From positions 3,265,231-3,329,230 of the forward strand of contig OY781533.1 of assembly GCA_963677015.1 (NCBI GenBank): a DNA stretch of 64,000 nucleotides. Direction: 5' to 3'. Both the position numbers and the translations under genes were made by a program. Position 1 is the first letter of the stretch. Every line of letters begins with the position of its first letter. Below the pieces are notes generated by a model. That model was not told the origin of the DNA. It saw nothing but the letters and a program-made list of their open reading frames with translations, and ran no database searches. Below are positions 1 through 64,000 of the stretch, piece after piece. This DNA is from Planctomycetota bacterium (GTDB lineage Bacteria > Planctomycetota > SZUA-567).

Positions 1-736
1 GTGCCAACGGATTCCTTACGACACCATACAAACCAGATACAAGTTTAATAAATCCTTTTTGCTCTCCTATTTCAGTGTCTGTTTTCAAGCTATTGATTTT
101 TATAAGCGGCTGTTTCACCGTAAATGCTGATTCAATCAGATTTACCCCATCACCTTCAAGCCCTGACAAGTCCCTTACCCTCTTGCTTATACTCTTCATT
201 GCTTCAAGCACAGTGTAAAAATAATTATCCGAAATTATCTCAAACAAGCTACATTCAATAATTATACTGTGAGTATTTCTATCCTCGAGCTTTCCTTTAA
301 ATCTATTTGCTCTCTCTATTGCTTCTTTTAATGTAGTAGCTTTAGCAGAACGAACAATCTTGCCTGACTCATTAACAGCATACCCTTCAAGAGCTAACAC
401 GGCATTCAACTTACTTCTTCTCTCTTCAAATTTACTACGATCTTTAGTATATTGCGCCGGATTCATAACATAATTAATTAATGAAATCACATGATTACCA
501 CACTGATATTTATTGCTAAAATTAGCCAAGGCGTTATACAGACGATCACGCTTATTAATAGAATTATAAAATCCAGGAGGTGCTTTAGTAATGCTATCAG
601 GAATCTGTAAATTCCCTAAAGCAAAATCAATTTCTTTATTGGTCAATCCTTCACTTGTATCACCAATAATATCTGACACAGTTCTTAATAGCTGCGAAGA
701 AAACAGAGGTATTAGATTATTAGTTTTTATAGCCAT
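1..736 (-). CDS. TIGR02391 (Hypoth_Ymh) family protein, C-terminus cut by window edge
   Basis: Not in the ORF track because no stop lies in the window. The reverse complement reads ATG (736..734) MAIKTNNLIPLFSSQLLRTV... and stays open to position 1. The distal part ...YFYTVLEAMKSISKRVRDLSGLEGDGVNLIESAF...GEQKGFIKLVSGLYGVVRNPLA fits my recollection of the TIGR02391 signature (AV.EA.K....VR...G..DG..L...AF ... G....L..G....RNP.AH). The family is commonly found next to type I R-M genes. Confidence 0.6.
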   Translation of the reverse strand, partial: MAIKTNNLIPLFSSQLLRTVSDIIGDTSEGLTNKEIDFALGNLQIPDSITKAPPGFYNSINKRDRLYNALANFSNKYQCGNHVISLINYVMNPAQYTKDRSKFEERRSKLNAVLALEGYAVNESGKIVRSAKATTLKEAIERANRFKGKLEDRNTHSIIIECSLFEIISDNYFYTVLEAMKSISKRVRDLSGLEGDGVNLIESAFTVKQPLIKINSLKTDTEIGEQKGFIKLVSGLYGVVRNPLA

Positions 737-1060
737 TAACTACTCCTAATAACATTTTCATTCACCCACAAAATTCATATCACTCAGATATTCCTAATAA
801 CAATCAAGCAAAACATACAGCCTCAAACCAGAGAACTTGACAAAACTCTTCTTCCACTGCAGTTCTGCTTCTTTCTAAATGCGCAACCGAGTCTTAATCC
901 CTTCAACTCCAGCTCTGATCTTCTCCTCTTTCTCTGAGTCAATTATCACACCCGCAATAATAAAGTACTCCGAAGCACCATCCTTCTCATGCTCAAGATC
1001 AGTATTCCCACATTCATCAAGGTACAAACTCTTAGCCACAGTACTCACAACCCAACTCCA

Positions 1061-2248
1061 TTATAACTCCCCATTAAACGCTCTCTGCATCAACGCCTCA
1101 AAATTATCCTCAAGCTCACACAGGGATTTCTGCATTCTTTCCTTCTCTGCTTCGATTGCTGCTACACGTTTGGCAAAGGTGTTTTGGAGGGCGAGTGGTG
1201 GACAAGGCACCTTAAACATACTGATCTGTTCTTTAGTTATTGCCTCTCTTGTTGCACCGCCACTTGTTGCAATTGAATATAAATATTGCTTATATGTATG
1301 ATTTATTATTGTATGCAGTAAGTATACTGAATTAATTTTTCCTTTATCTAAACGAATAATTGATACATGCTGATTTACCCTAGCAGGTAAAACATCTGTT
1401 GGCACTATTGCACACCTAGTCACAGAAGCACCAGTAATATTAAGTAACACATCATTTTCTTTAATTATCACATTAGAAAGCCTATTCGCTTGTTCATCAT
1501 TAATATATGCCAACTCATTATATACAAATCTATTATCATAAATATTCATACTTCTTATTAAGCTAATTCCTTCACTTTGATAAGCTTCTTTTCCACCTCT
1601 TGGAGTTGCTCCACTTCCTATTTTACTTGTCACATCTCCAAGGTTTACACAATCCCATCCCATAGGATTAGTCACAGGATCTCCAAACATATCATAAAAC
1701 AAACTCTTAACCAGCTCATCCATCTCAGCAAGCTGCTCCTTACGCTTATCAATCAACCCCTGCGCTCCATCCAACACCCCAACAATCCGCTCTTGCTCTG
1801 GAAGTAGAGGGAGTGGAATTTTAATATTTTTTAAAATTGCACCTGATATGTTTGGCTGTGCTCCTCCAACTCCCTGAGCAATTAAATTTATCTTATGCGA
1901 ACACATAAAACTATATAAAAATTCTGGTAATATTGCATCACATGGTAATATTGCTCCACAAGCCTGATTCGTAGCTGCTTCAATTCCCAAAATACTACAA
2001 TTTCCAATTGTTGCCCCATATAATGCAATAAGTACTGTATTAGCAGGAAATAGCTTTGCAGATGAATTATTCAAACCATCCTGAGTAATATACTCATCTG
2101 GCTCAAAAATATATTTACTTTTAAGATCACCAGTTTTTACCCAAGGAATATTTCCATTATCGTAGTATTCTCCATTTATCCTACTAGGGGTACCACCTGA
2201 TGTAATCGTTGCGAAGTCCCCAAGTTTTACTATTTCCCATTTATTCAT
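1061..2248 (-). CDS. hsdS: Type I restriction-modification specificity subunit HsdS
   Basis: 395 aa. N-terminal KLGDFATITSGGTPSR motif. Two variable target-recognition halves are each followed by a conserved helical spacer (LPLLPEQERIVGVLDGAQGLIDKRKEQLAEMDELVKSLFYDMF and PPLALQNTFAKRVAAIEAEKERMQKSLCELEDNFEALMQRAF). Same strand as hsdM and tightly packed with it. Confidence 0.9.
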   Translation of the reverse strand: MNKWEIVKLGDFATITSGGTPSRINGEYYDNGNIPWVKTGDLKSKYIFEPDEYITQDGLNNSSAKLFPANTVLIALYGATIGNCSILGIEAATNQACGAILPCDAILPEFLYSFMCSHKINLIAQGVGGAQPNISGAILKNIKIPLPLLPEQERIVGVLDGAQGLIDKRKEQLAEMDELVKSLFYDMFGDPVTNPMGWDCVNLGDVTSKIGSGATPRGGKEAYQSEGISLIRSMNIYDNRFVYNELAYINDEQANRLSNVIIKENDVLLNITGASVTRCAIVPTDVLPARVNQHVSIIRLDKGKINSVYLLHTIINHTYKQYLYSIATSGGATREAITKEQISMFKVPCPPLALQNTFAKRVAAIEAEKERMQKSLCELEDNFEALMQRAFNGEL

Positions 2249-2252
2249 TTAT

Positions 2253-3377
2253 TTAAACTCTCTTCTGCAAGTTTTTTTGACGCTCTTTTTTATACTTTTT
2301 CAGATCAATTTTAAGGGTTGGGTTATTTTCCAAAATTTCAACCAAAAACAAATAATCCGTACTATAATCATCAAACTCAAACTCAGAATCCTTAACATAA
2401 TCAGGATTAGAAAAATATTCTTTCCATGAAATTACAGATTTATTTACATGTCCCTTAGTACTATCGTAAATATGACTAGCCAGATTATTTGTAACAATAA
2501 ACTTCGATTTACAAAAAGTAATAAGACTTATTTCATTACCATCTACTGCAGTATTTATATCTTCAATAAGACAACCCAACTCTTCAAGCTTACAATGAAT
2601 CCCCCAAATACATTTACTAGGGTTATTACTAATACTATCTGATATTAATGAATCATGACAAGAAATTAAATTTTCCACTAGAATATTATCAACTTCATCA
2701 TATTCATGATATATACGTTTTATATTTAACCAAGCTTTAAAACACGTGAAATTTTTATCTTTAACATTTATTAAAAAAAACTTGATCTCTCTAAAATTAA
2801 CATTAATGTTAAATTCTTGATTACGCATCAAACGCGCAAGACGATTTATTCCATATTGGCGATTTTTTTCATCCTGTATTAACTCAAAAACATCTTCAAG
2901 CCTAGCGGCTTCCATAACTGCCTTTTTTATACTTTGTTCATGTTTGGAAGACTCTTTATCATTATGTCTCCAAATCCATAACACCCAAAAATATGGTGCA
3001 AGAATAATTGGTATAATAGACGCATGAGTGCTCATCATCATAACAATTGCTTGTTGGAATGTAAATCCAGCTAAGCTCCAGAACGGCTGATCAGGTAAAC
3101 TTCCACTAAAATATGCCCTACCAGAATCATCTACCTGTATACTATTTATAAGGTCAAGATAGTCATCAACAACAAATTCCGCTTTATAACAAGTTGACAA
3201 ATATGACAAATATAAATATACCATGCAACCAATCCCAAACATTACAAATGTTGCTATAACATTATGCTTACGCCCAAGCCTACCCAACCATGCTAATGGT
3301 CTATTTACATATTTACTATATGTTTGTCGGAACCAATCTCTAATTACTGTCATTTCATTAATTATTTTCTTTAACAA
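2253..3377 (-). CDS. Uncharacterised membrane protein, paralog A, nested in the hsd operon
   Basis: 374 aa. Hydrophobic segments at about aa 40-60 and 105-137. The last one ends in ILAPYFWVLWIWRHNDKE, shared with the upstream ORF. A ~230-aa soluble C-terminal region has no motif I recognise. There is a 4-nt gap to hsdS and a 17-nt gap to the upstream paralog. Confidence 0.6.
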   Translation of the reverse strand: MLKKIINEMTVIRDWFRQTYSKYVNRPLAWLGRLGRKHNVIATFVMFGIGCMVYLYLSYLSTCYKAEFVVDDYLDLINSIQVDDSGRAYFSGSLPDQPFWSLAGFTFQQAIVMMMSTHASIIPIILAPYFWVLWIWRHNDKESSKHEQSIKKAVMEAARLEDVFELIQDEKNRQYGINRLARLMRNQEFNINVNFREIKFFLINVKDKNFTCFKAWLNIKRIYHEYDEVDNILVENLISCHDSLISDSISNNPSKCIWGIHCKLEELGCLIEDINTAVDGNEISLITFCKSKFIVTNNLASHIYDSTKGHVNKSVISWKEYFSNPDYVKDSEFEFDDYSTDYLFLVEILENNPTLKIDLKKYKKERQKNLQKRV

Positions 3378-3394
3378 TCATAAAACAATACAAA

Positions 3395-4717
3395 CTAAAT
3401 AATCTCAAGTGTTTTATTTTTCTTCAAATTCATAATAAAAGCTTCATGAGATTCTGATAGATTAGAGTTCAATATAAACTTACAATCTTTCGCCAATTTT
3501 TCATCTTTTAATAAATCCATAACCTCCTTGTTCGCACCATGATGACTATTTACAATCCGACAATTATTAAATGAAACTTTCCAAGTGTCATCATAATAAA
3601 AATGATACCATTTAGACATATTATTTAAATCCTCAAGACAAAGTTCACAGTTATATAAGATCTTATTTACTAAATTTTTACTACCTAAATTGTTTTGAAA
3701 AGAGCATAAGTCATCCCATTTTATATCTTCAATTTTGATAATATACTTTGCCGTGTGCTTAGTAATAATTATAAATTTTCTTTGTAATTCTAATACAGCA
3801 AGGAAGGCGACACTTCTTATTCGCTTAACTCTAACACCTTTTTGCTTTTCATATTCAGCCCCGCACTCTTCTCCGTTTTCATTTTCAATAATTATTTCTT
3901 TAGCATTTATAAGAGCACAAATTGCTTGTTCACAATAAAACTCGAATTTCTTTTTTTTCTTATATTGAAACCAATTATCACTTGATAATTTCCTTGGTTC
4001 AAATCTACCAAGAAATTCATCTAACTTGTATATTCCTGTAGCTAACAAGCTATCGGAATTAGATCCTAACATCTCGAGAATACGATTAAATTCATTATAT
4101 TCATCCAATTGCTGTTCTCTAGATTTTGCATTTTCTTTATCATTATGACGCCAGACCCATAATACCCAAAAGTAAGGTGCTAAAATAATTGTTAATATAG
4201 ATGTTGGGTTGCTTATAATTATTCCTATAAGACTTTGAGCATCCTTAATGGATTTTAAAATACTTTGAGGAAAATCTAGTCCCATAACAATATCACTTTT
4301 TTCAAAAGAATAAATTGATATTGACTTAAAAATATAAAAAATTACTACCCCCCAGCATAACCCACAAAACGTAAAAATTACGGGGTGCTTTCTAAATATT
4401 GAATATACTAATAAATGAACTTTTAAAGGATATATCAATAGCAACAGAAATAGCAGCGCTTTATAATTATTTACAACATAATCATACTCTTTATAAATAA
4501 ACAAAACTGCATCAAAACTCTCATAGTTTAGCATTAATAAACAAGCTACACTAAATGAGATAAACAGAGCAAGCATTCCTAGAAATATATTTAACAATAA
4601 ATGTTGATTTATATAACTATAAACAATCATTACACGATCAGTCAATTCTGCTAATAAATTTGTTACTTTTAAAAAATATTTTTCCGGTTTATTGAAATTC
4701 CTTGAGTTATCACCCAT
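3395..4717 (-). CDS. Uncharacterised multi-pass membrane protein, paralog B, nested in the hsd operon
   Basis: 440 aa. It has about 4-5 hydrophobic segments, the last ending in ILAPYFWVLWVWRHNDKE. The soluble C-terminal region has a run of leucines at 5-residue spacing (NNLGS KNLVN KILYN CELCL EDLNN). The start overlaps the hsdM stop by 8 nt. Confidence 0.6.
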   Translation of the reverse strand: MGDNSRNFNKPEKYFLKVTNLLAELTDRVMIVYSYINQHLLLNIFLGMLALFISFSVACLLMLNYESFDAVLFIYKEYDYVVNNYKALLFLLLLIYPLKVHLLVYSIFRKHPVIFTFCGLCWGVVIFYIFKSISIYSFEKSDIVMGLDFPQSILKSIKDAQSLIGIIISNPTSILTIILAPYFWVLWVWRHNDKENAKSREQQLDEYNEFNRILEMLGSNSDSLLATGIYKLDEFLGRFEPRKLSSDNWFQYKKKKKFEFYCEQAICALINAKEIIIENENGEECGAEYEKQKGVRVKRIRSVAFLAVLELQRKFIIITKHTAKYIIKIEDIKWDDLCSFQNNLGSKNLVNKILYNCELCLEDLNNMSKWYHFYYDDTWKVSFNNCRIVNSHHGANKEVMDLLKDEKLAKDCKFILNSNLSESHEAFIMNLKKNKTLEII

Positions 4718-6200
4718 TATTCTTCTTTCTTCGCTCCTTTACAAGCATCTGCTGCAAATCTTGAATCCCTTTACTAATTTCTTTCTCCAGTCCTGCAACC
4801 CGCTCCAGTATTACCGCTGGCTCATCATATTGTACCTCTTCATAAACTATCTCTTTATACCGGTTGATCGACAGATCATACTCATTCTCAACAACCTCAC
4901 TAACCGGCACCAGAAATGACTGCTCCGTCCGCTTCCGCTTCTTCTCTTTCTCCAGCTTCCCGAACCGATCAATAATATCCGGTATATCAGAACTATCGAG
5001 CTTTGTTCGCTTATCATCCAGACTGTACCCGTCACTCTCCATATCATAAAACCAGATATTCTCCGTTCCCCCTATCCCGGTCTTATCGAATATCATCACC
5101 GCCGTACTCACTCCCGCATACGGCTTAAACACTCCACTCGGCATTGAGATAATAGCCCTCAGATTATGCTTCTGCACTATCTCCTCCCGCAACTTCTTAT
5201 GCGCCCCACTACTCCCAAATAACACCCCATCCGGCACAATACACGCACATCTCCCGCCCTTCTTGAGCATCTGTATCATCAGCGCCACAAATAGTAACTC
5301 CGTCTTCTTCGTCTTCGTCACCTTGAGTATATCCGCCGACACATCCTCATAATTCAGCGACCCCTTAAACGGCGGATTCGCCAGTATCAGCGTACACCTC
5401 TCCCGCTCATGATTATCCCCAGACAACGAATCACGATACTCAATATTCGGATTCTCTACCCCATGCAGCATCATATTCATCGCCCCAATCCGCAGCATCG
5501 TCGTATCAGTATCAAATCCAAAGAACATATCATTATTATAATGCTTCCGAAGCTTCTCGTTTTTAAATATCTCATCATGATACTCCTGCAGATATTCCCC
5601 GGCAGCAACTAAAAACCCAGACGTACCCGCCGCCGGATCAATTATCGTATCACTCGGCACCGGCTTCATCAAATCAACCATCATCCTGATAATATGCCGC
5701 GGTGTCCGAAACTGCCCATTCTGACCCGACGTCGCAATCTTTGACAAGAGATACTCATATAAATCCCCCTTTGCATCCTTACCCCTGATGTCTAGCTTAT
5801 CAATACTGGTCACAATCTTCTGCAGCATCCCAGCCTTCGGAATAGCAAATATCGCATCTTCCATATATTTAGAAAATGCCGATTCCTTATTCGCATGCAG
5901 ATTCTTGATAAACGCAAACACTCCATTCTTCGGATCAGTAAACAACTCAAACATCTTCTCCGCTGGCAAATGCTTGAAGTGACTCCATCTAAGTTCCCGC
6001 TTATCCTCAGGAAATATCTTCTTACTAACAGTACCCAGCAGCGCATCATTGCTATCCAATTCATTCTGTCTGTCATCCAAGCCTTTAATAAAGAGCAAAT
6101 ATGTAAACTGCTCAATCACCGTCATCGGATTAGCAATTCCTCCAGCCCAAAACACATCCCAAATCGCATCTATCTTATTTCTAAGTTCCCCAGTTATCAT
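4710..6200 (-). CDS. hsdM: Type I restriction-modification N6-adenine DNA methyltransferase subunit HsdM
   Basis: 496 aa. HsdM N-terminal-type region (LRNKIDAIWDVFWAGGIANPMTVIEQFTYLLFIKGLDD), AdoMet motif I IIDPAAGTSGFLV and catalytic motif IV LANPPF. Confidence 0.93.
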   Translation of the reverse strand: MITGELRNKIDAIWDVFWAGGIANPMTVIEQFTYLLFIKGLDDRQNELDSNDALLGTVSKKIFPEDKRELRWSHFKHLPAEKMFELFTDPKNGVFAFIKNLHANKESAFSKYMEDAIFAIPKAGMLQKIVTSIDKLDIRGKDAKGDLYEYLLSKIATSGQNGQFRTPRHIIRMMVDLMKPVPSDTIIDPAAGTSGFLVAAGEYLQEYHDEIFKNEKLRKHYNNDMFFGFDTDTTMLRIGAMNMMLHGVENPNIEYRDSLSGDNHERERCTLILANPPFKGSLNYEDVSADILKVTKTKKTELLFVALMIQMLKKGGRCACIVPDGVLFGSSGAHKKLREEIVQKHNLRAIISMPSGVFKPYAGVSTAVMIFDKTGIGGTENIWFYDMESDGYSLDDKRTKLDSSDIPDIIDRFGKLEKEKKRKRTEQSFLVPVSEVVENEYDLSINRYKEIVYEEVQYDEPAVILERVAGLEKEISKGIQDLQQMLVKERRKKNNG

Positions 6201-6373
6201 ACCAGCTCCCTAATATTATTCTAACTTACACTACCAATATACCACAATATAACATACTACCCTAATTTACTTTTCACGCAAGCAAAATACACACTCTCTA
6301 ACCCAAAGAAATGATAATATACTCACAACAACACATATCCTGCTATCAACCTCAAACTCTTATACGCCCTTAT

Positions 6374-6382
6374 ATTATACCA
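6374..6382 (-). promoter_or_regulatory. Candidate extended -10 promoter element (TGgTATAAT) for the hsdM operon
   Basis: The reverse complement of 6371..6382 reads TGGTATAATATA. This is a perfect TATAAT preceded by TGn, about 175 nt upstream of the hsdM ATG. No good -35 was found. Sigma-70-like specificity in this organism is assumed. Confidence 0.3.
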
Positions 6383-6574
6383 AATTAACCATTCACGACA
6401 CGTTCAAATCATAATACCAAATAATCAAATAACCTTAACCAACAAATTATAAATTAAACATAATAGCGATAATTAATACATTTTAAAATTTGAATCAAAT
6501 CATACAAATATGTATTATTGTAAATTATAGCGCACATTAGTAATACTTATTGACATACTATTTAAGGAGATATC

Positions 6575-7762
6575 ATGCTAAGCAAGGCAATTAATTTAAC
6601 TGTAAAGACTTTATTAAAATTAACAGAAATAACAAAAAAAATACTAATAAAATGTGGATTTAAAGGATTTTTACCTAATAAATCAAAAAATTCAGAATTC
6701 ATATATGGAACAATTGAAGTTGATTCTTCTGGCGCTAAATATTTACAAAATATCAATCCTCACGAAGACAACATTACTGAATTTCCAAAAGACTTTAAAT
6801 CTACCATTATTGAAGGTGACAAGGTTGTTGTAAGTAGAAAGTATTGGAGTACAGATGAGCCAATCACTGAGACATTTGTCAACTGCAAAAATATAAAAGC
6901 TGGTGTTTATGCTAGCAAAAAATACCCTTTAAGTGGTAAAATTTTTAAGCTCCTAAACAATATTTACTATATTGTTTCATACTATTCAATAACCTCATTT
7001 TTCTTAACATTATTGGCATGTTATATAAAAACCGAAAACCTTATAAATAATGATATCTTCATAAACTGCTTAGGATATTTGACATTAATTCCATTATTTT
7101 TGTTCGGATTATACAGATCTTTAGCCTACCCCACAAAAAATAAAAGTCTGTTCGAGCTGACAGATAGAATTTTTAATAACTTAGGAGTGTTGTTTATCAT
7201 AATTGCAATTATACTTTATGTCGCGACAAACTTTATGAATAACATCGAATGTATTTTACTAGGCTTTACTCAAATTTTAGGAGTACATATTTATTACTTT
7301 GCATACCTAAAACGAAAAATTAAGCAAACACGAATAATATTAACAAACATGAAAGAAAATTTTGATAGTAACTCTATTCAAAAAGCAAAGATATTTAACC
7401 TTGAGCCAATATGCTCGAATAAAACTGAAAAATTAGAACCAAATATAACTAATATTAATATTGTTAAATCTACAACAAATATTGATTCATCTAATACTAC
7501 TTCAGTTTCAAATACCAACTATAATAATGAATATCAAATTCAGCCAACTAAAAATTCTGACAATAAAAAAGATATGCCCAGTAAAGAAACAATTAGTGCA
7601 GTTCTTGAAACATTATTTCAAGCAAAAAACGATAAAATACGATTTGAAGGATTAAAGGATATCGCCTCAAAATCTGGTTATAGCGAGCCAACCGTCAGCA
7701 AAGTTCTTAAAATACTAAGGGAAAGATATGATTTTGATGGAAAATGGAATTTAAAAGCCTAA
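6575..7762 (+). CDS. Hypothetical membrane protein with Asn/Ser/Thr-rich linker and C-terminal winged-helix-like tail
   Basis: 395 aa. AGGAG lies 7 nt before the ATG. It has about 4 hydrophobic helices (aa ~130-245) and a low-complexity N/S/T stretch (aa ~290-330). The C-terminus ETISAVLETLFQAKNDKIRFEGLKDIASKSGYSEPTVSKVLKILRERYD looks like a wHTH. A hairpin terminator follows. Confidence 0.5.
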   Translation: MLSKAINLTVKTLLKLTEITKKILIKCGFKGFLPNKSKNSEFIYGTIEVDSSGAKYLQNINPHEDNITEFPKDFKSTIIEGDKVVVSRKYWSTDEPITETFVNCKNIKAGVYASKKYPLSGKIFKLLNNIYYIVSYYSITSFFLTLLACYIKTENLINNDIFINCLGYLTLIPLFLFGLYRSLAYPTKNKSLFELTDRIFNNLGVLFIIIAIILYVATNFMNNIECILLGFTQILGVHIYYFAYLKRKIKQTRIILTNMKENFDSNSIQKAKIFNLEPICSNKTEKLEPNITNINIVKSTTNIDSSNTTSVSNTNYNNEYQIQPTKNSDNKKDMPSKETISAVLETLFQAKNDKIRFEGLKDIASKSGYSEPTVSKVLKILRERYDFDGKWNLKA

Positions 7763-7817
7763 AAATCATATCCGAAACTCCTGAAATTTTAAATATTTTC
7801 ATTTTATTTTATAAAAT

Positions 7818-7850
7818 AAAGCCCTGTTTTTGCAGGGCTTTATTTATTTA
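7818..7850 (+). terminator. Rho-independent terminator
   Basis: aaaGCCCTG-tttttg-CAGGGCttt followed by a T-rich tract, 55 nt after the stop of the 6575..7762 ORF. Confidence 0.7.
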
Positions 7851-7983
7851 ACTTTCGGCGAAAAAAGCGAAACTTGAATATCCCAAAAACAGACTATAAA
7901 CTCATAACATCAACACTGTCAATAAGATTGCAATATATTTAACTACATACAATTTGATTAACTAGCTTAAATTGGAGAAATAA

Positions 7984-8409
7984 ATGACACCAAAAATAAA
8001 CTTCATTCATACAAGAACAGGATGCTATGGATTACAACTTGCAGAACAAGGATTAATTAAAGCAACCGCTCTTGCTGTCCTCATTGCTCTAGCTTCATTC
8101 GTTGATGGTTCAACCATGACAACAAGTATAGACCAAGCCAGCCTTGCTAAACGCGCAGGTGTCTCACTTGAAACATTAAGACGACAATTAAGAATACTAG
8201 AAAAAGTCGGTATTCTTACAACGATAAGGCGTTTTGCCAGAAGCAATATTTATAAAATCAATCCATTGAAATCTGGTGAAAACAGTGCAACTGGTAACCC
8301 CCAAAATAATGGAAATATTACCCTCAAACGTAGTGACTATTCAATAACCAATATCATTTCTAAAAACAGAAATGATGATTTACCAGATATTCGCGCAACT
8401 ACATACTAA
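7984..8409 (+). CDS. Helix-turn-helix protein, possible island replication initiator/regulator
   Basis: 141 aa. GGAG lies before the ATG. The segment SIDQASLAKRAGVSLETLRRQLRILEKVGILTTIRR is a typical wHTH (MarR/replication-O-like). It lies directly upstream of the DnaB-type helicase. Its last 208 bp are part of the 304-bp tandem duplication. Confidence 0.5.
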   Translation: MTPKINFIHTRTGCYGLQLAEQGLIKATALAVLIALASFVDGSTMTTSIDQASLAKRAGVSLETLRRQLRILEKVGILTTIRRFARSNIYKINPLKSGENSATGNPQNNGNITLKRSDYSITNIISKNRNDDLPDIRATTY

Positions 8410-8812
8410 TTCACCCAACAAACTAAACCTAATATGAAGTCAAACCATGGAGGATACATATGTTTATTAGTAGCTACTATCTTTATTTTTATTATTTTAA
8501 AGCACAAAAGTCGGTATTCTTACAACGATAAGGCGTTTTGCCAGAAGCAATATTTATAAAATCAATCCATTGAAATCTGGTGAAAACAGTGCAACTGGTA
8601 ACCCCCAAAATAATGGAAATATTACCCTCAAACGTAGTGACTATTCAATAACCAATATCATTTCTAAAAACAGAAATGATGATTTACCAGATATTCGCGC
8701 AACTACATACTAATTCACCCAACAAACTAAACCTAATATGAAGTCAAACCATGGAGGATACATATGTTTATTAGTAGCTACTATCTTTATTTTTATTATT
8801 TTAAAGCACAAA
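8202..8812. repeat. Perfect tandem direct duplication, period 304 bp (copy 1 8202..8505, copy 2 8506..8809, plus 3-nt aaa junction overlap)
   Basis: Manual alignment: 8202..8508 is identical to 8506..8812 with no mismatch seen. Mismatches occur immediately outside, at 8201 vs 8505 and at 8509 vs 8813. The unit holds the 3' end and stop of the HTH gene plus the intergenic region up to the helicase RBS. Confidence 0.9.
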
Positions 8813-8821
8813 GGAGTATCT

Positions 8822-10147
8822 ATGAATTCCGGCGAAGAACTTAGCCCAAAACATGAGACAGAAATCTGCATTTTAGGAGGTATTCTGCTCAAACCTGACG
8901 TTATTATAGAAGTCAGGCCAATAATAAAACCCTGTTATTTCTCAGTTTATGTGTACCAAAAGACATATGAAATCATATTAAAACTTTATGATGAAGGTGG
9001 TTTCGATGAGATAATTCTGGAGCAAGAACTTAGAAAGAATGGAATTGATGTAGGTGGAAAAAATGCTATTTCAGATTGGATGACCCTAGCAGTAACAGCT
9101 TACCAAACTGTTCCTCATGCTAAAAAACTTGTGGAACAATGGAAGGAGCGAGAGTTTGAAAAAACTTGCTATGATTCTCTGGAAAAGCTATCAGGATCGG
9201 ATCATATTAATCAAATATACGAAGATCATACACAGAAGATCAGCGAACTAGCATTCCAAGGTTTCAGTAGAACAATGTCTGCAAAAGAAGTAGTTAAGCA
9301 TAATAGAAGAGCCAACAGGCTTTCTCCAGTCAATACAGGATACAAAGCACTAAACGACTACTTTGGAGATGGTTTAGATCGTGGCACAGTCACAATTATT
9401 GGAGGTTCTACCTCTATAGGAAAGTCCCAAATGGCTTTAAACATTATTCGTAAGACATGTAACAACCAAGCATCTACTCGCTGCTTATACATTGTTCAAG
9501 AAATGAACCCTGAATCTGTCGAAGATAGACTTGTATCAACAATATCAGGAATTCCACAAGGTGTCTGTAAACTTCTTAGACTAAAATCTGATGAATCAAA
9601 TGACAGATATAAATCAATTACTGAAAAGTATTCTGATGATTATAATACTGCTGTCAAAGATTTTTCTAATATGCAACTGTATATACATGCCGAAGGGACA
9701 ATTACAGCGCAAGAGTTCAGAAATATCGTAGCAAAATACAACAAAAAAGTCGACCTTATAGTGCTAGATTATCTCCAGCAATGCCGAGAAAGTCGCTCTG
9801 GTCAAGAACCAAGAGAAAGAATTGATGAAATCTCGCGAACATGCAAACACATTGCTACCTTGCATAATGTTGCAGTAATTGCGCTTGCTCAGCTTTCCCG
9901 TGATGGGGCTAAAGCAGGCAATCAGAATGACAATGGGAGACCTAAACTCTGGCATCTAAAGGAGTCTAGTTCAATTGAGCAAGATGCCGATCATGTAATA
10001 CTACTGTATCGCAAAAACGCTAAACAAGCAGAATCAGAGACAATAGAACTTGATATCTGCAAAAACAGGCACGGTCAAACAGGCAGACTAAACTTTATTT
10101 TTAACCTAAATACTGGGATCATAGAAGATCCTATGGAGGACAATTAA
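8822..10147 (+). CDS. DnaB-family replicative DNA helicase (island/phage type)
   Basis: DnaB N-terminal-type ETEICILGGILLKPDVI, Walker A GGSTSIGKSQMALN, Walker B LIVLDYLQ, and the ALAQLSR and IEQDADHVILLYR motifs. Start moved to ATG 8822 (AAGGAG 6 nt upstream). The track start at 8738 adds a hydrophobic 28-aa leader lying inside the duplicated segment. Confidence 0.82.
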   Translation: MNSGEELSPKHETEICILGGILLKPDVIIEVRPIIKPCYFSVYVYQKTYEIILKLYDEGGFDEIILEQELRKNGIDVGGKNAISDWMTLAVTAYQTVPHAKKLVEQWKEREFEKTCYDSLEKLSGSDHINQIYEDHTQKISELAFQGFSRTMSAKEVVKHNRRANRLSPVNTGYKALNDYFGDGLDRGTVTIIGGSTSIGKSQMALNIIRKTCNNQASTRCLYIVQEMNPESVEDRLVSTISGIPQGVCKLLRLKSDESNDRYKSITEKYSDDYNTAVKDFSNMQLYIHAEGTITAQEFRNIVAKYNKKVDLIVLDYLQQCRESRSGQEPRERIDEISRTCKHIATLHNVAVIALAQLSRDGAKAGNQNDNGRPKLWHLKESSSIEQDADHVILLYRKNAKQAESETIELDICKNRHGQTGRLNFIFNLNTGIIEDPMEDN

Positions 10148-10148
10148 A

Positions 10149-10457
10149 ATGACAAACAACACTTTAAAACCTAATGAACAACTAGTTATTAATTCAAATC
10201 TTGAAGATTTTGCAAATATGATTTCAGAAGCGTTTGAATCAACTCTTAAAAAGCAGAACAAACTCCTACTAACACAGAAAGAAACTGCAGAATTTCTAGG
10301 CATCAGTGAATCAACACTAAAATCGCTTCGCTCAATGGGTAAAATCCCTGCCCCTATTACAATCTGTCGGCGAAATCTCTGGAGTAAAGAAGAACTAATT
10401 GCATGGGTAAATGCAGGATGCCCAAACAAGTATGACTGGGAAGATTTAACTGCATAA
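10149..10457 (+). CDS. Excisionase/AlpA-like helix-turn-helix DNA-binding protein
   Basis: 102 aa. LLTQKETAEFLGISESTLKSLRSMGKIPAPI....NLWSKEELIAWV matches the excisionase-family HTH pattern. It starts 2 nt after the helicase stop and lies upstream of the integrase. Confidence 0.6.
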   Translation: MTNNTLKPNEQLVINSNLEDFANMISEAFESTLKKQNKLLLTQKETAEFLGISESTLKSLRSMGKIPAPITICRRNLWSKEELIAWVNAGCPNKYDWEDLTA

Positions 10458-10542
10458 ATTGACATATTAAACTTGCAAAAATATACTCCTTGGGGAAAAT
10501 TAGAAATACTAATTATCTCTAATCAAATCCAAGGAGTATTTC

Positions 10543-10800
10543 TTGCTTTCTAAGGACGTAATGCCGATACATCCCGGTGAAATTCTCTTAGAAGATTTCC
10601 TTAAACCAATGGGAATAAGTATTACAAAAGCTGACGAGACAATGGGGTTACATAAAGACATTCTCACACAGGCATTTGCCAAGCTAAATACGATATATCG
10701 CCACGAGTATGAGCTATTGCGGCAAAGCAATAAATACACCTATAGTCAGAATGGCAAAATTGAGTTATCAAAAGTAAAAAAGCTGGTTCCTCCAGCATAA
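10543..10800 (+). CDS. HigA-like (antitoxin-type) HTH protein, divergent, no toxin partner visible
   Basis: 85 aa. TTG start with AAGGAG 6 nt upstream. The N-terminus PIHPGEILLEDFLKPMGIS is the characteristic HigA/VapI opening. The following HTH region diverges from what I recall for HigA. Confidence 0.35.
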   Translation: MLSKDVMPIHPGEILLEDFLKPMGISITKADETMGLHKDILTQAFAKLNTIYRHEYELLRQSNKYTYSQNGKIELSKVKKLVPPA

Positions 10801-10810
10801 AGGACATAAT

Positions 10811-12355
10811 ATGAGCTTAAATAAACTAAAAAGCGGAAAATACGAACTAAGCCTATACCTAAAAATTGGCGGTCGCATACGTACCGTAACATACGCAGAT
10901 AAACGAGCAGCAAAGAAGTTTGAAGAAAATATTTCTACACTTGATGCCTGCCTGGTCACAGGTGAACGCCCTGATAGAGAACTTACAATCTGGCTTGAAA
11001 ATCTTCCAACCAATATGAAAAAGAAACTAGTCAAACACAGACTGCTCTCACAGTCACAGCTTGAGAAGTCTCGAACTATCAAATCTCACCTCAGAGATTT
11101 TATACAGTATCAAAATGACCAAGCAACCAAAGGCAAGCTTCAGCCACGCCAAGTAAATTTACTCAACACTAGATTAGATAGAATGATCAAGGATTGTAAT
11201 TTTAAATATGCTCGTGATATATCCGGTAACAAAGTTGACTCTTGGATGACCAATATGTACCAAACCAAATTATCAGCTAAATCCTGCAATCACTACCTTC
11301 AAGCAATGAAGCAGTTCTGTAAATGGCTAACAGATAATAATCGACTACAGGAAAACACCGTCAAGACTCTCAAACCTATCAGACTAAATTCTGAAAATAC
11401 AGAGCAGCGTCGTGCATTGACAGAAAACGAAATCACACGACTCATCATAACAACCATGCGGTCAAAAAAGAAACACAATAAATTGACCGGATTGGAGAGG
11501 TCACTTGTCTACCGCCTAGCACTTGAAACAGGACTGAGACACAATGAAATCCGCACACTGAAACGCGGAGACTTCGACTTAATAAATATGTCTGTAACCG
11601 TCAGAGACGTCAATTCAAAGAATAGCAAGACCGACACCCTTCCGCTTCGCCCAGAACTCGCTACAGCCCTACAGGATTACTTTAGAGACACCCCTGCTCT
11701 ACCAAGCGCGCAAGCATTTATTAACATGCAACCCAAGACAGGTGCATCTATGCTTCGTAGAGACCTCGAACAAGCAGAAATTGAATATGAAAATGAAGAC
11801 GGAACAGCAGATTTTCATGCATTACGTCATACCTTTTGCTCACTACTAGCCCGTAGCGGTGTCCAGCCACAGACGGCACAACGTCTAATGCGACACAGTG
11901 ATATCAACCTCACAATGAAGCATTACACCCATATTCTCTTAGATGACAAGAGGATGGCGGTATCTGCGCTACCCAAGATTAATTTTAGCAGAGAAATCAA
12001 AGAAGCGACAGGAACTGAAGACGTTGCAAATTTAGGCAGATTTCAGTCCATGTCAGATATAAATGATTCTGCCTATATTCTGCCTAATTCGGCGACTAGC
12101 ACAGATATCTCAAAGGCTGAATTTAGGCAGATTGAGAAACCCGAAAAAAGCCAAATCGCTAACAAAAACACTAGTAATACCGGCAAAAACCCTATAAAAA
12201 CAAGGGTCAACGGCACATTAAATACCATTGACCCAAGTGATACAAATTGGTGGGCAAGACGGGACTTGAACCCGTACGAGAAAAAATCTCAAGGGATTTT
12301 AAATCCCTTGCGTCTGCCGATTCCGCCACTCGCCCGTTATTTCAATAACTTTTGA
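10811..12355 (+). CDS. Tyrosine recombinase / phage-type integrase
   Basis: 514 aa. Catalytic-domain motifs ETGLRHNEIRTL (Arg I), HALRHTF (His-x-x-Arg) and MRHSDINLTMKHYTHI (His ... catalytic Tyr372). The ORF stays open about 140 aa past the Tyr. Its last 36 codons are antisense to the tRNA-Leu gene. Confidence 0.85.
   Translation: MSLNKLKSGKYELSLYLKIGGRIRTVTYADKRAAKKFEENISTLDACLVTGERPDRELTIWLENLPTNMKKKLVKHRLLSQSQLEKSRTIKSHLRDFIQYQNDQATKGKLQPRQVNLLNTRLDRMIKDCNFKYARDISGNKVDSWMTNMYQTKLSAKSCNHYLQAMKQFCKWLTDNNRLQENTVKTLKPIRLNSENTEQRRALTENEITRLIITTMRSKKKHNKLTGLERSLVYRLALETGLRHNEIRTLKRGDFDLINMSVTVRDVNSKNSKTDTLPLRPELATALQDYFRDTPALPSAQAFINMQPKTGASMLRRDLEQAEIEYENEDGTADFHALRHTFCSLLARSGVQPQTAQRLMRHSDINLTMKHYTHILLDDKRMAVSALPKINFSREIKEATGTEDVANLGRFQSMSDINDSAYILPNSATSTDISKAEFRQIEKPEKSQIANKNTSNTGKNPIKTRVNGTLNTIDPSDTNWWARRDLNPYEKKSQGILNPLRLPIPPLARYFNNF
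12248..12335 (-). tRNA. tRNA-Leu (anticodon UAA), class II with long variable arm, CCA encoded
   Basis: Reverse complement: GGGCGAG-TG-GCG-GAATCGGCAGA-CGC-A-AGGGA-TTTAAAA-TCCCT-TGAGATTTTTTCTCGT-ACGGG-TTCAAGT-CCCGT-CTTGCCC-A-CCA. The acceptor has 7 bp (one G-U). The anticodon loop is TT-TAA-AA. The T-loop is canonical GTTCAAGTC. The variable stem is GAGA/TCTC. Confidence 0.88.
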
Positions 12356-12808
12356 AGGAAGAATTATATTCGTTTACTGACATATTGGCAAGTGATTATT
12401 CCTTTTTTTTCTACCTCTTTCCAACCGCATATCTTAATATTTGTCTAAATTCACTCACTCTATAACTACTTACAGAACAAGGCAATGCAATTAAGCGTGA
12501 CAATAAATTACAGTTTTGTGTATTTTATTCTTGAAATTAACCCTATAAACTACATACTTATTGTGCGTTTTTACAGGTATTAATCTATCAATTTTTGATT
12601 TTAACTGTCGAACATATTATAAATAAAAGAGTTGCGCATATTCCAACTAAGTTTGCATTTTGTAATTTATTATTATTATAAGGAAAAGATTTAATCATTT
12701 TTAGCTATACAATTAAGAATTAACCTTATGTTTTTACCATTACAATAGCAGTACTTGCTCATAATTATCAGTGATATCCCATACAACACTGATATACAGG
12801 AGAAAAAG

Positions 12809-13729
12809 ATGGCGAAGAAAAAGGCCGCGAAAAAAGCTGCCCAAAAAGCACCCAAAAGAAAAACAGCAAAGAAGGCTGCAAAAAAAACAACTAAAAAAGT
12901 TGAAAAAATCATTCTCGAAGATGAAGACAAGGAAGAAGTGACTCCCGATCTGGATGATCAAGATGAAACGGAAGTGAAAAGTTTAGTCGATGACAATGAT
13001 GACGACAGTCTTGACCTTGATGACACTGACAATAATGATGATGATGACGATGAGGAGCTGCCTGAAAAACTCGAAGGTGACGACCTGAAAAATGAAATTG
13101 AGGAGCTTGAAAGTGTCGACAGCGGCAAAAAGAACCTTTCCTCAATGAAAAAAGGAGGACGAGGCGGTACTCGCAGAGTGAAACCTAAACATATTGTCAC
13201 AGCACGCAAACCAAGCGGAGGACTTAAATTTGCTCCCGGAGTCATGCTCAGCGGCAAAAAGCCCGCACCTGCTGCCGAACCATGCAAACCCGAAGAACCG
13301 CAGGAATTCCGCCGTATGACCAAGGAAGAGCTCAAGGAGACAAAAGAAAAGCTAATTGAACTCAGAGATAGAATTCTGGAAAACATGCGTAAAGAACTTG
13401 CCGACTACAGGCATCGTTCCAGTTCTAGTTCTGCCGACCCGGTAGATCAGGCAGCTGATGCGTATGATGACAATGTAACCTTCGAAATCGCAGCGAATAC
13501 CGACGAAGAACTTGAACAGATAAAATCAGCTCTTGAAAAAATAGAAAAAGGTACTTATGGCCTATGCGAAATGTGTAACGTCGCTATCTCACCTACCAGG
13601 TTAAAAATATTGCCATTTGCTACCCGCTGCGTTAACTGCAGACAAAGCTACGAAAAAACCAAGACCAAGAAGGATTCTAGTTCTCAATGGGCTTTCCCTG
13701 ACGGCGATGATTCTGATTCGGATTCTTGA
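12809..13729 (+). CDS. DksA/TraR-family C4 zinc-finger protein with lysine/alanine-rich and poly-acidic N-terminal extension
   Basis: C-terminal DksA-type coiled-coil plus zinc finger: ELEQIKSALEKIEKGTYGLCEMCNVAISPTRLKILPFATRCVNCRQ. The N-terminus is MAKKKAAKKAAQKAPKRKTAKKAAKKTTKK followed by D/E-rich tracts. Start placed at ATG 12809 (GGAG 6 nt upstream) rather than the track start at 12755. Confidence 0.7.
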   Translation: MAKKKAAKKAAQKAPKRKTAKKAAKKTTKKVEKIILEDEDKEEVTPDLDDQDETEVKSLVDDNDDDSLDLDDTDNNDDDDDEELPEKLEGDDLKNEIEELESVDSGKKNLSSMKKGGRGGTRRVKPKHIVTARKPSGGLKFAPGVMLSGKKPAPAAEPCKPEEPQEFRRMTKEELKETKEKLIELRDRILENMRKELADYRHRSSSSSADPVDQAADAYDDNVTFEIAANTDEELEQIKSALEKIEKGTYGLCEMCNVAISPTRLKILPFATRCVNCRQSYEKTKTKKDSSSQWAFPDGDDSDSDS

Positions 13730-13764
13730 TATATATTAATAATCAAATTTTTAATAATAAAAAA

Positions 13765-13799
13765 ATACCCTGTCACTCATTCAGGGTATTTTTATTTTT
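13765..13799. terminator. Bidirectional rho-independent terminator between convergent dksA-like and dapF genes
   Basis: aaaaaATACCCTG-tcactcatt-CAGGGTATttttattttt. The A-tract on one side and the T-tract on the other allow termination on both strands. Confidence 0.75.
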
Positions 13800-13834
13800 A
13801 ATGCCTTTTATAAAGTGTTATTCACCCAAAAAGT

Positions 13835-14647
13835 CTACAGCATCACTTCCCCGCTGTAAACCTTCTTCGCCGGACCTTCTAATTCGATATCAGTATATCC
13901 TGAAACTGCCTGCGCAAACGAAACGTTCAATATCTCACCACTTCTGGTCTGTACCGCAATCGGCGAAACTATTCCATATTCTACTCCTGCCACAATAGCT
14001 CCTGCGACCGATCCGGTACCACAGGCTAAAGTTTCCGACTCAACACCACGTTCATAAGTCCTTATCTCAATTCCTGCTCCCGAACGCATAACAAAGTTAA
14101 CATTGGTTCCAGCCGGAGAAAATTCCTCATGATATCTCACCGCCGCACCCAGCCGCTTTACATCAATTGCTTCAATATTCACTACCGGCAGTACTACATG
14201 CGGCACCCCTGTATTAATAAAATAAACATCCTCCGAAGTACCGGCAAAATCCAGGTCCATAATTTTATTCAAAGAAGGCACTGAGGTTAATCCTACCCTG
14301 GCTCTACCGTCTCCGGTCACCTCTGCCCTGATTATCCCCGCACGCGTTCGAAAAGAAAATTCCTTTTCAATGATCCCCAGATCTCTGGCAAAAAGAGTAA
14401 AGCATCTGGCACCATTTCCACACATCTCAGCTTCAGAACCATCAGAATTATAAAAATCCCAGCATGCCGGCAGTTCAGGATCACTCTCAAGGAAGATCAT
14501 GCCGTCTGCACCTACTGCAATAGCACGTCTACATAAATTTGCAGCCAGCGATGATTTATCCTGCTTTGAAAACCGCTCATCACGGTTGTCAATCATTATA
14601 AAATCATTACCTGCTCCCTGCATTTTGACAAATTGCAACATAGCCAT
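13835..14647 (-). CDS. dapF: Diaminopimelate epimerase
   Basis: FVKMQGAGNDFIMID opening and the two catalytic Cys motifs EMCGNGARC and LACGTGS. Start placed at the ATG with GAGGGG 6 nt upstream. The track ORF begins 18 nt further upstream at a TTG. Confidence 0.9.
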   Translation of the reverse strand: MAMLQFVKMQGAGNDFIMIDNRDERFSKQDKSSLAANLCRRAIAVGADGMIFLESDPELPACWDFYNSDGSEAEMCGNGARCFTLFARDLGIIEKEFSFRTRAGIIRAEVTGDGRARVGLTSVPSLNKIMDLDFAGTSEDVYFINTGVPHVVLPVVNIEAIDVKRLGAAVRYHEEFSPAGTNVNFVMRSGAGIEIRTYERGVESETLACGTGSVAGAIVAGVEYGIVSPIAVQTRSGEILNVSFAQAVSGYTDIELEGPAKKVYSGEVML

Positions 14648-14691
14648 AGTCATCCCCTCAAGCAAAGTAAATAAAAAGTTCCTAATAACAC

Positions 14692-16956
14692 TTACTCGCT
14701 GAATGTAATTTCACCATACAACCCACTGCGCGAATTATCACCGTAGGTATCAGCCCACTGAACCACTTCAAACCCAGCTGCATCAGAATTATCGGTTTTT
14801 TCGCTCTCAGGCTCCGCACTCTCGCCGAGCTCCTGCTCAGCCAGTGCTCCTATATTCATTCTGGTTACCCGCGCATCACCACTCTTAACCGCATCAATAT
14901 TCTCCTCCGCAAAAGGATTCTCATGTACAGCACTCGCCTGATAATCATTCCTGCAGATATTAAAGCCCCATTTAGCACCATTATTCGGAACAGAATAAAC
15001 ACCAAGTGCCTGATACGGGATAAACATTTCAACAGTATAATAGGATTCATACGTTTTAACCACTGCATTCCAGCGCGGATTCCACGCCAGACCAGACATA
15101 TTAGAACGATCAAGAGTTATCCCCTGCGTATTTACCGCAAACTGATAATAATCCCTGCCATTATTCGCCGGATCAATAAAGACCTCTATACTTTCATCAT
15201 GATGCACCGGATCGTCATGCTGTTTTGCCTGAGTCACAATCTGCTCCGGACGATCGGCAGCAGCTCTGGCAAGAATATATATACCCTGATTGTCATAGGT
15301 TATACGCGCCTCAAAGGGCTGCTTAGGATCCTTGCCGGTAGCCAGAACTTTGAAGCCGTCAAGCGATGGTATATCCTTCCATGACTTCTCCTTCATAATA
15401 CCGTCAACGACAATCGGCTCCTGCACATTCCAGCGTTTCATATCCGCATATTTGCGTTTAGAGAGTATAAGCGGCTGACTAGCCGAGCCGACACCTTTAA
15501 TATTAACCTTCAGTACCGGCAGCGATGCTTTCGCAGACTTGGTCAAAGGCTTAACCTTGAACGAAGCCTTGCCTTTAAAGCCGCTTTCAAGGCCGAACTT
15601 TACCGCTCCCGGCTCAACGATATATGCAGAATCATAAGGAATATCCCAGACCAGTTCTCCTTGAATATTCTCAGCGGATGCATTTGCAAGCACAAATGAT
15701 ATATCCTGCGCAGCTTCCGGATTCTTGACCGCTTTCGCCGCCTGGGTTGCAATAGTGACAACCTCTCTCTGCAGAGTAAGAGCTGAAAGCGCATCGGTCA
15801 GAATATCCATCTTCTCTATAGCCGCCTCACCGCTAAAGCTCTTCCCTTCCTTATCAATGGTCACCACATCAAGAACCTCTGCAGTATCCAGTGCAACAAC
15901 CTTCCATTCTAGTGAGCCGGCATCAGCAGTAAGCACTGCCACATGCGGCCTATTGGAGGCAGCTGCACGATATTCACGCCCAGCCGGCAAAGTCGCCCGG
16001 GTACTGATACCACCGGTGACAATATAGCGTACCGGTTTACTGCCTGCGGACTGAATTGGCAGTGTACGCTGATAATATGAGCCATTACTTACCACCAGAT
16101 CCACCCCGCCGGTTTCAAGGATTGTACCCAGAGTCTCGACAGCCCGGGCATAAATTCGGTTCGCCGCAAACAGCGGTTCAGAAAGGATAAGCACACACCA
16201 GCGACCTGCATTTTCACCGAGATCCGCTTTCAGCCAATCAAGGGCCTCCTGTCTTTCGGCCGGTTTTTTCAGGCTGTCAATAGCCAGAAATACCATATGA
16301 ACACTTCCGACATTTCTACTCCAGTAACTTTGCGGCGCTCCTTTTCCCGCACCGGCTGGAAGCAGCTGCTGATCCTCAGGAAGGAACATAAGCGGACTTG
16401 AAGGGGTCAGACGCTGCAGCGGACTAAAGAAGTTATCATCCCAGGTTGCAGTTTTCTCATCAAGAGGAAATGACCCCCCGGTCAGAACCGTTGCCACCGG
16501 ATCAAAAGTGAATAATTTATCGGCGGCAAGTTTGAGCAGATCCTTCCTGCCTTTACCGCCACCAAGAAAGCCTATCGTCGTAATTCCTGATGCCTGGGGA
16601 TGCTTGAGTGTAATTACCGAGCTATTGAAATCATCAAGAAGCACAGTAAATTTCTGCAGCGGATTTGACGGATCAACAAGGCTGGTAAGATCAATCTTAT
16701 GATCTTTACTGCTACGCCCATAGCGACGGACCATTCTATCCTTGGTATTCTGCACCCTGATACCGGCTACAGCAGCGACATTGGTTCGCATGTACGCCAC
16801 TTCACCCTGCCCCGGGGCTGACTCTATAATATATGGCCCGGCAATAAGTCTCGGATCCCTGACAACATCCTCCTCCAGAAGCTCCGGCATTTCCTCACAG
16901 GCACTTAGAAAGAGTAGTACAAACAAGATTGCTGCAGTGAAATATCTCTGTTTCAT
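14692..16956 (-). CDS. Secreted lipoprotein: degenerate metallophosphoesterase-like region plus C-terminal CBM9-like carbohydrate-binding domain
   Basis: Signal/lipobox MKQRYFTAAILFVLLFLSAC. The C-terminal ~200 aa (DGIMKEKSWKDIP...DESIEVFIDPANNGRDYYQFAVNTQG...WGFNICRND) fit the family-9 CBM-like fold pattern. The N-terminal half resembles a calcineurin-like phosphoesterase with ligand positions substituted. Confidence 0.55.
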   Translation of the reverse strand: MKQRYFTAAILFVLLFLSACEEMPELLEEDVVRDPRLIAGPYIIESAPGQGEVAYMRTNVAAVAGIRVQNTKDRMVRRYGRSSKDHKIDLTSLVDPSNPLQKFTVLLDDFNSSVITLKHPQASGITTIGFLGGGKGRKDLLKLAADKLFTFDPVATVLTGGSFPLDEKTATWDDNFFSPLQRLTPSSPLMFLPEDQQLLPAGAGKGAPQSYWSRNVGSVHMVFLAIDSLKKPAERQEALDWLKADLGENAGRWCVLILSEPLFAANRIYARAVETLGTILETGGVDLVVSNGSYYQRTLPIQSAGSKPVRYIVTGGISTRATLPAGREYRAAASNRPHVAVLTADAGSLEWKVVALDTAEVLDVVTIDKEGKSFSGEAAIEKMDILTDALSALTLQREVVTIATQAAKAVKNPEAAQDISFVLANASAENIQGELVWDIPYDSAYIVEPGAVKFGLESGFKGKASFKVKPLTKSAKASLPVLKVNIKGVGSASQPLILSKRKYADMKRWNVQEPIVVDGIMKEKSWKDIPSLDGFKVLATGKDPKQPFEARITYDNQGIYILARAAADRPEQIVTQAKQHDDPVHHDESIEVFIDPANNGRDYYQFAVNTQGITLDRSNMSGLAWNPRWNAVVKTYESYYTVEMFIPYQALGVYSVPNNGAKWGFNICRNDYQASAVHENPFAEENIDAVKSGDARVTRMNIGALAEQELGESAEPESEKTDNSDAAGFEVVQWADTYGDNSRSGLYGEITFSE

Positions 16957-17365
16957 TTTTTCTCCAAATAAACGGATAGCGGTTATATTCCGAGTATTTT
17001 ATCGATTATACATATTTTATAGGTTATCACTAGTATTATCGGAAATTATCAGGAATTTTCGTAATAATAATCGGGACAAAAGGTTAATTTAATCTCTACT
17101 GAATTTCAAGACGTTAACGCAGCAAAAAAGGAGCAAAAAAACAATTTTAGTGTTGACCTCAAACATAATAAATAGATAATTACCTAGTTGCCTGTTCACA
17201 TGTCGTTGGGAAATTAGTTGGGATTATATCTAATTTATTATTGACTTGTTCAATAATTTAATGATGATGTAGACATAGCTCAGGCATTGGGATGAGGAGT
17301 GAAGACATTATGCGCCGATATTATCGGGCGCTAACATGTTTTTTTATTAGAGTTGGGGGATATAC

Positions 17366-18001
17366 GTGGAATTTGAGGACGGTACAGAGAGACCTGATTT
17401 GAAAAAATTATATTTTTCAAACAAACATCAGGGTAAACTGGGAAAAATCGGTGACCAGACCTTCTACACTATCCGCTATGAAGCGGGAAAACCCTTAACA
17501 CTCCCTTTTTCAAAACGTCCTTTCAGTGTACTGCTGAATCTTATCAGCAATCTTTCACGGGAAAGTATCGAACTACTCGCCAAGGAGCTGCTTGCTCAAG
17601 GCATGGCCTGTGCCATTTGCAATGGTGAGCAGGCTGATGAGGTTTCCGAAGTAATAGACGAAACTATCAATTCCTTTGATTCCTCGGACGATCAGTTCAC
17701 ACCTTACTCTTCTTCCTGTGAAGAAGGTTTTGACGAAGCCCTGCAGTATTTTGCTCTTCCCACCGGACTAACCACCGTAAGCGTTATAATCACTGTAGGT
17801 AACGACAGTGATCATGGTGCGACTATTGACTGCATCAATAACCTTGACAGCGCCGGGTGTGAGTTTCAACTGGTAGAAGACGAAGAAGAAGAAGAACTTC
17901 AGGCTGCCGATTTCGCGGCTATGTTCTTTAATGAAGCCGAGATTGACGAATATAAATATCTTCGTGAATATTGCGGTAACGAAGTCGCTTTAAGCAACTA
18001 A
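17366..18001 (+). CDS. Hypothetical acidic protein
   Basis: 211 aa. GTG start with GGGGGA 5 nt upstream. It has an acidic C-terminal stretch (VEDEEEEELQAAD). No recognisable motif. Confidence 0.4.
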   Translation: MEFEDGTERPDLKKLYFSNKHQGKLGKIGDQTFYTIRYEAGKPLTLPFSKRPFSVLLNLISNLSRESIELLAKELLAQGMACAICNGEQADEVSEVIDETINSFDSSDDQFTPYSSSCEEGFDEALQYFALPTGLTTVSVIITVGNDSDHGATIDCINNLDSAGCEFQLVEDEEEEELQAADFAAMFFNEAEIDEYKYLREYCGNEVALSN

Positions 18002-18216
18002 TTACCCCCTCAGCTTCAAACACTACATACTCGCCTCAATCTCTGCAATTATCAGTAATTCACCATCAGACATTCAAACAACACAAATCGCATTTCGAAA
18101 CATTTGCCATATATCTCTTGCTTATAACTATCAATCGGCTAAAATATAACACCTGTTTTGCATTTAGCACATTATAGTAATCTGTTTATAAAATTACAGA
18201 ACACAAAGGTATAAAA

Positions 18217-19596
18217 ATGGAAATAATCAGTAAAATTCTTGGGAAAAGCAAGGGTAGCGCGCTCACCCCTAAAGAGATAGTCGATAAACTCAATGAATAC
18301 ATAATCGGACAGGATCAGGGAAAGCGTGCCGTTGCCGTAGCAATACGAAACCGCTGGCGCCGCAAACAGATAGAAGAAAATATGCGCAAAGAGGTCATGC
18401 CGCGCAATATTCTGATGATCGGTCCTACCGGTGTAGGTAAAACTGAGATTGCCCGAAGACTTGCCGATCTGGTTGACGCCCCTTTCATAAAGGTTGAAGC
18501 CAGCAAATACACCGAAGTCGGCTACCATGGCCGCGACGTTGAAAGCATGATCCGAGATCTGGTAAAAGTATCGGTTGGAGAATTTCGCGCACGTGAGATT
18601 GAGCGGGTCAACAGCGAAGCTGCATTACATGCGGAAGAACGGATTCTAAACATAATGCTTCCGGAACCGGAACATACCGGTACGGATGAAGAAATTAGAA
18701 AATCTCGCGAACGCTGGGAACGAACCCGCGGTAAACTTCGCGATCGCCTTCGTTCTGGCGACATGGAAGAGAAATCAGTAGAAATCGCTGCAAAAGACAA
18801 AGCACCAGTATCAGGAGTAATCGGCGCAATAGGCGGCGACGATCTGATGGGACTGGAAATGCAGGATATGCTTTCAAGTCTGATGCCGGGCAAGAAGAAA
18901 CAGCGCCGGGTACCAATTCAGGAAGCACTCCGAATCTTCACTCAGGAAGAAGCGGAAAAACTTATAGATGAAGAGGAAATAAACCGAAAAGGTATCGAGC
19001 GTGCAGAACAGGAAGGCTTGGTCTTCATTGATGAAATTGATAAAATCATCGGTACCGCCAAGGAAAACGGTCCGGATGTAAGCCGTGAAGGTGTACAGCG
19101 GGATCTCCTTCCGATCGTTGAAGGCAGTACCATAACTACCAAATTCGGCGCGGTCAAGACCGATCATATCCTCTTTATCGCCGCCGGCGCATTCCACGGG
19201 AAAAAACCTTCTGATCTGATTCCCGAGCTTCAGGGTCGTTTCCCGATCAGAGTGGAACTGGAATCACTCAAAAAAGAAGATTACGAACGCATTCTGACTC
19301 ATCCCAAAAATGCCCTGACCAAGCAGTATGAACTCCTGCTGGAGACCGAAGGAATCAAGGTTGAATTTGCCGAAGGTTCACTGGGGCACATTGCCAAGAT
19401 TACCGAGAAGGTTAATCAGACTACGGATGACATCGGAGCACGCAGACTGCATACAATAATGGAAAAGATTTTCGAAGAGATATCCTTCGACGCACCGGAG
19501 AAGAAGGGTGATAAATTCATAATCACCCCTGAGCTTATAGATGAGAAGCTCGGTGATATTACTGAAGATGAAGATCTTTCCCGTTTCATTCTTTAA
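18217..19596 (+). CDS. hslU: ATP-dependent protease ATPase subunit HslU
   Basis: LTPKEIVDKLNEYIIGQDQGKRAVAVAIRNRWRR, Walker A GPTGVGKTEIARRLA, Walker B LVFIDEIDKI, IPELQGRFPIRVEL, and the C-terminal DLSRFIL tail typical of HslU. Confidence 0.93.
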   Translation: MEIISKILGKSKGSALTPKEIVDKLNEYIIGQDQGKRAVAVAIRNRWRRKQIEENMRKEVMPRNILMIGPTGVGKTEIARRLADLVDAPFIKVEASKYTEVGYHGRDVESMIRDLVKVSVGEFRAREIERVNSEAALHAEERILNIMLPEPEHTGTDEEIRKSRERWERTRGKLRDRLRSGDMEEKSVEIAAKDKAPVSGVIGAIGGDDLMGLEMQDMLSSLMPGKKKQRRVPIQEALRIFTQEEAEKLIDEEEINRKGIERAEQEGLVFIDEIDKIIGTAKENGPDVSREGVQRDLLPIVEGSTITTKFGAVKTDHILFIAAGAFHGKKPSDLIPELQGRFPIRVELESLKKEDYERILTHPKNALTKQYELLLETEGIKVEFAEGSLGHIAKITEKVNQTTDDIGARRLHTIMEKIFEEISFDAPEKKGDKFIITPELIDEKLGDITEDEDLSRFIL

Positions 19597-19648
19597 CACG
19601 ATGAATATTACTGCCAAGCAAAGACGTTAGAGAAAGATATTGATTAAA

Positions 19649-20428
19649 ATGGCCAGACATAAGAAACCGCCGCTGAACATTCAGGTTACCACCCTCTGGG
19701 AATATCCCTCACAGCACTACGGTGAAGAGATACAGGGAAACTCCAATTACATAGGAGCGACCCCAAGTTATATCATCTGGAATCTTCTCCAGCGCTATAC
19801 TACCGAGGGGCAATCGGTTGTAGATCCGATGTGCGGCAGCGGAACCACCATTGACGTGGCCAGCGATCTCAAACGTAAAGGTTTCGGCTTTGACCTCAAT
19901 CCTCAACGTCCGGATATCACCCTGAACGATTCGCGCAATCTTCCTCTGGCGGATGAAAGTATGGATTTTGCCTTTGTTGATCCCCCATATTCAACTCATG
20001 TTGATTACTCAGACGACCCTCGCTGTATCGGTAAACTCAGCGCCCTGACCAATGATTACTATATTGCCATGGAGGATGTCATTCGCGAACTGTACCGCGT
20101 ACTCAAGCCTGACCGCTATATGGGGCTATACGTCTCAGACTCTTACATCAACAAAAAGAAAAAATTTATGCCTATAGGCTTTGAATTGTTTTATATAATG
20201 CAGCGCTATTTCGAAGCGGTGGATATCATTTCGGTGGTACGCCATAACAAGACTCTGCAACAGGGAAATTACCGCAAAGCCGCGGAAGAGGAAAACTTTT
20301 TCCTCCGCGGCTTCAATTACCTCTTTATAATGCATAAAGCAGCCCCAAAACAGCAGCCAAACCGTAAACAGCAGCACAGAAAAAAACGCAAAAAAAGCGG
20401 CAGCGGCAAGAAGACTCCGAGACAATAG
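19649..20428 (+). CDS. Solitary SAM-dependent N-methyltransferase (DPPY motif; DNA N6/N4 or RNA target unresolved) with K/R-rich C-terminal tail
   Basis: AdoMet motif VVDPMCGSGTT (aa ~60) is followed ~45 aa later by FVDPPY. C-terminal tail KQQPNRKQQHRKKRKKSGSGKKTPRQ. Start moved to the first ATG (MARHKKPP). No endonuclease gene is adjacent. Confidence 0.65.
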   Translation: MARHKKPPLNIQVTTLWEYPSQHYGEEIQGNSNYIGATPSYIIWNLLQRYTTEGQSVVDPMCGSGTTIDVASDLKRKGFGFDLNPQRPDITLNDSRNLPLADESMDFAFVDPPYSTHVDYSDDPRCIGKLSALTNDYYIAMEDVIRELYRVLKPDRYMGLYVSDSYINKKKKFMPIGFELFYIMQRYFEAVDIISVVRHNKTLQQGNYRKAAEEENFFLRGFNYLFIMHKAAPKQQPNRKQQHRKKRKKSGSGKKTPRQ

Positions 20429-20455
20429 CACCAAAGCAGAAAAAAGAGCCTGCGT

Positions 20456-21100
20456 CTATTTTCTTATTCCGACAAAAGACTTTGTCAATAGACATAAGCG
20501 CTCACGATAAAGCTCTGCATCCGGGAATAAGGTTCTAAAAGCAGTAGCAGAGAGGAGTTTTATTCGCTCCTGTGAGATTACCGATTCACGGAAAGTTTTA
20601 TGCTTATAGCGCCAGCCGAGAATCCGTATCTGTGAGTATACCGGGAGCCAGTGGTAGAATGGCAGCATATAATGCGGCTCCAGCGGAAACCAGTAATTTG
20701 GCGTCTGTACAAAATAACAAGGAGCCAGACGGCGTATTTCCCCCGCAAAGCACTCCATACTCTCCCAGCTGCCTACATGCTCAATCACCGAATTGGAATG
20801 CGCAATATCAAACTGATTATCGGCAAACTCCGACAAGCTGCAGGCATCGGCAGAAAGACTACTGAAATATTCATTATCTGCAGCCATCCCGGCAGCTTCA
20901 TTATTTACCAGTGTGACATGAATCTTCTTCTGCTCCAAGATCTCTTCAGGAAGTATCTGCCAGTATTCTCTGGTTCCGCCAAGATCGATAATCCTAACAC
21001 GACCCTTCTTTTGGTAACAATTTTCAATCAGCTCCAGACAGCGTCTGAACCGTTTTCTGCGAAAGTGCGCCACACCGTTACGACCGAACTTATTCTGCAT
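20456..21100 (-). CDS. Class I SAM-dependent methyltransferase (EPS locus)
   Basis: VRIIDLGGTREY (motif I-like) and FDIAHSNSVIEHV (post-II/III) are typical of Methyltransf_11/23-type enzymes. Start placed at MQNKF, overlapping the upstream transferase by 11 nt. It is the last gene of the minus-strand EPS operon. Confidence 0.6.
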   Translation of the reverse strand: MQNKFGRNGVAHFRRKRFRRCLELIENCYQKKGRVRIIDLGGTREYWQILPEEILEQKKIHVTLVNNEAAGMAADNEYFSSLSADACSLSEFADNQFDIAHSNSVIEHVGSWESMECFAGEIRRLAPCYFVQTPNYWFPLEPHYMLPFYHWLPVYSQIRILGWRYKHKTFRESVISQERIKLLSATAFRTLFPDAELYRERLCLLTKSFVGIRK

Positions 21101-22271
21101 TATTTTTATCCCGATTTTCTGAAGCTGCAATCTGTATAGCATCCCATATTTTTTTCGCCTGCACCTCCCAGGTTATATGCTCCACCCGCTGCCGTTGCGT
21201 ATCAACCGGCGGCGGCGACTCCTTCAAATCACGCATTGCCTGCGCAAACTTTTCCGGTGTCTCACAACTTCTTATATATCCGGTATATTTTCTAAGCTCA
21301 TAAAAAGGTGTACTCACCACCCCTTTACCGACTGCAAGATACTCCTTGGTCTTTACCGGATTACAGACCTCTATCCAGTCATTACGGCACCAGGTCATAA
21401 AAAGTACATCCGCAGCGGCCATATACCCGGCAACCTCACTATAGTCACGTTTACCCATAATATGCACATTAGGCAGTTCATGGCACCACTCAGCTCCAAA
21501 AGCCACACTCCCGACCAGAATGAAACTCCAGTCAGGCAGCAGTCGCGCCAGCTCATGAAAGAAATCAGGATCAAATACACCATGATCCATTCCTCCCACA
21601 TATACCGCACGTGGCTGTGATATATCAGCAATATCCGCAGGTTGCTTCGCCAGATCAGCTCCCGAAAAATAATCATAATCCACACCATGCTCAATATATA
21701 AAGCCTGACGGCAGCCTTCCTGCTCACGCTCAAAAAGCAGTGTCGAGCAGAAAACCGTAAATTCTGATTCTTCTTTGAGCAACCGGTCCAGTGCAGAAAT
21801 ATACTCCGGATCCACCCCTGAATAATTTTCATACCGGTCGGTACGTTGATATACCTGAAGATGCTGTGGAAATTCTTGCAAAATCTCATAGGCTGGCGGG
21901 CAGCCGACCCAGATCAGCGGACGACGTATTTTACACCGCCTCAATGCAAGCTTCACCTGCAGTGCCAATAGCCGCTTCCCAAGTGCGTTACGTGATATAC
22001 CCGGAACATTTACAGGAGAAAATACAGCAAAGTTATTTCTTATCCGTTTCAATCCCCGCATAAAGCTCTTCGCCTTACGCTTGAGGCGCGTCAGAAACAT
22101 CCGCCCCTCTGTCGGACTGGGAATCTTCATTCCCAGTGAGTTGACATAGAGCACCGGAACTTCACGGGACAGCTCCCTCATAATCTGCAGATCAAAGTGG
22201 GTACGATTATGATACCACCAGTCCACCTGCCCGAAACAGAGTATACCGTCAAAATCCTCGATCCGCTCCAT
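21090..22271 (-). CDS. Glycosyltransferase (GT-B fold, GT1/GT4-like)
   Basis: 393 aa. The C-terminal region YMAAADVLFMTW....NPVKTKEYLAVGKGVVST resembles the nucleotide-sugar binding E-x7-E region. Its start overlaps the upstream gene's stop by 1 nt, in the same operon. Confidence 0.55.
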   Translation of the reverse strand: MERIEDFDGILCFGQVDWWYHNRTHFDLQIMRELSREVPVLYVNSLGMKIPSPTEGRMFLTRLKRKAKSFMRGLKRIRNNFAVFSPVNVPGISRNALGKRLLALQVKLALRRCKIRRPLIWVGCPPAYEILQEFPQHLQVYQRTDRYENYSGVDPEYISALDRLLKEESEFTVFCSTLLFEREQEGCRQALYIEHGVDYDYFSGADLAKQPADIADISQPRAVYVGGMDHGVFDPDFFHELARLLPDWSFILVGSVAFGAEWCHELPNVHIMGKRDYSEVAGYMAAADVLFMTWCRNDWIEVCNPVKTKEYLAVGKGVVSTPFYELRKYTGYIRSCETPEKFAQAMRDLKESPPPVDTQRQRVEHITWEVQAKKIWDAIQIAASENRDKNNAE

Positions 22272-22750
22272 TACTTCTCTCCCTCAATAAAACCAATAAT
22301 CCGCTGTATCAGTGATCTGTCTGCACCTTTTATATCACGTTTACCCTGCAGTTTATCGCGGCTGTCTAGCAATAAATGCAGTTCTTCAGCGGTATTAGCC
22401 ACATATATCCCGGCTATTTCACCAAAATGTCTAGCGGTTGCAACCTGATGATCATTCCGGTGCTCCTTGAGTTCCGCCCGGCGCGGCATAATAATCAGCG
22501 GCTTACCATACTCTCTGGCGTTGAGAATAACTCCCATACCGGCATGGGCAACAATAAGCTCCGCTTCAGAGCATAAATGTGTAAATTCAGTAATGCTTAC
22601 AGAAGACACACACTTTATATTTTCCGGATTATAGCTTCCACCGCTACCGGACTGTACCAGTATCTCCGACTCAGCAGCTCCCTGCCAGGAGTCCAAAGCC
22701 TTTACCAGACGATCAAATGGCAGTTGAGTACCCACCGCAGCAAATATCAT
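22271..22750 (-). CDS. Alg13-like glycosyltransferase subunit (PssE/Cps14G family, Glyco_tran_28_C)
   Basis: 159 aa. MIFAAVGTQLPFDRLVKALD ... AELIVAHAGMGVILNAREYGKPLIIMPR ... HQVATA follows the short Alg13/Cps14G pattern. 4-nt overlap with the Alg14-like fusion gene upstream. Confidence 0.75.
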   Translation of the reverse strand: MIFAAVGTQLPFDRLVKALDSWQGAAESEILVQSGSGGSYNPENIKCVSSVSITEFTHLCSEAELIVAHAGMGVILNAREYGKPLIIMPRRAELKEHRNDHQVATARHFGEIAGIYVANTAEELHLLLDSRDKLQGKRDIKGADRSLIQRIIGFIEGEK

Positions 22751-24138
22751 AATACCCTTCCAGCATATTCTGGCCGCTGATCATCACCATCTCCGGCAAG
22801 ATGCTCCCACTGGGTCAGCCAGAGTTGTGCAAATTTTCCGGCAATTCTGCCGCTGAGAGAGAGCTCCTCACTATTGGCAATACTGTCCAGCCAGATGCAG
22901 CGTGCACCAAATACTCTACCAAGTATTACGGCAATCAGTCCGGGCAATGCCCCAGTTGAAATAACCACATCTGGTCGCACCCGCAGCATGATACAAAACA
23001 TCTGAATACAGGCAAAAGGTATACGCCACTTGCGCCAGCGATTCACATCCGCGACGGTAAAGAACCTGCTGCCTAACACGGTAGTACGATAATCGGAGCG
23101 GGTTGAGACAAAACTGCAATCATAAGAATCGAAGAGCTCTTCCAATCGAAGCAGCTGCTGCCAGTGCCCGCCGGACGACGCAACAGCCAGCACCTTTTTT
23201 CGCACCTTAGTACCCCTGCCGGCCCAGGCTCGCTTAAAATGGATCAACGCTCCGAAATGCTTCATAAATGCTGCGCGAAATCGCGGCTTGACCAGCGACA
23301 CAACACCAAAACCTATAGACTTATTAAATGACTCACACCAAAGCAGCAGCCAGGCAATAAGTGCGGCAATCAAACCATGATGCTTACGCTGCAACCGGAC
23401 CTGCGCCTGCGCCAGAAGAAGTTTCCGGGAATAATGTGTCTTATCACCACTCGCTCCGCCCAGATGAATAATCTCCCCGAGCGGCACAAACATCACCCGA
23501 TAGCCGCCATCCTTGAAACGCCGGCACCAGTCTGTCTCTTCACCGTAAAAAAAGAAATCCTCATCCAGCAGCCCTATTCGCCTGGTCGCTGAAGCCCGGA
23601 CAAGCAGAAAACAGCCGGTAATACTATCAACCTCCCGCTCGGAATCTCGCAGCCAGCCCTGCAGACGCTCCCGCCTGAAAAACCGCGATTCAGGAAAGAC
23701 CCGACCAAGACCTGTAGCCTGAATAGCCAGATTAAAAAGCGAAGGCCACATAAAACAGGTCTGCTGCAGAGAAAGATCCTGATTCAATACCCGGCAGCCA
23801 AGCATTCCGGCGTCTGCATTCTGCCGCATATAGCAGAGTGAAGCCTGCAGAACGTTATCACGTAAAAGAGTATCAGAATTCAAGAGCAGCCAGAATTCTC
23901 CCTGTGCGATCTCAAACCCCTGATTATTTGCAGCAGCAAAACCCCGGTTATCCTTATTAGCCAACAGAATAACTTCAGGAAAATCCTGAACAACCATCTC
24001 AACCGAGCCATCGCTGGAAGCATTATCAACAACGATAACTTCAACCTTCATCCCTGCGGAAAACTCAAACACACTCTTCAGGCAATCACGCAGTATTTCC
24101 CTCGTATTGTAACTGACAATAATTATTGAAAGCTCCAT
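22747..24138 (-). CDS. Fusion protein: family-2 glycosyltransferase (N-terminal) plus Alg14-like PssD/Cps14F membrane-anchor subunit (C-terminal)
   Basis: N-terminal GT2 motifs LSIIIVSYNT, VVDNASSDGS, NRGFAAANNQG, LLNSDT. After TM helices the C-terminus KKVLAVASSGGHWQQLLRLEELF...VVISTGALPGLIAVILGRVFGARCIWLDSIAN matches the Alg14/Cps14F pattern. Confidence 0.72.
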   Translation of the reverse strand: MELSIIIVSYNTREILRDCLKSVFEFSAGMKVEVIVVDNASSDGSVEMVVQDFPEVILLANKDNRGFAAANNQGFEIAQGEFWLLLNSDTLLRDNVLQASLCYMRQNADAGMLGCRVLNQDLSLQQTCFMWPSLFNLAIQATGLGRVFPESRFFRRERLQGWLRDSEREVDSITGCFLLVRASATRRIGLLDEDFFFYGEETDWCRRFKDGGYRVMFVPLGEIIHLGGASGDKTHYSRKLLLAQAQVRLQRKHHGLIAALIAWLLLWCESFNKSIGFGVVSLVKPRFRAAFMKHFGALIHFKRAWAGRGTKVRKKVLAVASSGGHWQQLLRLEELFDSYDCSFVSTRSDYRTTVLGSRFFTVADVNRWRKWRIPFACIQMFCIMLRVRPDVVISTGALPGLIAVILGRVFGARCIWLDSIANSEELSLSGRIAGKFAQLWLTQWEHLAGDGDDQRPEYAGRVL

Positions 24139-24140
24139 TA

Positions 24141-25547
24141 TCAGATCCAGCCTCCGGTATTACCGCCCTGATCCTCACCGGTACTGATCCAGCCACCGGC
24201 CTCAGAACGTTTCTTCTTTTTCTCCCCGCCGGAGAGTATACGTTTGGATACCTTTTTCTTGACCGCATCAGCGACAGCAACAGGACAGATACCAAGACTC
24301 GCCGTGATTCCCAACGACAGATAAAATAACACTTTTGCCTGACCAAAAACCGACAGAGAAAAGAAAATTGTGCACTGCATAAATAGTACTACCCACATAT
24401 TCCAGGTTACAAAACGCTCTGAAAAATCATCCTTTGCCGCGCGCGTCCGTTTCTGCAGCAGATACATAATATAGGTTATCAGCAGGACAAATAATGCAAA
24501 AGTCACAAACCCGCCACGCACTCCCTGCAGAATAAATTCATTGGTAACATCACCAAGACCTCTGCCCCAGAGATCAGTATTACGAAATCCTAAAAAGAAC
24601 CAATCGCTGACATTGGTAAGAAAGGCATTGATAAGACGGTACCGGTGATCACCGGTCGAACCGCCAACAACATTAAACCTGGCTATCAGCTGCCACACCG
24701 GTGCCCGCATATAAATATGTAGCGCCACGACACAGGTAATAAACCCGGTAACAATATGAAAAATACGATAACGGACAAAATAAAAGCACCAGCCGAATAA
24801 CCCCGCCATAACCCCCAGCACCGGAGTACTCGAAGCCGTTGCAGCTACAATCAACAGACTGCATGCAGTTCCGGTAACAGCTATCTTACGGTGAAATCCC
24901 CTTCTGTCATAGAGAGTAGCCATAAACGGTATAGCCACGCCCCAGAAATAACCTGCGATCAATGGATGCGAAAAGGCTCCTTCACAACGCAACCTTCCAT
25001 TTCTCACCCAGGTTATAAAATCAACCCCGCCAAAAACAGCAAAGTAATTTCTGCCGGTAGTCCATTCTATGGCAAAGAACACCGCAGTAGGCAGAGCGAT
25101 AATTGACAACTGCCTGCCGAACTGTTTGATATCTTCAACATTTCTAATAAATACCCGTGCCATAAAGTAAAAGCCACAGGCGGTAAATGCTTCACCAAGC
25201 TGATAGATTACAGCTTCACGCCTGCCCCACTGTAATGAATATACAAACCCTCTGGCAAAGAGCCACATTAATAGCAGCATATCAGCTTTACAGAAGCGAT
25301 ACCCCTTATGCTCGCCCTTGATGAAAATTCTAAACCAGGTCGTAAGAATAATAAGACGTGAAAAATTAAAATCCAGCCCCGCAATTGTTATTCGCTGCGC
25401 ATTCGAGACATAACACAATATCATCAGAATCGGAATAAATACCCAATCCCGTTTGAGCAGCAATATCAAAAAGGCGCATGTGAAAAACACAAATGCGCCC
25501 AAAGGATGTATTACCGTCGAATTATAATTCCAAACTTCTCGAAACAT
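24141..25547 (-). CDS. O-antigen ligase/polymerase-like (Wzy-type) integral membrane protein
   Basis: 468 aa with about 10-12 hydrophobic helices, placed between the chain-length determinant and the transferases. It has a K-rich cytoplasmic tail. Assignment rests on topology and context only. Confidence 0.55.
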   Translation of the reverse strand: MFREVWNYNSTVIHPLGAFVFFTCAFLILLLKRDWVFIPILMILCYVSNAQRITIAGLDFNFSRLIILTTWFRIFIKGEHKGYRFCKADMLLLMWLFARGFVYSLQWGRREAVIYQLGEAFTACGFYFMARVFIRNVEDIKQFGRQLSIIALPTAVFFAIEWTTGRNYFAVFGGVDFITWVRNGRLRCEGAFSHPLIAGYFWGVAIPFMATLYDRRGFHRKIAVTGTACSLLIVAATASSTPVLGVMAGLFGWCFYFVRYRIFHIVTGFITCVVALHIYMRAPVWQLIARFNVVGGSTGDHRYRLINAFLTNVSDWFFLGFRNTDLWGRGLGDVTNEFILQGVRGGFVTFALFVLLITYIMYLLQKRTRAAKDDFSERFVTWNMWVVLFMQCTIFFSLSVFGQAKVLFYLSLGITASLGICPVAVADAVKKKVSKRILSGGEKKKKRSEAGGWISTGEDQGGNTGGWI

Positions 25548-25587
25548 ATACTCACTCTACCGACAATATTCTGTAACTCAAATTAAA

Positions 25588-27894
25588 CTACAGTTTGATA
25601 TCAATAACCTCAACAGAATCATTTTCAGAATCTCCAGAATCAGCTTTAGAATTATCATCCTCCGCTTCAGTAACAATTACAGAACTGTCAAGCTGTGAAT
25701 CAGGATCGTATTCACCGCGCTTTCGAACCTGACGCTTTCTGCCTTCACGCAGCAGCATTCTGGAGAATAGCGAATTATTATTCTTCGCACCACCACCGTA
25801 TTCCTCGAGCAGATCTTTATAATACCCGCTCTCAGGATAGACAACGGCACGGTTCATCACTATACCAATATTATCCGATATCGGGCGCACACCGTTCAAA
25901 GCCCGCAGCATCTCAAAGAAAGTAACCCCTTCAGCTTCGATAACCAGCAGCGTAGCGTCACAAAATCTGGCCATCATCTCCGCATCAGCAGATAGCAGCA
26001 CCGGCGGAGTATCATAAATTACAATATCATATAGACCGCTTATCTCTTTATAATGTTCCGACCAGTCAGCCTTTGATGGCAGTAAAGTCTCTCCGAGAAT
26101 ATTACCGGCCCGGATACGGTCTGGAAGACGGTGCTGAGGATCTGCAGGTATAATACAGTCCTTAACCGGTACTGAATCCCGCAGAATATCAATAAATCCT
26201 GGATGATCAATTCCACCATAACGTGAATCAGGCTTGAAGATATTCGCCTCAATCAGCAGAGCTTTAACTCCGAGATATGCAAGTTCATTACAGAGAAGAA
26301 ACGAAAGCTCGGTCGAGCCACCACCGGCTTTTGCCGAGGTAAATTCAAAATGCACCAGATCATCCTTCCGGCCTTTGGCCAGTATTGCCAGCGCCAGCCG
26401 TCGCAACTGATCCCGCGCCAGTTCCCGATATTGCTTGTCACCATGCTCCAGAATGCACCCCAAAGGCGGATTCTTTGCCGCCAGAAAGACATCGCTTGGA
26501 GTCATAACCCACGGATTGAATGCATCCAGCATACATGGAATGCCGATTCCTATTAACAGCCCCAAAAAGAAAATAGCGACAAAAACCTTCATCCGGTTTT
26601 TATGATCCGGCACCTCCGGATACCGCGCATAGGACGACATCTCAATCATACCCGGGGCATTCTCTTCAGTTGCAAACATATCAAGCTTATTATCAATAGT
26701 CACCAGCTGATCACTTATACGGTCCATCTCAACCTTGATACTTGAGGCCTGATCATATAGTGAGTTATACTTCTGCATCTGCTCCTGCATCTTGGCCAGT
26801 TTTCCACGTAACTCTTCCTCAAGCTGAGAGGTTTCGGTAGCGGCGTACTTCGAATCTTCAAGTTTTGCCGCCATCTGCCGCTTGATCTTATCTATACTAT
26901 CGGTAATTATTTTTTCGCGCAGATCCTTATATTCCCGCTCCCGCATTTTCAACTGTTCTTCAAGGCGTTTGCGTTTAGGATGATTAGGCTTCATATTGTT
27001 TATTACCGACTGCAGTGATACCTTCTGCTCCAGCAGAGATGAATAAGTTGAATGCAGCAGCTCATTTTTTTCCGCCTCCAGCTCAGCCATTTTCCGTAAT
27101 TCTTCAGGAGTATACGTGGTTATTGTTTTCTGAAGCGCCTCATACGCAGCTTTAGCCTTGGCACTGGCCACCCCCGCATCATAGATTGCAATATGCAGCG
27201 CATCCACCTGCTGGCGGAAAGGATCTTCCTGCTTATTCATCTCGGTCGCCGCGATCCCCATACCTTCCGCTATTTTAGCTTTCTGGGCTGAGAGATCACG
27301 TAACTTGGAGTATAATTCACGTCTTCTGCGGGTAAGATTGGCTATCCGTTCATCCTTACCCTCAATACCTTCCCCGCGTACTCTGAACAGATACGCATCT
27401 GCTACAGCATTGACAGTCTCAGCCAGCCCGTCCGGATGATCACCCATGAGTGATATCCCCACCATATTGGATTTATCCATTCGGGCAATCACCAGGGCAT
27501 TTTTCAGATTTTCAACAGCAGCAGTAGACGACGGTTTCTTCCAGAAAAACACCGTACTCTTCCAGCCCATGGGTTTATCCCACATCTCAGCTTTTTTCCC
27601 AAGTCTGAGCAGGGCATCTTTGAGCACTTCATAACTGGACATTATAAATATCTGATTCTGCACAAAGGACTGGTAATTATTTATGTGCAGATCTGAATCA
27701 GCAGACAGATTCGATCTCTGCTGTGATGCTATATAAATCAGAGCCTTGGCCTCATAAAGAGGCTTGGTATACCAGGCTGCGGTTACAGCGACAATCGAAA
27801 AAATAGCAATCGTCAGTGATGCTGACAATATATGCCGCTTAAAACTTTTAAACGGTTGCAAAGGCCGTACAAAACCAAAACTAGTTCTAGCCAT
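25588..27894 (-). CDS. Polysaccharide co-polymerase / Wzc-GumC-EpsG-like protein with degenerate P-loop domain
   Basis: 768 aa. N-terminal TM plus a Wzz-type region (YEAKALIYI), a long coiled coil, a second TM (VFVAIFFLGLLIGIGIPCML), and a C-terminal MinD/BY-kinase-like domain with Walker B YDIVIYDTPP. Walker A reads SAKAGGGST. Confidence 0.78.
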   Translation of the reverse strand: MARTSFGFVRPLQPFKSFKRHILSASLTIAIFSIVAVTAAWYTKPLYEAKALIYIASQQRSNLSADSDLHINNYQSFVQNQIFIMSSYEVLKDALLRLGKKAEMWDKPMGWKSTVFFWKKPSSTAAVENLKNALVIARMDKSNMVGISLMGDHPDGLAETVNAVADAYLFRVRGEGIEGKDERIANLTRRRRELYSKLRDLSAQKAKIAEGMGIAATEMNKQEDPFRQQVDALHIAIYDAGVASAKAKAAYEALQKTITTYTPEELRKMAELEAEKNELLHSTYSSLLEQKVSLQSVINNMKPNHPKRKRLEEQLKMREREYKDLREKIITDSIDKIKRQMAAKLEDSKYAATETSQLEEELRGKLAKMQEQMQKYNSLYDQASSIKVEMDRISDQLVTIDNKLDMFATEENAPGMIEMSSYARYPEVPDHKNRMKVFVAIFFLGLLIGIGIPCMLDAFNPWVMTPSDVFLAAKNPPLGCILEHGDKQYRELARDQLRRLALAILAKGRKDDLVHFEFTSAKAGGGSTELSFLLCNELAYLGVKALLIEANIFKPDSRYGGIDHPGFIDILRDSVPVKDCIIPADPQHRLPDRIRAGNILGETLLPSKADWSEHYKEISGLYDIVIYDTPPVLLSADAEMMARFCDATLLVIEAEGVTFFEMLRALNGVRPISDNIGIVMNRAVVYPESGYYKDLLEEYGGGAKNNNSLFSRMLLREGRKRQVRKRGEYDPDSQLDSSVIVTEAEDDNSKADSGDSENDSVEVIDIKL

Positions 27895-27920
27895 TATAAT
27901 CCTCTTCTAATTCACAGCTA

Positions 27921-29714
27921 CTAAAAATCTTTATTACCTTTGGAATATTTATTCCGCAATAATCCGGTAATACCCGACACAAACCGTGTTAAATCAGCTT
28001 CTCTGTATGCAATTACCCGGTAAATTGACCACTCACGAACCTCGCCTTCCAGACGAGCGAACAGGTCCTCACCCAGCATTTTTACATAATTTGACTTTAT
28101 TGATTTCCCGTCAAAAAACCAGAAAGCAAACCAGCGGAACTCCTCTCCATTGCGGAGTTCCATAACTGTTATCGGAAAATCTGTTCCATTCACCCCAGTA
28201 AAACTAAGAGTTTTTTTATCAACTATCTTCCAGCCGGCACCGGTCAGACAGTACTCAGGAGGATGCAGACGATGTCGGTTGCGCCCGGAAAAATTATAGA
28301 AAAATTCTACAGGAAGCGCGTAATCACTCGTATACACCCAAAGCTCAGCAGCAGTCCCTCCCAGCAATTCACGGGTTTGCTCAGAAATTCCGACCTTCTC
28401 CCCTTTCCAGGGTTCCACTACCGCTGGAGCCTCGGTAAACAATCTGTACTCGCTATTACCGCCAGTACCGGCCGGAACCGACTCCATACCCTGCCATAAT
28501 AACTCCATACCGGTAAAGACCAGAAGCAGAAGTCCAACAATCGCAACACGCCGTCGCCGCAGCTTACCTGCCCCAGCAGTAGCGGTACCGCTCATTCCAG
28601 ACATACCTGAAGAATACCTGTGCCATAAAATAACATACACCAGCGACAGAATGATAGACAGAGATACTCTAAACAAAAACAGCTCTATCCAGCTATACCC
28701 GCCTCCGCTGAAAATCAGTTGCTTCAATACCAACGGAACTCTGGGAAAGCTCAACGCAAAAACAACCAGTAACGGCAAGGTATACAGCAACTCCCGCCAA
28801 CCGTAGAATAACAACAGACAACCTGAAACAAATATCAGTAAACCGCCACCCTGCAGCGCAACAAATCCCAGACGATCAAGAACAAGTACCGAAAGCAACC
28901 CGGTTATCAATAATATATAACCGGCAGCGGCAGTAACCCTGCCGGAATCAGACGGAAGATTAACCCCGGTCGTCGACCTTCTTCTACGGCTTATTAAAAA
29001 CATTATCACTGCTAATAAAGCAAAGAGCCAGGCATACCGGTTATAAGGATTCCATTCACTTCCCAGCCAGCTTTTCCCCATTACTGAAAGAAAAGGGAAA
29101 AATATAATAACCGCCAATAAAACCCTGAAAACAAATGCCAGAAACGTATCAAAAAAATCAAAGCAGCGCAAGAAAACTATATAGCGACATACCTGCCAGA
29201 AGCATAACAGCGCCAGAGCAAATGCGACCACACCAATAAACTGATGAGTAAAGGTTTCCTCCTGTAGCCCGCTGCCGGACTGAAGACTGGCAAGCATCAG
29301 TGCGCTTACACGCAAGCCGTTGGCAATTATCGCAATAGGAATGGAAATGATAACAGCCAGCACCTTCTGCGTAAGAGTCAGCCCGCCCCAGATACCGGCA
29401 AGGATGATAGCTGCTGCAATCATCTGCTGCATCGTCTTCGAACCGCTGCATGCGAGATCAACATTAAAGCGGAAGGTTCCAACCACCAGGCTTGTTCCTT
29501 CACGGATAACATCATAGCCACACCATGAAACCACAAATTCCGAGATACTTGTAGATACCACCCGTAACGGCATAGCAATAAAATCATTGATCCAGGCATC
29601 GAAGATCAGCAGAAACACCCCTGCCCCAAGCAGGCTGTAAAGTAGTCTGACAGACAGTAATATACCTGCATTATGCTGTTTGCTCTTACTATTCAGCATC
29701 GGTAACAGCTCCAT
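27921..29714 (-). CDS. Exosortase (EpsH/Xrt family) fused to a C-terminal EpsI-family domain
   Basis: 597 aa. Exosortase catalytic signatures VDLACSGSKTM (Cys), ANGLRVSALM (Arg) and FTHQFIGVV (His). Extra TM helices follow, then a soluble ~170-aa tail (PWKGEKVGISEQTRELLGG...YTSDYALPVEFFYNFS...HPPEYCLTGAGW) typical of EpsI. Confidence 0.8.
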   Translation of the reverse strand: MELLPMLNSKSKQHNAGILLSVRLLYSLLGAGVFLLIFDAWINDFIAMPLRVVSTSISEFVVSWCGYDVIREGTSLVVGTFRFNVDLACSGSKTMQQMIAAAIILAGIWGGLTLTQKVLAVIISIPIAIIANGLRVSALMLASLQSGSGLQEETFTHQFIGVVAFALALLCFWQVCRYIVFLRCFDFFDTFLAFVFRVLLAVIIFFPFLSVMGKSWLGSEWNPYNRYAWLFALLAVIMFLISRRRRSTTGVNLPSDSGRVTAAAGYILLITGLLSVLVLDRLGFVALQGGGLLIFVSGCLLLFYGWRELLYTLPLLVVFALSFPRVPLVLKQLIFSGGGYSWIELFLFRVSLSIILSLVYVILWHRYSSGMSGMSGTATAGAGKLRRRRVAIVGLLLLVFTGMELLWQGMESVPAGTGGNSEYRLFTEAPAVVEPWKGEKVGISEQTRELLGGTAAELWVYTSDYALPVEFFYNFSGRNRHRLHPPEYCLTGAGWKIVDKKTLSFTGVNGTDFPITVMELRNGEEFRWFAFWFFDGKSIKSNYVKMLGEDLFARLEGEVREWSIYRVIAYREADLTRFVSGITGLLRNKYSKGNKDF

Positions 29715-29766
29715 ATGCTCAGCATTATACCCTCACTCCGAAGATTTCAGCGTCAACGCGTCAACC

Positions 29767-32700
29767 TTATTCAATATTTTCAAGTTTCTCACGTGCTTCC
29801 TTTTTCAGTTCCGGAGTGCTCCGTTCCGCCTGTTCCGCATTCAAGTATGCTTTCTTCGCTTCTGAACGAACCTTTTTCCCACTCCAGGCATCTCCAAGAC
29901 GCATATATAAACTTGGTTCGAGTCGGAAAAGAACCGGATTCTTACGCAAAACCTCAATCGTCTTATCAAATTTACCAAATTTATTATATGCCGTAGTACA
30001 GGTATCAAGGAGCATAAGATCTTCCGGATACAGCTTGAGAGCCTTATCCGCTTCTGCAATTATATCAGATTCCGACACCTGCTTTGAATGCAGACTGGCC
30101 CAGATATAGTTATTAAGAAGATGTTTCTCATCTGGAACAAGCTCCAGCCCACGCTTATAGATCAGCTGAGCCATATCCGGCTTCTGTGCCTCATCAGCCA
30201 TAATTCCCAGAGCCATAAGTGTTCTTGGTGTAAAATTGAACTTACTCAGCCCCTTAACAACATATTCATCATCCGAAGCAGTTGACTGCGGATCTTTTAT
30301 TATAAGCTCAACTATTCTGAACTGTATTTTAGGGGAACTGGAATAAGGTTTGAGCTTATCAATTGCCTCCTGAGTCTTATTCTCGGCTGCCAGAATCTGT
30401 GACTCAAGAATAAGCCGGTCATTCTGCCCGATATCTTTGGCCTGTCTGAGCGCCTCAAATGCAGCTTCAGGTTTATTCTGCTGCAAGAACAGCATTACCC
30501 GGGCATGCTCAAATAAAGCATTTGCCTTACCGGTCTTCACACCAACCGCTGTAATCTTTGCAGCCTCGTCCAAACGTCCAAGCCGTACCAGAATATCAAT
30601 CTTCTGCTGTAAAAACAACGGCAGATCAGGGCGTATCTGCAAACACAGGTTTATCGTATCAAGTGCTTTCTCTGCTTCATTCTGACCAAGCTGACACCGG
30701 CTAAGCAAAAATAAGGCATCAATATTTCTAGGATATTTATTCAAGACATCATCAAGCATGAGCTCAGCAGAAGCATTATTGCCCGTGACTATATCAACAT
30801 TAGCAATAATTATCTTCGGACGCACCAGCTCAGGAGATATTTTCAATGCTCTTTCGGCAATAAACTTCGCCTGCTGATACTGATTATGCTTGAGCAGAAT
30901 AGATGCCAGCTCGACATACGCACGTATCAGCTTCGGATTATCATCTATCGCCTGCTGGAACTGTTTTGCAGCGTCTTCCTCACGCCCCTTAAGCGCCAAC
31001 AGCAGCCCATACTCAACCCGCCACTGCCCCTTATCAACCGGGGTGCCTTCTACCTCGGAGAACAGCTCCAAAGCCTTATCATGCTCTCCCAAACCATAAA
31101 GAGCCCGCGCTTTATAAGTCGCATCAATATTTTTTTCATTTACAATATCCAATACCCCATTAAACATTGCCAACTGCAGCATCGCTTCGGCCATAACACT
31201 GTTTACACGGGCTTCATAGGTTGGCTCAACACCTTTAGCCAGCAACTTCTCAAACACATCCAGAGCCGCCTGAGCATTACCTTCTTCCAAATTGAGCTCG
31301 CCCTTGCCAAGCATGATATCATCACTCTGCCCATACTTCTTTTCCAGCACGGTCTGCGCCCCTTTACTGATTTCAGGGAACCCTGCCGGATAAGCAACAT
31401 CACGCAGCAGCATCAGAGTCTTTTTTGATATCATATGCCTGTTATGCATACGCCGGATAAGCTCAAAACTGGCAAGATACTTCTTATCAGCCGCCAGCAC
31501 TTCAGCCAGATGCTCAAGCAGATACCGCCCGGAACCTATCGTCTTATTGGCTCTGGCCGCCAGCGAATAATCCTTTATCGACTCTTCATAATTCTTTATA
31601 TCAGCATTATACCCTGCCTGTGTTAGCAGAACCACTACATTTTTACCAAGAATATCCTCCGCCGTAACCAGTTTATCTGAAGCACCGCTCTTACCCTCCA
31701 GACGGTCTATAAAATACTGGGTCAGGTTTCTTTCACCCTCATAGAATCTGTCCTTGCCTGATGCAAAGAGCAGCAGCTTGTCCAACCCGGACTTATCTTT
31801 CTGAGTATAGAGAATCGGCGCCAGAAATAACCGGGCCTGATGCGCAGTACGGTTACTTCCAAGCTCGGAAAGTTCCGCATCAAAATACTTATGTATCTTA
31901 CTGAGTTCCTCCAGAAACTCTTCACTGTCATGAGAATTCTCAGCCGCGATACGATTAAAATCCTGAGCTATTAATTCACTGAAGAGTGAAAGTTCAAAGA
32001 TATCATTCTGATCCGCATCCATAACATCTCTGGTACGGGGGCTGAGCTTATTCAATAACGGCTTGAGTGCCGGATCATGTTTGAGTTTATCTATCACATC
32101 TTCAGCAGACACAATGTTATCCGCAGCAAAACGGCTGGGATGTGAAATCTTCTCAAGGTATTCTTTGGCCTTATCTAATTCATTATTCGCAAAGAGAATA
32201 ATCGCATGTGACAGCACTACAAAATCCGAAGCTCCGTTTTCCCTGGTATACGTTGTAAACAGGGTCTTTTCCTTATTCGGTTCAGCTTCAATAGCATATA
32301 GATTTGCCAGTATTATTTCACCGCCATCCCCGAGATAATTCTTTGCCTGCGCCTCCTCCAGCACCTGTATGGCCTTGACCGGTTCACGCAGCGCCAGAAA
32401 ATTTCTGGCTGTATATTCATAAATTGCCGGATGAGGATCATTAGTAATGAGCCAGTTGAAATATCCTTCCGCCTGTTCATACTTCTCCAGCTGATAATAA
32501 TAAAGCGCATAAAGCTTCTGGCGCAGGCTTTCCTCATCTATCTGACCGATAAGTTCAAGTGTGCGCTTTCGCTGTTCGAACTTTGGCAGAATAGAAGTGG
32601 CAACAAGTGAAAAAAGCACTTTTGGCTCCCTGACACCACTGCCCCAAATCTTTTCCAGAATCTGATTAGCCTCACTCTTCTTACCGGCTTTAATAGCAGC

Positions 32701-32961
32701 ATCTGCCGCTTTCTTCATCAGAGTCATATTATCAGGATCTTTACTGCTGGCTGCTTTTATAGAGCGAAAGGCTTTAAAGTTATCCCCCATACTGGAATAA
32801 CTGAAATACTCCTTCATAAGCTCGTCTTTGGATTTATTGACTCCATACTCAGAATTACCCCCACGTCCGGTAAATTTGTAGTATCCATACAAAGCGATCA
32901 CCAGAATAATTACGAAAATAGCAATCGCCACAACAAATTTTAATCTGAATGATTTCTGCAT
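29767..32961 (-). CDS. Large TPR-repeat protein (PEP-CTERM system PrsT-like)
   Basis: 1064 aa. N-terminal TM/signal anchor, then many 34-aa TPR-like units (for example AEKALDTINLCLQIRPDLPLFL, YQQAKFIAERALKISPELV). It lies between the priming transferase and the exosortase, as in PEP-CTERM EPS loci. Confidence 0.75.
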   Translation of the reverse strand: MQKSFRLKFVVAIAIFVIILVIALYGYYKFTGRGGNSEYGVNKSKDELMKEYFSYSSMGDNFKAFRSIKAASSKDPDNMTLMKKAADAAIKAGKKSEANQILEKIWGSGVREPKVLFSLVATSILPKFEQRKRTLELIGQIDEESLRQKLYALYYYQLEKYEQAEGYFNWLITNDPHPAIYEYTARNFLALREPVKAIQVLEEAQAKNYLGDGGEIILANLYAIEAEPNKEKTLFTTYTRENGASDFVVLSHAIILFANNELDKAKEYLEKISHPSRFAADNIVSAEDVIDKLKHDPALKPLLNKLSPRTRDVMDADQNDIFELSLFSELIAQDFNRIAAENSHDSEEFLEELSKIHKYFDAELSELGSNRTAHQARLFLAPILYTQKDKSGLDKLLLFASGKDRFYEGERNLTQYFIDRLEGKSGASDKLVTAEDILGKNVVVLLTQAGYNADIKNYEESIKDYSLAARANKTIGSGRYLLEHLAEVLAADKKYLASFELIRRMHNRHMISKKTLMLLRDVAYPAGFPEISKGAQTVLEKKYGQSDDIMLGKGELNLEEGNAQAALDVFEKLLAKGVEPTYEARVNSVMAEAMLQLAMFNGVLDIVNEKNIDATYKARALYGLGEHDKALELFSEVEGTPVDKGQWRVEYGLLLALKGREEDAAKQFQQAIDDNPKLIRAYVELASILLKHNQYQQAKFIAERALKISPELVRPKIIIANVDIVTGNNASAELMLDDVLNKYPRNIDALFLLSRCQLGQNEAEKALDTINLCLQIRPDLPLFLQQKIDILVRLGRLDEAAKITAVGVKTGKANALFEHARVMLFLQQNKPEAAFEALRQAKDIGQNDRLILESQILAAENKTQEAIDKLKPYSSSPKIQFRIVELIIKDPQSTASDDEYVVKGLSKFNFTPRTLMALGIMADEAQKPDMAQLIYKRGLELVPDEKHLLNNYIWASLHSKQVSESDIIAEADKALKLYPEDLMLLDTCTTAYNKFGKFDKTIEVLRKNPVLFRLEPSLYMRLGDAWSGKKVRSEAKKAYLNAEQAERSTPELKKEAREKLENIE

Positions 32962-33017
32962 AATGCTCTATCCCGTTATCCAATTAATTTTTTAAAACCA
33001 CAGGGTTGAAACCCCGG

Positions 33018-34427
33018 TCAATATGCATTTTTACCCAGCAGCACAACAACAATGGTCTTGATGATAATATCAATATCAAGCGAAATATTCCACTCACGTA
33101 TATAACGCACATCCAGCTCCACCCGCTTCTCCATCTGCTCCAGATCTTTGGTTTCGCCACGATAACCATTTATCTGCGCCAGACCGGTGATTCCGGGTTT
33201 AATCTTATGGCGCATCATATAGCCGCTTATGAGTTTACGGTACTCCTCATTATGCGCCACCGCATGCGGGCGCGGACCGACAATACTCATACGTCCCTGC
33301 AGCACATTTATAAACTGTGGAATTTCATCCAGAGAAGTTTTTCGCAGAAACCGACCTACAGGAGTTATTCTGTCATCATCTTTGGTTGCCTGTACTACTT
33401 TAGGACCATCCTCACAGACATTCATAGTCCGGAATTTCCAAATCTTAATAACATCACCGTTTATCCCATACCTCTGCTGCTTAAAGATAACCGGACCTCT
33501 GCTGGTCAACTTGATAATCACGGCAATCACCGCCAAAAGCGGCAGTAACAGAGGGAGCATACCAATAGTGATAACCAGATCTTCAATCCGCTTAATAAAT
33601 GTATTAATTCCAAAAAACGGGGTATCGAAAATTTCAATCAGAGGTATCTTGCCATAAACAGAAAGATCCCCCTGTATAAGCTCGAATATAAATGAATCAG
33701 GAACAATATACACCGAGACAGTTGTATTCTTAAGACTGTTTACAAGACTTTTAACCCGCTTCTCAGCCTTGAACGGCAGAGTAATAAATAGTACATCAAA
33801 TTTGCTGTTCATTGCATCATCAAGCATATCAGAGAATCGCCCGAGATGTTCAAGGTCGGTAAATGGTATCTCGGGCAGACGCCCGGTAGCTCTATCATCA
33901 TAGATCCCATTTATTATTAACCCTTTACTGTATTCATCATCCTTTATCTGTCTTATAAGATCAAAAGCGAAATTATTCAGACCGGCCACCGCCACTTTGA
34001 CCTGATACCGCCCGGCAATATGCAATGTACTGATACAATACCGCCAGAGGAAATCAACAAGATACAGACCAATAACGGTGGTGCAAAACCAGATTGAAAG
34101 GATAACACGGGAATGTTCTGCTGTATTCTTACGTAAAAAGGCCACAAAAAGCGTCAGCATAAATGCCAGAGCCCAACAGCTGAAAAGCTTGACCTTATCC
34201 TCCCGCGCAGAATTCTTGGAAAATCTGTTGAACAGCTCAAAGTAATTTCCAAGAAAGATATATAGCAGACTGGCAGCCAGCCCGGTTATCGCATACTCCT
34301 CATCCCAAGAATCATCATATCCCCAGGCACTAAGAGCCAAAACCACCGAAATAAGGATAAAATCAACAACAGGTAATAATACCGCAATTTTAGGGTCTTT
34401 AGAAAAATAAAATTCTTTTTTAGGCAT
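33018..34427 (-). CDS. Undecaprenyl-phosphate sugar phosphotransferase (exopolysaccharide priming enzyme, WcaJ/EpsB type)
   Basis: 469 aa. Four or five N-terminal TM helices and a central NAD-like linker. The C-terminal bacterial sugar-transferase domain has GPVIFKQQRYGING, RITPVGRFLRKTSLDEIPQFINVLQGRMSIVGPRP and KPGITGLAQINGYRGE. Confidence 0.88.
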   Translation of the reverse strand: MPKKEFYFSKDPKIAVLLPVVDFILISVVLALSAWGYDDSWDEEYAITGLAASLLYIFLGNYFELFNRFSKNSAREDKVKLFSCWALAFMLTLFVAFLRKNTAEHSRVILSIWFCTTVIGLYLVDFLWRYCISTLHIAGRYQVKVAVAGLNNFAFDLIRQIKDDEYSKGLIINGIYDDRATGRLPEIPFTDLEHLGRFSDMLDDAMNSKFDVLFITLPFKAEKRVKSLVNSLKNTTVSVYIVPDSFIFELIQGDLSVYGKIPLIEIFDTPFFGINTFIKRIEDLVITIGMLPLLLPLLAVIAVIIKLTSRGPVIFKQQRYGINGDVIKIWKFRTMNVCEDGPKVVQATKDDDRITPVGRFLRKTSLDEIPQFINVLQGRMSIVGPRPHAVAHNEEYRKLISGYMMRHKIKPGITGLAQINGYRGETKDLEQMEKRVELDVRYIREWNISLDIDIIIKTIVVVLLGKNAY

Positions 34428-34815
34428 ATAACCTCAATACCAGCATAAAAGCCATCAAATCAATATAACATTCTTTCTGTATTTGACTATACATTTTTTC
34501 AGCAGTACAGCAAATTAAAAACCTGTTAAATAGTCGAATATAGACATTATTAATGTAAAAAAACATATTATAATATAACACTCTCTATAAAAATTTTCAT
34601 AAAAGTAATTTTACTTTACACAATCCCCATTGTCGCGTTTTTGCCAATTTTCTGATATATATTTTCAGCTACATTTCGAATAAATACCTAAATTAATAAA
34701 GGTTTAGAAGCAATTACCGACAAAATAATATTGACAGTAAAAAAAATTAACGCTATAATTAACAATTAGGAAATTATGTTAAATATTGTATGCTTCATTA
34801 TATAAGGAGCTGAAG

Positions 34816-35946
34816 ATGATAAAATTACGAACCCTAATACTAGGTCTAATTCTGGCTTTTGTAGCCTGCCTCGGAACGACAGCACAGGCGGCCAGCTACA
34901 CAATGACAATCATTGATCTGGGTGTCATAGGTGACGATACTTCCAGTTATGCGACATCTATAAATAATTCCGGAGTTGTTGTCGGAACCTCTGTAGATGC
35001 GGACGGTAGCACCACAGCCTTCACCTGGGGTCAGTGGTGGCCAAATAACGGCAGTATGCTCAGCCTTAAAGATGGTAATAAAAATACCTATGCTACCGCT
35101 ATAGACAGCAGCGGTCGTATTTTAGGTGGCAGTACCAGTGACAATGGAGATTACCGCGTCGGCACTTGGACTTCATATAATGTCAACAGTAACCTGAATC
35201 AGCTGAGTACCGGCAAAACTACGGCCACAGCTGCGTACAGTATCAATGACAACGGTCAGATTCTTGCGTCTGATGGTGACCCAACCCAGACTATGGTTTA
35301 CAGCATTTGGGGCGGACACAACCCGGTTAAAGTCGGCGGCGATATGGAAATAAAATATGCCTCCGATATAAATGACAGTGGACAGGTAATTGGAGAGACC
35401 GAACTCGGCACCCCTTATATCTGGAACATGTACAACGACAGTACCGAACTTATATCATCAATCAAAGGTTCAGCTACTGATATTAACGACTCAGGTGAAG
35501 TAGTCGGTACCAAAACAGCTGATGTTACCGAATCCGGAGAAGTAATTGATAGCGGTGAAGAACAGGCTTATCTGTATAAAGATGGAGAAGTTATCGAACT
35601 TGGCTATGTCGGTGTCGGTACAAGTTCCGAAGCGTACGCCATCAATGAGGAAGGTGTTATTGTCGGTACTTCAAATGGAAACGCCTTTGTCTGGAGTGCT
35701 GACAGCGGCATGCTCAACCTCAATGACCTGCTGCCGGACGGCAGTGAATGGACAAACCTGTCTGTTGCCAGTGATATAAATGACCTGGGGCAGATAGTCG
35801 GCTGGGGAACAATAAACGGCGAGACTCATGCTTTTCTGATCTCTGAAATTGTTGCCGCACCCGAACCAAAGATAATCTTTATAGTTCTGCTGATTGTCTG
35901 TGTCGCTCTCTTCAGAGTTTTTCAGGAGACCGGCGGCAAAGCCTGA
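34816..35946 (+). CDS. HAF-family extracellular repeat protein with PEP-CTERM sorting signal
   Basis: Signal peptide MIKLRTLILGLILAFVACLGTTAQA. Repeated IN(D/N)SG(Q/E)(V/I)VG units (>=8), terminal GETHAFLIS (HAF motif), then AAPEP plus a hydrophobic helix plus FR (PEP-CTERM). Start set at ATG 34816 (AAGGAG 6 nt upstream). Confidence 0.8.
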   Translation: MIKLRTLILGLILAFVACLGTTAQAASYTMTIIDLGVIGDDTSSYATSINNSGVVVGTSVDADGSTTAFTWGQWWPNNGSMLSLKDGNKNTYATAIDSSGRILGGSTSDNGDYRVGTWTSYNVNSNLNQLSTGKTTATAAYSINDNGQILASDGDPTQTMVYSIWGGHNPVKVGGDMEIKYASDINDSGQVIGETELGTPYIWNMYNDSTELISSIKGSATDINDSGEVVGTKTADVTESGEVIDSGEEQAYLYKDGEVIELGYVGVGTSSEAYAINEEGVIVGTSNGNAFVWSADSGMLNLNDLLPDGSEWTNLSVASDINDLGQIVGWGTINGETHAFLISEIVAAPEPKIIFIVLLIVCVALFRVFQETGGKA

Positions 35947-35981
35947 ATCTAAGTTATTCTCTAAAATTTCATTATTTTACC

Positions 35982-36020
35982 AGTTGAGACCGAATATTTT
36001 TCAGGTCTCAACTTTTTTTT
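35982..36020 (+). terminator. Rho-independent terminator
   Basis: Perfect 10-bp stem AGTTGAGACC / GGTCTCAACT with a 12-nt loop, followed by a T8 run, 36 nt after the HAF-protein stop. Confidence 0.8.
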
Positions 36021-36204
36021 ATGCCGCAGACAGTAATCATAATATATAACGGGCAGCATATCCGCTCATATCTTACTTTCAAAATCACCGATATATCTAT
36101 ACTGAGACATGAAAAATATTGTATAAAACATCAAGCATATACAGTTATTTTGCCGATAAACTGGTGTTAAATATTTTTGCGTAACCCATAATGAAAGTAA
36201 AAAG

Positions 36205-37518
36205 ATGAAATTCAAAGAATTCGCACGCATGCATCTGACATTAAATATCTCGGTTTTATCAGCATTCCTGCTATCCTTTATCCTCTTTACTTCCTGCAAA
36301 GATGACAATGAATATACCGGCTCCGGCACCACAGCCGCAACTGTTGAAACTCAGGACATCAGGCATGATGATAAAGTACGGGAAGAACTTTTCACTGAAA
36401 TACCGGAAGCGCAAAACGCTGACGGCTCCACCACTGTGAAAAATCCTAAAAAAAAGGACAGCCCTCACCTGCGAATCTTTGAGGGTAAGAAAAAGACAAT
36501 AAGTCCTGAAGAACAGGCAAAAATTGACGAAGAACTGACCGAACTCAGAAAAAAATACAACCCAACCTATCGTATCACCCGCGGTGATCAGCTAGAAATT
36601 TCCATTCCTTTCGAACCGGACAGCCGGCAGCTGGTAAATGTACGCCCTGACGGCACCCTCGGTTATCTCTACGGAGTAGAAGTTAAAGCGGCCGGGCTGA
36701 CCTATCCCGAGCTTAAAACAAAGATTGAAGACCAATTGGCAAAGTATTACTACAAACCAAAAGTTGACATCAATGGAAAAACCTACTCAGGCAGTCAGGT
36801 ATATATCATGGGACCGATAAAAGCCCCTGGAAGCCATATTATACAGAATAACACCAAACTGCTCGATTTTCTGTCAATGGCCGGTGTACTCAGTCAGTTA
36901 CCGAGTGCGAATCTGCTTTCATATCGAAATTCACAGACCAATGATGTTGTAGATCTCAGTAATTCATATATGATGCGTGACGGCAAAATTCTTCCGATAA
37001 ATTTTGAAAAGCTGCTGCTCAACCGGGAAATGAAGTATAACATTTACGTACGTGCCAATGATTTTCTCTTTTTCCCAAGTTCATATCTCACAGATATCAG
37101 TAAGACAGTTTACGTCATAGGAGCGGTAAACACCCCTCGTACTTATCAGTATACAACAACAACAACCTTCATGGCGGCAATAGCAGCTGCCGGCGGAGTT
37201 GATAAATACCGGGCAGACAGAAACCATCTCGTTGTTATCCGTAAAAGCGCCGATAAAATTATAAATGTAAATTATCTCAATATTATCAACGGCGTAGAGC
37301 CGGATATTGAGCTTGAAGATCGAGATATAATCTATGTTCCAGAACGCGGACTATACTCGGCATCACATTGGGCCACCACGGTCATCAGCGAAATTATCGC
37401 ACCGCTGCAGGCAATTATTCAGGCCAGCTCAGCCAGCAAAGCGATCAATATGCAGAATTATAATCCAGCATCAGACTTCGGACCTGCAGACTCATGGATG
37501 AAGGATGAAAGCAACTAA
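36205..37518 (+). CDS. Polysaccharide export protein (Wza/Poly_export plus SLBB type), probable lipoprotein
   Basis: 437 aa. Signal with LFTSC. Poly_export signature YRITRGDQLEISIPFEPD....VNVRPDGTLGYLYGVEVKAAGLTYPELKTKIEDQL. Later SLBB-like segments (VYIMGPIKAPGSH, VYVIGAVNTPRTY). Confidence 0.8.
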   Translation: MKFKEFARMHLTLNISVLSAFLLSFILFTSCKDDNEYTGSGTTAATVETQDIRHDDKVREELFTEIPEAQNADGSTTVKNPKKKDSPHLRIFEGKKKTISPEEQAKIDEELTELRKKYNPTYRITRGDQLEISIPFEPDSRQLVNVRPDGTLGYLYGVEVKAAGLTYPELKTKIEDQLAKYYYKPKVDINGKTYSGSQVYIMGPIKAPGSHIIQNNTKLLDFLSMAGVLSQLPSANLLSYRNSQTNDVVDLSNSYMMRDGKILPINFEKLLLNREMKYNIYVRANDFLFFPSSYLTDISKTVYVIGAVNTPRTYQYTTTTTFMAAIAAAGGVDKYRADRNHLVVIRKSADKIINVNYLNIINGVEPDIELEDRDIIYVPERGLYSASHWATTVISEIIAPLQAIIQASSASKAINMQNYNPASDFGPADSWMKDESN

Positions 37519-37572
37519 CAGTAAGCTGCACAGAATAAACTTCTATATGGCACAACTTACGAAAGGGAAAAG

Positions 37573-38247
37573 ATGGCCAGAAATATCGCCAAAGACTGGG
37601 AAGATGAAAAATACAGTGATGAATATCTGCAACAACGTCTGCGACTCTGCCGCAAACCGGAAGGAGATGACGGCATTCAACTTGCCCATGAAATGAATGA
37701 AAGCCACAGCACACTTGTAAGCTGGGCGATGGACACCTACAGTCAGGATCAAAATATAACCGGCAAAGCCCTGGATGTCGGTTGCGGCGGCGGAGCCACC
37801 CTGAAAGCGGTACATACCCGCTACCCCAATCTTCAGTTATACGGCATAGACTACTCTACAGATATGGTTGAACTCAGCAAAAAAAATCTGCAGAAGCAGG
37901 CGGAAATAATAAACGGCAGTGTACTTGAACTGCCCTACGGCAACGCTGAATTCACGTACATTACTGCGGTGGAAACCACCTATTTCTGGCCGGAGATTAC
38001 CGAATCACTGAAGAATGTTTTTCGTGTTCTAAACGACAACGGCACCTTCCAGATTATTCAGGAGATGTATGCTGATACCGAGGATGATACCTTTAGAGAA
38101 CGAAATGAACGCATAGTCGCGGTCTCTGGAATGCAGCTTTTCACTCCGGAAGCGCTCAAGGAACAATTGCTGACTGCCGGTTTTACTCAGGTACAATATA
38201 CCACCAAATCCGAGAATAACTGGATTACCTATCTGGCGCAGAAATAG
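37573..38247 (+). CDS. Class I SAM-dependent methyltransferase
   Basis: 224 aa. Motif I ALDVGCGGGATL, plus LPYGNAEFTYITAVETTYFW and LNDNGTFQI, typical of Methyltransf_11/25. Confidence 0.75.
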   Translation: MARNIAKDWEDEKYSDEYLQQRLRLCRKPEGDDGIQLAHEMNESHSTLVSWAMDTYSQDQNITGKALDVGCGGGATLKAVHTRYPNLQLYGIDYSTDMVELSKKNLQKQAEIINGSVLELPYGNAEFTYITAVETTYFWPEITESLKNVFRVLNDNGTFQIIQEMYADTEDDTFRERNERIVAVSGMQLFTPEALKEQLLTAGFTQVQYTTKSENNWITYLAQK

Positions 38248-38352
38248 CAGAAAACAACAGATATTTTTTCGGGGTACAGCTTTAACATCAGCTGTACCCC
38301 GATTCATACTTGGCATAATCTACTATAATTTAAAACAATGCATGCCGGCAAA

Positions 38353-38730
38353 TCAGCGCTGTACTATCTGCAGCTCATTCCCTTCAGGATCACGAAAACC
38401 ACGCAGTTTTCCGCCACCGACAGCAGATGCAATCTCACCGGTCCAGACAACGCCACGTTCCTGAAGGACCTCTATCGCCTTATCCAGATCTGCCACTCTT
38501 AAAGCCAGATGACTTACACCTTCGGCAAAATATCCCCGCTCCGGTCTTGCCGAACCGTCTGTCGGCATAGCCTCAAGAAAGACACCATCAGCGCTCTTCA
38601 ATAACTTTGCTCCACCCGCTGCTTCTGCCATTATTTCATAATCAAGAACCTCACAATACCATTTACAGGCAGCCTCAAGATCATGAAACACAATCGCCGG
38701 ATGATCAACACCAATTATCACTTTATCCAT
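38353..38730 (-). CDS. VOC-family (glyoxalase/bleomycin-resistance/dioxygenase fold) protein
   Basis: GVDHPAIVFHDLEAACKWY ... GVSHLALRVADLDKAIEVLQERGV ... FRDPEGNELQIV is the paired beta-alpha-beta-beta-beta VOC pattern. Start set at MDKVIIG; the track ORF carries 28 extra upstream codons. Confidence 0.75.
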   Translation of the reverse strand: MDKVIIGVDHPAIVFHDLEAACKWYCEVLDYEIMAEAAGGAKLLKSADGVFLEAMPTDGSARPERGYFAEGVSHLALRVADLDKAIEVLQERGVVWTGEIASAVGGGKLRGFRDPEGNELQIVQR

Positions 38731-38832
38731 AATTAAAACCCTTCTGTATCTTTCGTTATTAAAAAAATTCAGATACCAGATAAAGACCCGGTATCTGAAT
38801 ATACTATTCGTCATAGAATAAATTTCACCTTC

Positions 38833-39081
38833 TCACATACGTACGCACGCTTTAGGTATTGATTTGCGTTCATATTCTATACGTTTATCATTTCTGAAAG
38901 CCTGCTCAATCCACGATACCGGCACGTGTTCTTCACAGAAACGCACCCCGGTCTTGGTATTAATAACCCGGCAAGGCTTATGACAGTCCGCATGCGAACA
39001 CTCCTGCCCGGACTCAACAAACAAGAGGTTTATAGCACTTGTGTTTTCCATATCTCCATCCTTGGAAATTACTTTTCTCAC
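38833..39081 (-). CDS. Small Cys/His-rich hypothetical protein
   Basis: 82 aa (possibly starting at internal MENTS). CSHADCHKPC....FCEEH suggests a metal-binding knuckle. No family recognised. Confidence 0.3.
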   Translation of the reverse strand: MRKVISKDGDMENTSAINLLFVESGQECSHADCHKPCRVINTKTGVRFCEEHVPVSWIEQAFRNDKRIEYERKSIPKACVRM

Positions 39082-39274
39082 AATTAATTACCTTTATATA
39101 ATAATTATATAGTCCGATAAAATATTTTGTCAACTCTTTTCCAGACAAAATACACACTAAAATATTTTAACTATATAAACGGTAAAAAAACATCAAAGTT
39201 TAGCAGATATTTAAAGTATTACATTTAAAACAGCTTAACCGGGAAATTTCAATAACTAACAGCAATCACAATAC

Positions 39275-41098
39275 TCAGCCGTTATCCACAATCTCACGCG
39301 CCTTGGTTAGTATTACTGCTGCCGCCTCCTCATATTCACGCATCAGTTTCTCTTCATCAGCCAAAGCCTCGGCACTGGCCAGCTCATAATAATATCTGAA
39401 TTTTGGCTCCGTACCTGACGGACGCAGCAGTATCCAGCTCTTATCTGCAAATATAAGCTTGAGCCCATCAATAATATTGATAGCAGCAATCTCTTTGGCA
39501 ACACCGCCGACACTAACGCTGTCACCGACCTTATACAGCTTATGCTGCAATACCGCAACAACATTCGCCTTATATTCCTGCCAGGCTTCAATACTGACAC
39601 CTTTGACATCAGCCCCAGCCTTAGCAGGATAAAAGTATCCATAGCGTTCACGCAGTTTATTATACTGCTCAGATATATTAGTATCGGTACTCTTCATTGC
39701 CTCAAGTGCCAGCAGAAATCCCGCCAGAGCACACTTCTCCAGGGTATGTCCGACACAGGTAATACCATCAGATTCCTCAAAAGCAAGTATAACCTTACCC
39801 TGACTGAGCGGCTCGCGGAAATTTTTAAAACCTACCGCCATCTCAAAAATTTCCTTACCCTCACGCTTAGCTATTTCCAACGCGAAATCACTTGAAGGAG
39901 CAGTGCTGGCAAGTCCGCCGTCCATGCCTCTGCCCAGCATACTCGCATAAGCGATAGCACCAAAACGATTCATATCAATATCCATAGCCGCGTCAGCAAA
40001 GCGTATTCTGTCAGCATCCGGATCAAGAGCAACCGCCAGAGACAACCGGCGATTCATTACTGACAATTCAGCAATAAGCGGTGCCTGATTGACCGCACTC
40101 GGCTCTGGTTTTACCCCATGAAAACTGTAATCAGTAGCCACATGCAGGCGTTTAAAAGACCCGGCCGCGGTCAATTCCTCTACCACCTCCGCACCAAGCA
40201 CAGCCTCTACATAACCCCGCGAAGAACCATGCATGAAATCCACTATCAAGGCAATCTCATCCTTCTTCGCTTTGAGCCATTCACGCAGTGCCGACAAATC
40301 AAAGACCTTGCTTTTATTCATAACAAAATCAGTAAAAATCTGTTTTGCGTCAATATCCTTGTACATATCCGCAGCGGGTTCAACCGTTACCGGTGAAAAC
40401 TCTCCCCCCTGCATATAAGCATTGGCCTTCTCCTCAATAAGTACTGTCAGTTCCGGGCCGGCAGGTCCGCCGTCAGCAGGATTAAACTTCAGACCTGCAT
40501 ACTCCATAGGATTATGTGACGGTGTGAAATTTATCGACCCGGCAGCGGAGAGCTCAGTCACCAGCGCCGAACCGACGCCGGTTGGGCACTCACCGGCAAT
40601 ATACATCTTAACTCCTGCTGCCGCCAGCTCACGCTTGGCGATTCCGATAAACACATCTCCCATAAACCGGTTATCACGAAATATTACAATTCCATGCTTC
40701 TGAACTTCCTCAAAACTCTGATACTTATTTACCTCAAGGAATTTAGCCGTCTGCATCATTTCAACAATACCGCGCACAACCTTGGCAACATTGAGTGTCG
40801 TAAAATCTTCACCAATAACACCACGCCAGCCGGAAGTTCCGAAAACCACAGTAGTCTGAACAGTTGAAACAGCAGCTTTCTCTCCCTGAAATTCACGCAC
40901 CATATCAACAATTCGCCGACAGGCATAAACCGTTGCATCGGTAGCCTCTGGACGGTTATAATAACAGCCGGCGCTCTTCGCCACTTCCCAGAAAGTATCA
41001 CTTTCAAGGTAGCCGTCGATCTCCGCAACTACTTCCTGATCCCGTATTGCCTCGCGCACCGCCTGTGTCAGCTCTTCTTTAAATTCAGCCTTGCTCAT
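39275..41098 (-). CDS. Phosphoglucomutase/phosphomannomutase family protein (alpha-D-phosphohexomutase)
   Basis: Active-site serine loop GSINFTPSHNPMEYAGLK and metal-binding loop ALDPDADR. The domain IV sugar-phosphate loop shows up as LLRPSGTEPKFRYY. Start set at MSKAEFKEEL (ATG 41098). Confidence 0.85.
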   Translation of the reverse strand: MSKAEFKEELTQAVREAIRDQEVVAEIDGYLESDTFWEVAKSAGCYYNRPEATDATVYACRRIVDMVREFQGEKAAVSTVQTTVVFGTSGWRGVIGEDFTTLNVAKVVRGIVEMMQTAKFLEVNKYQSFEEVQKHGIVIFRDNRFMGDVFIGIAKRELAAAGVKMYIAGECPTGVGSALVTELSAAGSINFTPSHNPMEYAGLKFNPADGGPAGPELTVLIEEKANAYMQGGEFSPVTVEPAADMYKDIDAKQIFTDFVMNKSKVFDLSALREWLKAKKDEIALIVDFMHGSSRGYVEAVLGAEVVEELTAAGSFKRLHVATDYSFHGVKPEPSAVNQAPLIAELSVMNRRLSLAVALDPDADRIRFADAAMDIDMNRFGAIAYASMLGRGMDGGLASTAPSSDFALEIAKREGKEIFEMAVGFKNFREPLSQGKVILAFEESDGITCVGHTLEKCALAGFLLALEAMKSTDTNISEQYNKLRERYGYFYPAKAGADVKGVSIEAWQEYKANVVAVLQHKLYKVGDSVSVGGVAKEIAAINIIDGLKLIFADKSWILLRPSGTEPKFRYYYELASAEALADEEKLMREYEEAAAVILTKAREIVDNG

Positions 41099-41238
41099 GT
41101 TTATTCCCCATATAATTAAACATTTATAATGCACAGGCCACCGCCCGCACCCAATACCACATATTCCATACAAGATATCTTATATATAAGACCCGTTCTT
41201 AAAACACCGGCGAAATAAATCAGCGCCTGGAATAAAGC

Positions 41239-44223
41239 TTACTCACGCCCCAGCCTGCTGAGAAGTTCCAGACGCTCACTCTGGGCTTTCTCATACAACT
41301 CGGTGAGTTCTTCAACCTTCTGCAGCTGCTCATTAATAAATGCATCCTTATCCGCTGCGACCTTTTTCAATTCTTGTTCCTTGTCATTCAGCAACGTTTT
41401 ATACCTTTGAACCTCAGCCATATTATCCACACTTCCAAGAATGGCCCGTTCTTCCTCATGCGCCCGGAATTCACCGATAAGAGTACGTGCTTTCATCAGC
41501 TCCCAACCGAGCTCTTTATTACTGGCCGTAAGTTCTTCGAGATGACTCTCCCGCTCACGCGCCTTGCGCAGTTCAACATCAAGACGCCGATGTTCAATCT
41601 GTTCCTCCATAAAGGCCTTATTCAATTCATCAATTTCCAACGCGACTCTATCAGCAAGCTCCGCTTTCTCTTCAAGTTCATTTACCTTGGTAACAAGCTC
41701 CTTATAACCTTCAATACGTTCACGAAGCTCATCATTCTCCGCTGTCAGTACAGCCGTTTTTTTCTCGGATTTTTCCAGAAGCCCGCGAACATCATCCACT
41801 TCAGAATGCAGATCACTTAAAAGTTCCGATTCCGCCTGCAGCTCTTCAATTCTCGAAGTTAACCGCTTGACCTCCACAGTACGCTCACGCAACTCCCACT
41901 GCGTACTTTTAAGCTCGTCACAGGTACTGCTGAACTTCGCCTGCAACTCCTGAGCATTACTGGTAATAACCTCCTTCTCACGCGCTGTCTGTTCTTTGAG
42001 TGCTGAATAATCCTGATGCACAGCTTCACACTCTTTACGTAACTTATCAAGAGCCATATCCTTCTCAAGATTCTCAAGCTGCACCTGATCTCGCATTCCG
42101 GCGAGTTCATCTTTAAGAGCGGCAAGTTCCTCTTTAAGCACCTTTATCTGCGCATCCCGACTCTCAATACCCTTTATTTTATCGGCTATATCAAGCTGAA
42201 GCTGCCCGACCTGATCCTCAAACGCTCCTAATTCCATAACCCGTTCCAGAGCAAGCTCCTTCAGTGAAGTTTCATTATCAAGCTTCCACTGACAGTCCTT
42301 AAGCATTGTTTCAGCCTCATTCAAACGCTGCTGAACCGCTTCCGATTTATTGGCGTATGACTCCATTATATCCGCCTTTTCATCACTGAGGATTTTATTC
42401 TGCTCTTCAAGCTTAACCAGCTGCTCCTGCAACTGCTGTCGCTCTTTATCAGCGTCGTCCTTCGCTGCTTTATACTGCTCTTCAAGTTCACGAAGCGTAT
42501 TCTTATACTCGGTAATTCTACTTTCAAGAAGGGTCACCGTCTCACGGCTCTCACTCAGCTCCGATTTAAGCTCTTCATCCGCACCCAACACAGATCCCAA
42601 CTCCTTGTTCCGATTCTCCAGCTGACCCTGAACTTCCTTGAGCTGCTTGTTCAGATCCAACACCTGCTGCTGAAGACCGGAATTCTGCGCTCTTTCCTCA
42701 GTCAGCGCCTCCTCCAGCTCTCTGGTCTTGGCCTGAAACAATTCATGCTCTTTGGTCTGACCATCCTTCAGAAGCTGCTCCAGCTTGGCGCGTTCCTCTT
42801 CAATCCGCTCCAGTTCACTGAGTGCCTTACGTACCGAAACCAACTCTGCCTCAGCCTCTTCCCGCCCCTCACGTTCACGCTGAATGCCAACATGCTCCGC
42901 CTCAATAAGCGCCGCCTGCCCTGCTTCAAGCTCTTCACAGCGATTTTCAAGAGAAGTTACAACCGAATTAAGATTATCCACCATCCTGCCGCTTGCTCCA
43001 AGCTTATCGGTGAGATCAGCCGCCTGTTTCTCAACCTCTCTCTTGGCCTCCGCCAGTTTCTGTTCCCGTCCGGACGCGGCATCACGTTCCTTCTCCATTC
43101 TCAGCGAATACTCTCCGGCAATACGTGAACTGTCCAAAGCTTTATCACGTTCTCCTATCAGATCATTAACCCGACCTTCAAGATCACCGATACGAGCACG
43201 AGCCAGGGAATTTTCTTCCTCTGCTTTATGCAGCCCATTCAGAGCCTCCTGCGCATCACGTAGAGATACATTCTTTTTATTTTCACTATCCTCAAGCCGG
43301 CGGTGCAGCTCCGCGCGTTCATTCTCCGACTGCTCAAGATTACGCCGCAAATCCGTCAGTTCCGAGGCAAATCTCTCCACCTCGGCATTACGTCCGCCGA
43401 GCTCATCTCTAAGCTGCTGCAGGATATTTTCCAGTCTTTCCCGTTCAATATTCGCCGCAGCCAATTCCTTATCACGTACCTCCCGGTTCTCATCAACTTC
43501 ATGGGAAATACTCTCCACCCGCTGCTGGTTTACAGCAAGAGCCTCCGTCTTTTCCGCATTTTCACGGCGAAGTTCCGCAATTCTCGTTTTAATAGATTCC
43601 GCCTCATCCTTGGCACTCTGAGCCTCTTCGCGTAATCTCGCCGACTCCTCTTCAGCTCTGGCAATAGCTTCACGGTTGCTTCTGGATTCTTCTTTAGCTT
43701 TCAAAAGTGCTTCCCGGTGTCGCGCTACCTCCTGCTGCAGATCAATACTGCTGATCGCAGCACCACGCCGCTGCTCTGGAACCGGTGGTGTTACCGGATC
43801 AATACCTGAAACTCTCTGTTCCGGCAGCGGCTTCTCAGGCCTGCTGGCTTCATAATCCCGGCAAAGATCATACATTTGCGGAACATCAATATTACCGTCA
43901 TAAAATATTCTGGCGACACCAAGTCTCTTCACATCATCAATAATCTGCCGATCATCTGAATTCAGAGATACAACCAGCGGGATACCGCGAGATATCTTCT
44001 TAATATAATTCACCAGTGAAGCTCCATCATAATTTGGCAGGTTTGGAGCAAGAAGAATAGCGGAAAATTCCGCAGTTTCAAGACGATGTTCAACTTCAGC
44101 AATACTGGCAACAGGATTGATATGAAGATCGTGATAATCAGAAAAGAGAAAATCCGCAACTATTTTACTCATTCCCCGGTTACAGTCTTCGACCAGCAGA
44201 ATTCTATATTTTTTATCGCCCAT
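41239..44223 (-). CDS. Pseudo-receiver domain protein with ~800-aa coiled coil (FrzS-like architecture)
   Basis: N-terminal CheY-like fold (KYRILLVEDC ... FSAILLAPNLPNYDG ... PLVVSLNS). Ala sits at the phospho-acceptor position and Asp sits where the conserved Lys should be. The rest is E/K/L/R/Q-rich heptad-type sequence to the C-terminus. Start set at ATG 44223 (GGAG 7 nt upstream). Confidence 0.72.
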   Translation of the reverse strand: MGDKKYRILLVEDCNRGMSKIVADFLFSDYHDLHINPVASIAEVEHRLETAEFSAILLAPNLPNYDGASLVNYIKKISRGIPLVVSLNSDDRQIIDDVKRLGVARIFYDGNIDVPQMYDLCRDYEASRPEKPLPEQRVSGIDPVTPPVPEQRRGAAISSIDLQQEVARHREALLKAKEESRSNREAIARAEEESARLREEAQSAKDEAESIKTRIAELRRENAEKTEALAVNQQRVESISHEVDENREVRDKELAAANIERERLENILQQLRDELGGRNAEVERFASELTDLRRNLEQSENERAELHRRLEDSENKKNVSLRDAQEALNGLHKAEEENSLARARIGDLEGRVNDLIGERDKALDSSRIAGEYSLRMEKERDAASGREQKLAEAKREVEKQAADLTDKLGASGRMVDNLNSVVTSLENRCEELEAGQAALIEAEHVGIQREREGREEAEAELVSVRKALSELERIEEERAKLEQLLKDGQTKEHELFQAKTRELEEALTEERAQNSGLQQQVLDLNKQLKEVQGQLENRNKELGSVLGADEELKSELSESRETVTLLESRITEYKNTLRELEEQYKAAKDDADKERQQLQEQLVKLEEQNKILSDEKADIMESYANKSEAVQQRLNEAETMLKDCQWKLDNETSLKELALERVMELGAFEDQVGQLQLDIADKIKGIESRDAQIKVLKEELAALKDELAGMRDQVQLENLEKDMALDKLRKECEAVHQDYSALKEQTAREKEVITSNAQELQAKFSSTCDELKSTQWELRERTVEVKRLTSRIEELQAESELLSDLHSEVDDVRGLLEKSEKKTAVLTAENDELRERIEGYKELVTKVNELEEKAELADRVALEIDELNKAFMEEQIEHRRLDVELRKARERESHLEELTASNKELGWELMKARTLIGEFRAHEEERAILGSVDNMAEVQRYKTLLNDKEQELKKVAADKDAFINEQLQKVEELTELYEKAQSERLELLSRLGRE

Positions 44224-44439
44224 AATATCTCCACAAGAGCCAGAAAATTTTACACACAAAATCCAAACATATTGCATAGCAGTATGTTAGCTATTATAAT
44301 GCAATTATATAGCATTCTAATTTTACTGTAGATATAATTTTTGTCAATGTAGATTTTAGTCTGCAGCAACTACAGGATATCCAATTACCGGTTATTGATC
44401 AGCACCTGATGAATAAACCTGATATAGAAGAGAGAAATA

Positions 44440-44997
44440 ATGAGCTACGTAGGAAGAGGCGGAGAAAAACTTGAATGGGCCCTGCAGGAATTTTCAGTTA
44501 AAGTTGAAGGACTTGTCTGCTGCGATCTGGGCAGTAATGTCGGAGGCTTTGTCGACTGTCTGCTTCAACATGGAGCCAGCAAAGTCTATTCAGTCGACAC
44601 TTCATACGGAACTCTGGCCTGGACTCTGCGCAATGATGAGCGGGTTATCGTAATGGAGCGAACCAACGCACTGCACGTAGAAATTCCCGAAAAAGTCGAT
44701 CTGGTAACCTGTGATGTCGGCTGGACCAGACAGGAAAAAGTTCTGCCGCATGCCATATCTCTGTTAAAAACTGCAGGCAAGGTAGTAAGTCTCTTAAAAC
44801 CTCAATATGAAGCAGAACGATCAGAGATGGAAAAAGGCAGAAAAGGCAAGGTCAAAGAAGAGGCTCTGACAAATATCCTGCAACGGGTAAGTGGTACCGC
44901 AACAGCAACCGGACTCAAACTGAGCGGGCCGTCACGGGCACCTTTTCTGGGCGGGAAAGGAAAGAATCCTGAATTTTATTTTCTTTTAGAACGTTAA
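44440..44997 (+). CDS. TlyA/FtsJ-like ribose 2'-O RNA methyltransferase lacking the S4 domain
   Basis: 185 aa. SYVGRGGEKLEWALQEFSVKVEGLVCCDLGSNVGGFVDCLLQHGASKVYSVDTSYGTLAWTLRNDERVIVMERTNA aligns with the TlyA catalytic core (SRGG.KL..AL..F, D.G.S.GGFTD.LL..GA..VY.VDVG). There is no N-terminal S4 region. Confidence 0.65.
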   Translation: MSYVGRGGEKLEWALQEFSVKVEGLVCCDLGSNVGGFVDCLLQHGASKVYSVDTSYGTLAWTLRNDERVIVMERTNALHVEIPEKVDLVTCDVGWTRQEKVLPHAISLLKTAGKVVSLLKPQYEAERSEMEKGRKGKVKEEALTNILQRVSGTATATGLKLSGPSRAPFLGGKGKNPEFYFLLER

Positions 44998-45153
44998 AAA
45001 AAAGTTTAGCTTGACGAAAACTCGATATTGCTGTAGTTTAAAATAGATTAGAATACTTCTGTTTCCGTTACTATATTCCAGAAGAACCTTTTGTAAATTT
45101 ATTCCAGTTGAATACCAACCATTTATACTGACAACTACAGGTTATTATTTCTT

Positions 45154-48100
45154 ATGCTTACGGAAAAAGTCACCCAGAAAATATCCACTCTCTCTACCGA
45201 TCTGGCAGTAGGAATTTCACTGAACGACCCGCAATCATGGCAGGAACTTGCTGAATTATGTAATGATATAAATGTCGAACTTATAGCCCAGGCTGAATTT
45301 ATTCTCTCGGATATTGTCTCCCGCGCCAAAGACATACTTGAGCATCTGGCCAACAATATGCCGACAAACATCGATACCGAGGTATCACACCTGCTCAACA
45401 TGGTATCAATCCTCAGCAGCGCTGCCGAAGATCAGACCTATGATCAGGCGCTTGCCAGAGAAATAGTTGCCAACAGCGATCTCTTTCTTTCCGATCTGGA
45501 AGATATTGCAGAATCCAACAAGATAGAGCCGGCAATCGAAATTGATGAAGAATTCATGCAGGAAATTGAAGGGCGTATAGACCATCTGGAATCACTTCTT
45601 TTCAATGTTCTGGAGGATGGATGTTTTGACACCGAGGGCTGTAAGGAGATCTTCCGCGAATTTCACACTCTCAAAGGCGAGGCCGGTATTCTCGGACTTA
45701 CTGCTTTAAGCAGCTACTGGCACGGTGTTGAAGAGGTTATTCAGGATGCCCGATCCGGCAATCTTTTCTTCTCCAGAAATTCTGTGGACATACTGCTGCA
45801 GCTGGTTAAAATCGGCAGAGATCTACTGCGTAATGGAAAATTGAAAAACTCCCAGCAGGAGGAATCACAGGAGGCAATCACACGCCTGAACAATCAGGTC
45901 GAACAGGATAGCGGTGCTACAGAAACTGTAAGCGCACCTCAAAGTTCCGGGCAGACCGCTGAAAACCCGGAGGTATCCGGCAATGATGATTTTTTCATGC
46001 CAACAGCTGATGACGACTCAGCTCCCGACGAAGAAGCAACCGAGGACTACCCGTTCAGTGCTGACAACGCAGAAGAGGATGTTACCGATGACTTCTTCAC
46101 CATGGAACCTGAAGATGAGACAACAGACGCAACTCAAACGGATGAGCATGAACCGGAAGCAATAGTATTCAACGATACGAAGAGCAGTGAACCGGCAATA
46201 CCGGAAGCAGCGCAACCTCCGGTCGAGGCCAGGCCAATCCCAAGTGCCGGCGTGCAGACAGAGCAGGCTGTTCTGAAAAATGAAACTGCGCCCGCTGATA
46301 GCGAGATACCAGACTCCGCTCAAAAAGTAAAAGCAAATCCGGTCAGTCAGACGGAAGAAAAAGAGGTTGAAACCTACTCCCTGCGCAATGTGCAGATTGA
46401 GGTAAAAAGACTCGACGAGCTTCTTGATATTGTCAGTGAAGTCTCTCTCATAGGCTCACACCTGCTTACCAATCCGGAGATAAGCGCCATAAACTCAGCA
46501 AATGGTGATCTGCAGGATCTCATGCGCTTCTGCCGCACCCTGAATGATATGGCCAGTTCCTTCCGCATGACTCCGATTGCCCCTCTTTTCCATAGAATAC
46601 AAAGAGCCGCCAATGATGCCGCACGTGCTATTGGAAAACAGGTAAATATGATTCTTGATGGACAGGACACCAAGGTCGACCGCAGTGTTGTGGAACGACT
46701 TAGTGCTGCGCTGATGCATCTGGTGCGTAATGCTGTCGGACATGGTATCGAATCAGCCAGCCGACGCCGTGAACTGAATAAACCTCCTGCCGGAAGGCTG
46801 CATTTGAGCGCGAGGCAGACCGGTGCCGATATTATAATTGAATTCAGTGATGACGGAGCCGGACTTGATATAGAAAAAATTAGAGCCAAAGCCATAAAAA
46901 CCGGCTGCATTACAGAAGATGACAACCGCAAGGATCAGGATATCCTGAATCTTATTTTCTCCAGCGGTTTTTCAACTTCAGAAGCTGTTGACGGCATCTC
47001 TGGGCGTGGCGTTGGCATGTCAATTGTTCAGGAATCAATGGACTCACTCCGCGGACGTATAGAAATTGAGAACCATCCGGGTGAAGGCGCCACCTTCAGA
47101 TTGCGCTTCCCGGTTGCACTCGCAGCGGTTGAAGCCCTGCTGGTAACCCTGGGAGACAATATAATTGCCATTCCGGTTCAGTCGGTACGCGAAACCTTCA
47201 AACTGGATAAGAAACAGCTTTCAACAGTTGAAGGCCGGGGAAATATGGTAAATGTCAGAGGCATTATAGTCCCGCTGATTAAAATGTCTGATTTTCTTGG
47301 AATTGACGGTAGAAATGATATTGAAGAAGGAGTGCTCATCCTTGTAGACGAAGGCGACAAACTCGCTGCTATTCTAGTTGATACAGTCATGGAAACCAGA
47401 CAGGTGGTTATCCGCCAGCTCGAAGGCCAGCTTAGAGACATCCCTGAAATAACCGGTTGCGCGCTACTCAGCGACAGACAGATATCACTGGTGCTTGATA
47501 TCAGACGGGTTATCGAAAATTCATATATTGCCTCTGGAAACGCCTACTCCGATGCCGGGGCAATTAAAGCCGCTTCTGAACGCAAAGTTGAAGTCGTAAC
47601 TATCGGCTCCAATGCTGTAGGTATAATTGACTTTGTCGTCAAATCATACAAACCTGACGGCAGTATAAAGAATCATAAATTTGCTATCAATGCCTTTAAG
47701 ACCAAAGAATTTGTACCGGTGACAACACTTACTCCAGTACCGGACATGCCCAAGGGTTTCGCCGGTATGCTACTGTTGCGTGATCAGACAATTCCGGTAA
47801 TGTCACTAGATATGCTGCTGGGTCTGCATAAAGACGGCAAACGCCATAGCGAATTTGAAAAAATCATCATCATCTGTGAATTTTCAGGGGTAACGGTTGG
47901 CTTTATTGTTACCGAGGTAAACAGTGTAAGCTATATTTCCTGGAATAATATTTCTCCGCCGCCGCAAGGAGGCCCACTTATCTCACTGAACTATGTTATC
48001 GGCACAATACAGATGTCTTCTATCGATACAGCAAGCCATCACAATCAGAACACCAAAAATTCTGATGAGGTCGCGCTGCTGCTGGATTTTGAACAGATAG

Positions 48101-48564
48101 TGCAGCAGGTAATCAAGCTCTATGATGATATAGGTGACAGTCTCGCAGAAATAACTTTGCGCAAGGATATTACCAAGATACTTCTGGTCGAGGATTCACT
48201 GCTTATCAGACGTGAAACTGCCAAAGCACTCAAGAACCATAATATCGAAGTTATTGAAGCCGGAGACGGCAAGGAAGCTCAGGAGATACTTGAAAATCTT
48301 TATCAGCAGTCAAAAGCTGACCAGAAGAGCATATTCAATTATATAGATCTTATCTTATCTGATATTGAAATGCCGCGAATGGACGGATACAGTCTTACTC
48401 AATATGTTAAGAGTCATCAGGATCTCAGACTTCTGCCGGTACTGCTGCACAGTTCGCTGACCAATGACACCATTGTCAACAGAGCCAAGGAAGTACATGC
48501 GGACGGATTTGTACCCAAATGTGACCCTGAAAAACTGGTCGAACACCTGAGGAAATTTATCTGA
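45154..48564 (+). CDS. cheA: Hybrid chemotaxis histidine kinase CheA with extra CheW-like domain and C-terminal receiver (CheA-CheV type fusion)
   Basis: 1136 aa. Hpt FREFHTLKGEAGILGL; an acidic ~150-aa linker; dimerisation/HATPase (HLVRNAVGHGIE, SDDGAGLD, GRGVGMSIV); P5 CheW-like (LLVTLGDNIIAIPVQSV); a second CheW-like domain (FAINAFKTKEFVP...GMLLLRDQTIPVMSL); and a canonical REC domain (ILLVEDS...LILSDIEMPRMDG...HSS...VPK). Confidence 0.88.
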   Translation: MLTEKVTQKISTLSTDLAVGISLNDPQSWQELAELCNDINVELIAQAEFILSDIVSRAKDILEHLANNMPTNIDTEVSHLLNMVSILSSAAEDQTYDQALAREIVANSDLFLSDLEDIAESNKIEPAIEIDEEFMQEIEGRIDHLESLLFNVLEDGCFDTEGCKEIFREFHTLKGEAGILGLTALSSYWHGVEEVIQDARSGNLFFSRNSVDILLQLVKIGRDLLRNGKLKNSQQEESQEAITRLNNQVEQDSGATETVSAPQSSGQTAENPEVSGNDDFFMPTADDDSAPDEEATEDYPFSADNAEEDVTDDFFTMEPEDETTDATQTDEHEPEAIVFNDTKSSEPAIPEAAQPPVEARPIPSAGVQTEQAVLKNETAPADSEIPDSAQKVKANPVSQTEEKEVETYSLRNVQIEVKRLDELLDIVSEVSLIGSHLLTNPEISAINSANGDLQDLMRFCRTLNDMASSFRMTPIAPLFHRIQRAANDAARAIGKQVNMILDGQDTKVDRSVVERLSAALMHLVRNAVGHGIESASRRRELNKPPAGRLHLSARQTGADIIIEFSDDGAGLDIEKIRAKAIKTGCITEDDNRKDQDILNLIFSSGFSTSEAVDGISGRGVGMSIVQESMDSLRGRIEIENHPGEGATFRLRFPVALAAVEALLVTLGDNIIAIPVQSVRETFKLDKKQLSTVEGRGNMVNVRGIIVPLIKMSDFLGIDGRNDIEEGVLILVDEGDKLAAILVDTVMETRQVVIRQLEGQLRDIPEITGCALLSDRQISLVLDIRRVIENSYIASGNAYSDAGAIKAASERKVEVVTIGSNAVGIIDFVVKSYKPDGSIKNHKFAINAFKTKEFVPVTTLTPVPDMPKGFAGMLLLRDQTIPVMSLDMLLGLHKDGKRHSEFEKIIIICEFSGVTVGFIVTEVNSVSYISWNNISPPPQGGPLISLNYVIGTIQMSSIDTASHHNQNTKNSDEVALLLDFEQIVQQVIKLYDDIGDSLAEITLRKDITKILLVEDSLLIRRETAKALKNHNIEVIEAGDGKEAQEILENLYQQSKADQKSIFNYIDLILSDIEMPRMDGYSLTQYVKSHQDLRLLPVLLHSSLTNDTIVNRAKEVHADGFVPKCDPEKLVEHLRKFI

Positions 48565-48615
48565 CCGTCACAATCCAACTGTTATATCGTCTCTATGATA
48601 TTATAATATAATAAC

Positions 48616-48647
48616 AACAGTTGCATCTCTTTTGAGGCGCAACTGTT
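48616..48647. terminator. Hairpin, possible terminator shared by cheA (+) and a small minus-strand ORF
   Basis: 9-bp perfect stem AACAGTTGC / GCAACTGTT with a 14-nt loop, 52 nt after the cheA stop. The T-tract is weak (TTTAAAATT). Confidence 0.4.
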
Positions 48648-48657
48648 TAAAATTCTT

Positions 48658-48834
48658 CTAACAACCGGATTCAGCAGATATTTTGGGAATCATTTTAAGA
48701 TTATACTTCTCACAAAACTGCTGATAATCCATCTCTTCTTCCTGCGGAATTAGCGGTGAATCCCATGAAGTATTGACCCGCATGATGTAACAATTATGAA
48801 GTTCTACTAATTTTCTGTCTTTTGTCTTTTTCAT
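48658..48834 (-). CDS. Possible small ORF (58 aa), hypothetical
   Basis: Below the track cutoff. The reverse complement reads ATG(48834) MKKTKDRKLVELHNCYIMRVNTSWDSPLIPQEEEMDYQQFCEKYNLKMIPKISAESGC, stopping at TAG 48660..48658. No clear RBS and no recognisable family. Confidence 0.2.
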   Translation of the reverse strand: MKKTKDRKLVELHNCYIMRVNTSWDSPLIPQEEEMDYQQFCEKYNLKMIPKISAESGC

Positions 48835-49218
48835 TTTAAATACACCTGTAATTATATCTCTTATACATCCTGAAAATATATGACAAACTATTTAAACGGC
48901 ACCACAGACACAGCAGCAGTAAACACATTTTCTGCCTGCAAATATTATTGAAAATACATTTATAATACTTATTCAAAATATCAATTATGCTCTTTAAATA
49001 GTACTGTATCAGAGGTTATGATAAAAGCTTTCCCCTTGGAATATATACCCCGTGTGGTTGCTTTATTTTGGAATTTTTGGAAATTCCAGTGTGATGTTAT
49101 GTTATGTTTTACTTCGTTTGTTTGTCATGCTATGATTTACATGGAACAGAGCATAATCCGCAAGAAAAACCTGCCATAACCCCTTATACAGATACTAAAA
49201 TTCAAAAAACTTTCTCTT

Positions 49219-50649
49219 TTATTTGCTTTCTGCTTCCATCTTATCCAGACGGATAACTTCTACACCAAGCATCTTACACACCATTTCAATCTCATGAGTC
49301 ACATCACCATAAACCGCATGGCAGTGATTGGCATCAAACTCTTCCAGGAACAGTTCATGGCTGAATGGAAGCTTTGCAAAATTATGAGGCCATTCCTTGG
49401 TTGTTTCAGCCATCTTCGTTTCAGCCAGTTCAACCAGTTCAACTGGGAAAAGCACCATCCGGTATTCACCCTTTACCCGGCAGAGTCTGGCAACAGTTGC
49501 CGCTCCAGCCTTGGTCATACAGTTTACATGTGCTCCACCACCACTGTAGATATCAAGTGCAGGGTACAGAGTAACATTCTTCAGATTCTCCTCAGGCACA
49601 TCGGATCTTCCAGCATAATATGTTGATTGTGATCCACAGTTGCAGAATACCATAACCTCTTCTTCTGCATCCCAGTGTCTGATATCCATAAAGATCACCG
49701 GACCGCCACTAATTGTTTTTAAGATCTGCATGGTCAGCGCTGCATCAGAATCCGCCTCACAGGCAAAGACGACTGGTTCCTTTGCCCCGTCCCAGTCATA
49801 TGGGTCATTCATAAATGCCGCACTCAGGCACTGTGTGCAGTAGTGACGACTCATCTCGTAATGACATTTTACCCCTAGGAAGTCCAGCTTATTCTTCTTG
49901 ACCAGTTCCTTGGTTGCCTCATAATGTCGTATCTGAGTCTTGAGCTTTTCAGGTGTCAGCTGTTTGCCGTCATACTCAATCGATTTCACCCGCTCAGAAA
50001 GCCATTTGAAAGCCTTCTCAACCTGCGCTTCAGGAATAGTCTCGGCCACACGCAGAATTTCAGACTGATCAATATGTTCAATATCAACTCCGAACTGATC
50101 CATCCAGTCCTGCATACTTACCGTCGCACTGTACATTCCCAGACTTCTTCCGCCGACAAGTCCATAAGTCTGACCCTTGAGGCTGCTCACAGCATAGGCA
50201 CATTTGGCAAATTCAAGGTATTTGGCAAGCACGTCAGCTTCTTTAATATCACCGGCTACTCTGAAATGATTGATTCCCAGGTGGTTGAGCGCTCCTCCAG
50301 CGGCAAGCATGGCAACCATGCCCGGCCAGTCAGGATTAAGATTAGCCGCCAGCAGAATAGGAGTACTGCTGAACTTTGCCGCAACAGCCGAGAAATTTGG
50401 AAAACTGAATACACCATAAGAGAAAATAACACCATCTACATCTGACTGTGCCAGTTCGTTAGCCATATTTTTAGCAAGTTCAACAGAATTAACCAATGTA
50501 GAAGCAACAACGACCTCGACAGCATCACTCGCCGTCAGTGCCGCTACAATCGCATCAAGCTGAGCCTGAACAATATCCTTCAGCTCCTCATGCACCCCTT
50601 CATCACCATCAGAAAAACCAACGACACCAACTCTTGGCTTACGAATCAT
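49219..50649 (-). CDS. L-fucose/L-arabinose isomerase family protein (short FucI-like, COG2407 type)
   Basis: 476 aa. N-terminal PRVGVVGFSDGDEGVHEE and later FACEADSDAALTMQIL, FMDIRHWD and CNCGSQS segments resemble the FucI-like sugar isomerase family. An IclR regulator gene is divergent from it. Confidence 0.6.
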   Translation of the reverse strand: MIRKPRVGVVGFSDGDEGVHEELKDIVQAQLDAIVAALTASDAVEVVVASTLVNSVELAKNMANELAQSDVDGVIFSYGVFSFPNFSAVAAKFSSTPILLAANLNPDWPGMVAMLAAGGALNHLGINHFRVAGDIKEADVLAKYLEFAKCAYAVSSLKGQTYGLVGGRSLGMYSATVSMQDWMDQFGVDIEHIDQSEILRVAETIPEAQVEKAFKWLSERVKSIEYDGKQLTPEKLKTQIRHYEATKELVKKNKLDFLGVKCHYEMSRHYCTQCLSAAFMNDPYDWDGAKEPVVFACEADSDAALTMQILKTISGGPVIFMDIRHWDAEEEVMVFCNCGSQSTYYAGRSDVPEENLKNVTLYPALDIYSGGGAHVNCMTKAGAATVARLCRVKGEYRMVLFPVELVELAETKMAETTKEWPHNFAKLPFSHELFLEEFDANHCHAVYGDVTHEIEMVCKMLGVEVIRLDKMEAESK

Positions 50650-51036
50650 CTCTTTCTCCTCTTAACAAATTCAAATATCATATATGAAATTACCATCTCA
50701 CATATGATAATACACCCCAAATTCCCCTTTGTCAAATATTTTGTTACCACAATCTACACCAGACCACTTAACTCACTATCAGGGTAACACATAACCACCT
50801 GCGCTCAAATAATTTACAATGTGTTTACCAATGCATGCTTTTTAAAATAAATTGATATTTTTTTTTATCTGCAAATCAACCTGTATTTTCAGACCGAGAG
50901 GCTTCATCCGGCAAATACGTTGTAAATATCACTTGACATTGATTGATACTAAATTAAACTAGAGCAAAATCATTAATTACTGGAATACCAATAACCAATA
51001 TCATGATTATCATCCAACAACCTGTTTCACTGCAAC

Positions 51037-51093
51037 CAGTTATTAATATTAAGCAGCCAAAAATCTCTGTTTGATATCACTCTTTAATAACTG
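51037..51093. promoter_or_regulatory. Inverted repeat CAGTTATTAA-N37-TTAATAACTG in the isomerase/iclR divergent region
   Basis: Perfect 10-bp arms at 51037..51046 and 51084..51093, extendable to 14/17 matches, ~105 nt upstream of the iclR-family start. Function unknown. Confidence 0.25.
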
Positions 51094-51197
51094 CCTGCAA
51101 CTAGAAAAACATTAATCAATCCCCAGCACCCCGGTATCACTAACACCCGGAAAGCAGAGGATTTAAGAGCAGCCAACTTAATTGAGGTAATCAAATT

Positions 51198-51983
51198 ATG
51201 CAAAACGAAAAGTGTGCAGTCCCGTCTGTTGAAAGAACCATAATTATTCTTGAATTTTTAGGTGAGCAATCAACGCCTGTAAGCATGAAAGAACTTTCCG
51301 GTTCACTTGGTCTTCCCAATGCCTCAGTATTTAGAATTGTTAAATACCTGGTTGGAGCAGGATACATCTGCGAGCACCAGGGAACTCTGACAACCTATAG
51401 CCTCGGCATCAAAGTTTTACAACTGGCACAAAAAGCCAGCCATCAGATAGACATCAGCAGAGTATCCAAAGACATTATGCTCAATCTTGCGGAAAAATCC
51501 GCCCAGACCTGCCAGCTGGCAGTACTTTCTGCCGAAAAAATAATGTATATTGATCAGAGCCTGCCTTCATCATATCCGGTAAGCATTATCGCTCCGTTGC
51601 ACACCCCGATGTCGGCAAATCTCAGTGCTACCGGTAAAGTCCTCTACGCTTTTTCAGATAAAACCGAACAGGAAAGGCTGTTGAAACACCTTATACTGGA
51701 GAAAAAAACCGACAAGAGCGTAAGCACCAAAAAAGATTTTATTGCCAGCCTTCCAGCCATAAAGAAAGCCGGCTACGCCACTGATATAGAAGAATACGCC
51801 TTAGGAATAGGGTGTATCGGCGCACCGATATTTGATCATACCGGGAGAGTAATTGCCGCCATCGGTCTGACCGGACACATCGCTGACTACACCGACCATA
51901 AGCAATTCGCAAAAATTAAAGCACTCTCAATCGCTGCCGGTCTTGAAATCTCCTCCAGACTCGGCTATCAGCGAGACGCGTAA
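51198..51983 (+). CDS. IclR-family transcriptional regulator
   Basis: 261 aa. N-terminal wHTH SVERTIIILEFLGEQSTPVSMKELSGSLGLPNASVFRIVKYLVGAGYI and a C-terminal IclR effector domain (GIGCIGAPIFDHTGRVIAAIGLTG). Confidence 0.85.
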   Translation: MQNEKCAVPSVERTIIILEFLGEQSTPVSMKELSGSLGLPNASVFRIVKYLVGAGYICEHQGTLTTYSLGIKVLQLAQKASHQIDISRVSKDIMLNLAEKSAQTCQLAVLSAEKIMYIDQSLPSSYPVSIIAPLHTPMSANLSATGKVLYAFSDKTEQERLLKHLILEKKTDKSVSTKKDFIASLPAIKKAGYATDIEEYALGIGCIGAPIFDHTGRVIAAIGLTGHIADYTDHKQFAKIKALSIAAGLEISSRLGYQRDA

Positions 51984-52043
51984 GCTCCTATATTCACTAT
52001 TCAACAATGACCGAAAATAGCGATAAAAAAATCAGCTAACCAC

Positions 52044-52072
52044 TTGCAATTACCACACTTTATCGCTATATT
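52044..52072 (+). promoter_or_regulatory. Candidate sigma-70-type promoter upstream of fusA
   Basis: TTGCAA (52044..52049), 17-nt spacer, TATATT (52067..52072), about 95 nt before the fusA ATG. It is flanked by GCGATAA/TTATCGC repeats. Confidence 0.35.
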
Positions 52073-52167
52073 TATATCTCTTAGTCACTTTAATAACCAC
52101 CACAGAAGCAGGTTATCGCTTTCAAACATGCGATAAGTCCTTCTGTTATAACAAATTAAGGAAACCT

Positions 52168-54246
52168 ATGAGTGCAAAAAACACTCCGCTGGGGAATATT
52201 CGGAATATCGGCATCATTGCTCACATTGATGCTGGTAAGACGACTACCACCGAGCGAATTCTATATTATTCAGGTAAAGAACACCGCATGGGCGAGGTCC
52301 ATGAGGGTACTGCCATCATGGATTATATGCAGGATGAACAGGAACGCGGCATAACCATCACCTCTGCAGCAACCACTTTTTTCTGGCAGAAGCATCAGGT
52401 AAACCTTATCGATACCCCGGGACACGTTGATTTCACCGCCGAGGTGGAGCGAAGTTTGCGTGTTCTTGACGGCGCAGTCGCAGTTTTCTGCGGTGTTGGC
52501 GGTGTGGAAGCACAGTCCGAGACCGTCTGGCGTCAGGCCGACCGCTATCACGTACCGCGTGTTGCCTTCATCAATAAACTGGACCGTTCCGGCGCTGAGG
52601 TAGAGCATGTGCTTCAGGAAATGCGCGAACGTCTGGCGGCACATCCTTTACAGCTTCAGCTGCCTATCGGTCTGGAGGATGAGTTCAAAGGTGTGATTGA
52701 TATCATAAATATGACTCAGATCATCTATGATGATGAGACCGGTGAAACCTTTACCACCTCCGCTATCAGCGAAGAATACTTAGAAGAAGCAGAACTGCAT
52801 CGTCTGCACCTGCTGGAAACGGTAGCCGAATCCGATGAAGAACTTATGGAGAAGTATCTCACCGAAGATACCCTGAGCACCGATGACATCAAAGCCGGCA
52901 TTAGAAAACTGACTGTTGACCGCAAAATAACCCCGGTACTTCTCGGATCGTCACTGCGAAACAAGGGAGTGCAACCACTTCTTGATGCGATTGTAGATTT
53001 TCTGCCGTCTCCTAAGGATGTTCCTGAAATGACCGGACACGATCCTGAAGATCATAATATTACTTTCAGCTGCAAGCCGTCACGGAAAGAGCCGTTCTGT
53101 GCCCTTGCCTTCAAGATAACCGATGACCAGCACGGTCCGCTGACCTTCCTGCGAATTTACTCAGGAGAACTGAATGAAGGCGACCGGGTTATTGTCAGTT
53201 CATCAAAGCGAAAAGAACGTGCCAGCCGCATCTGGCGCATGCATGCCGATCACCGGGACCGCGAAAAAGTTGTAGGACCGGGTGAAATTGTCGGCGTCAG
53301 CGGTTTCAAATTCGCGGCTACCGGTGACACGGTCTGCGCCGAAGGCGCCCAGCTTATAGAACTCGAACCGCCAAAATTCCCGGCAACAGTTATCAGTATG
53401 GCTGTAGAACCGCGCAGCAACGACGATCGTGATAAACTTATGGAGGTTCTGCAGAAACTTTCAAGAGAAGATCCAACTTTCAACTACCGTACAGACGACG
53501 AGACCGGCCAGCTTATTCTTTCCGGTATGGGTGAACTGCACCTTGATATTATAGCAACCCGCATTACCCGCGATTATAAGGTTGCCTGCAATACCGGTAA
53601 TCCGCGTGTTACTTACCGTGAAGCGGTTGTCGGCAGCGGTAAAGGCGTTGGCGAATTTGAACAGACAATGGGCGGTAAAGACCATTATGCCAAAGTGGAG
53701 CTGAATGTCAGCAGGATCAGCAGCAGCGAACCTGAACTGAAGATAAGTGCTCCGGAAAGCGTTATAAATCCGTACTCACATCAGGCGATAACCGACGGTT
53801 TCAATGGCGGGTGCATTTCAGGTCCGCTCGGTGGCTACCCTATAATCCAGATAGCGGTAGATGTCACCTCAGGTGCCACCCGGGAAGGCTGGGAAAGCGA
53901 GGTTGCCTTCACCGCCGCTACCGAAGCAGCAATGCGTGATGCAATCAATAAAGCCGGCGCTGAACTTATGGAACCGATCATGTCCCTTGAGGTTACAACC
54001 CCCGATGAATTTATGGGCGGTATTATCCATGATCTTAATGGCCGCCGCTGCGAAATACAGGAGATTGGAGACCGCGGCAATATGAAGGTTGTTCATGCCA
54101 AAGCTCCACTTGCGGAAATGTTCGGCTACGCCACAGTCGTGCGCGGCCTGTCAACCGGACGTGCCAGCTACAGCATGGAACCCTTTGCCTTTGCTCCGGT
54201 TCCGCGCAAAAAATGGTCTGACATTCTTGGATATGATCCTGAGTAA
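52168..54246 (+). CDS. fusA: Translation elongation factor G
   Basis: 692 aa. G1 [16 protein letters not shown]2 region ERGITI, G3 DTPGHVDF, G4 NKLD, plus full-length domains II-V. Confidence 0.93.
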
Positions 54247-54337
54247 TTAAAAGAAGTTTTAAATATTACCGCTCTGACTGCTGATATTTAAAACTAATTT
54301 TTATCCGGCAGTTATCTGCCGAGAAAGTGAAAGAATC

Positions 54338-54814
54338 ATGATATTTAAACGGTCACTAGCCCTGCTCGCAATTACAGCGATACTGCTGCTCACTGGCTGC
54401 ACCGCAACACCGGAAACAAATACCGTTTCAACACTTCCTGAACCGGAAGTTGCCAAAGCGGAAGCGAAAGAAGCGCTGAGAAACTGGCAGACACTCCTGG
54501 AGACCGGTCAGAATGCCGAATTTATCAAGGCAAGTATGCCGGAAGAAGTTTACCAGATGTCAGTTACAGAAGACGGAGCGCTCAAGGAAGAGGTTGTTGA
54601 TAAATTAAGAGCCTTTGCTCCCAGGATTGTTAACGCCCTCAATGAGGCACAGTTTATTCAGCCTGAGATATCAGGTGATAATGTAGTCTTTACATATAAT
54701 GATATACATAGCTCAAACGGTTTCTTTAAAAATGAAAAAATCTATCTGAGCAAGAGCAACGGTCGCTGGTACTTCAACGGGCAGATGCTCCAGCAGGTCG
54801 CCGAACCGCAATAG
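54338..54814 (+). CDS. Hypothetical lipoprotein
   Basis: 158 aa. Signal plus lipobox MIFKRSLALLAITAILLLTGC. No recognisable domain. Inserted between fusA and tuf. Confidence 0.5.
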   Translation: MIFKRSLALLAITAILLLTGCTATPETNTVSTLPEPEVAKAEAKEALRNWQTLLETGQNAEFIKASMPEEVYQMSVTEDGALKEEVVDKLRAFAPRIVNALNEAQFIQPEISGDNVVFTYNDIHSSNGFFKNEKIYLSKSNGRWYFNGQMLQQVAEPQ

Positions 54815-54906
54815 AGAAGAAACAACCGATATAGAATTATTATTGTTAAGATAATTTAGATATAAATTAAGTAGTTTGATTTGTTATTTTTTTTAGGAGA
54901 TTTATA

Positions 54907-56109
54907 ATGGCAAAAGAAACATTCCAGAGAACCAAGCCACACATCAACGTTGGTACAATTGGTCACGTTGACCATGGTAAGACAACAACAACTGCGGCTC
55001 TTACAACTGTATCTGCTAATCTTTACGGCGGTGCGGCTATTGCTTATGATGAAGTTGCTAAGGCTTCTGAATCACAGGGTCGTCGTGATGCTACCAAGAT
55101 TCTTACTATCGCTACTTCACACGTTGAATACGAATCTGAAAACCGTCACTACGCTCACGTTGACTGCCCAGGTCACGCTGACTACGTAAAGAACATGATT
55201 ACCGGTGCGGCTCAGATGGACGGCGCTATTCTTGTTGTTGAAGCTCCATCAGGACCTATGCCACAGACTCGTGAGCACATCCTTCTTGCCCGTCAGGTAG
55301 CAGTGCCAAAGGTACTTGTTTTCCTTAACAAGTGCGACCTGATGGAAGGTGAAGAAGAGCTTGTTGAGCTTGTAGAGATGGAGATCCGTGAGCTTTTGAG
55401 CAAGTATGATTTCCCAGGGGATGATCTTCCAATCATCAGAGGTTCTGCTCTTAAGGCTATTGAGAATCCAGATGACGAGACCAGCGGCATCAAGCTTCTT
55501 CTTGACACTATGGACGAGTACTTCGATATTCCAGAGCGTGAAGATGACAAGCCTTTCCTAATGCCTATCGAGGACGTATTCAGCATCAAGGGTCGTGGTA
55601 CAGTAGTAACCGGTCGTGTAGAGCGTGGTACTATCAAGATGCAGGACAAGGTACAGATCGTTGGTCTGGGTGTAACTCAGGAAACAGTATGTACAGGTGT
55701 TGAGATGTTCCAGAAGACACTTGATCAGGGTGTTCCAGGTGATAACCTTGGTGTTCTTCTTCGTGGTATTGAGAAGAGTGCGGTAACCCGCGGTATGGTA
55801 CTTTGTGCGCCAAACAGCATTACTCCACACAAGAAGTTCAAGGGTGAGGTATATGTGCTGACTTCAGAAGAAGGTGGTCGTCACACTCCATTCTTCAGCG
55901 GTTACCGTCCACAGTTCTACTTCCGTACAACCGACGTAACCGGTAAGGCAATCCTTCCTGAAGGTGTAGAGATGGTAATGCCTGGTGATAACATCACTAT
56001 GGATATCGAACTTATCGATGCTATCGCTATGGAAGAACAGCTGCGTTTTGCTATCCGTGAAGGCGGCAGAACTGTTGGTTCTGGTGTTGTTACCACAATC
56101 ATCGAGTAG
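54907..56109 (+). CDS. tuf: Translation elongation factor Tu
   Basis: 400 aa. [56 protein letters not shown]. Confidence 0.97.
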
Positions 56110-56274
56110 TTAACTTTAATATTTTCTGCAGGGCGGCAGAAGCAGGTTACTTCCCGTCCTGCAGTGCATATATTTCAAGATAGAGATATTGCACTTTTTG
56201 AACCGTCTCTAGTCAAAACTGGGATTGCAACGCAATAACTGACAACGAGAGACACAACATATTAGGAGATTAAT

Positions 56275-56589
56275 ATGGCGGAAAAGATTCGCATCCGCAT
56301 GAAGGCTTATGATCACGATATCCTTGATTCATGGAGCAAGAAAATTGTCGAAGCAGCTAAGAGTACAGGAGCCCGCGTTGCCGGTCCTATTCCACTTCCA
56401 ACCCGCATCGAGAAATACTGTGTACTGCGTAGTCCACACGTAAACAAGAAGAGTCGTGAACAGTTTGAAATCCGTACACACAAGCGAGTAGTTTACATCA
56501 CCGAGTTTTCACCATCAACTATCGATGTAATCAGCAAGGTTATTCCACCTCGCGGTGTAGACCTCAATGTTAAACAGTTCTCATCCTGA
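56275..56589 (+). CDS. rpsJ: 30S ribosomal protein S10
   Basis: 104 aa. [15 protein letters not shown]...[35 protein letters not shown] is the canonical S10 sequence. Confidence 0.95.
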
Positions 56590-56742
56590 GTTATTTCCAG
56601 ATAAACTCTGATTTTATAATTTCAGGAATATTAATTATATTACTGCATTGAGTATTGCTAACAGGTATTGCTGTACTCTATGCAATACCGCAACTCTATT
56701 AATATTTATTACCGCTGATTCGTTCAGCGAAAGGAGGCAAAT

Positions 56743-57387
56743 ATGTGGCGAGGAATTCTAGGTAAAAAACTGGGAATGACTCAATTCTTCACCGAAGATG
56801 GAAAGCGTGTTGGCGTTACTGTTCTTGAAGCAGGCCCATGCCCGGTTCTTCAGGTAAAGACTCAGGAAACAGACGGCTACGATGCTATTCAGCTTGGCTT
56901 TGATGAAAAGAAAGAAAAGAACAGCACCAAGGCAATCATCGGTCACTGCCAGAAGACCGGAAACAAACCTATGCGTTTCATCCGTGAAATCCGTCTGCGC
57001 GAAGCAAAACCGGAGATTGAAGCCGGTCAGGTTATCACCCTTGAAGGGTGGGACGAAGTAGCTGAGGTTCAGGTTACCAGCAAGAGCAAAGGTAAGGGTT
57101 TCGCCGGTGTTATGAAGCGTTTCAACTTCCATGGTCTGCGTGCTACTCATGGTGTTAAGACCAATCACCGTCACGGTGGTTCTATCGGTTCTCTGACTCC
57201 AACCCGTACTGTACTTGGTACTGAGATGCCAGGCCAGATGGGTAATGCCTGGGTAACTCAGAAGGGTCTTAAAGTTGCCAAGATCGACACTGAAAAGAAC
57301 CTGATTTTAGTACAGGGTTCTGTACCTGGAGCAAACGGCGCACATGTAATCATCCGCCCTGCTCAGCCATACGTACCAGGTGTTTAA
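56743..57387 (+). CDS. rplC: 50S ribosomal protein L3
   Basis: 214 aa. GILGKKLGMTQFFTEDGK...VTSKSKGKGFAGVMKRFNF....ATHG...HRHGGSIG is canonical L3. AAAGGAGG RBS. Confidence 0.93.
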   Translation: MWRGILGKKLGMTQFFTEDGKRVGVTVLEAGPCPVLQVKTQETDGYDAIQLGFDEKKEKNSTKAIIGHCQKTGNKPMRFIREIRLREAKPEIEAGQVITLEGWDEVAEVQVTSKSKGKGFAGVMKRFNFHGLRATHGVKTNHRHGGSIGSLTPTRTVLGTEMPGQMGNAWVTQKGLKVAKIDTEKNLILVQGSVPGANGAHVIIRPAQPYVPGV

Positions 57388-57422
57388 GTTCCCAGAACTT
57401 ACCGCACAATCATTTATTAGAT

Positions 57423-57454
57423 AAAACCCTGCTTTTAACCAAGCAGGGTTTTAT
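57423..57454 (+). terminator. Rho-independent terminator directly after rplC
   Basis: Perfect 12-bp stem AAAACCCTGCTT / AAGCAGGGTTTT with a 6-nt loop, 36 nt after the rplC stop. Confidence 0.75.
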
Positions 57455-57556
57455 CTAATAAAGACAATATGTTTGCAAACTACAACCTTGCATTACCAGA
57501 CATTCAACATATAATCTGTAGTTATAAGTATCCAATTATTTAAGGAGAAAACAACA

Positions 57557-57982
57557 ATGACCAAAGTAATTTCACCATGCGGTCTGGACTGCTTCAACTG
57601 CAAAGTATATAAAGATAATGTAACACCCGAACTGCAGGAAAAACTTGCAGCAGGCACTCCTTTTACTCCCAAAGACATAAGCTGCGAAGGGTGTAATAAT
57701 GACCACCTCTGCATCTCTCTGGAACTTCAGGGAAAAGACTGCCAGACCCGTGACTGCGCACACGCGAAGAAAATCAGCTACTGCTTTGAATGTGACGATT
57801 TTCCCTGTGCCCTACTAATGCCTACAGCGGATGGTGCCGCAATATTTCCACATAACACCAAACTATATAACCTCTGCCTGATGCGAAAACTGGGGGTTGA
57901 CAAATGGAGTGAGATCGCAGCTGAAATCAATCACAAATACTTCAATACCAGCTTTGAAATCGGCAAAGGTGCAGCGGAATAA
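57557..57982 (+). CDS. Cys-rich DUF3795-like protein
   Basis: 141 aa. CGLDCFNCKVY ... CEGCNND..C......CQTRDCA..KKISYCFECDDFPC follows the DUF3795 cysteine pattern as I recall it. AAGGAG RBS. Confidence 0.5.
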   Translation: MTKVISPCGLDCFNCKVYKDNVTPELQEKLAAGTPFTPKDISCEGCNNDHLCISLELQGKDCQTRDCAHAKKISYCFECDDFPCALLMPTADGAAIFPHNTKLYNLCLMRKLGVDKWSEIAAEINHKYFNTSFEIGKGAAE

Positions 57983-58063
57983 CCAGAAGCTATCCTGACT
58001 GCTCAGTTTTTTATCGAGCGCCAAATATCTCTCGACAACCAGAGACGTGATAAAACAGCAATA

Positions 58064-61000
58064 TCAACAGTTAATACAGACCATATTACGTCCGTTATTC
58101 TTGGCATTATATAAAGCCTTATCAGCTCTTTCAATCAGATTCTCTGGCGAATCATTTGGCGCTACCACACTTATCCCCATACTGGCAGTTATACCGCTGG
58201 TACAGCGAAATTCATAAAGTTCAATATACCGGCGCAACTTCTGCGCCACCCCCTGAATATTAATACTATCGGTCTCCGGACAAATGATAAGAAATTCTTC
58301 ACCGCCCCAACGACCGATCACATCGGTACTACGGGTATTAATACGCAGAATATGCGCCAGCTCCACCAGTACTTCATCACCTATACGATGCCCGTAACTG
58401 TCATTTACCGCTTTGAAATGATCTATATCCAGAAGAATAATACCAAACTCATGACCAAACCTCTCAAACCGGTTTATCTCTGAAAGCAGAGAACGATCCA
58501 ATTTTGTACGGTTATTCAGACCTGTAAGTTTATCGGTAATGGCCAGTTGCTTCAGAGCAACATTTTTTCTTTCCAGCTCCTCCTTGAGATCACTCAGCTC
58601 AGTATTGCGTACAGTCAGGGCAGAGTTGGCAAGAGTCAGACTTTTATTATACCTGCGGGTTGAAACAACGTTGTAGAGCAAAAGACACAGAATAACCAGG
58701 ACTACACCACCGATCTTCCAAAGCAGTCCCCAATCAACCACATACTGCAGGTCAACAGCATACCAGCGCCGCAGTATCTGATTTCTGGTCTGCTCATCAA
58801 CACTGGCAATAACCTTATTCATAATATCGCGCAAGATAACCTCATCTTTGCGCACACCCATTTCAAAATCAACATGCATACCGGTCTGTACAATAATCTT
58901 TACCGCACTCAATCCAGACTCCCGTATTCCACGCGTTACTCTGAGAAGAGGTCCTACAGCCGCATAGAGCGAGCCGTCTTCAACCATACCCAAAACCTCT
59001 GCCAGTGATGCTGCTGTAACCCACTCAATCTGCGGATAACTCCGCTCCAGAAGATTTCGATATGGTGCATCTGCAACAATTCCTACCTTCTTACCCTCTA
59101 GTGAATTCATACCATCAAGATAGATAACATCGCTACCGGCCACGATTACAATATTATCAGACATATACTTATCAGTAAAGTTCATCCTCTCACGCAAGTG
59201 TCTGTTTGAATTTACAAATGACAGAAGGTCACAATCACCTTTACTGACAGCCGCTACAGAATCTTCCCAGCTCCCGGTAGGAACAATCTGCACCGGAACC
59301 GGTAGTTCTTTTCTGAAGATATCAATAAAGTCAGCCGCTACTCCTTTATAACCATCTGTGTTATTATACTTCTCATACGGCATATAATCAGGATGAACAC
59401 AAAGCTTCAAAACACCTTTACGATGCAGATAATTTTCCTCTTCTGCGGTAAACATGATTTTCCGTACATTCTTCCGTTCATTGAACTTTAGCCATTTATT
59501 CTGCAATTCCAGCAACGTCTGGTGATCAATATCAGCCATCGCTTTAGAAATAATACGCTGCAATATCTCCCAGTCCTTACGTACGCCAATACATAAGTTA
59601 AAATACTGCTCACCAGCCAGGTGCACCTCAGCAGAAACACTCAGATTACTAAACATATGCTTACCGATAAGATAATCAATCACTGCAAGCTCTCCAACTG
59701 TCGCATCAGCCTGTTTATAGGCAACAGCCTTGAGCGCATCAATAATATCATTGACCTCAAGGATTTTAACCTTCGGATAATCCCGCTTAATTATTCCCTC
59801 GTAAAAGAAGCCTTTAGGGATAGCAATAACCTTCCCTTCAAGCTGCGTAACACTCAATATTATATTATCCTTATTACTGACTATCACCGTTGGATTAGAA
59901 ACATAAGGATCGGTAAAACGGATATAATCCCGCCTTAGCTCGGTATTAACGATATTAAGCATCACATCAAGCTTCTTATTCCTGATCATCCCGAGAAAAT
60001 CATTCCACGTCGGGCCGGTTACATACTCCACAAAGAACCCTGCCTTACGCGCAATGAGATTCATATAATCAATAGAAAATCCTTTCGGAATATTATTCTC
60101 GTTAAAATTGAATGGCGGCCAGTTAACCTCATTATGAACCCTGATTACCCGGTGTTTGGCAAGAAACTGCTCCTCTTCAGGTGAGAGATGCAGAGGATTG
60201 AACATATCACTATTCTGCGCACACCACTTCTCTTTCAGTGAAAAAAGCTCCTTATAGCTGAGTGCTGAAATAGCTTTGTCAAGCGCACTGCGCAGCTGCG
60301 GCCAATCGTACCGCACCGCAATTCTCGATCTGGCATCAATATCACCTTTAAGTCTCTGCTCACCCGAAATTTTCAGTGTATGCAGACCATTGTTAACCAT
60401 CAAATGCTGCATCACCAGACCTGTACCGATAGTCGCATCAGCTTTACCGTCAGCCACGGCCAAAAGATTCTCCAGAGCACTGCGAGTATAATAAAGCTTT
60501 ATTTCAGGATAATAACGCTTCATAATTTCTTCATGCCAGGACCCCTGTGCAACCGCAAGCACACGCCCATTTAAAGACTCAAGAGATGAATAAGAATCAT
60601 TGATTCGGCTAGTAATCGAAGGATACTCATTGATAATTGGCGCGGTAAAGAGCGCAAATTTATTACGCTGCGAAGTCTGTACCATATTCGCTATAACATC
60701 AAGCTGCCTGGTTTTTAGCATATCAACAAACTCATTCCAGGTCGGTCCAGTTACAAATTTTACTTCAAAACCAAGCTTATGTGCCAGAATTTTCATAAGA
60801 TCCACAGTGAAACCCTGCGGTTCTCCCCTGCGATTAAAATTAAATGGAGTCCAATTCTGTTCATTATGCACCCTGATTACCGGATGATTACGGATAAACT
60901 CCTTCTCTTCACGGCTTAACTCAATTTGATGCTTGGTTTTATAACCGCTATCCAGCCATTTATCCTTTAATGCCATTTCTTCTTTAAAGGTCACACTACG

Positions 61001-61786
61001 GATAGCTTTATTAAGAATACTCTGCAAAAGCGGCCAGTCACTGCGCACTCCAATACCCGCAAAATAACGCTCCAAAGCCTGCAGCTTCGCCTCACCCGCC
61101 AACTTGATACCGGTAAAATTGCTATCATGCCAGATAGCCTTGAGTACAACCGGATTGCCAACAGTACCATCAGCCTCACCCAATGCTACCGCCTTTACCG
61201 CTTCGACATTATTTGCAACCGGCAAAATAAAAATATCAGGATAATTCTGACGTAGAGCGTCTTCATACCACTGCCCCTTTACGACCGCCACCGTCTTACC
61301 CGACATATCGGACAAACCGGAATAATCGGCATCCTGTTTTACCAGAACAGCCGGGACAAACTTGATGATTGGTTCAGTAAAAAGCACAAATTTTTCAAGA
61401 TTACTGCTACGGGAAAAATTCGGAATAATATCAATATTATGCTGCTTGAGCATTTCTGTCGCTTCTTCCCAGCTGGGACCACTGACATAACCGAACTTAA
61501 TCCCTATTTTTTCACCTAATAACTCCAGGTAATCTATAGTATAACCCTGCGCCACACCATGCCTGAAATAATTAAAAGGAATCCAGTAACGATCATTATA
61601 AACCGTAATCAGAGGATGCTCCCTGATAAATTTTTCTTCCTGCTGTGTAAACTCCAACCCTCCCGCCTGAGCAACAGCAGCAGTAAAAAGTGTAGAAAAA
61701 ACCAGCAGAATCAAGAGTATTCTGCTTTTACCGGTAAAGTATTCTCTACTCGCTAATCCAAACCAACTAATAATATCCATAAACAT
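58064..61786 (-). CDS. Sensor diguanylate cyclase: four tandem periplasmic family-3 solute-binding domains, one TM helix, GGDEF domain
   Basis: 1240 aa. Four repeats of about 240 aa each open with (F/L)(T/S).EE..(F/Y)(I/L)..H..I.V and contain GP(S/T)W(E/N)(E/D). TM helix GLLWKIGGVVLVILCLLLYNVV, a coiled coil, then GGDEF with the I-site (RSTDVIGRWGGEEF). Confidence 0.85.
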   Translation of the reverse strand: MFMDIISWFGLASREYFTGKSRILLILLVFSTLFTAAVAQAGGLEFTQQEEKFIREHPLITVYNDRYWIPFNYFRHGVAQGYTIDYLELLGEKIGIKFGYVSGPSWEEATEMLKQHNIDIIPNFSRSSNLEKFVLFTEPIIKFVPAVLVKQDADYSGLSDMSGKTVAVVKGQWYEDALRQNYPDIFILPVANNVEAVKAVALGEADGTVGNPVVLKAIWHDSNFTGIKLAGEAKLQALERYFAGIGVRSDWPLLQSILNKAIRSVTFKEEMALKDKWLDSGYKTKHQIELSREEKEFIRNHPVIRVHNEQNWTPFNFNRRGEPQGFTVDLMKILAHKLGFEVKFVTGPTWNEFVDMLKTRQLDVIANMVQTSQRNKFALFTAPIINEYPSITSRINDSYSSLESLNGRVLAVAQGSWHEEIMKRYYPEIKLYYTRSALENLLAVADGKADATIGTGLVMQHLMVNNGLHTLKISGEQRLKGDIDARSRIAVRYDWPQLRSALDKAISALSYKELFSLKEKWCAQNSDMFNPLHLSPEEEQFLAKHRVIRVHNEVNWPPFNFNENNIPKGFSIDYMNLIARKAGFFVEYVTGPTWNDFLGMIRNKKLDVMLNIVNTELRRDYIRFTDPYVSNPTVIVSNKDNIILSVTQLEGKVIAIPKGFFYEGIIKRDYPKVKILEVNDIIDALKAVAYKQADATVGELAVIDYLIGKHMFSNLSVSAEVHLAGEQYFNLCIGVRKDWEILQRIISKAMADIDHQTLLELQNKWLKFNERKNVRKIMFTAEEENYLHRKGVLKLCVHPDYMPYEKYNNTDGYKGVAADFIDIFRKELPVPVQIVPTGSWEDSVAAVSKGDCDLLSFVNSNRHLRERMNFTDKYMSDNIVIVAGSDVIYLDGMNSLEGKKVGIVADAPYRNLLERSYPQIEWVTAASLAEVLGMVEDGSLYAAVGPLLRVTRGIRESGLSAVKIIVQTGMHVDFEMGVRKDEVILRDIMNKVIASVDEQTRNQILRRWYAVDLQYVVDWGLLWKIGGVVLVILCLLLYNVVSTRRYNKSLTLANSALTVRNTELSDLKEELERKNVALKQLAITDKLTGLNNRTKLDRSLLSEINRFERFGHEFGIILLDIDHFKAVNDSYGHRIGDEVLVELAHILRINTRSTDVIGRWGGEEFLIICPETDSINIQGVAQKLRRYIELYEFRCTSGITASMGISVVAPNDSPENLIERADKALYNAKNNGRNMVCINC

Positions 61787-61926
61787 CCTAAGATATTAAC
61801 AAAATATATAATGAGTCTGAGTTCTACAATCTGACTTGTAAAACACTCATAATTTTAACAGATATTATAATAGTTTAATAACATAAAAAATTATCTCAAG
61901 TAGTTTTATTAATTAGATATACAAGT

Positions 61927-61955
61927 AAAAGGGCCGCTCTGAAGCAGCCCTTTTG
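61927..61955 (-). terminator. Probable rho-independent terminator downstream of the YibE/F gene
   Basis: On the minus strand the hairpin is AAAAGGGCTGC-ttcaga-GCGGCCCTTTT with one mismatch, followed by a T-run. It begins 29 nt after the YibE/F stop. Confidence 0.5.
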
Positions 61956-61983
61956 AAAATATAAGCCTATGCCTGAATCAATA

Positions 61984-63102
61984 TTACTTACGCACCAGTA
62001 CAAACCCGCCGACGACAGCAGTAAATGGCGCAACAGCTACCAGACCAAAACTTCCAACCAGAGTTTTTAATACCTCAGCAGCGACATAGATAAAATTAAA
62101 AGTTGCTCCCAACGGTATCCCCTGAGCAAAGAAGGCCATCAGCATTGTTACATAGCCACCGGAATACGCCAGCAGCAATGTCGTTGTCATTGTTCCCACA
62201 ACCGACCGCCCCACACGGATACCGCACCAGATCAGTTCACGCCTGCTGATATCCGGATTCTCACTTACGACCTCGCGCATACTCGCAGCCACATCCATAG
62301 CCAGATCCATCACCGCCCCTGAAGATGCGACAAAAACCCCGGCCATAAATATATGTGTCAGATTCAGATGATTATAACCGGCATAGAGCAGAGTCTCGGC
62401 AAAAGGCATCACCGCACCATGAACATGCAGCTTGGTAGTAAATATAATAGCCAGAATACAGCTTGTAAAAACACCTAAAAACGCACCAATAAACGCCGTC
62501 AGTCCTATACGGCTGACACCGCCGACCAGAAAAATAATTACGGCACACAATATTGTTACCGCCACCAGCGCAAACCAAACCGGCTCAACCCCGGCAAGCA
62601 GCTGCGGAATCATTACCCGCCAGATAAGCATACCGGTAAAGACAAATGAGAGCAACGCCTTTAGTCCGGTAATACCGCCAAACAAAATCAGCAAACCGGC
62701 AAAAAGTCCAAACAACAGCAACTCAAACCCAAGGCGGTAATGTGCCTGCGGATTAACAAACACTACCTCTCTGTCACTGTTCACCGTCAATATCACATAC
62801 GCCGTATCACCGGGTTTGAACAGCTTATCTCTGTCGAGCTGACCCAGAAGCTGATTATTCGCATCATATTCCTTTCCTGCAAATTCCCCGCCATCTACAC
62901 GCACGGTTATCAGCTGCTCACCTTTTAGTATCAGGCCATAATTTGTAATTTCAGAATTATCCACCTTTACAACAGTCGCAGTACACCTGACCGCACCATC
63001 ATCCCGATGATCAAATTTATTAGGCAAAAAATATAACCCTACAGTCAACATAATAAAGACTGCCAGCATTATAATATCTTTTTTATATTTCATAATTATC
63101 AT
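61984..63102 (-). CDS. YibE/F-family integral membrane protein
   Basis: 372 aa. N-terminal anchor plus an extracytoplasmic beta-rich region, then ~7 TM helices with the characteristic SSGAVMDLAMDVAASMREV segment. Confidence 0.72.
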   Translation of the reverse strand: MIIMKYKKDIIMLAVFIMLTVGLYFLPNKFDHRDDGAVRCTATVVKVDNSEITNYGLILKGEQLITVRVDGGEFAGKEYDANNQLLGQLDRDKLFKPGDTAYVILTVNSDREVVFVNPQAHYRLGFELLLFGLFAGLLILFGGITGLKALLSFVFTGMLIWRVMIPQLLAGVEPVWFALVAVTILCAVIIFLVGGVSRIGLTAFIGAFLGVFTSCILAIIFTTKLHVHGAVMPFAETLLYAGYNHLNLTHIFMAGVFVASSGAVMDLAMDVAASMREVVSENPDISRRELIWCGIRVGRSVVGTMTTTLLLAYSGGYVTMLMAFFAQGIPLGATFNFIYVAAEVLKTLVGSFGLVAVAPFTAVVGGFVLVRK

Positions 63103-63173
63103 CTTCTAATAAAATAAGAGTGGACAAGTGACACAGCACAAGTCCACTCCCGAAATTGAATATCGGTATACGT

Positions 63174-64000
63174 CTAGTTCTGCACACCCATTGCATTCAT
63201 CATTTTCCTGGCAACATCAATATTATCGTAACTACCGTTAAAGCTTGTTTCATTTACACCGATTGCTGAGGTTGAAACCGGCACACCTGTATGTTTATAG
63301 GAAGTCCAGGCAAGTCCCGCTTTCTGATTCAGAAGATGCGTAATTGTTACCGCAAGAGGATTATATTCACCGTAAATCAGATACTCCTGTTTATTTTCTT
63401 TCCAGTTATCATTCATACTCCGGTCAAACGCCTCTTTAAGATCAGCGATTTCAAAATCTGTAAGCACTGCCGGATCATTTTTATCACCACTGAATTTCAG
63501 ACCAAATTCATCAGTAATGATCTTCTTCATATCATCAAATGTTCCATTGGTTTTCTTAAACTCTTTCATTGTCACATCTGTAAATTTCTGGAAAGACTCT
63601 TTCTGATTTCCAAGGACTGCAAAATGTGAAGCATACTTGGTACCAGCAAAGCCAAGAGTCAAGCCACCACACTCATGGTCACCGGTTACAACAATGAGAG
63701 TATCATTAGGGTGCTTCTTATAAAAATCAAGTGCAACCTTTACAGAATCATCAAATGATTTAGTATTAAGAATAGCTGCTGTTGCATCATTGGCATGACA
63801 GGCCCAGTCAATCTTACCACCTTCAACCATCAGGAAAAATCCTTTATCGTTATCCAGCATCTCAACAGCTTTTTTAGTGAATTCTGGCAGAGTAATATCA
63901 TTTTCTGTCATATCCATTACATATGGCAAAGCTTTTCCATCCTGCAACCAGGCATTCCAGGCAATAACCTTGCCGTCACTAGGCTTAAGAGACATAAAGT
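63174..64000 (-). CDS. Alkaline phosphatase (PhoA family), N-terminal part outside window
   Basis: FFLMVEGGKIDWACHANDA and LIVVTGDHECGGLTLG are the alkaline-phosphatase metal-site motifs. The nucleophile-Ser region is missing and the frame is still open at position 64000, so the gene is truncated by the window. Confidence 0.82.
   Translation of the reverse strand, partial: FMSLKPSDGKVIAWNAWLQDGKALPYVMDMTENDITLPEFTKKAVEMLDNDKGFFLMVEGGKIDWACHANDATAAILNTKSFDDSVKVALDFYKKHPNDTLIVVTGDHECGGLTLGFAGTKYASHFAVLGNQKESFQKFTDVTMKEFKKTNGTFDDMKKIITDEFGLKFSGDKNDPAVLTDFEIADLKEAFDRSMNDNWKENKQEYLIYGEYNPLAVTITHLLNQKAGLAWTSYKHTGVPVSTSAIGVNETSFNGSYDNIDVARKMMNAMGVQN

Follow-up and report, generated by a model that had tools for sequence, protein, structure and literature searches.

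A type I restriction operon in a tRNA-Leu island

In the window (the whole 64,000-nt stretch of DNA that was analysed), two genes, here called ORF-A and ORF-B, lie between hsdM and hsdS of a type I restriction-modification (R-M) operon. All four genes are on the minus strand, in the order hsdM, ORF-A, ORF-B, hsdS. The relevant features are as follows.

4710..6200, minus strand: hsdM, type I R-M methyltransferase subunit, 496 aa (PF02384, 3.4e-65, and PF12161; PADLOC MTase_I, 1.8e-185)
3395..4717, minus strand: ORF-A, 440 aa, about four transmembrane (TM) helices, invariant joint and cytoplasmic domain; identical to P0001
2253..3377, minus strand: ORF-B, 374 aa, two TM helices, invariant joint and cytoplasmic domain; TTG start
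1061..2248, minus strand: hsdS, type I specificity subunit, 395 aa (two PF01420 domains, 6.2e-42; PADLOC Specificity_I, 7.4e-81)
797..1048, minus strand: DUF3800 (PADLOC PDC-M04A-like) gene, a truncated remnant, downstream of hsdS (tblastn)
1..736, minus strand: HEPN-type gene (PD-Lambda-3_B-like / Hypoth_Ymh), incomplete at the window start (PADLOC PD-Lambda-3_B, 1.1e-66; PF09509, 1.3e-23)
6575..12355, plus strand: integrative-island backbone (Pfam), with the next five genes
6575-7762, plus strand: 395-aa membrane protein
7984-8409, plus strand: HTH_36 protein (Pfam)
8738-10147, plus strand: DnaB-like helicase (Pfam)
10149-10457, plus strand: HTH_17 excisionase-like protein (Pfam)
10811-12355, plus strand: tyrosine integrase abutting tRNA-Leu (Pfam)
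12248-12335, minus strand: tRNA-Leu(taa)

Both parts of the type I R-M core are present: HsdM, an N6-adenine methyltransferase with an HsdM_N domain, and HsdS with its two target-recognition domains (TRDs). The window HsdM is 89-96% identical to the HsdM proteins of related loci. The HsdS proteins are 74-89% identical in their conserved regions and only 16-39% identical in the TRDs. No hsdR gene is found in the 1060 nt between hsdS and the window end. In the related loci L001, L002, L006 and L009, hsdR is located 2-4 kb downstream of hsdS, and the HsdR protein of L001 matches PADLOC REase_I at 4.8e-159. The DUF3800 remnant aligns with an intact 396-aa protein of L001 over residues 1-124 (tblastn, E 1e-23), its frame being broken; the intact relative matches PDC-M04A.

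The original prediction described the four genes as one packed transcription unit. The packing is as described: hsdM and ORF-A overlap by 8 nt (the TGA of hsdM reaches to 4710, and ORF-A starts with the ATG at 4717), 17 nt separate ORF-A from ORF-B, and 4 nt separate ORF-B from hsdS. This arrangement is compatible with a single transcript, and there is no terminator-like site between the genes. The 17-nt gap follows from the TTG start of ORF-B, whose 374 aa are counted from the TTG that comes first behind an in-frame TGA. The public call of this gene (P0002) starts at the ATG at 3353 and gives 366 aa. A relative, P0006, opens with MLKKII, like the TTG form of ORF-B.

The host of the operon is a mobile defence island integrated at tRNA-Leu. 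The same chromosomal neighbours (DksA-like, DAP epimerase and CBM9 genes) are found at L002-L004 and L008. The embedded genes differ from their surroundings in composition: family genes have a GC content of 28-30%, compared with 45% for hsdM and the chromosome, and GC3 is 0.22 in the embedded genes versus 0.53 in hsdM.

Two paralogous membrane proteins with an invariant joint

ORF-A and ORF-B are real genes and divergent paralogs. At the 28-30% GC of this DNA each codon has a stop probability of 0.092, and the chance of reading through 440 or 374 codons without a stop is about 4e-19 or 2e-16, respectively; the reading frames are therefore not due to chance. The two proteins align by BLASTP over about 115 aa (E 3e-14), with no further alignment, which agrees with the earlier description of their remainders as barely alignable. 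Hydrophobic helices had been predicted at both N-termini and were found there, about four in ORF-A and two in ORF-B. Each protein can be divided as follows.

4151..4717, minus strand: ORF-A membrane module, aa 1-189 (hydropathy and charge counts)
4133..4186, minus strand: ORF-A invariant joint, ILAPYFWVLWVWRHNDKE, comprising juxtamembrane residues and the end of the last TM helix
3398..4150, minus strand: ORF-A cytoplasmic module, aa 190-440 (AlphaFold, pLDDT 84.9, pTM 0.82)
2952..3005, minus strand: ORF-B invariant joint, ILAPYFWVLWIWRHNDKE
2256..2969, minus strand: ORF-B cytoplasmic module, aa 137-374 (alignment A3)

The hydrophobic segments of ORF-A lie at about residues 38-60, 87-107, 114-134 and 162-189, with FRKHPV as a short cytoplasmic loop. 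In ORF-B, the N-terminal tail contains 9 K+R and the 48-aa loop contains 2 K+R and 7 D+E, giving an N-in/C-in topology. By the positive-inside rule, the large C-terminal module is cytoplasmic.

The shared block, ILAPYFWVLW[IV]WRHNDKE, lies where the last TM helix reaches the cytoplasm. It is identical at 17/18 residues between the two proteins and at 44/54 nucleotides between the two genes, the Arg being encoded by CGT in ORF-A and by AGA in ORF-B. At the DNA level it is part of an 89-nt repeat (D1, 4134-4222 and 2953-3041, 76% identical). Among 10 distinct gene copies the block codons vary synonymously, with five different codons for Arg and three each for Leu, Val, Pro and Ala. This bears out the proposal that the block is held by selection on the protein. 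Across the family the joint has the consensus [AST]PYFWVLW[IV]WRH. The L..GI.xL helix predicted to follow it is present in both proteins and family-wide, and its Gly (G228 of ORF-A) is invariant in an 8-member alignment (A1). The RH..E joint together with the F..I....GS....L..GI..L helix forms the most conserved cytoplasm-facing part, common to all members.

Beyond this, the cytoplasmic module is variable and non-enzymatic. Among its conserved positions F194 is invariant and Q123 and N245 are nearly so, and acidic, basic and His residues, the usual catalytic kinds, are not among them. In the AlphaFold model of residues 190-440 of ORF-A, a long stalk helix is followed by HEAT/ARM-like helices and then by an alpha/beta region, and the last TM helix is modelled as continuous with a cytoplasmic helix of about 30 residues. 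The model of the whole protein has a pLDDT of 70, low in the membrane part.

The leucines at 5-residue spacing that had been noted in ORF-A do exist, at about residues 343-367. This spacing is not shared by the relatives, and the region is modelled as helix/strand/helix. The suggested resemblance to pentapeptide-repeat proteins, which consist of tandem A(D/N)LXX units folded into a right-handed quadrilateral beta-helix, is not supported: the model of residues 190-440 is alpha/beta with no beta-helix, and neither ORF-A, ORF-B nor any of the 14 family members has a Pfam pentapeptide match at E<=1. As a positive control for PF00805, a 106-aa ORF in L006 (10821-11141) scored 26.4 bits against a cutoff of 20.2. 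Profile self-comparison revealed no internal repeat (best off-diagonal P 0.78). A leucine-rich repeat (LRR) protein, a curved solenoid of at least three LxxLxLxx(N/C)xL units of 20-30 aa, was likewise rejected, with no Pfam LRR match, no such repeat, and Foldseek matches to the LRRs of NLR proteins at probability <=0.12 and TM <=0.23. Three strand motifs, VSFNNCRIV, KFILNSNL and ILYNCEL, can be seen by eye at an LRR-like spacing of 24-30 aa.

Behind the joint, the first helix-turn-helix (FNRILEMLGSNSDSLLATGIYKLDEF) aligns over 31 columns with an actinobacterial '...AIEQLGSDKLDVRIGGIYALERIARDS...' module. This helical module presumably belongs to membrane-anchored pentapeptide-repeat proteins of Actinobacteria, of which short fragments were compared. 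The hhalign score of the hairpin against this HEAT-like module (P 5e-4, probability 31%) is below a safe threshold for homology, and the P value is flattering because the template was picked for its similar look. The likeness to the actinobacterial proteins amounts to one HEAT-like hairpin, and the domain downstream of it here is no pentapeptide beta-helix.

A lineage-restricted family with reassorted halves

A profile search of 1.84 billion proteins or representatives yielded only 14 real family members, and JGI metagenome and IMG/VR contigs contained none. All traceable members come from a few assemblies of about 3.8 Mb, two of which have GTDB names and are Planctomycetota metagenome-assembled genomes. 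As the original prediction held, no characterised family can be assigned. There is no credible match to the family in Pfam, NCBIfam or PDB sequences, and PHROGs gave one weak match, in 1/14 members. In PADLOC-DB v2.0.0, including its PDC and HEC candidates, 0 families match ORF-A or ORF-B at E<=1, and the neighbouring genes match strongly. A Foldseek search of residues 190-440 of ORF-A against the PDB returned nothing below E 0.1. The top match is the TOG1 HEAT domain of CLASP2 (E 0.11, probability 0.92, TM 0.24-0.29), and after it come CRM1, beta-catenin and designed ARM proteins; Pfam HEAT models do not match the family. ORF-A and ORF-B belong to a lineage-restricted, previously undescribed family of bitopic inner-membrane proteins.

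The embedding in hsd operons is recurrent, and the survey of relatives proposed with the original prediction thereby came out in its favour. Family genes are found between hsdM and hsdS in the window and in L001, L002/L005, L006 and L009, and otherwise at integrase-linked loci. The five hsd loci were called independent, but they come from a handful of closely related genome assemblies and, given this confinement, share ancestry and one island type. The window, L001 and L009 each contain two tandem copies. Three further loci, L003/L004, L007 and L008, are integrase-linked and have a family gene without nearby hsd genes; in one such locus the family gene lies beside a defence-candidate gene. Therefore, either the coupling to R-M is not obligatory or the copies at these three loci are relics.

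The company of these genes is mostly that of defence genes. The same operons or islands contain a ThsB-like TIR protein (8e-87), DUF3800/PDC-M04A, PDC-M36A and PD-Lambda-3_B genes, as well as a nucleotidyltransferase pair (PF08780 and a PDC-S09-like protein), and nearly all other passengers of these operons match known or candidate defence models. Integrase genes lie next to them. In relatives, the slot between hsdM and hsdS also holds an IS element, the nucleotidyltransferase pair or a small pentapeptide ORF. Broken family copies are frequent, and include an IS3 insertion in L006 (where hsdM and hsdS are intact), a frameshift in L009 and the short forms P0008 and P0010.

Family members share 25-35% identity with each other, versus 89-99% for HsdM across loci, and this divergence has a modular structure. 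The membrane and cytoplasmic halves have been repeatedly reassorted at the invariant block, which is a new observation. At least four such reassortments are evident, and the similarity switches exactly at the block. For example, the cytoplasmic module of ORF-A is nearest to that of P0006 (35% over 247 aa), although its membrane module is unrelated to those of other members. The best relatives of the cytoplasmic module of ORF-B are L009 copy 1 and P0003 (33%) and L009 copy 2 (37% over 109 aa). The type of cytoplasmic module is uncoupled from the type of HsdS TRD: the modules of P0009 and P0004 are 62% identical, while the corresponding TRDs are 26-28% identical. Identical DNA runs across the motif are only 14-21 nt long and identity is modest, which does not establish ongoing recombination.

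Possible function and comparison with known systems

The architecture, the embedding and the module shuffling are established by the data, and an anti-phage function is inferred. In the best reading, which is quite possible although we would stop short of calling it probable, ORF-A and ORF-B would be accessory anti-phage proteins, each a fused sensor and membrane effector, possibly a guardian of the PrrC/Ronin kind. Each protein consists of a variable N-terminal module of 2-4 TM helices, the invariant joint, a rigid stalk helix and a variable cytoplasmic module. The cytoplasmic module may recognise a protein of phage origin, or it may sense which state the HsdM/HsdS complex is in, and the signal would pass through the joint and the stalk. 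Oligomers of the membrane module would then damage the integrity of the membrane, leading to abortive infection or growth arrest; pore formation is a proposal, the membrane modules being modelled at low confidence. As a guardian, the protein would fire once the R-M enzyme has been put out of action by an anti-restriction protein of a phage. The joint would be a common adaptor through which every membrane half can work with every cytoplasmic half, and the tandem copies would provide material for new combinations. Several points count against this reading. Neither protein is homologous to a validated defence protein or PADLOC model, the hsd loci share ancestry and one island type, three loci have family genes but no hsd genes nearby, and no hsdR is seen near the operon in the window. 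The cytoplasmic module does not follow the HsdS TRD type, and the conserved HsdM would not explain its diversification.

The same reading can be extended to a combinatorial, cassette-type membrane immune receptor that guards R-M against anti-restriction factors, which we regard as speculative and rather unlikely. Here the joint PYFWVLW[IV]WRH, within and next to the membrane, would be a universal signal-transducing adaptor that allows each recognition module to be combined with each effector module, and the tandem copies would serve as an in-operon donor pool. Such in-operon shuffling would mirror the shuffling of TRDs in hsdS.

An immunity role may also be absent altogether. The genes could be lineage-specific island cargo in a permissive slot, either a membrane toxin or addiction element or a part of island biology. 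Their extreme orphan status (those 14 members in 1.84 billion representatives, none from JGI metagenome or IMG/VR contigs), AT-rich, foreign-like composition and frequent pseudogenisation would suit cargo, as would the other occupants of the slot. We nevertheless consider this unlikely: the joint is under protein-level selection in all copies, long intact ORFs are kept in several genomes, and the other passengers are nearly all of a known or candidate defence type.

A role in the R-M enzyme itself seems less probable still. The proteins could be a membrane tether or an assembly or regulatory factor without killing activity, whose conserved surface (the joint and first helices) would keep HsdM/HsdS, or the complete enzyme, at the inner membrane, the entry site of foreign DNA. 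They could also modulate restriction versus modification instead. The strict position between hsdM and hsdS and the overlapping or abutting frames suggest co-production, and the conserved joint and helix could bind the conserved HsdM (89-99%) or the conserved regions of HsdS. Moreover, EcoKI is reportedly membrane-associated according to older fractionation work. However, a cytoplasmic module that is mostly 25-35% identical and shuffled is unexpected in a housekeeping partner of such a conserved enzyme. Family genes survive at L003/L004, L007 and L008, where hsd genes are missing, copy number is one or two, and copies are often disrupted beside intact hsdM and hsdS, as in L006. No type I R-M system is known to require such a subunit.

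Equally doubtful are superinfection-exclusion or entry-blocking proteins of the island, R-M-independent hitch-hikers hindering the translocation of phage or plasmid DNA: these are membrane proteins of an integrase-bearing island, variable and shuffled as exclusion determinants often are, and some family genes adjoin integrases without R-M genes, but roughly 60% of each chain folds as a cytoplasmic domain and only short loops (26-48 aa) face the periplasm, so that an intracellular sensor fits better, and the recurrent, precise insertion between hsdM and hsdS would be a coincidence.

If ORF-A and ORF-B are defence proteins, a family without detectable relatives would join the growing class of immunity genes nested in restriction operons, and would do so in the Planctomycetota, a phylum in which phage defence has received little study. 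With its invariant hinge and reassorting halves, the family is a clean natural experiment in coupling a membrane effector to interchangeable intracellular sensors. The guardian version would extend the principle of PrrC and Ronin, a backup killer watching the restriction enzyme, to a new architecture, and a tether would also be new for type I systems. A practical limit is that a few uncultured genomes are the only source of the family, and what goes beyond architecture and context is a matter of inference.

Among known systems, prrC sits between hsdS and hsdR, a different slot from that of ORF-A and ORF-B. The two genes are similar to it in being embedded within a type I hsd operon, as are their relatives at four further loci. 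According to Payne et al. (bioRxiv 10.1101/2024.01.29.577857), PrrC is hardly ever found other than embedded in a type I R-M system, and in EcoprrI the host R-M enzyme is both its inhibitor and its sensor (PMC12707154). Unlike PrrC, which is a soluble fusion of an ABC-ATPase and an anticodon nuclease, ORF-A and ORF-B are membrane proteins and have no conserved residues of catalytic type. A PrrC/RloC anticodon nuclease was rejected, with no match in PADLOC, Pfam or NCBIfam and with TM helices at the start of both proteins.

More generally, Payne et al. validated seven embedded systems and argue that most uncharacterised embedded genes, including those in type I R-M systems, are likely defences (bioRxiv 10.1101/2024.01.29.577857). 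Another example is TgvAB, embedded in the type I R-M system of V. cholerae VPI-2 (PMC11411939). Like the HEC/PDC systems and TgvAB, ORF-A and ORF-B are uncharacterised genes nested in a defence operon, sometimes as a two-gene cassette. However, they match no PDC, HEC or other model in PADLOC-DB v2.0.0, and they are not GmrSD-like nucleases as TgvAB are.

In Ronin, a TM effector is paired with HsdMS, which is proposed to restrain it until anti-restriction proteins of a phage bind the enzyme; the effector RonA is a 61-aa single-helix peptide without a cytoplasmic domain, and the locus is without hsdR and often lies beside an integrase (Silas et al., bioRxiv 10.1101/2023.04.06.535777). Here too, membrane protein genes are tightly linked to hsdM and hsdS. 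The 1 kb from hsdS to the window edge shows no hsdR, and the related loci, unlike Ronin, do carry it. ORF-A and ORF-B, with 374-440 aa, 2-4 helices and a cytoplasmic domain of 240-250 aa, are set apart from RonA by description rather than by sequence.

An N-terminal TM effector joined to a C-terminal cytoplasmic ligand-binding sensor is also found in Cam1 and Csx23 of type III CRISPR, PycTM of Pycsar and the TM-SAVED proteins of CBASS. These proteins respond to nucleotide second messengers made by a partner enzyme, which they sense through CARF, SAVED or cNMP-binding domains. ORF-A and ORF-B share this one-chain layout, but their cytoplasmic module is HEAT/ARM-like plus alpha/beta and matches none of these domains, and a signal-generating enzyme is not evident.

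Finally, a short conserved motif demarcates variable modules in CdiA (VENN), in Rhs proteins (PxxxxDPxGL) and in HsdS, where TRDs are swapped at conserved regions. ORF-A and ORF-B differ in that both halves are variable, the motif is inside a TM helix and there is no toxin/immunity pair. As in CdiA, Rhs and HsdS, variable modules are divided by a motif, their phylogenies are incongruent and the breakpoint is at the motif. The tandem copies could likewise act as donors, and the neighbouring hsdS evolves in the same way.

Two membrane proteins inside a restriction operon

Between hsdM and hsdS of a type I restriction-modification (R-M) operon lie the genes of two genuine paralogs, ORF-A (A) and ORF-B (B). 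Both are bitopic membrane proteins, and each has a large, probably non-enzymatic domain in the cytoplasm. All four genes are on the minus strand of the window.

Features of the operon, in the order of transcription
4710-6200, minus strand: hsdM, 496 aa (PF02384 at 3.4e-65, PF12161, PADLOC MTase_I at 1.8e-185)
3395-4717, minus strand: ORF-A, 440 aa
4133-4186, minus strand: conserved block in ORF-A, shared with the ORF-B copy
2253-3377, minus strand: ORF-B, 374 aa, TTG start
2952-3005, minus strand: conserved block in ORF-B, shared with the ORF-A copy
1061-2248, minus strand: hsdS, 395 aa, two PF01420 domains

The tight spacing of the original prediction is correct: hsdM and ORF-A overlap by 8 nt (the hsdM TGA ends at 4710, the ORF-A ATG is at 4717), 17 nt lie between the ORF-A TAG and the first possible start of ORF-B, a TTG directly after an in-frame TGA, and 4 nt lie between the ORF-B TAA and the hsdS ATG. 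The public gene call of ORF-B (P0002) starts at an ATG at 3353 and has 366 aa. The 374-aa TTG form is plausible, judging by a relative, P0006, which begins with MLKKII as this form does. At 28-30% GC a stop is expected every ~11 codons, and the chance of an open frame is ~4e-19 for 440 codons and ~2e-16 for 374 codons. No terminator-like site was found between the genes on the coding strand, which agrees with, but does not prove, the predicted single hsdM-A-B-hsdS transcription unit.

The GC content of ORF-A and ORF-B is 28-30% (GC3 0.22), versus 45% in hsdM. The GC3 of hsdM (0.53 over 4710-6200) is chromosome-like, whereas hsdS, ORF-A, ORF-B and the other island genes (1-10500) range from 0.22 to 0.29. 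This contrast suggests that the methylase core is conserved and that its AT-rich passengers are often exchanged.

An invariant joint and reshuffled halves

A and B can be aligned over ~115 residues only (BLASTP E 3e-14, 36% identity). The core of this alignment is the block ILAPYFWVLW[IV]WRHNDKE, in which the two copies share 17/18 residues and 44/54 nucleotides, with CGT and AGA as the two codons of a shared Arg. According to a repeat finder, the similar DNA around the block spans 89 nt (76% identity). By hydropathy and charge counts, the block sits where the last transmembrane (TM) helix reaches the cytoplasm. ORF-B has two helices (39-60 and 109-136), with 9 K+R in its N-terminal tail and, in an acidic 48-residue loop, 2 K+R and 7 D+E; this charge distribution points to an N-in/C-in topology. 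ORF-A has approximately four helices in the same orientation, and its short cytoplasmic loop FRKHPV corresponds to a family-wide G-R-x-x-P-[VI] motif ahead of the penultimate helix. On this topology, the bulk of each protein after the block (A190-440, B137-374) is predicted to be cytoplasmic.

The block was originally predicted to be held by selection, and the family supports this. In ten distinct gene copies its synonymous sites vary freely (five codons for Arg, three each for Leu, Val, Pro and Ala), so its invariance is selected at the protein level, although past crossovers map there. A conserved recombination site at the DNA level was considered and rejected, since synonymous sites are free and identical runs are short. 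In one related locus (L001), the tandem paralogs (10415-10474 and 11824-11883) both read RHNN[S/T]E instead of RHNDKE and have a common identical run of 21 nt. These features hint at gene conversion, or at co-variation if the two copies contact each other.

Each family protein was split at the block into a membrane half (N-module) and a cytoplasmic half (C-module), and the halves were compared separately.

Separate relationships of the two halves of family members
P0004 (locus L002): N-module like P0003 and P0011 (55-62% over ~135 aa); C-module like P0009 (62% over 232 aa), whose N-module is not alignable with that of P0004
Gene of locus L006 (P0011+P0007): N-module P0004-like; C-module P0005-like (51% over 254 aa), P0005 itself having an unrelated N-module (26% over 84 aa)
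P0010: N-module P0006-like; C-module P0008-like (65%), P0008 itself having an unrelated N-module (score 39)
A: N-module without a clear match; C-module like P0006 (35% over 247 aa); N-module unlike that of P0006

The halves of the family proteins have been repeatedly reshuffled. In sliding-window identity, the best relative changes within the 20-30 columns holding the block, and the joint, spanning transmembrane and juxtamembrane residues, is itself invariant. In a dN/dS comparison of the first copies of L001 and L009, which are nearly identical, the C-module has 5 synonymous and 7 non-synonymous changes and the N-module none, too few to be informative.

Extent of the family and its cytoplasmic domain

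A word-indexed search of 5.8 billion proteins returned A alone with A as the query, and seven proteins with B, one of which is its own public call. A profile of eight members, run with HMMER against all 1.84 billion cluster representatives, gave 16 matches. Of these, 14 are real, some of them as fragments only; the other two, P0015 and P0016, are repetitive sequences that match spuriously. Beyond the word-indexed relatives, this exhaustive search contributed only fragments and the spurious pair. A scan of one genome per GTDB species located motif-bearing genes on the chromosomes OY780932.1 and OY763323.1 alone, both labelled 'MAG: Planctomycetota bacterium'. No further loci turned up in JGI metagenome contigs or IMG/VR.

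As anticipated, no characterised family fits. A and B have no credible match in Pfam, NCBIfam, PADLOC-DB v2.0.0 (including its PDC candidate models, which neighbouring genes do match) or PDB sequences, and the family profile has 0 matches at E<=10 among PDB chains. Residues 109-241 of B match phrog_6169 at E 1e-4. We treat this match as chance, because it is limited to one of the 14 members, the 13 others lacking it, and tblastn of 50,697 phage records gave it no support. The family, its fold (as far as PDB and BFVD tell) and its organisation of an invariant joint and shuffled halves are undescribed in the libraries and papers searched.

The AlphaFold model of full-length A has a mean pLDDT of 70, with low confidence in the membrane part; the cytoplasmic module alone reaches a pLDDT of 84.9 and a pTM of 0.82. 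In the model, the last TM helix runs on as a long stalk helix, followed by two or three further long helices and then by an alpha/beta region in which helices and short strands take turns. Foldseek found nothing below E 1e-3, either for full-length A against PDB and BFVD or for the cytoplasmic-domain model against PDB. The top matches are HEAT/ARM/TOG domains (CLASP2 TOG1, E 0.11, probability 0.92, TM 0.24-0.29), and matches to NLR leucine-rich repeats are much weaker. An LRR-like reading of three strand motifs was rejected, as sequence tests did not support it. The helix after the block, FNRILEMLGS....L..GIYKLDEF, resembles a HEAT-like module of actinobacterial proteins; with real retrieved sequences as examples of that module, the profile-profile alignment covers the expected 31 columns (P 5e-4, probability 31%). 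Since the template was picked for its likeness, this possible kinship is kept as a lead only.

A loose resemblance of A to pentapeptide-repeat proteins had also been proposed and was rejected: no member has a Pfam pentapeptide match, no internal repeat emerges when the profile is compared with itself (best off-diagonal P 0.78), and the model shows no beta-helix at the leucine-spaced segment. In the C-module alignment only F194, Q123 and N245 are invariant or nearly invariant. None of them is acidic, basic or His, as is usual in catalytic sites, which makes an enzymatic role of the C-module unlikely.

The island, the related loci and a possible role

The operon is carried on an integrative island.

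Features of the island in the window
12248-12335, minus strand: tRNA-Leu(taa) gene, with the island inserted at its 3' end
10811-12355, plus strand: tyrosine integrase gene, reading into the tRNA gene
797-1048, minus strand: truncated DUF3800 remnant just downstream of hsdS, frame broken (tblastn E 1e-23 to residues 1-124 of a 396-aa L001 protein)
1-736, minus strand: PD-Lambda-3_B-like/HEPN gene running off the window start (PADLOC 1.1e-66; Pfam Hypoth_Ymh)

Further island genes encode an HTH_17 excisionase-like protein, a DnaB-like helicase, an HTH_36 protein and a 395-aa membrane protein. The latter (6575-7762, plus strand, divergent from hsdM) contains several hydrophobic helices. Its C-terminus weakly matches HTH-like models (LacI/MarR, E 0.025-0.3), and it has no family assignment. 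From the tRNA gene the island extends leftwards beyond the window start; a PD-Lambda-3 partner, if present, lies beyond position 1, and no hsdR is visible from hsdS downstream to the window start. The intact L001 relative of the DUF3800 remnant matches PADLOC PDC-M04A. Past the tRNA gene, L002-L004 and L008 share the window's chromosomal neighbours (DksA-like zinc finger, DAP epimerase, CBM9 protein, AAA ATPase), indicating a recurrent insertion hotspot. Related genomes carry other cargo at this chromosomal site.

Gene order in related loci (family genes in square brackets)
L001: hsdM-[P0003]-[P0009]-hsdS-DUF3800-TM protein-ThsB-like TIR-hsdR
L002/L005: hsdM-nucleotidyltransferase pair (PF08780 + NTP_transf_2)-[P0004]-hsdS-103 aa-TIR-hsdR
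L006: hsdM-[P0011, IS3 transposase, P0007]-pentapeptide ORF-hsdS-TM protein-103 aa-TIR-hsdR
L009/L010: hsdM-[383 aa]-[P0013+P0012, frameshifted]-hsdS (split)-DUF3800 remnants-PDC-M36A-hsdR
L003/L004: integrase-[P0005]-DUF3800, without hsd genes
L008: [P0010]-integrase, without hsd genes
L007: [P0008] adjoining integrase genes, without hsd genes

Within these loci, all from one narrow lineage and one island type, the position between hsdM and hsdS of a defence island is repeatedly occupied by family genes, which diversify rapidly and are often inactivated. HsdM is 89-99% identical across loci, and the target-recognition domains (TRDs) of HsdS are 16-39% identical, except for TRD2 of L002 and L009 at 93%. 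TRD1 of the latter two proteins (L002 11158-12291, L009 9238-10394) is 27% identical, a typical half-swap of specificity domains. C-module type does not match TRD type, nor was the hsdS-adjacent C-module seen to co-vary with the TRDs.

Several further observations concern individual loci. In L006 (8276-10804), an IS3-family insertion (94-aa and 296-aa transposase ORFs) splits the family gene exactly within the last TM helix into P0011, the N-terminal part, and P0007, the C-terminal part. The slot from this split gene to hsdS is filled by a genuine 106-aa pentapeptide-repeat ORF (10821-11141, plus strand; PF00805 26.4 bits, above cutoff). As pentapeptide proteins are capable of DNA mimicry, its presence inside a restriction operon is curious. 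A ThsB-like TIR gene lies between hsdS and hsdR in L001, L006 and L002, preceded by a 187-199-aa membrane protein (L001, L006) and a 103-aa ORF (L002, L006); the segments concerned are 15070-16966, 12673-14538 and 12432-13706, respectively. The TIR and membrane proteins may form a Thoeris-like pair with a membrane effector, without a canonical ThsA. The 187-199-aa proteins carry a look-alike juxtamembrane W.KHRD.KE motif and were rejected as relatives of A and B (hhalign probability 0.2%). In L002 (8874-9616), the pair between hsdM and the family gene consists of NTase_sub_bind (PF08780) and NTP_transf_2; the latter is a match to PADLOC PDC-S09 and, as an oddity, to the N-terminal part of a Specificity_I model.

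We infer that A and B may be accessory immunity proteins. Fused sensor/effector defence proteins share their layout, in which a rigid stalk links a membrane module with a variable binding domain. From this layout and the precedents for embedding in type I operons, our preferred reading is a sensor/effector anchored in the membrane that would back up, or guard, the restriction enzyme. The defence role is advanced tentatively, and the guardian detail with less confidence. The survey of relatives' neighbourhoods suggested with the original prediction supports a defence neighbourhood, with matches of neighbouring genes to ThsB1 (8e-87, the L001 copy), PDC-M04A, PDC-M36A, PDC-S09 and REase_I (4.8e-159). 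That the genes are non-immune cargo of the island seems unlikely. A membrane tether or regulator of R-M is more doubtful still, and superinfection exclusion equally so. Two observations count against strict R-M coupling. First, three loci keep a family gene without hsd genes. Second, the C-modules vary independently of both Hsd partners.

The pair is a putative defence module that lends itself to clean tests. Its evolutionary signature is unusual, and the family occurs only in a few uncultured genomes. An accessory, probably defensive gene nested in a restriction operon is an already known kind of thing. Payne et al. validated seven embedded systems and argued that genes nested in Hma, BREX, DISARM or type I R-M systems are for the most part likely defences, more than half of them still unassigned (bioRxiv 10.1101/2024.01.29.577857). 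PrrC is embedded in EcoprrI (PMC12707154) and TgvAB in a V. cholerae type I system (PMC11411939), and in Ronin, HsdMS keeps in check a small TM peptide whose gene is linked to hsdM and hsdS, until anti-restriction proteins set it off (bioRxiv 10.1101/2023.04.06.535777). A and B resemble all three in their position at a type I R-M operon.

Follow-up and report, generated by a model that had tools for sequence, protein, structure and literature searches.

We describe here a 994-residue protein, encoded in a 64-kb stretch of planctomycetotal DNA (hereafter the window), in which a domain with predicted receiver fold, devoid of phosphotransfer residues, is followed by a 37-residue proline-rich linker and by about 830 residues of proline-free, heptad-patterned helix. 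On balance we favour, with moderate confidence, its interpretation as a lineage-specific scaffold, in which a docking domain independent of phospho-aspartate would be carried by a self-associating coiled coil, in analogy with FrzS and AglZ. The initial annotation of the gene had already proposed a receiver fold fused to a long coiled coil, and structure prediction, structural search, PF00072 matches and heptad analysis all agree with it; the heptad-like character of the C-terminal part was equally confirmed, but over a shorter stretch (aa 165-994) than the roughly 870 residues originally assigned.

The longest open frame extends from 41239 to 44277 on the reverse strand. Translation probably starts from the ATG at 44223, because this is preceded by a GGAG 7 nt upstream and by a promoter-like site (44347-44320), and because all homologues begin with MG[DE]; full-length homologues share this starting Met. 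Pfam, NCBIfam and PDB sequence searches found no enzymatic or DNA-binding domain in the protein. The features discussed below are collected in Table 1.

Table 1. Features of the pseudo-receiver/coiled-coil gene and its neighbours (positions within the window)
Feature	Position	Strand	Basis
Whole gene, 994-aa pseudo-receiver/coiled-coil protein	41239..44223	-	ORF list and translation; stop codon 41239-41241
Pseudo-receiver domain, aa 1-127	43843..44223	-	Translation, PF00072, AF2, Foldseek, alignments
Pro-rich linker, aa 128-164 (RPEKPLPEQRVSGIDPVTPPVPEQRRGAAISSIDLQQ)	43732..43842	-	7 of the protein's 12 prolines at aa 129-149
Coiled-coil rod, aa 165-994	41242..43731	-	Proline-free, E/L/A/R/K-rich, heptad contrast above shuffles
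Family hallmark motif, aa 425-458, 34 residues (LENRCEELEAGQAALIEAEHVGIQREREGREEAE)	42850..42951	-	Translation, 13-member alignment
Conserved island, aa 619-648 (IMESYANKSEAVQQRLNEAETMLKDCQWKL; LKDC-x-W-x-L motif)	42280..42369	-	Invariant in window clade
Conserved island, aa 875-918 (QIEHRRLDVELRKARERESHL...NKELGWELMKARTLIGE)	41470..41601	-	Invariant in window clade
Conserved C-terminal motif, aa 965-992 (EQLQKVEELTELYEKAQSERLELLSRLG)	41248..41331	-	Translation; conservation rank
Promoter-like site, TTGACA-16 nt-TAAAAT	44320..44347	-	Consensus scan, 11/12 matches; match to consensus alone
Alpha-D-phosphohexomutase, 607 aa, PGM/PMM domains I-IV	39275..41098	-	Pfam and NCBIfam
TlyA/FtsJ-like 2'-O-methyltransferase core, 185 aa, divergent	44440..44997	+	Pfam FtsJ, NCBIfam TlyA subfamily
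CheA-type hybrid kinase, 1136 aa	45154..48564	+	Pfam and NCBIfam

A receiver fold without phosphotransfer residues

PF00072 matches all 12 scanned family members, with a best E of 4e-9, the window protein alone scoring 20.2 bits, under the Pfam gathering cut-off of 30.2. An AF2 model of the N-terminal domain, built on a 22-sequence alignment (pLDDT 84.7, pTM 0.78), features a (beta-alpha)5 topology: beta1 6-11, alpha1 20-26, beta2 33-38, alpha2 41-50, beta3 55-58, alpha3 67-77, beta4 83-87, alpha4 92-101, beta5 105-108 and alpha5 114-127. A model produced from the single sequence was dropped (pLDDT 61, alpha1 mispredicted as a strand). Foldseek comparison with the PDB gave 359 matches at E<=1e-3, the best 50 of which are all receiver domains; TM values between model and receivers range from 0.6 to 0.75. 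The receiver profile of the family, which carries a one-residue insertion, aligns with canonical receivers at 97-99% hhalign probability. The modelled N-terminal domain is predicted to have a CheY-like receiver fold.

The residues expected at the active site are replaced. As originally annotated, Ala59 lies at the position of CheY Asp57 in every alignment made; the equivalent residues in 13 family members are A/A/A/A/G/S/S/S/S/A/S/S/I, with no Asp in register. Likewise, Asp109 falls at CheY Lys109, in alignments with both CheY and the nearest receivers, and the 13 members feature D/A/Y/N/P/S/R there, never Lys. The further claim of a retained Thr/Ser position (VVSLNS) had to be abandoned: CheY Thr87 corresponds to Leu87, and to Leu or Ile throughout the 13 members, a placement supported alike by the nearest canonical receivers (VVLTG vs VVSLN), by the CheY alignment and by the point at which beta4 ends in the model. 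An alternative HMMER alignment sets Ser86 at this position, a residue which varies in the family (S/F/V/Y/I/L). At CheY Tyr106 the protein has Ile106, and the family I/T/C/A/V. Acceptor Asp, Thr and Lys are all missing: canonical phosphorylation is precluded, as had been concluded at first, and the domain therefore can have no role as a phospho-switch. It is a pseudo-receiver in the sense of PMC12632262, i.e. a recognisable receiver lacking the phosphotransfer residues.

Other parts of the pocket are maintained. The acidic pair is kept in the window protein as Glu12-Asp13 (CheY Asp12/Asp13 positions): Glu12 is invariant across the 13 members, position 13 being Asp, Asn or His, and directly after the pair, beside the former active site, lies the strictly conserved Cys14. 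Conservation of Glu12 and Cys14 may reflect binding of a ligand or a metal by the pocket even now, or redox sensing, in which case the domain would be a switch rather than a passive dock. The altered residues cluster in the beta3-alpha3 and beta4-alpha4 loops, in keeping with the definition of bacterial pseudo-receivers in PMC12632262. The common replacements reported there are Glu at D, Ala at T and Arg at K, whereas in this family D is replaced by a small residue (A/S/G), T by Leu/Ile and K by no conserved residue; both the inserted residue and the invariant Cys after the acidic pair set it apart from the surveyed domains (PMC12632262). In the scaffold interpretation, the pseudo-receiver would most likely be a docking surface constitutively available to a partner protein, much as SgmX docks on the pseudo-receiver of FrzS.

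The rod, its conserved islands and the family

No proline is found after residue 149, over 845 residues, and the rod is rich in E (19%), L (13%), A (10%), R (9%) and K (8%). Its hydrophobic contrast at heptad positions a and d averages 0.465, vs 0.254 in shuffled sequences, and 44% of rod windows lie above the shuffled 95th percentile. Pfam and NCBIfam searches found no family covering the rod, and a PDB sequence search with the full-length profile returned trivial coiled-coil matches only (keratin, phage gp26, TSG101). Self-association of the rod is probable, either as a parallel dimer or as an assembly of higher order; the rod would also make the protein elongated, exceeding 100 nm if continuous.

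Within the rod, the hallmark motif has the invariant pattern LExRCxELEAGQxALIEAEH, and accounts for 20 of the 27 positions at which all 13 aligned members are identical. The motif has a low local heptad score, is conserved on all helix faces and breaks the heptad pattern. Between loci, nucleotide differences within it are mostly at third codon positions or synonymous, the peptide being fixed; selection therefore acts on the protein, and the idea of a nucleic-acid element was rejected. Conserved even more strongly than the pseudo-receiver, these 34 residues may provide a second contact site. Of the remaining islands, the one at aa 619-648 retains its LKDC[EQ]W[QK]L core in several distant members, and the TEQ..RR and K[ED]LEW cores of the aa 875-918 island are recognisable in distant members too; the C-terminal motif ranks fourth among the conservation windows of the 13-member alignment.

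The pseudo-receiver pattern R-I-L-L-x-E-x-C-x-x-G-M-S and the hallmark motif together constitute the family signature. Full-length, colinear homologues, 44-83% identical, are found in five Planctomycetota MAG loci. The source organisms are uncultured MAGs. An exhaustive HMMER search over 1.84 billion representatives yielded only 12 matches below 1e-10, and it is from this search that the distant members came; a word-indexed search with the N-terminal profile recovered one fragment only. Two scans of metagenome contigs, with full-family and distant-member alignments, returned 149 and 600 pattern stretches, none of which was confirmed by tblastn. The family is small and unnamed, and has so far been traced only to Planctomycetota, P0016 (Planctomycetota bacterium) being the only named source among distant members. 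In the latter, 312-1235 aa long, conservation is limited to the pseudo-receiver, the hallmark motif and, as a rule, the C-terminal motif. Their linker is swapped for an acidic low-complexity stretch of 150-250 aa, and their rods differ in length owing to tandem duplications and to acidic linkers taking the place of rod sequence. A fixed-length spacer or ruler was rejected as unlikely, because family members differ in the length of the rod, tandem duplications being found in L006 and L021.

Comparison with FrzS, AglZ and other coiled-coil proteins

FrzS and the present protein share an N-terminal receiver unable to undergo Asp phosphorylation, followed by an extended C-terminal coiled coil, and both hosts have a CheA-receiver hybrid kinase in their genomes. 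FrzS, moreover, has Ala53 at the Asp57 position (PMC1974792), where this protein has Ala too. The pseudo-receiver of FrzS serves for docking independently of phosphorylation, and the coiled coil alone suffices for polar localisation (PMC1974792, PMC9811614).

The "FrzS-like" label initially given to the protein is justified for this architecture and for the alanine, but not as a statement of specific homology. Against the FrzS receiver (sequence verified as identical to 2gkg_A, the PDB 2GKG receiver domain), the family receiver profile scores 32.8 in hhalign (probability 70%, 17% identity), compared with 53 for E. coli CheY and 68-112 for ordinary receivers of the LLDLxLPDSxG type. FrzS is neither among the best 50 of the 359 Foldseek matches, nor among the PDB sequence matches. 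Judged by these comparisons, the family is not specifically homologous to FrzS, and shares only the same build. Differences in detail are consistent with this: FrzS keeps Tyr102 and Lys105, where this protein has Ile106 and Asp109, and its output-face residues Tyr102 and His92 are functionally required, the former being replaced by variable residues in this family; FrzS lacks the acidic pair (Ser10), of which the family keeps Glu12 and Asp, Asn or His at position 13. The degenerate DNA-binding segment of FrzS is not found in this protein, and the hallmark motif is specific to this family. In length, the rod of the window clade far exceeds the coiled coil of FrzS, and the two come from different phyla, FrzS from Myxococcus xanthus and this family from Planctomycetota.

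AglZ, nearer in size to this protein at about 1400 aa, works with MglA, MreB and the Agl-Glt gliding machine, none of which is seen in the window. It is a paralogue of FrzS with the same design (PMC9811614), its CheY-like domain being predicted as non-phosphorylatable and its coiled coil being very long; it has been reported to form filaments (both after Yang et al. 2004, as cited in PMC9811614). No homology to AglZ was detected, the exhaustive profile search giving no such protein above noise.

DivIVA/Wag31, crescentin and FilP/Scy also feature a long, interrupted heptad rod, but lack a receiver domain; profile, PDB and Pfam searches found no sequence similarity to them, and self-assembly of the present protein is only a possibility. 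DivIVA/Wag31 is functionally linked to a Ser/Thr kinase, a link which here is genomic and limited to some relatives.

Gene neighbourhood and possible roles

Mutase and FHA Ser/Thr kinase genes are at least as persistent neighbours of the family as the CheA hybrid. The mutases of the compared organisms are 67-71% identical, indicating fairly close kin, and for this reason shared synteny is weak evidence.

The CheA-receiver hybrid, noted from the start as lying divergently about 900 bp away, begins 931 bp from the scaffold gene, beyond the TlyA-like gene. It comprises, in this order, an Hpt domain, an acidic linker, HATPase_c, two CheW-like domains and a canonical receiver which retains its Asp (LILSDIEMPRMDG) and Lys (FVPK). 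The intervening TlyA-like match is under the curated cut-off and begins at profile position 55, the first 54 positions being unmatched; the gene is found in the same place in the window clade, L021, L012 and L014/L015. Of 8 lineages, 3 (window clade, L021, L012) have an orthologue of the hybrid, 56-59% identical, in the divergent adjacent position. The protein might accordingly be seen as the polarity or motility output scaffold of this pathway, placing a motility or secretion machine at a pole, the part that FrzS and AglZ have downstream of FrzE. We regard this as unlikely. The architecture and the alanine shared with FrzS (PMC1974792), an MCP gene 6 kb downstream in L021 and flagellar genes (FliS, FliJ) on the contigs of two relatives are consistent with it. 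However, no CheA lies beside family members in L013, L014/L015, L011, L017 and L019; the scaffold and CheA genes are on opposite strands, always with the TlyA-like gene between them; the pseudo-receiver is not of FrzS lineage, lacking equivalents of Tyr102 and Lys105; and no MglA, SgmX-like TPR, type IV pilus, gliding or MCP gene is found within the 64-kb window. Furthermore, FrzE does not phosphorylate FrzS, and adjacency of a kinase therefore says little on mechanism.

The most persistent neighbour is the mutase gene, found downstream in 5 of 9 lineages (window clade, L021, L012, L013, L014/L015) on the same strand and at a distance of 24-367 bp, despite differing genes beyond this core; in the window the gap is 140 bp, and no terminator-like site was found within it. 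In P0023/L011, a single 1228-aa ORF joins a family-type pseudo-receiver, a short coiled coil and a mutase. The protein could then work with the mutase, and in relatives under the upstream FHA kinase, to tether or regulate the sugar-phosphate supply which cell-wall or exopolysaccharide synthesis needs at a particular place in the cell, in analogy with the coiled-coil DivIVA/Wag31 under Ser/Thr kinase control; this appears somewhat less likely again than an output role for the CheA hybrid. It would fit with the FHA-Pkinase gene found directly upstream in 3 of 8 lineages (L012, L013, L014/L015), with the exosortase-type EPS locus 1.8 kb past the mutase in the window, and with the association of FrzS with EPS production in Myxococcus (PMC3158785). 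Yet only in the window clade is the EPS locus a neighbour, the kinase is missing from the upstream position in the window clade and L021, and the mutase is not a neighbour in L016, L017 and L019. The fusion comes from a single short-read assembly, and the hallmark motif is missing from its product. The mutase family is also very large, at least 1214 clusters from Planctomycetota, Calditrichia, Fibrobacterota and one eukaryotic record, mostly without the scaffold protein; an obligate partnership was rejected, the mutase family being far larger and broader than the scaffold family.

A bolder proposal, to which we attach a low probability, joins FHA kinase, pseudo-receiver coiled-coil protein and phosphohexomutase in a Planctomycetota-specific module, siting envelope-precursor synthesis at the growth or division site: the coiled-coil protein would be a DivIVA/Wag31-like landmark, and the hallmark motif (Cys/His) with Cys14 a redox- or metal-sensitive assembly switch. 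All three genes are present in some relatives, the kinase is missing here, and in one relative the last two are fused.

A generic structural coiled coil (an SMC/Rad50-like arm or an intermediate-filament-like protein) with fortuitous receiver similarity, a possibility of which the initial annotation had named the generic SMC/structural version, is very improbable: beyond the sub-threshold Pfam receiver score, it could appeal to weak matches to NCBIfam SMC, ASRP and Rad50 arms (27-45 bits, against cut-offs of 567-729) and to PDB keratin and gp26 (E 0.002-0.007), but the SMC/Rad50 matches cover rod segments only, and the receiver assignment has behind it PF00072 in 12 of 12 members, a confident model, the Foldseek ranking and the hhalign probabilities. 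SMC/Rad50 proteins have N- and C-terminal ABC ATPase head halves on either side of an antiparallel coiled coil with a hinge or zinc hook; Pfam and NCBIfam find no SMC_N or AAA domain here, and with neither head nor hinge this identity is refuted.

Returning to the favoured scaffold reading, independent of phospho-aspartate, any regulation would have to come from outside the Asp pocket, by partner binding or, where the FHA kinase gene lies directly upstream, by Ser/Thr phosphorylation.

To our knowledge, scaffolds combining a pseudo-receiver with a coiled coil have been described almost exclusively in Myxococcus, in which FrzS and AglZ are responsible for organising polarity and motility of the cell. 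At the level of annotation, at which the finding stands, the same design has arisen independently in Planctomycetota, from another receiver lineage. As far as we know, these bacteria lack FtsZ and have an unusual cell biology, and few of their cytoskeletal or polarity factors are known; many of them grow by budding or polar growth. The invariant rod motif, and the invariant Cys by the dead active site, offer clear starting points for mutagenesis and for interaction screening. Should the CheA hybrid prove to be the partner, the coupling of a chemosensory pathway with a coiled-coil polarity factor would be known from a second, independent case; should it be the mutase or the kinase, the family would hint at a new way to organise envelope synthesis.

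A receiver fold lacking the phosphorylation site

The family protein encoded in the window (994 aa) is made of three parts, a compact N-terminal domain (aa 1-127), a linker (aa 128-164) and a long rod (aa 165-994); the features of gene, protein and surroundings are collected in the table. Every homologue begins with MG[DE] at the position equivalent to the probable start of the gene.

Features of the window and of the family protein
Feature	Position	Strand	Remarks
Long ORF (ORF list)	41239-44277	-	longest frame
Probable start, ATG	44223	-	in frame; GGAG at -7
Promoter-like site	44347-44320	-	TTGACA-16-TAAAAT, upstream of the ATG
Compact domain	aa 1-127
Pro-rich linker	aa 128-164		7 of the protein's 12 prolines
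Rod	aa 165-994		zero prolines
Hallmark motif	aa 425-458		L-E-x-R-C-x-E-L-E-A-G-Q-x-A-L-I-E-A-E-H...R-E...E
Weaker island	aa 641-648		LKDC-x-W-x-L
Weaker island	aa 875-918		QIEHRRL...GWELMKARTLIGE
C-terminal weaker island	aa 971-988		ELTELYEKAQ-x-ERLELL
Phosphohexomutase	39275-41098	-	607 aa, with an N-terminal extension of 85 aa; 140 bp downstream of family gene
TlyA-like methyltransferase	44440-44997	+	same strand as CheA hybrid, which it precedes
CheA hybrid	45154-48564	+	Hpt, HATPase_c, two CheW-like domains, canonical receiver
HsdS	1061-2248		type I restriction-modification
HsdM	4710-6200		type I restriction-modification
DnaB-like helicase	8738-10147
Tyrosine integrase	10811-12355
Wzz/AAA_31 chain-length protein	25588-27894
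Exosortase EpsH	27921-29714
TPR protein	29767-32961		1064 aa
Sugar transferase	33018-34427
Poly_export/SLBB protein	36205-37518

The N-terminal domain has a receiver fold that is not phosphorylatable on Asp, and matches the pseudo-receiver definition given in PMC12632262. The Pfam profile PF00072 scores only 20.2 bits against the window protein, under its 30.2 cut-off; it matches all 12 family members scanned (best E 4e-9), and the top matches in PDB sequence searches are exclusively receivers. AF2 gave a poor model from the single sequence (pLDDT 61) and a clean (beta-alpha)5 topology (pLDDT 84.7, pTM 0.78) from a 22-row alignment of 15 family members and the 7 nearest canonical receivers. 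Foldseek found 359 matches in the PDB at E<=1e-3; every one of the best 50 is a receiver domain, among them PorX, WspR, PleD, FixJ and CheY, with TM 0.6-0.75.

Alignments to CheY (two by HMMER, one by MAFFT) and to the closest canonical receivers agree in placing Glu12-Asp13 at CheY Asp12-Asp13, Ala59 at Asp57, Ile106 at Tyr106 and Asp109 at Lys109, so that the substitutions at Asp57 and Lys109 proposed by the initial annotation are confirmed. Its further claim, that the Thr/Ser position is kept within VVSLNS, did not hold: Leu87 occupies the Thr87 position (VVSLN versus canonical VVLTG), consistent with beta4 ending at residue 87 in the AF2 model. Ser86 falls there only in an alternative HMMER alignment, and residue 86 varies (S/F/V/Y/I/L) across the family. 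Throughout 13 family members Leu or Ile occupies the Thr position, the acceptor position reads A,A,A,A,G,S,S,S,S,A,S,S,I, and the residue aligned with Lys109 is D,D,D,D,A,Y,Y,N,Y,P,S,P,R. Glu12 and the next-but-one Cys14 are invariant in all 13, and a one-residue insertion produces the signature R-[IV]-L-L-[VI]-E-[DNH]-C-x-[RKT]-G-[MI]-S.

The rod and the extent of the family

The rod is rich in E (18.9%), L (13.1%), A (10.0%), R (8.9%) and K (7.8%). The mean a/d hydrophobic contrast is 0.465, versus 0.254 +/- 0.119 for the same residues shuffled, and 44% of its 28-residue windows exceed the shuffled 95th percentile. On the strength of this composition, of the heptad statistics and of the absence of prolines, the first account, a continuous heptad-like helix after a receiver, is correct; the length first assigned to the helix, about 870 aa, was too generous, the rod spanning about 830 residues. 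No Pfam, NCBIfam or PDB entry covers it.

Conservation is concentrated in the hallmark motif, which contains 20 of the 27 residues invariant in a 13-member alignment. Being contiguous, the conservation extends to all faces of the helix, and the heptad score dips there. Compared with the window, the nucleotide sequence of this stretch is changed at 16-26 of 78 positions in the other loci, except in the closest relative (L002, protein 83% identical; 4 of 78); since the differences lie mostly at third codon positions, it is the peptide which is under constraint. Family members span 312-1235 aa, and rod length, being plastic, changes quickly in evolution. The rods of two relatives contain segments of about 40-55 residues that were recently duplicated in tandem and in frame; for example, at L006 (10001-13684) AKLEAELEALRVEVEQDKQRAVTLETELEQVRGESGSLEESR occurs twice, and at L021 (6267-9974) the repeats read LQ.D.E..QRELGDKESYIAELQGQI..LNERISELDGQLADLGR.AEENTG.

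A word-indexed search of 5.8 billion proteins returned five full-length clusters, at 100, 83, 53, 52 and 44% identity. Five loci came out of a genome scan; each belongs to a MAG labelled Planctomycetota, and chromosomes of 3.4-3.9 Mb carry three of them. When 1.84 billion cluster representatives were searched exhaustively by HMMER, using the profile of the full-length protein, no more than 27 matches reached E<=1e-3, and 12 of these E<=1e-10. Significant matches include shorter relatives (P0009-P0016, 312-770 aa), in which the pseudo-receiver is followed by a 150-250-aa acidic low-complexity linker, replacing the first quarter of the rod, and by a few rod motifs; one is annotated 'hypothetical protein / CheY-like chemotaxis protein [Planctomycetota bacterium]'. 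An extra member of 1235 aa was found beside a mutase homologue. The family is small and undescribed, with neither a curated family nor a name.

A pseudo-receiver joined to a coiled-coil scaffold is a known kind of protein. In Myxococcus FrzS the pseudo-receiver has Ala53 at Asp57, Ser10 at Asp13 and Gly88 at Thr87, and keeps Lys105 as well as Tyr102, which is essential for function (PMC1974792); it docks SgmX independently of phosphorylation, the coiled coil is sufficient for polar localisation, and the paralogue AglZ follows the same design (PMC9811614). The initial annotation had called the window protein FrzS-like, which is true of the design and not of the descent. Against the FrzS receiver (in a sequence identical to PDB 2gkg_A) the family profile scored 32.8 in hhalign (probability 70%, 17% identity), against E. 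coli CheY 53.1 (95.8%), and against seven ordinary LLDLxLPDSxG receivers 68-112 (97-99%); FrzS is not among the best 50 of the 359 Foldseek matches. Moreover, the pattern of loss is opposite: the first of the two acidic residues is retained in the family, from which the Lys and the aromatic residue of the switch are gone, whereas FrzS did the reverse. The family is an independent invention of the design in another phylum, with signature motifs and neighbours of its own.

Gene neighbourhood and candidate partners

The family gene is divergent from the TlyA-like gene and the CheA hybrid, and no terminator-like site was found between it and the mutase gene. Loci of the window clade are syntenic throughout, from the EF-G/EF-Tu genes to the exosortase EPS locus, and adjacency inside this clade is therefore uninformative. 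Among the loci beyond it, L021 carries the CheA hybrid, the TlyA-like gene, the divergent family gene and the mutase; L012 has the same order, with an FHA Ser/Thr kinase gene inserted upstream of the family gene. CheA is absent from L013 (REC-PAS gene, FHA kinase, family gene, mutase) and from L014/L015 (TlyA-like gene, then divergently FHA kinase, family gene, mutase). It is also absent from L011, where one ORF of 1228 aa encodes the mutase with a pseudo-receiver of the family type and a short coiled coil fused to it. At L016, the contig of which begins at the family gene, a tRNA synthetase gene lies downstream; the neighbours at L017 and L019 are unrelated. At three loci an FHA kinase gene for about 448 aa (L012 8458-9807, L013 6345-7688, L014 8401-9747) directly precedes the family gene in the same orientation; the window clade and L021 lack it in this place. 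The fusion protein (P0023, L011 4759-8445), known from one short-read assembly only, consists of the pseudo-receiver (RVLLVEDCARGMSPTFGQL), an acidic linker, the short coiled coil and a full phosphohexomutase homologous to the product of the gene downstream in the window.

The initial annotation tentatively placed the protein in the pathway of the CheA hybrid, within a polarity or motility module, a proposal that we consider doubtful. Orthologous hybrids (56-59% identity) adjoin the family gene in 3 of 8 lineages, the denominator for upstream genes being 8 because of the truncated L016 contig, but none adjoins it at L013, L014/L015, L011, L017 and L019. The type IV pilus, gliding and MCP genes which the initial annotation had suggested looking for, as well as MglA-like genes, are all lacking from the 64-kb window. 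The link to chemosensory signalling is only partly supported. In the hybrid itself the receiver, at the C-terminus, has Asp and Lys intact, the second CheW-like domain follows P5, and an acidic low-complexity linker of about 160 aa (aa ~240-400) separates Hpt and kinase core; no MCP, CheW, CheB or CheR genes lie near it in the window. The TlyA-like gene, found near the family gene in 4 of 8 lineages, encodes a 185-aa TlyA/FtsJ-like methyltransferase core, matched by the TlyA profile from position 55 onward only. The window clade, L012 and L021 all keep it directly upstream of the hybrid and in the same orientation, an odd partnership.

Docking to the mutase and the FHA kinase, within an envelope or EPS module, appears improbable. 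The mutase lies downstream in 5 of 9 lineages, with one fusion in addition, and the kinase upstream in 3 of 8; however, mutases of the relatives are 67-71% identical to that of the window, so that the organisms are related and the shared gene order, that of the CheA hybrid included, may be inherited. In addition, the mutase family is very large, counting at least 1214 clusters (E<=1e-30) from Planctomycetota, Calditrichia and Fibrobacterota besides a single eukaryotic record; the enzyme clearly has no need of the family protein. A generic SMC-like or structural coiled-coil protein, with fortuitous receiver similarity, is essentially excluded, SMC/Rad50 matches reaching 27-45 bits versus cut-offs of 567-729 bits, in a protein without an ATPase head.

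Elsewhere in the window, the segment 1-12335 is low in GC (0.29-0.39 versus about 0.45) and looks like a genomic island integrated at tRNA-Leu(taa), whose gene (12248-12335) is overlapped on the opposite strand by the 3' end of the integrase ORF. Just past the mutase, a PEP-CTERM/exosortase-type exopolysaccharide locus (21090-37518), syntenic in the window clade, also contains glycosyltransferases. The EF-G and EF-Tu genes, usually adjacent, are separated by a 158-aa ORF (54338-54814, +) with no significant family match, and ORFs of 156-158 aa occupy the same place in the relatives L001, L003 and L007. A 1240-aa protein (58064-61786, -) has an unusually multi-sensor architecture, four periplasmic solute-binding (SBP_bac_3) domains preceding a GGDEF diguanylate cyclase domain.

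A putative docking scaffold

The best-supported reading, which we favour by a modest degree, is that the family protein acts like FrzS and AglZ without belonging to their family. The coiled-coil rod would self-associate into a scaffold, the non-phosphorylatable receiver would serve as a constitutive docking module, and the invariant rod motif may provide a second specific contact or assembly site. A ligand-, metal- or redox-sensitive switch is conceivable, given the invariant Glu12 and Cys14 of the former active site together with Cys429 and His444 of the rod motif. The family, of putative function, offers planctomycete cell biology a sound and well-delimited target.
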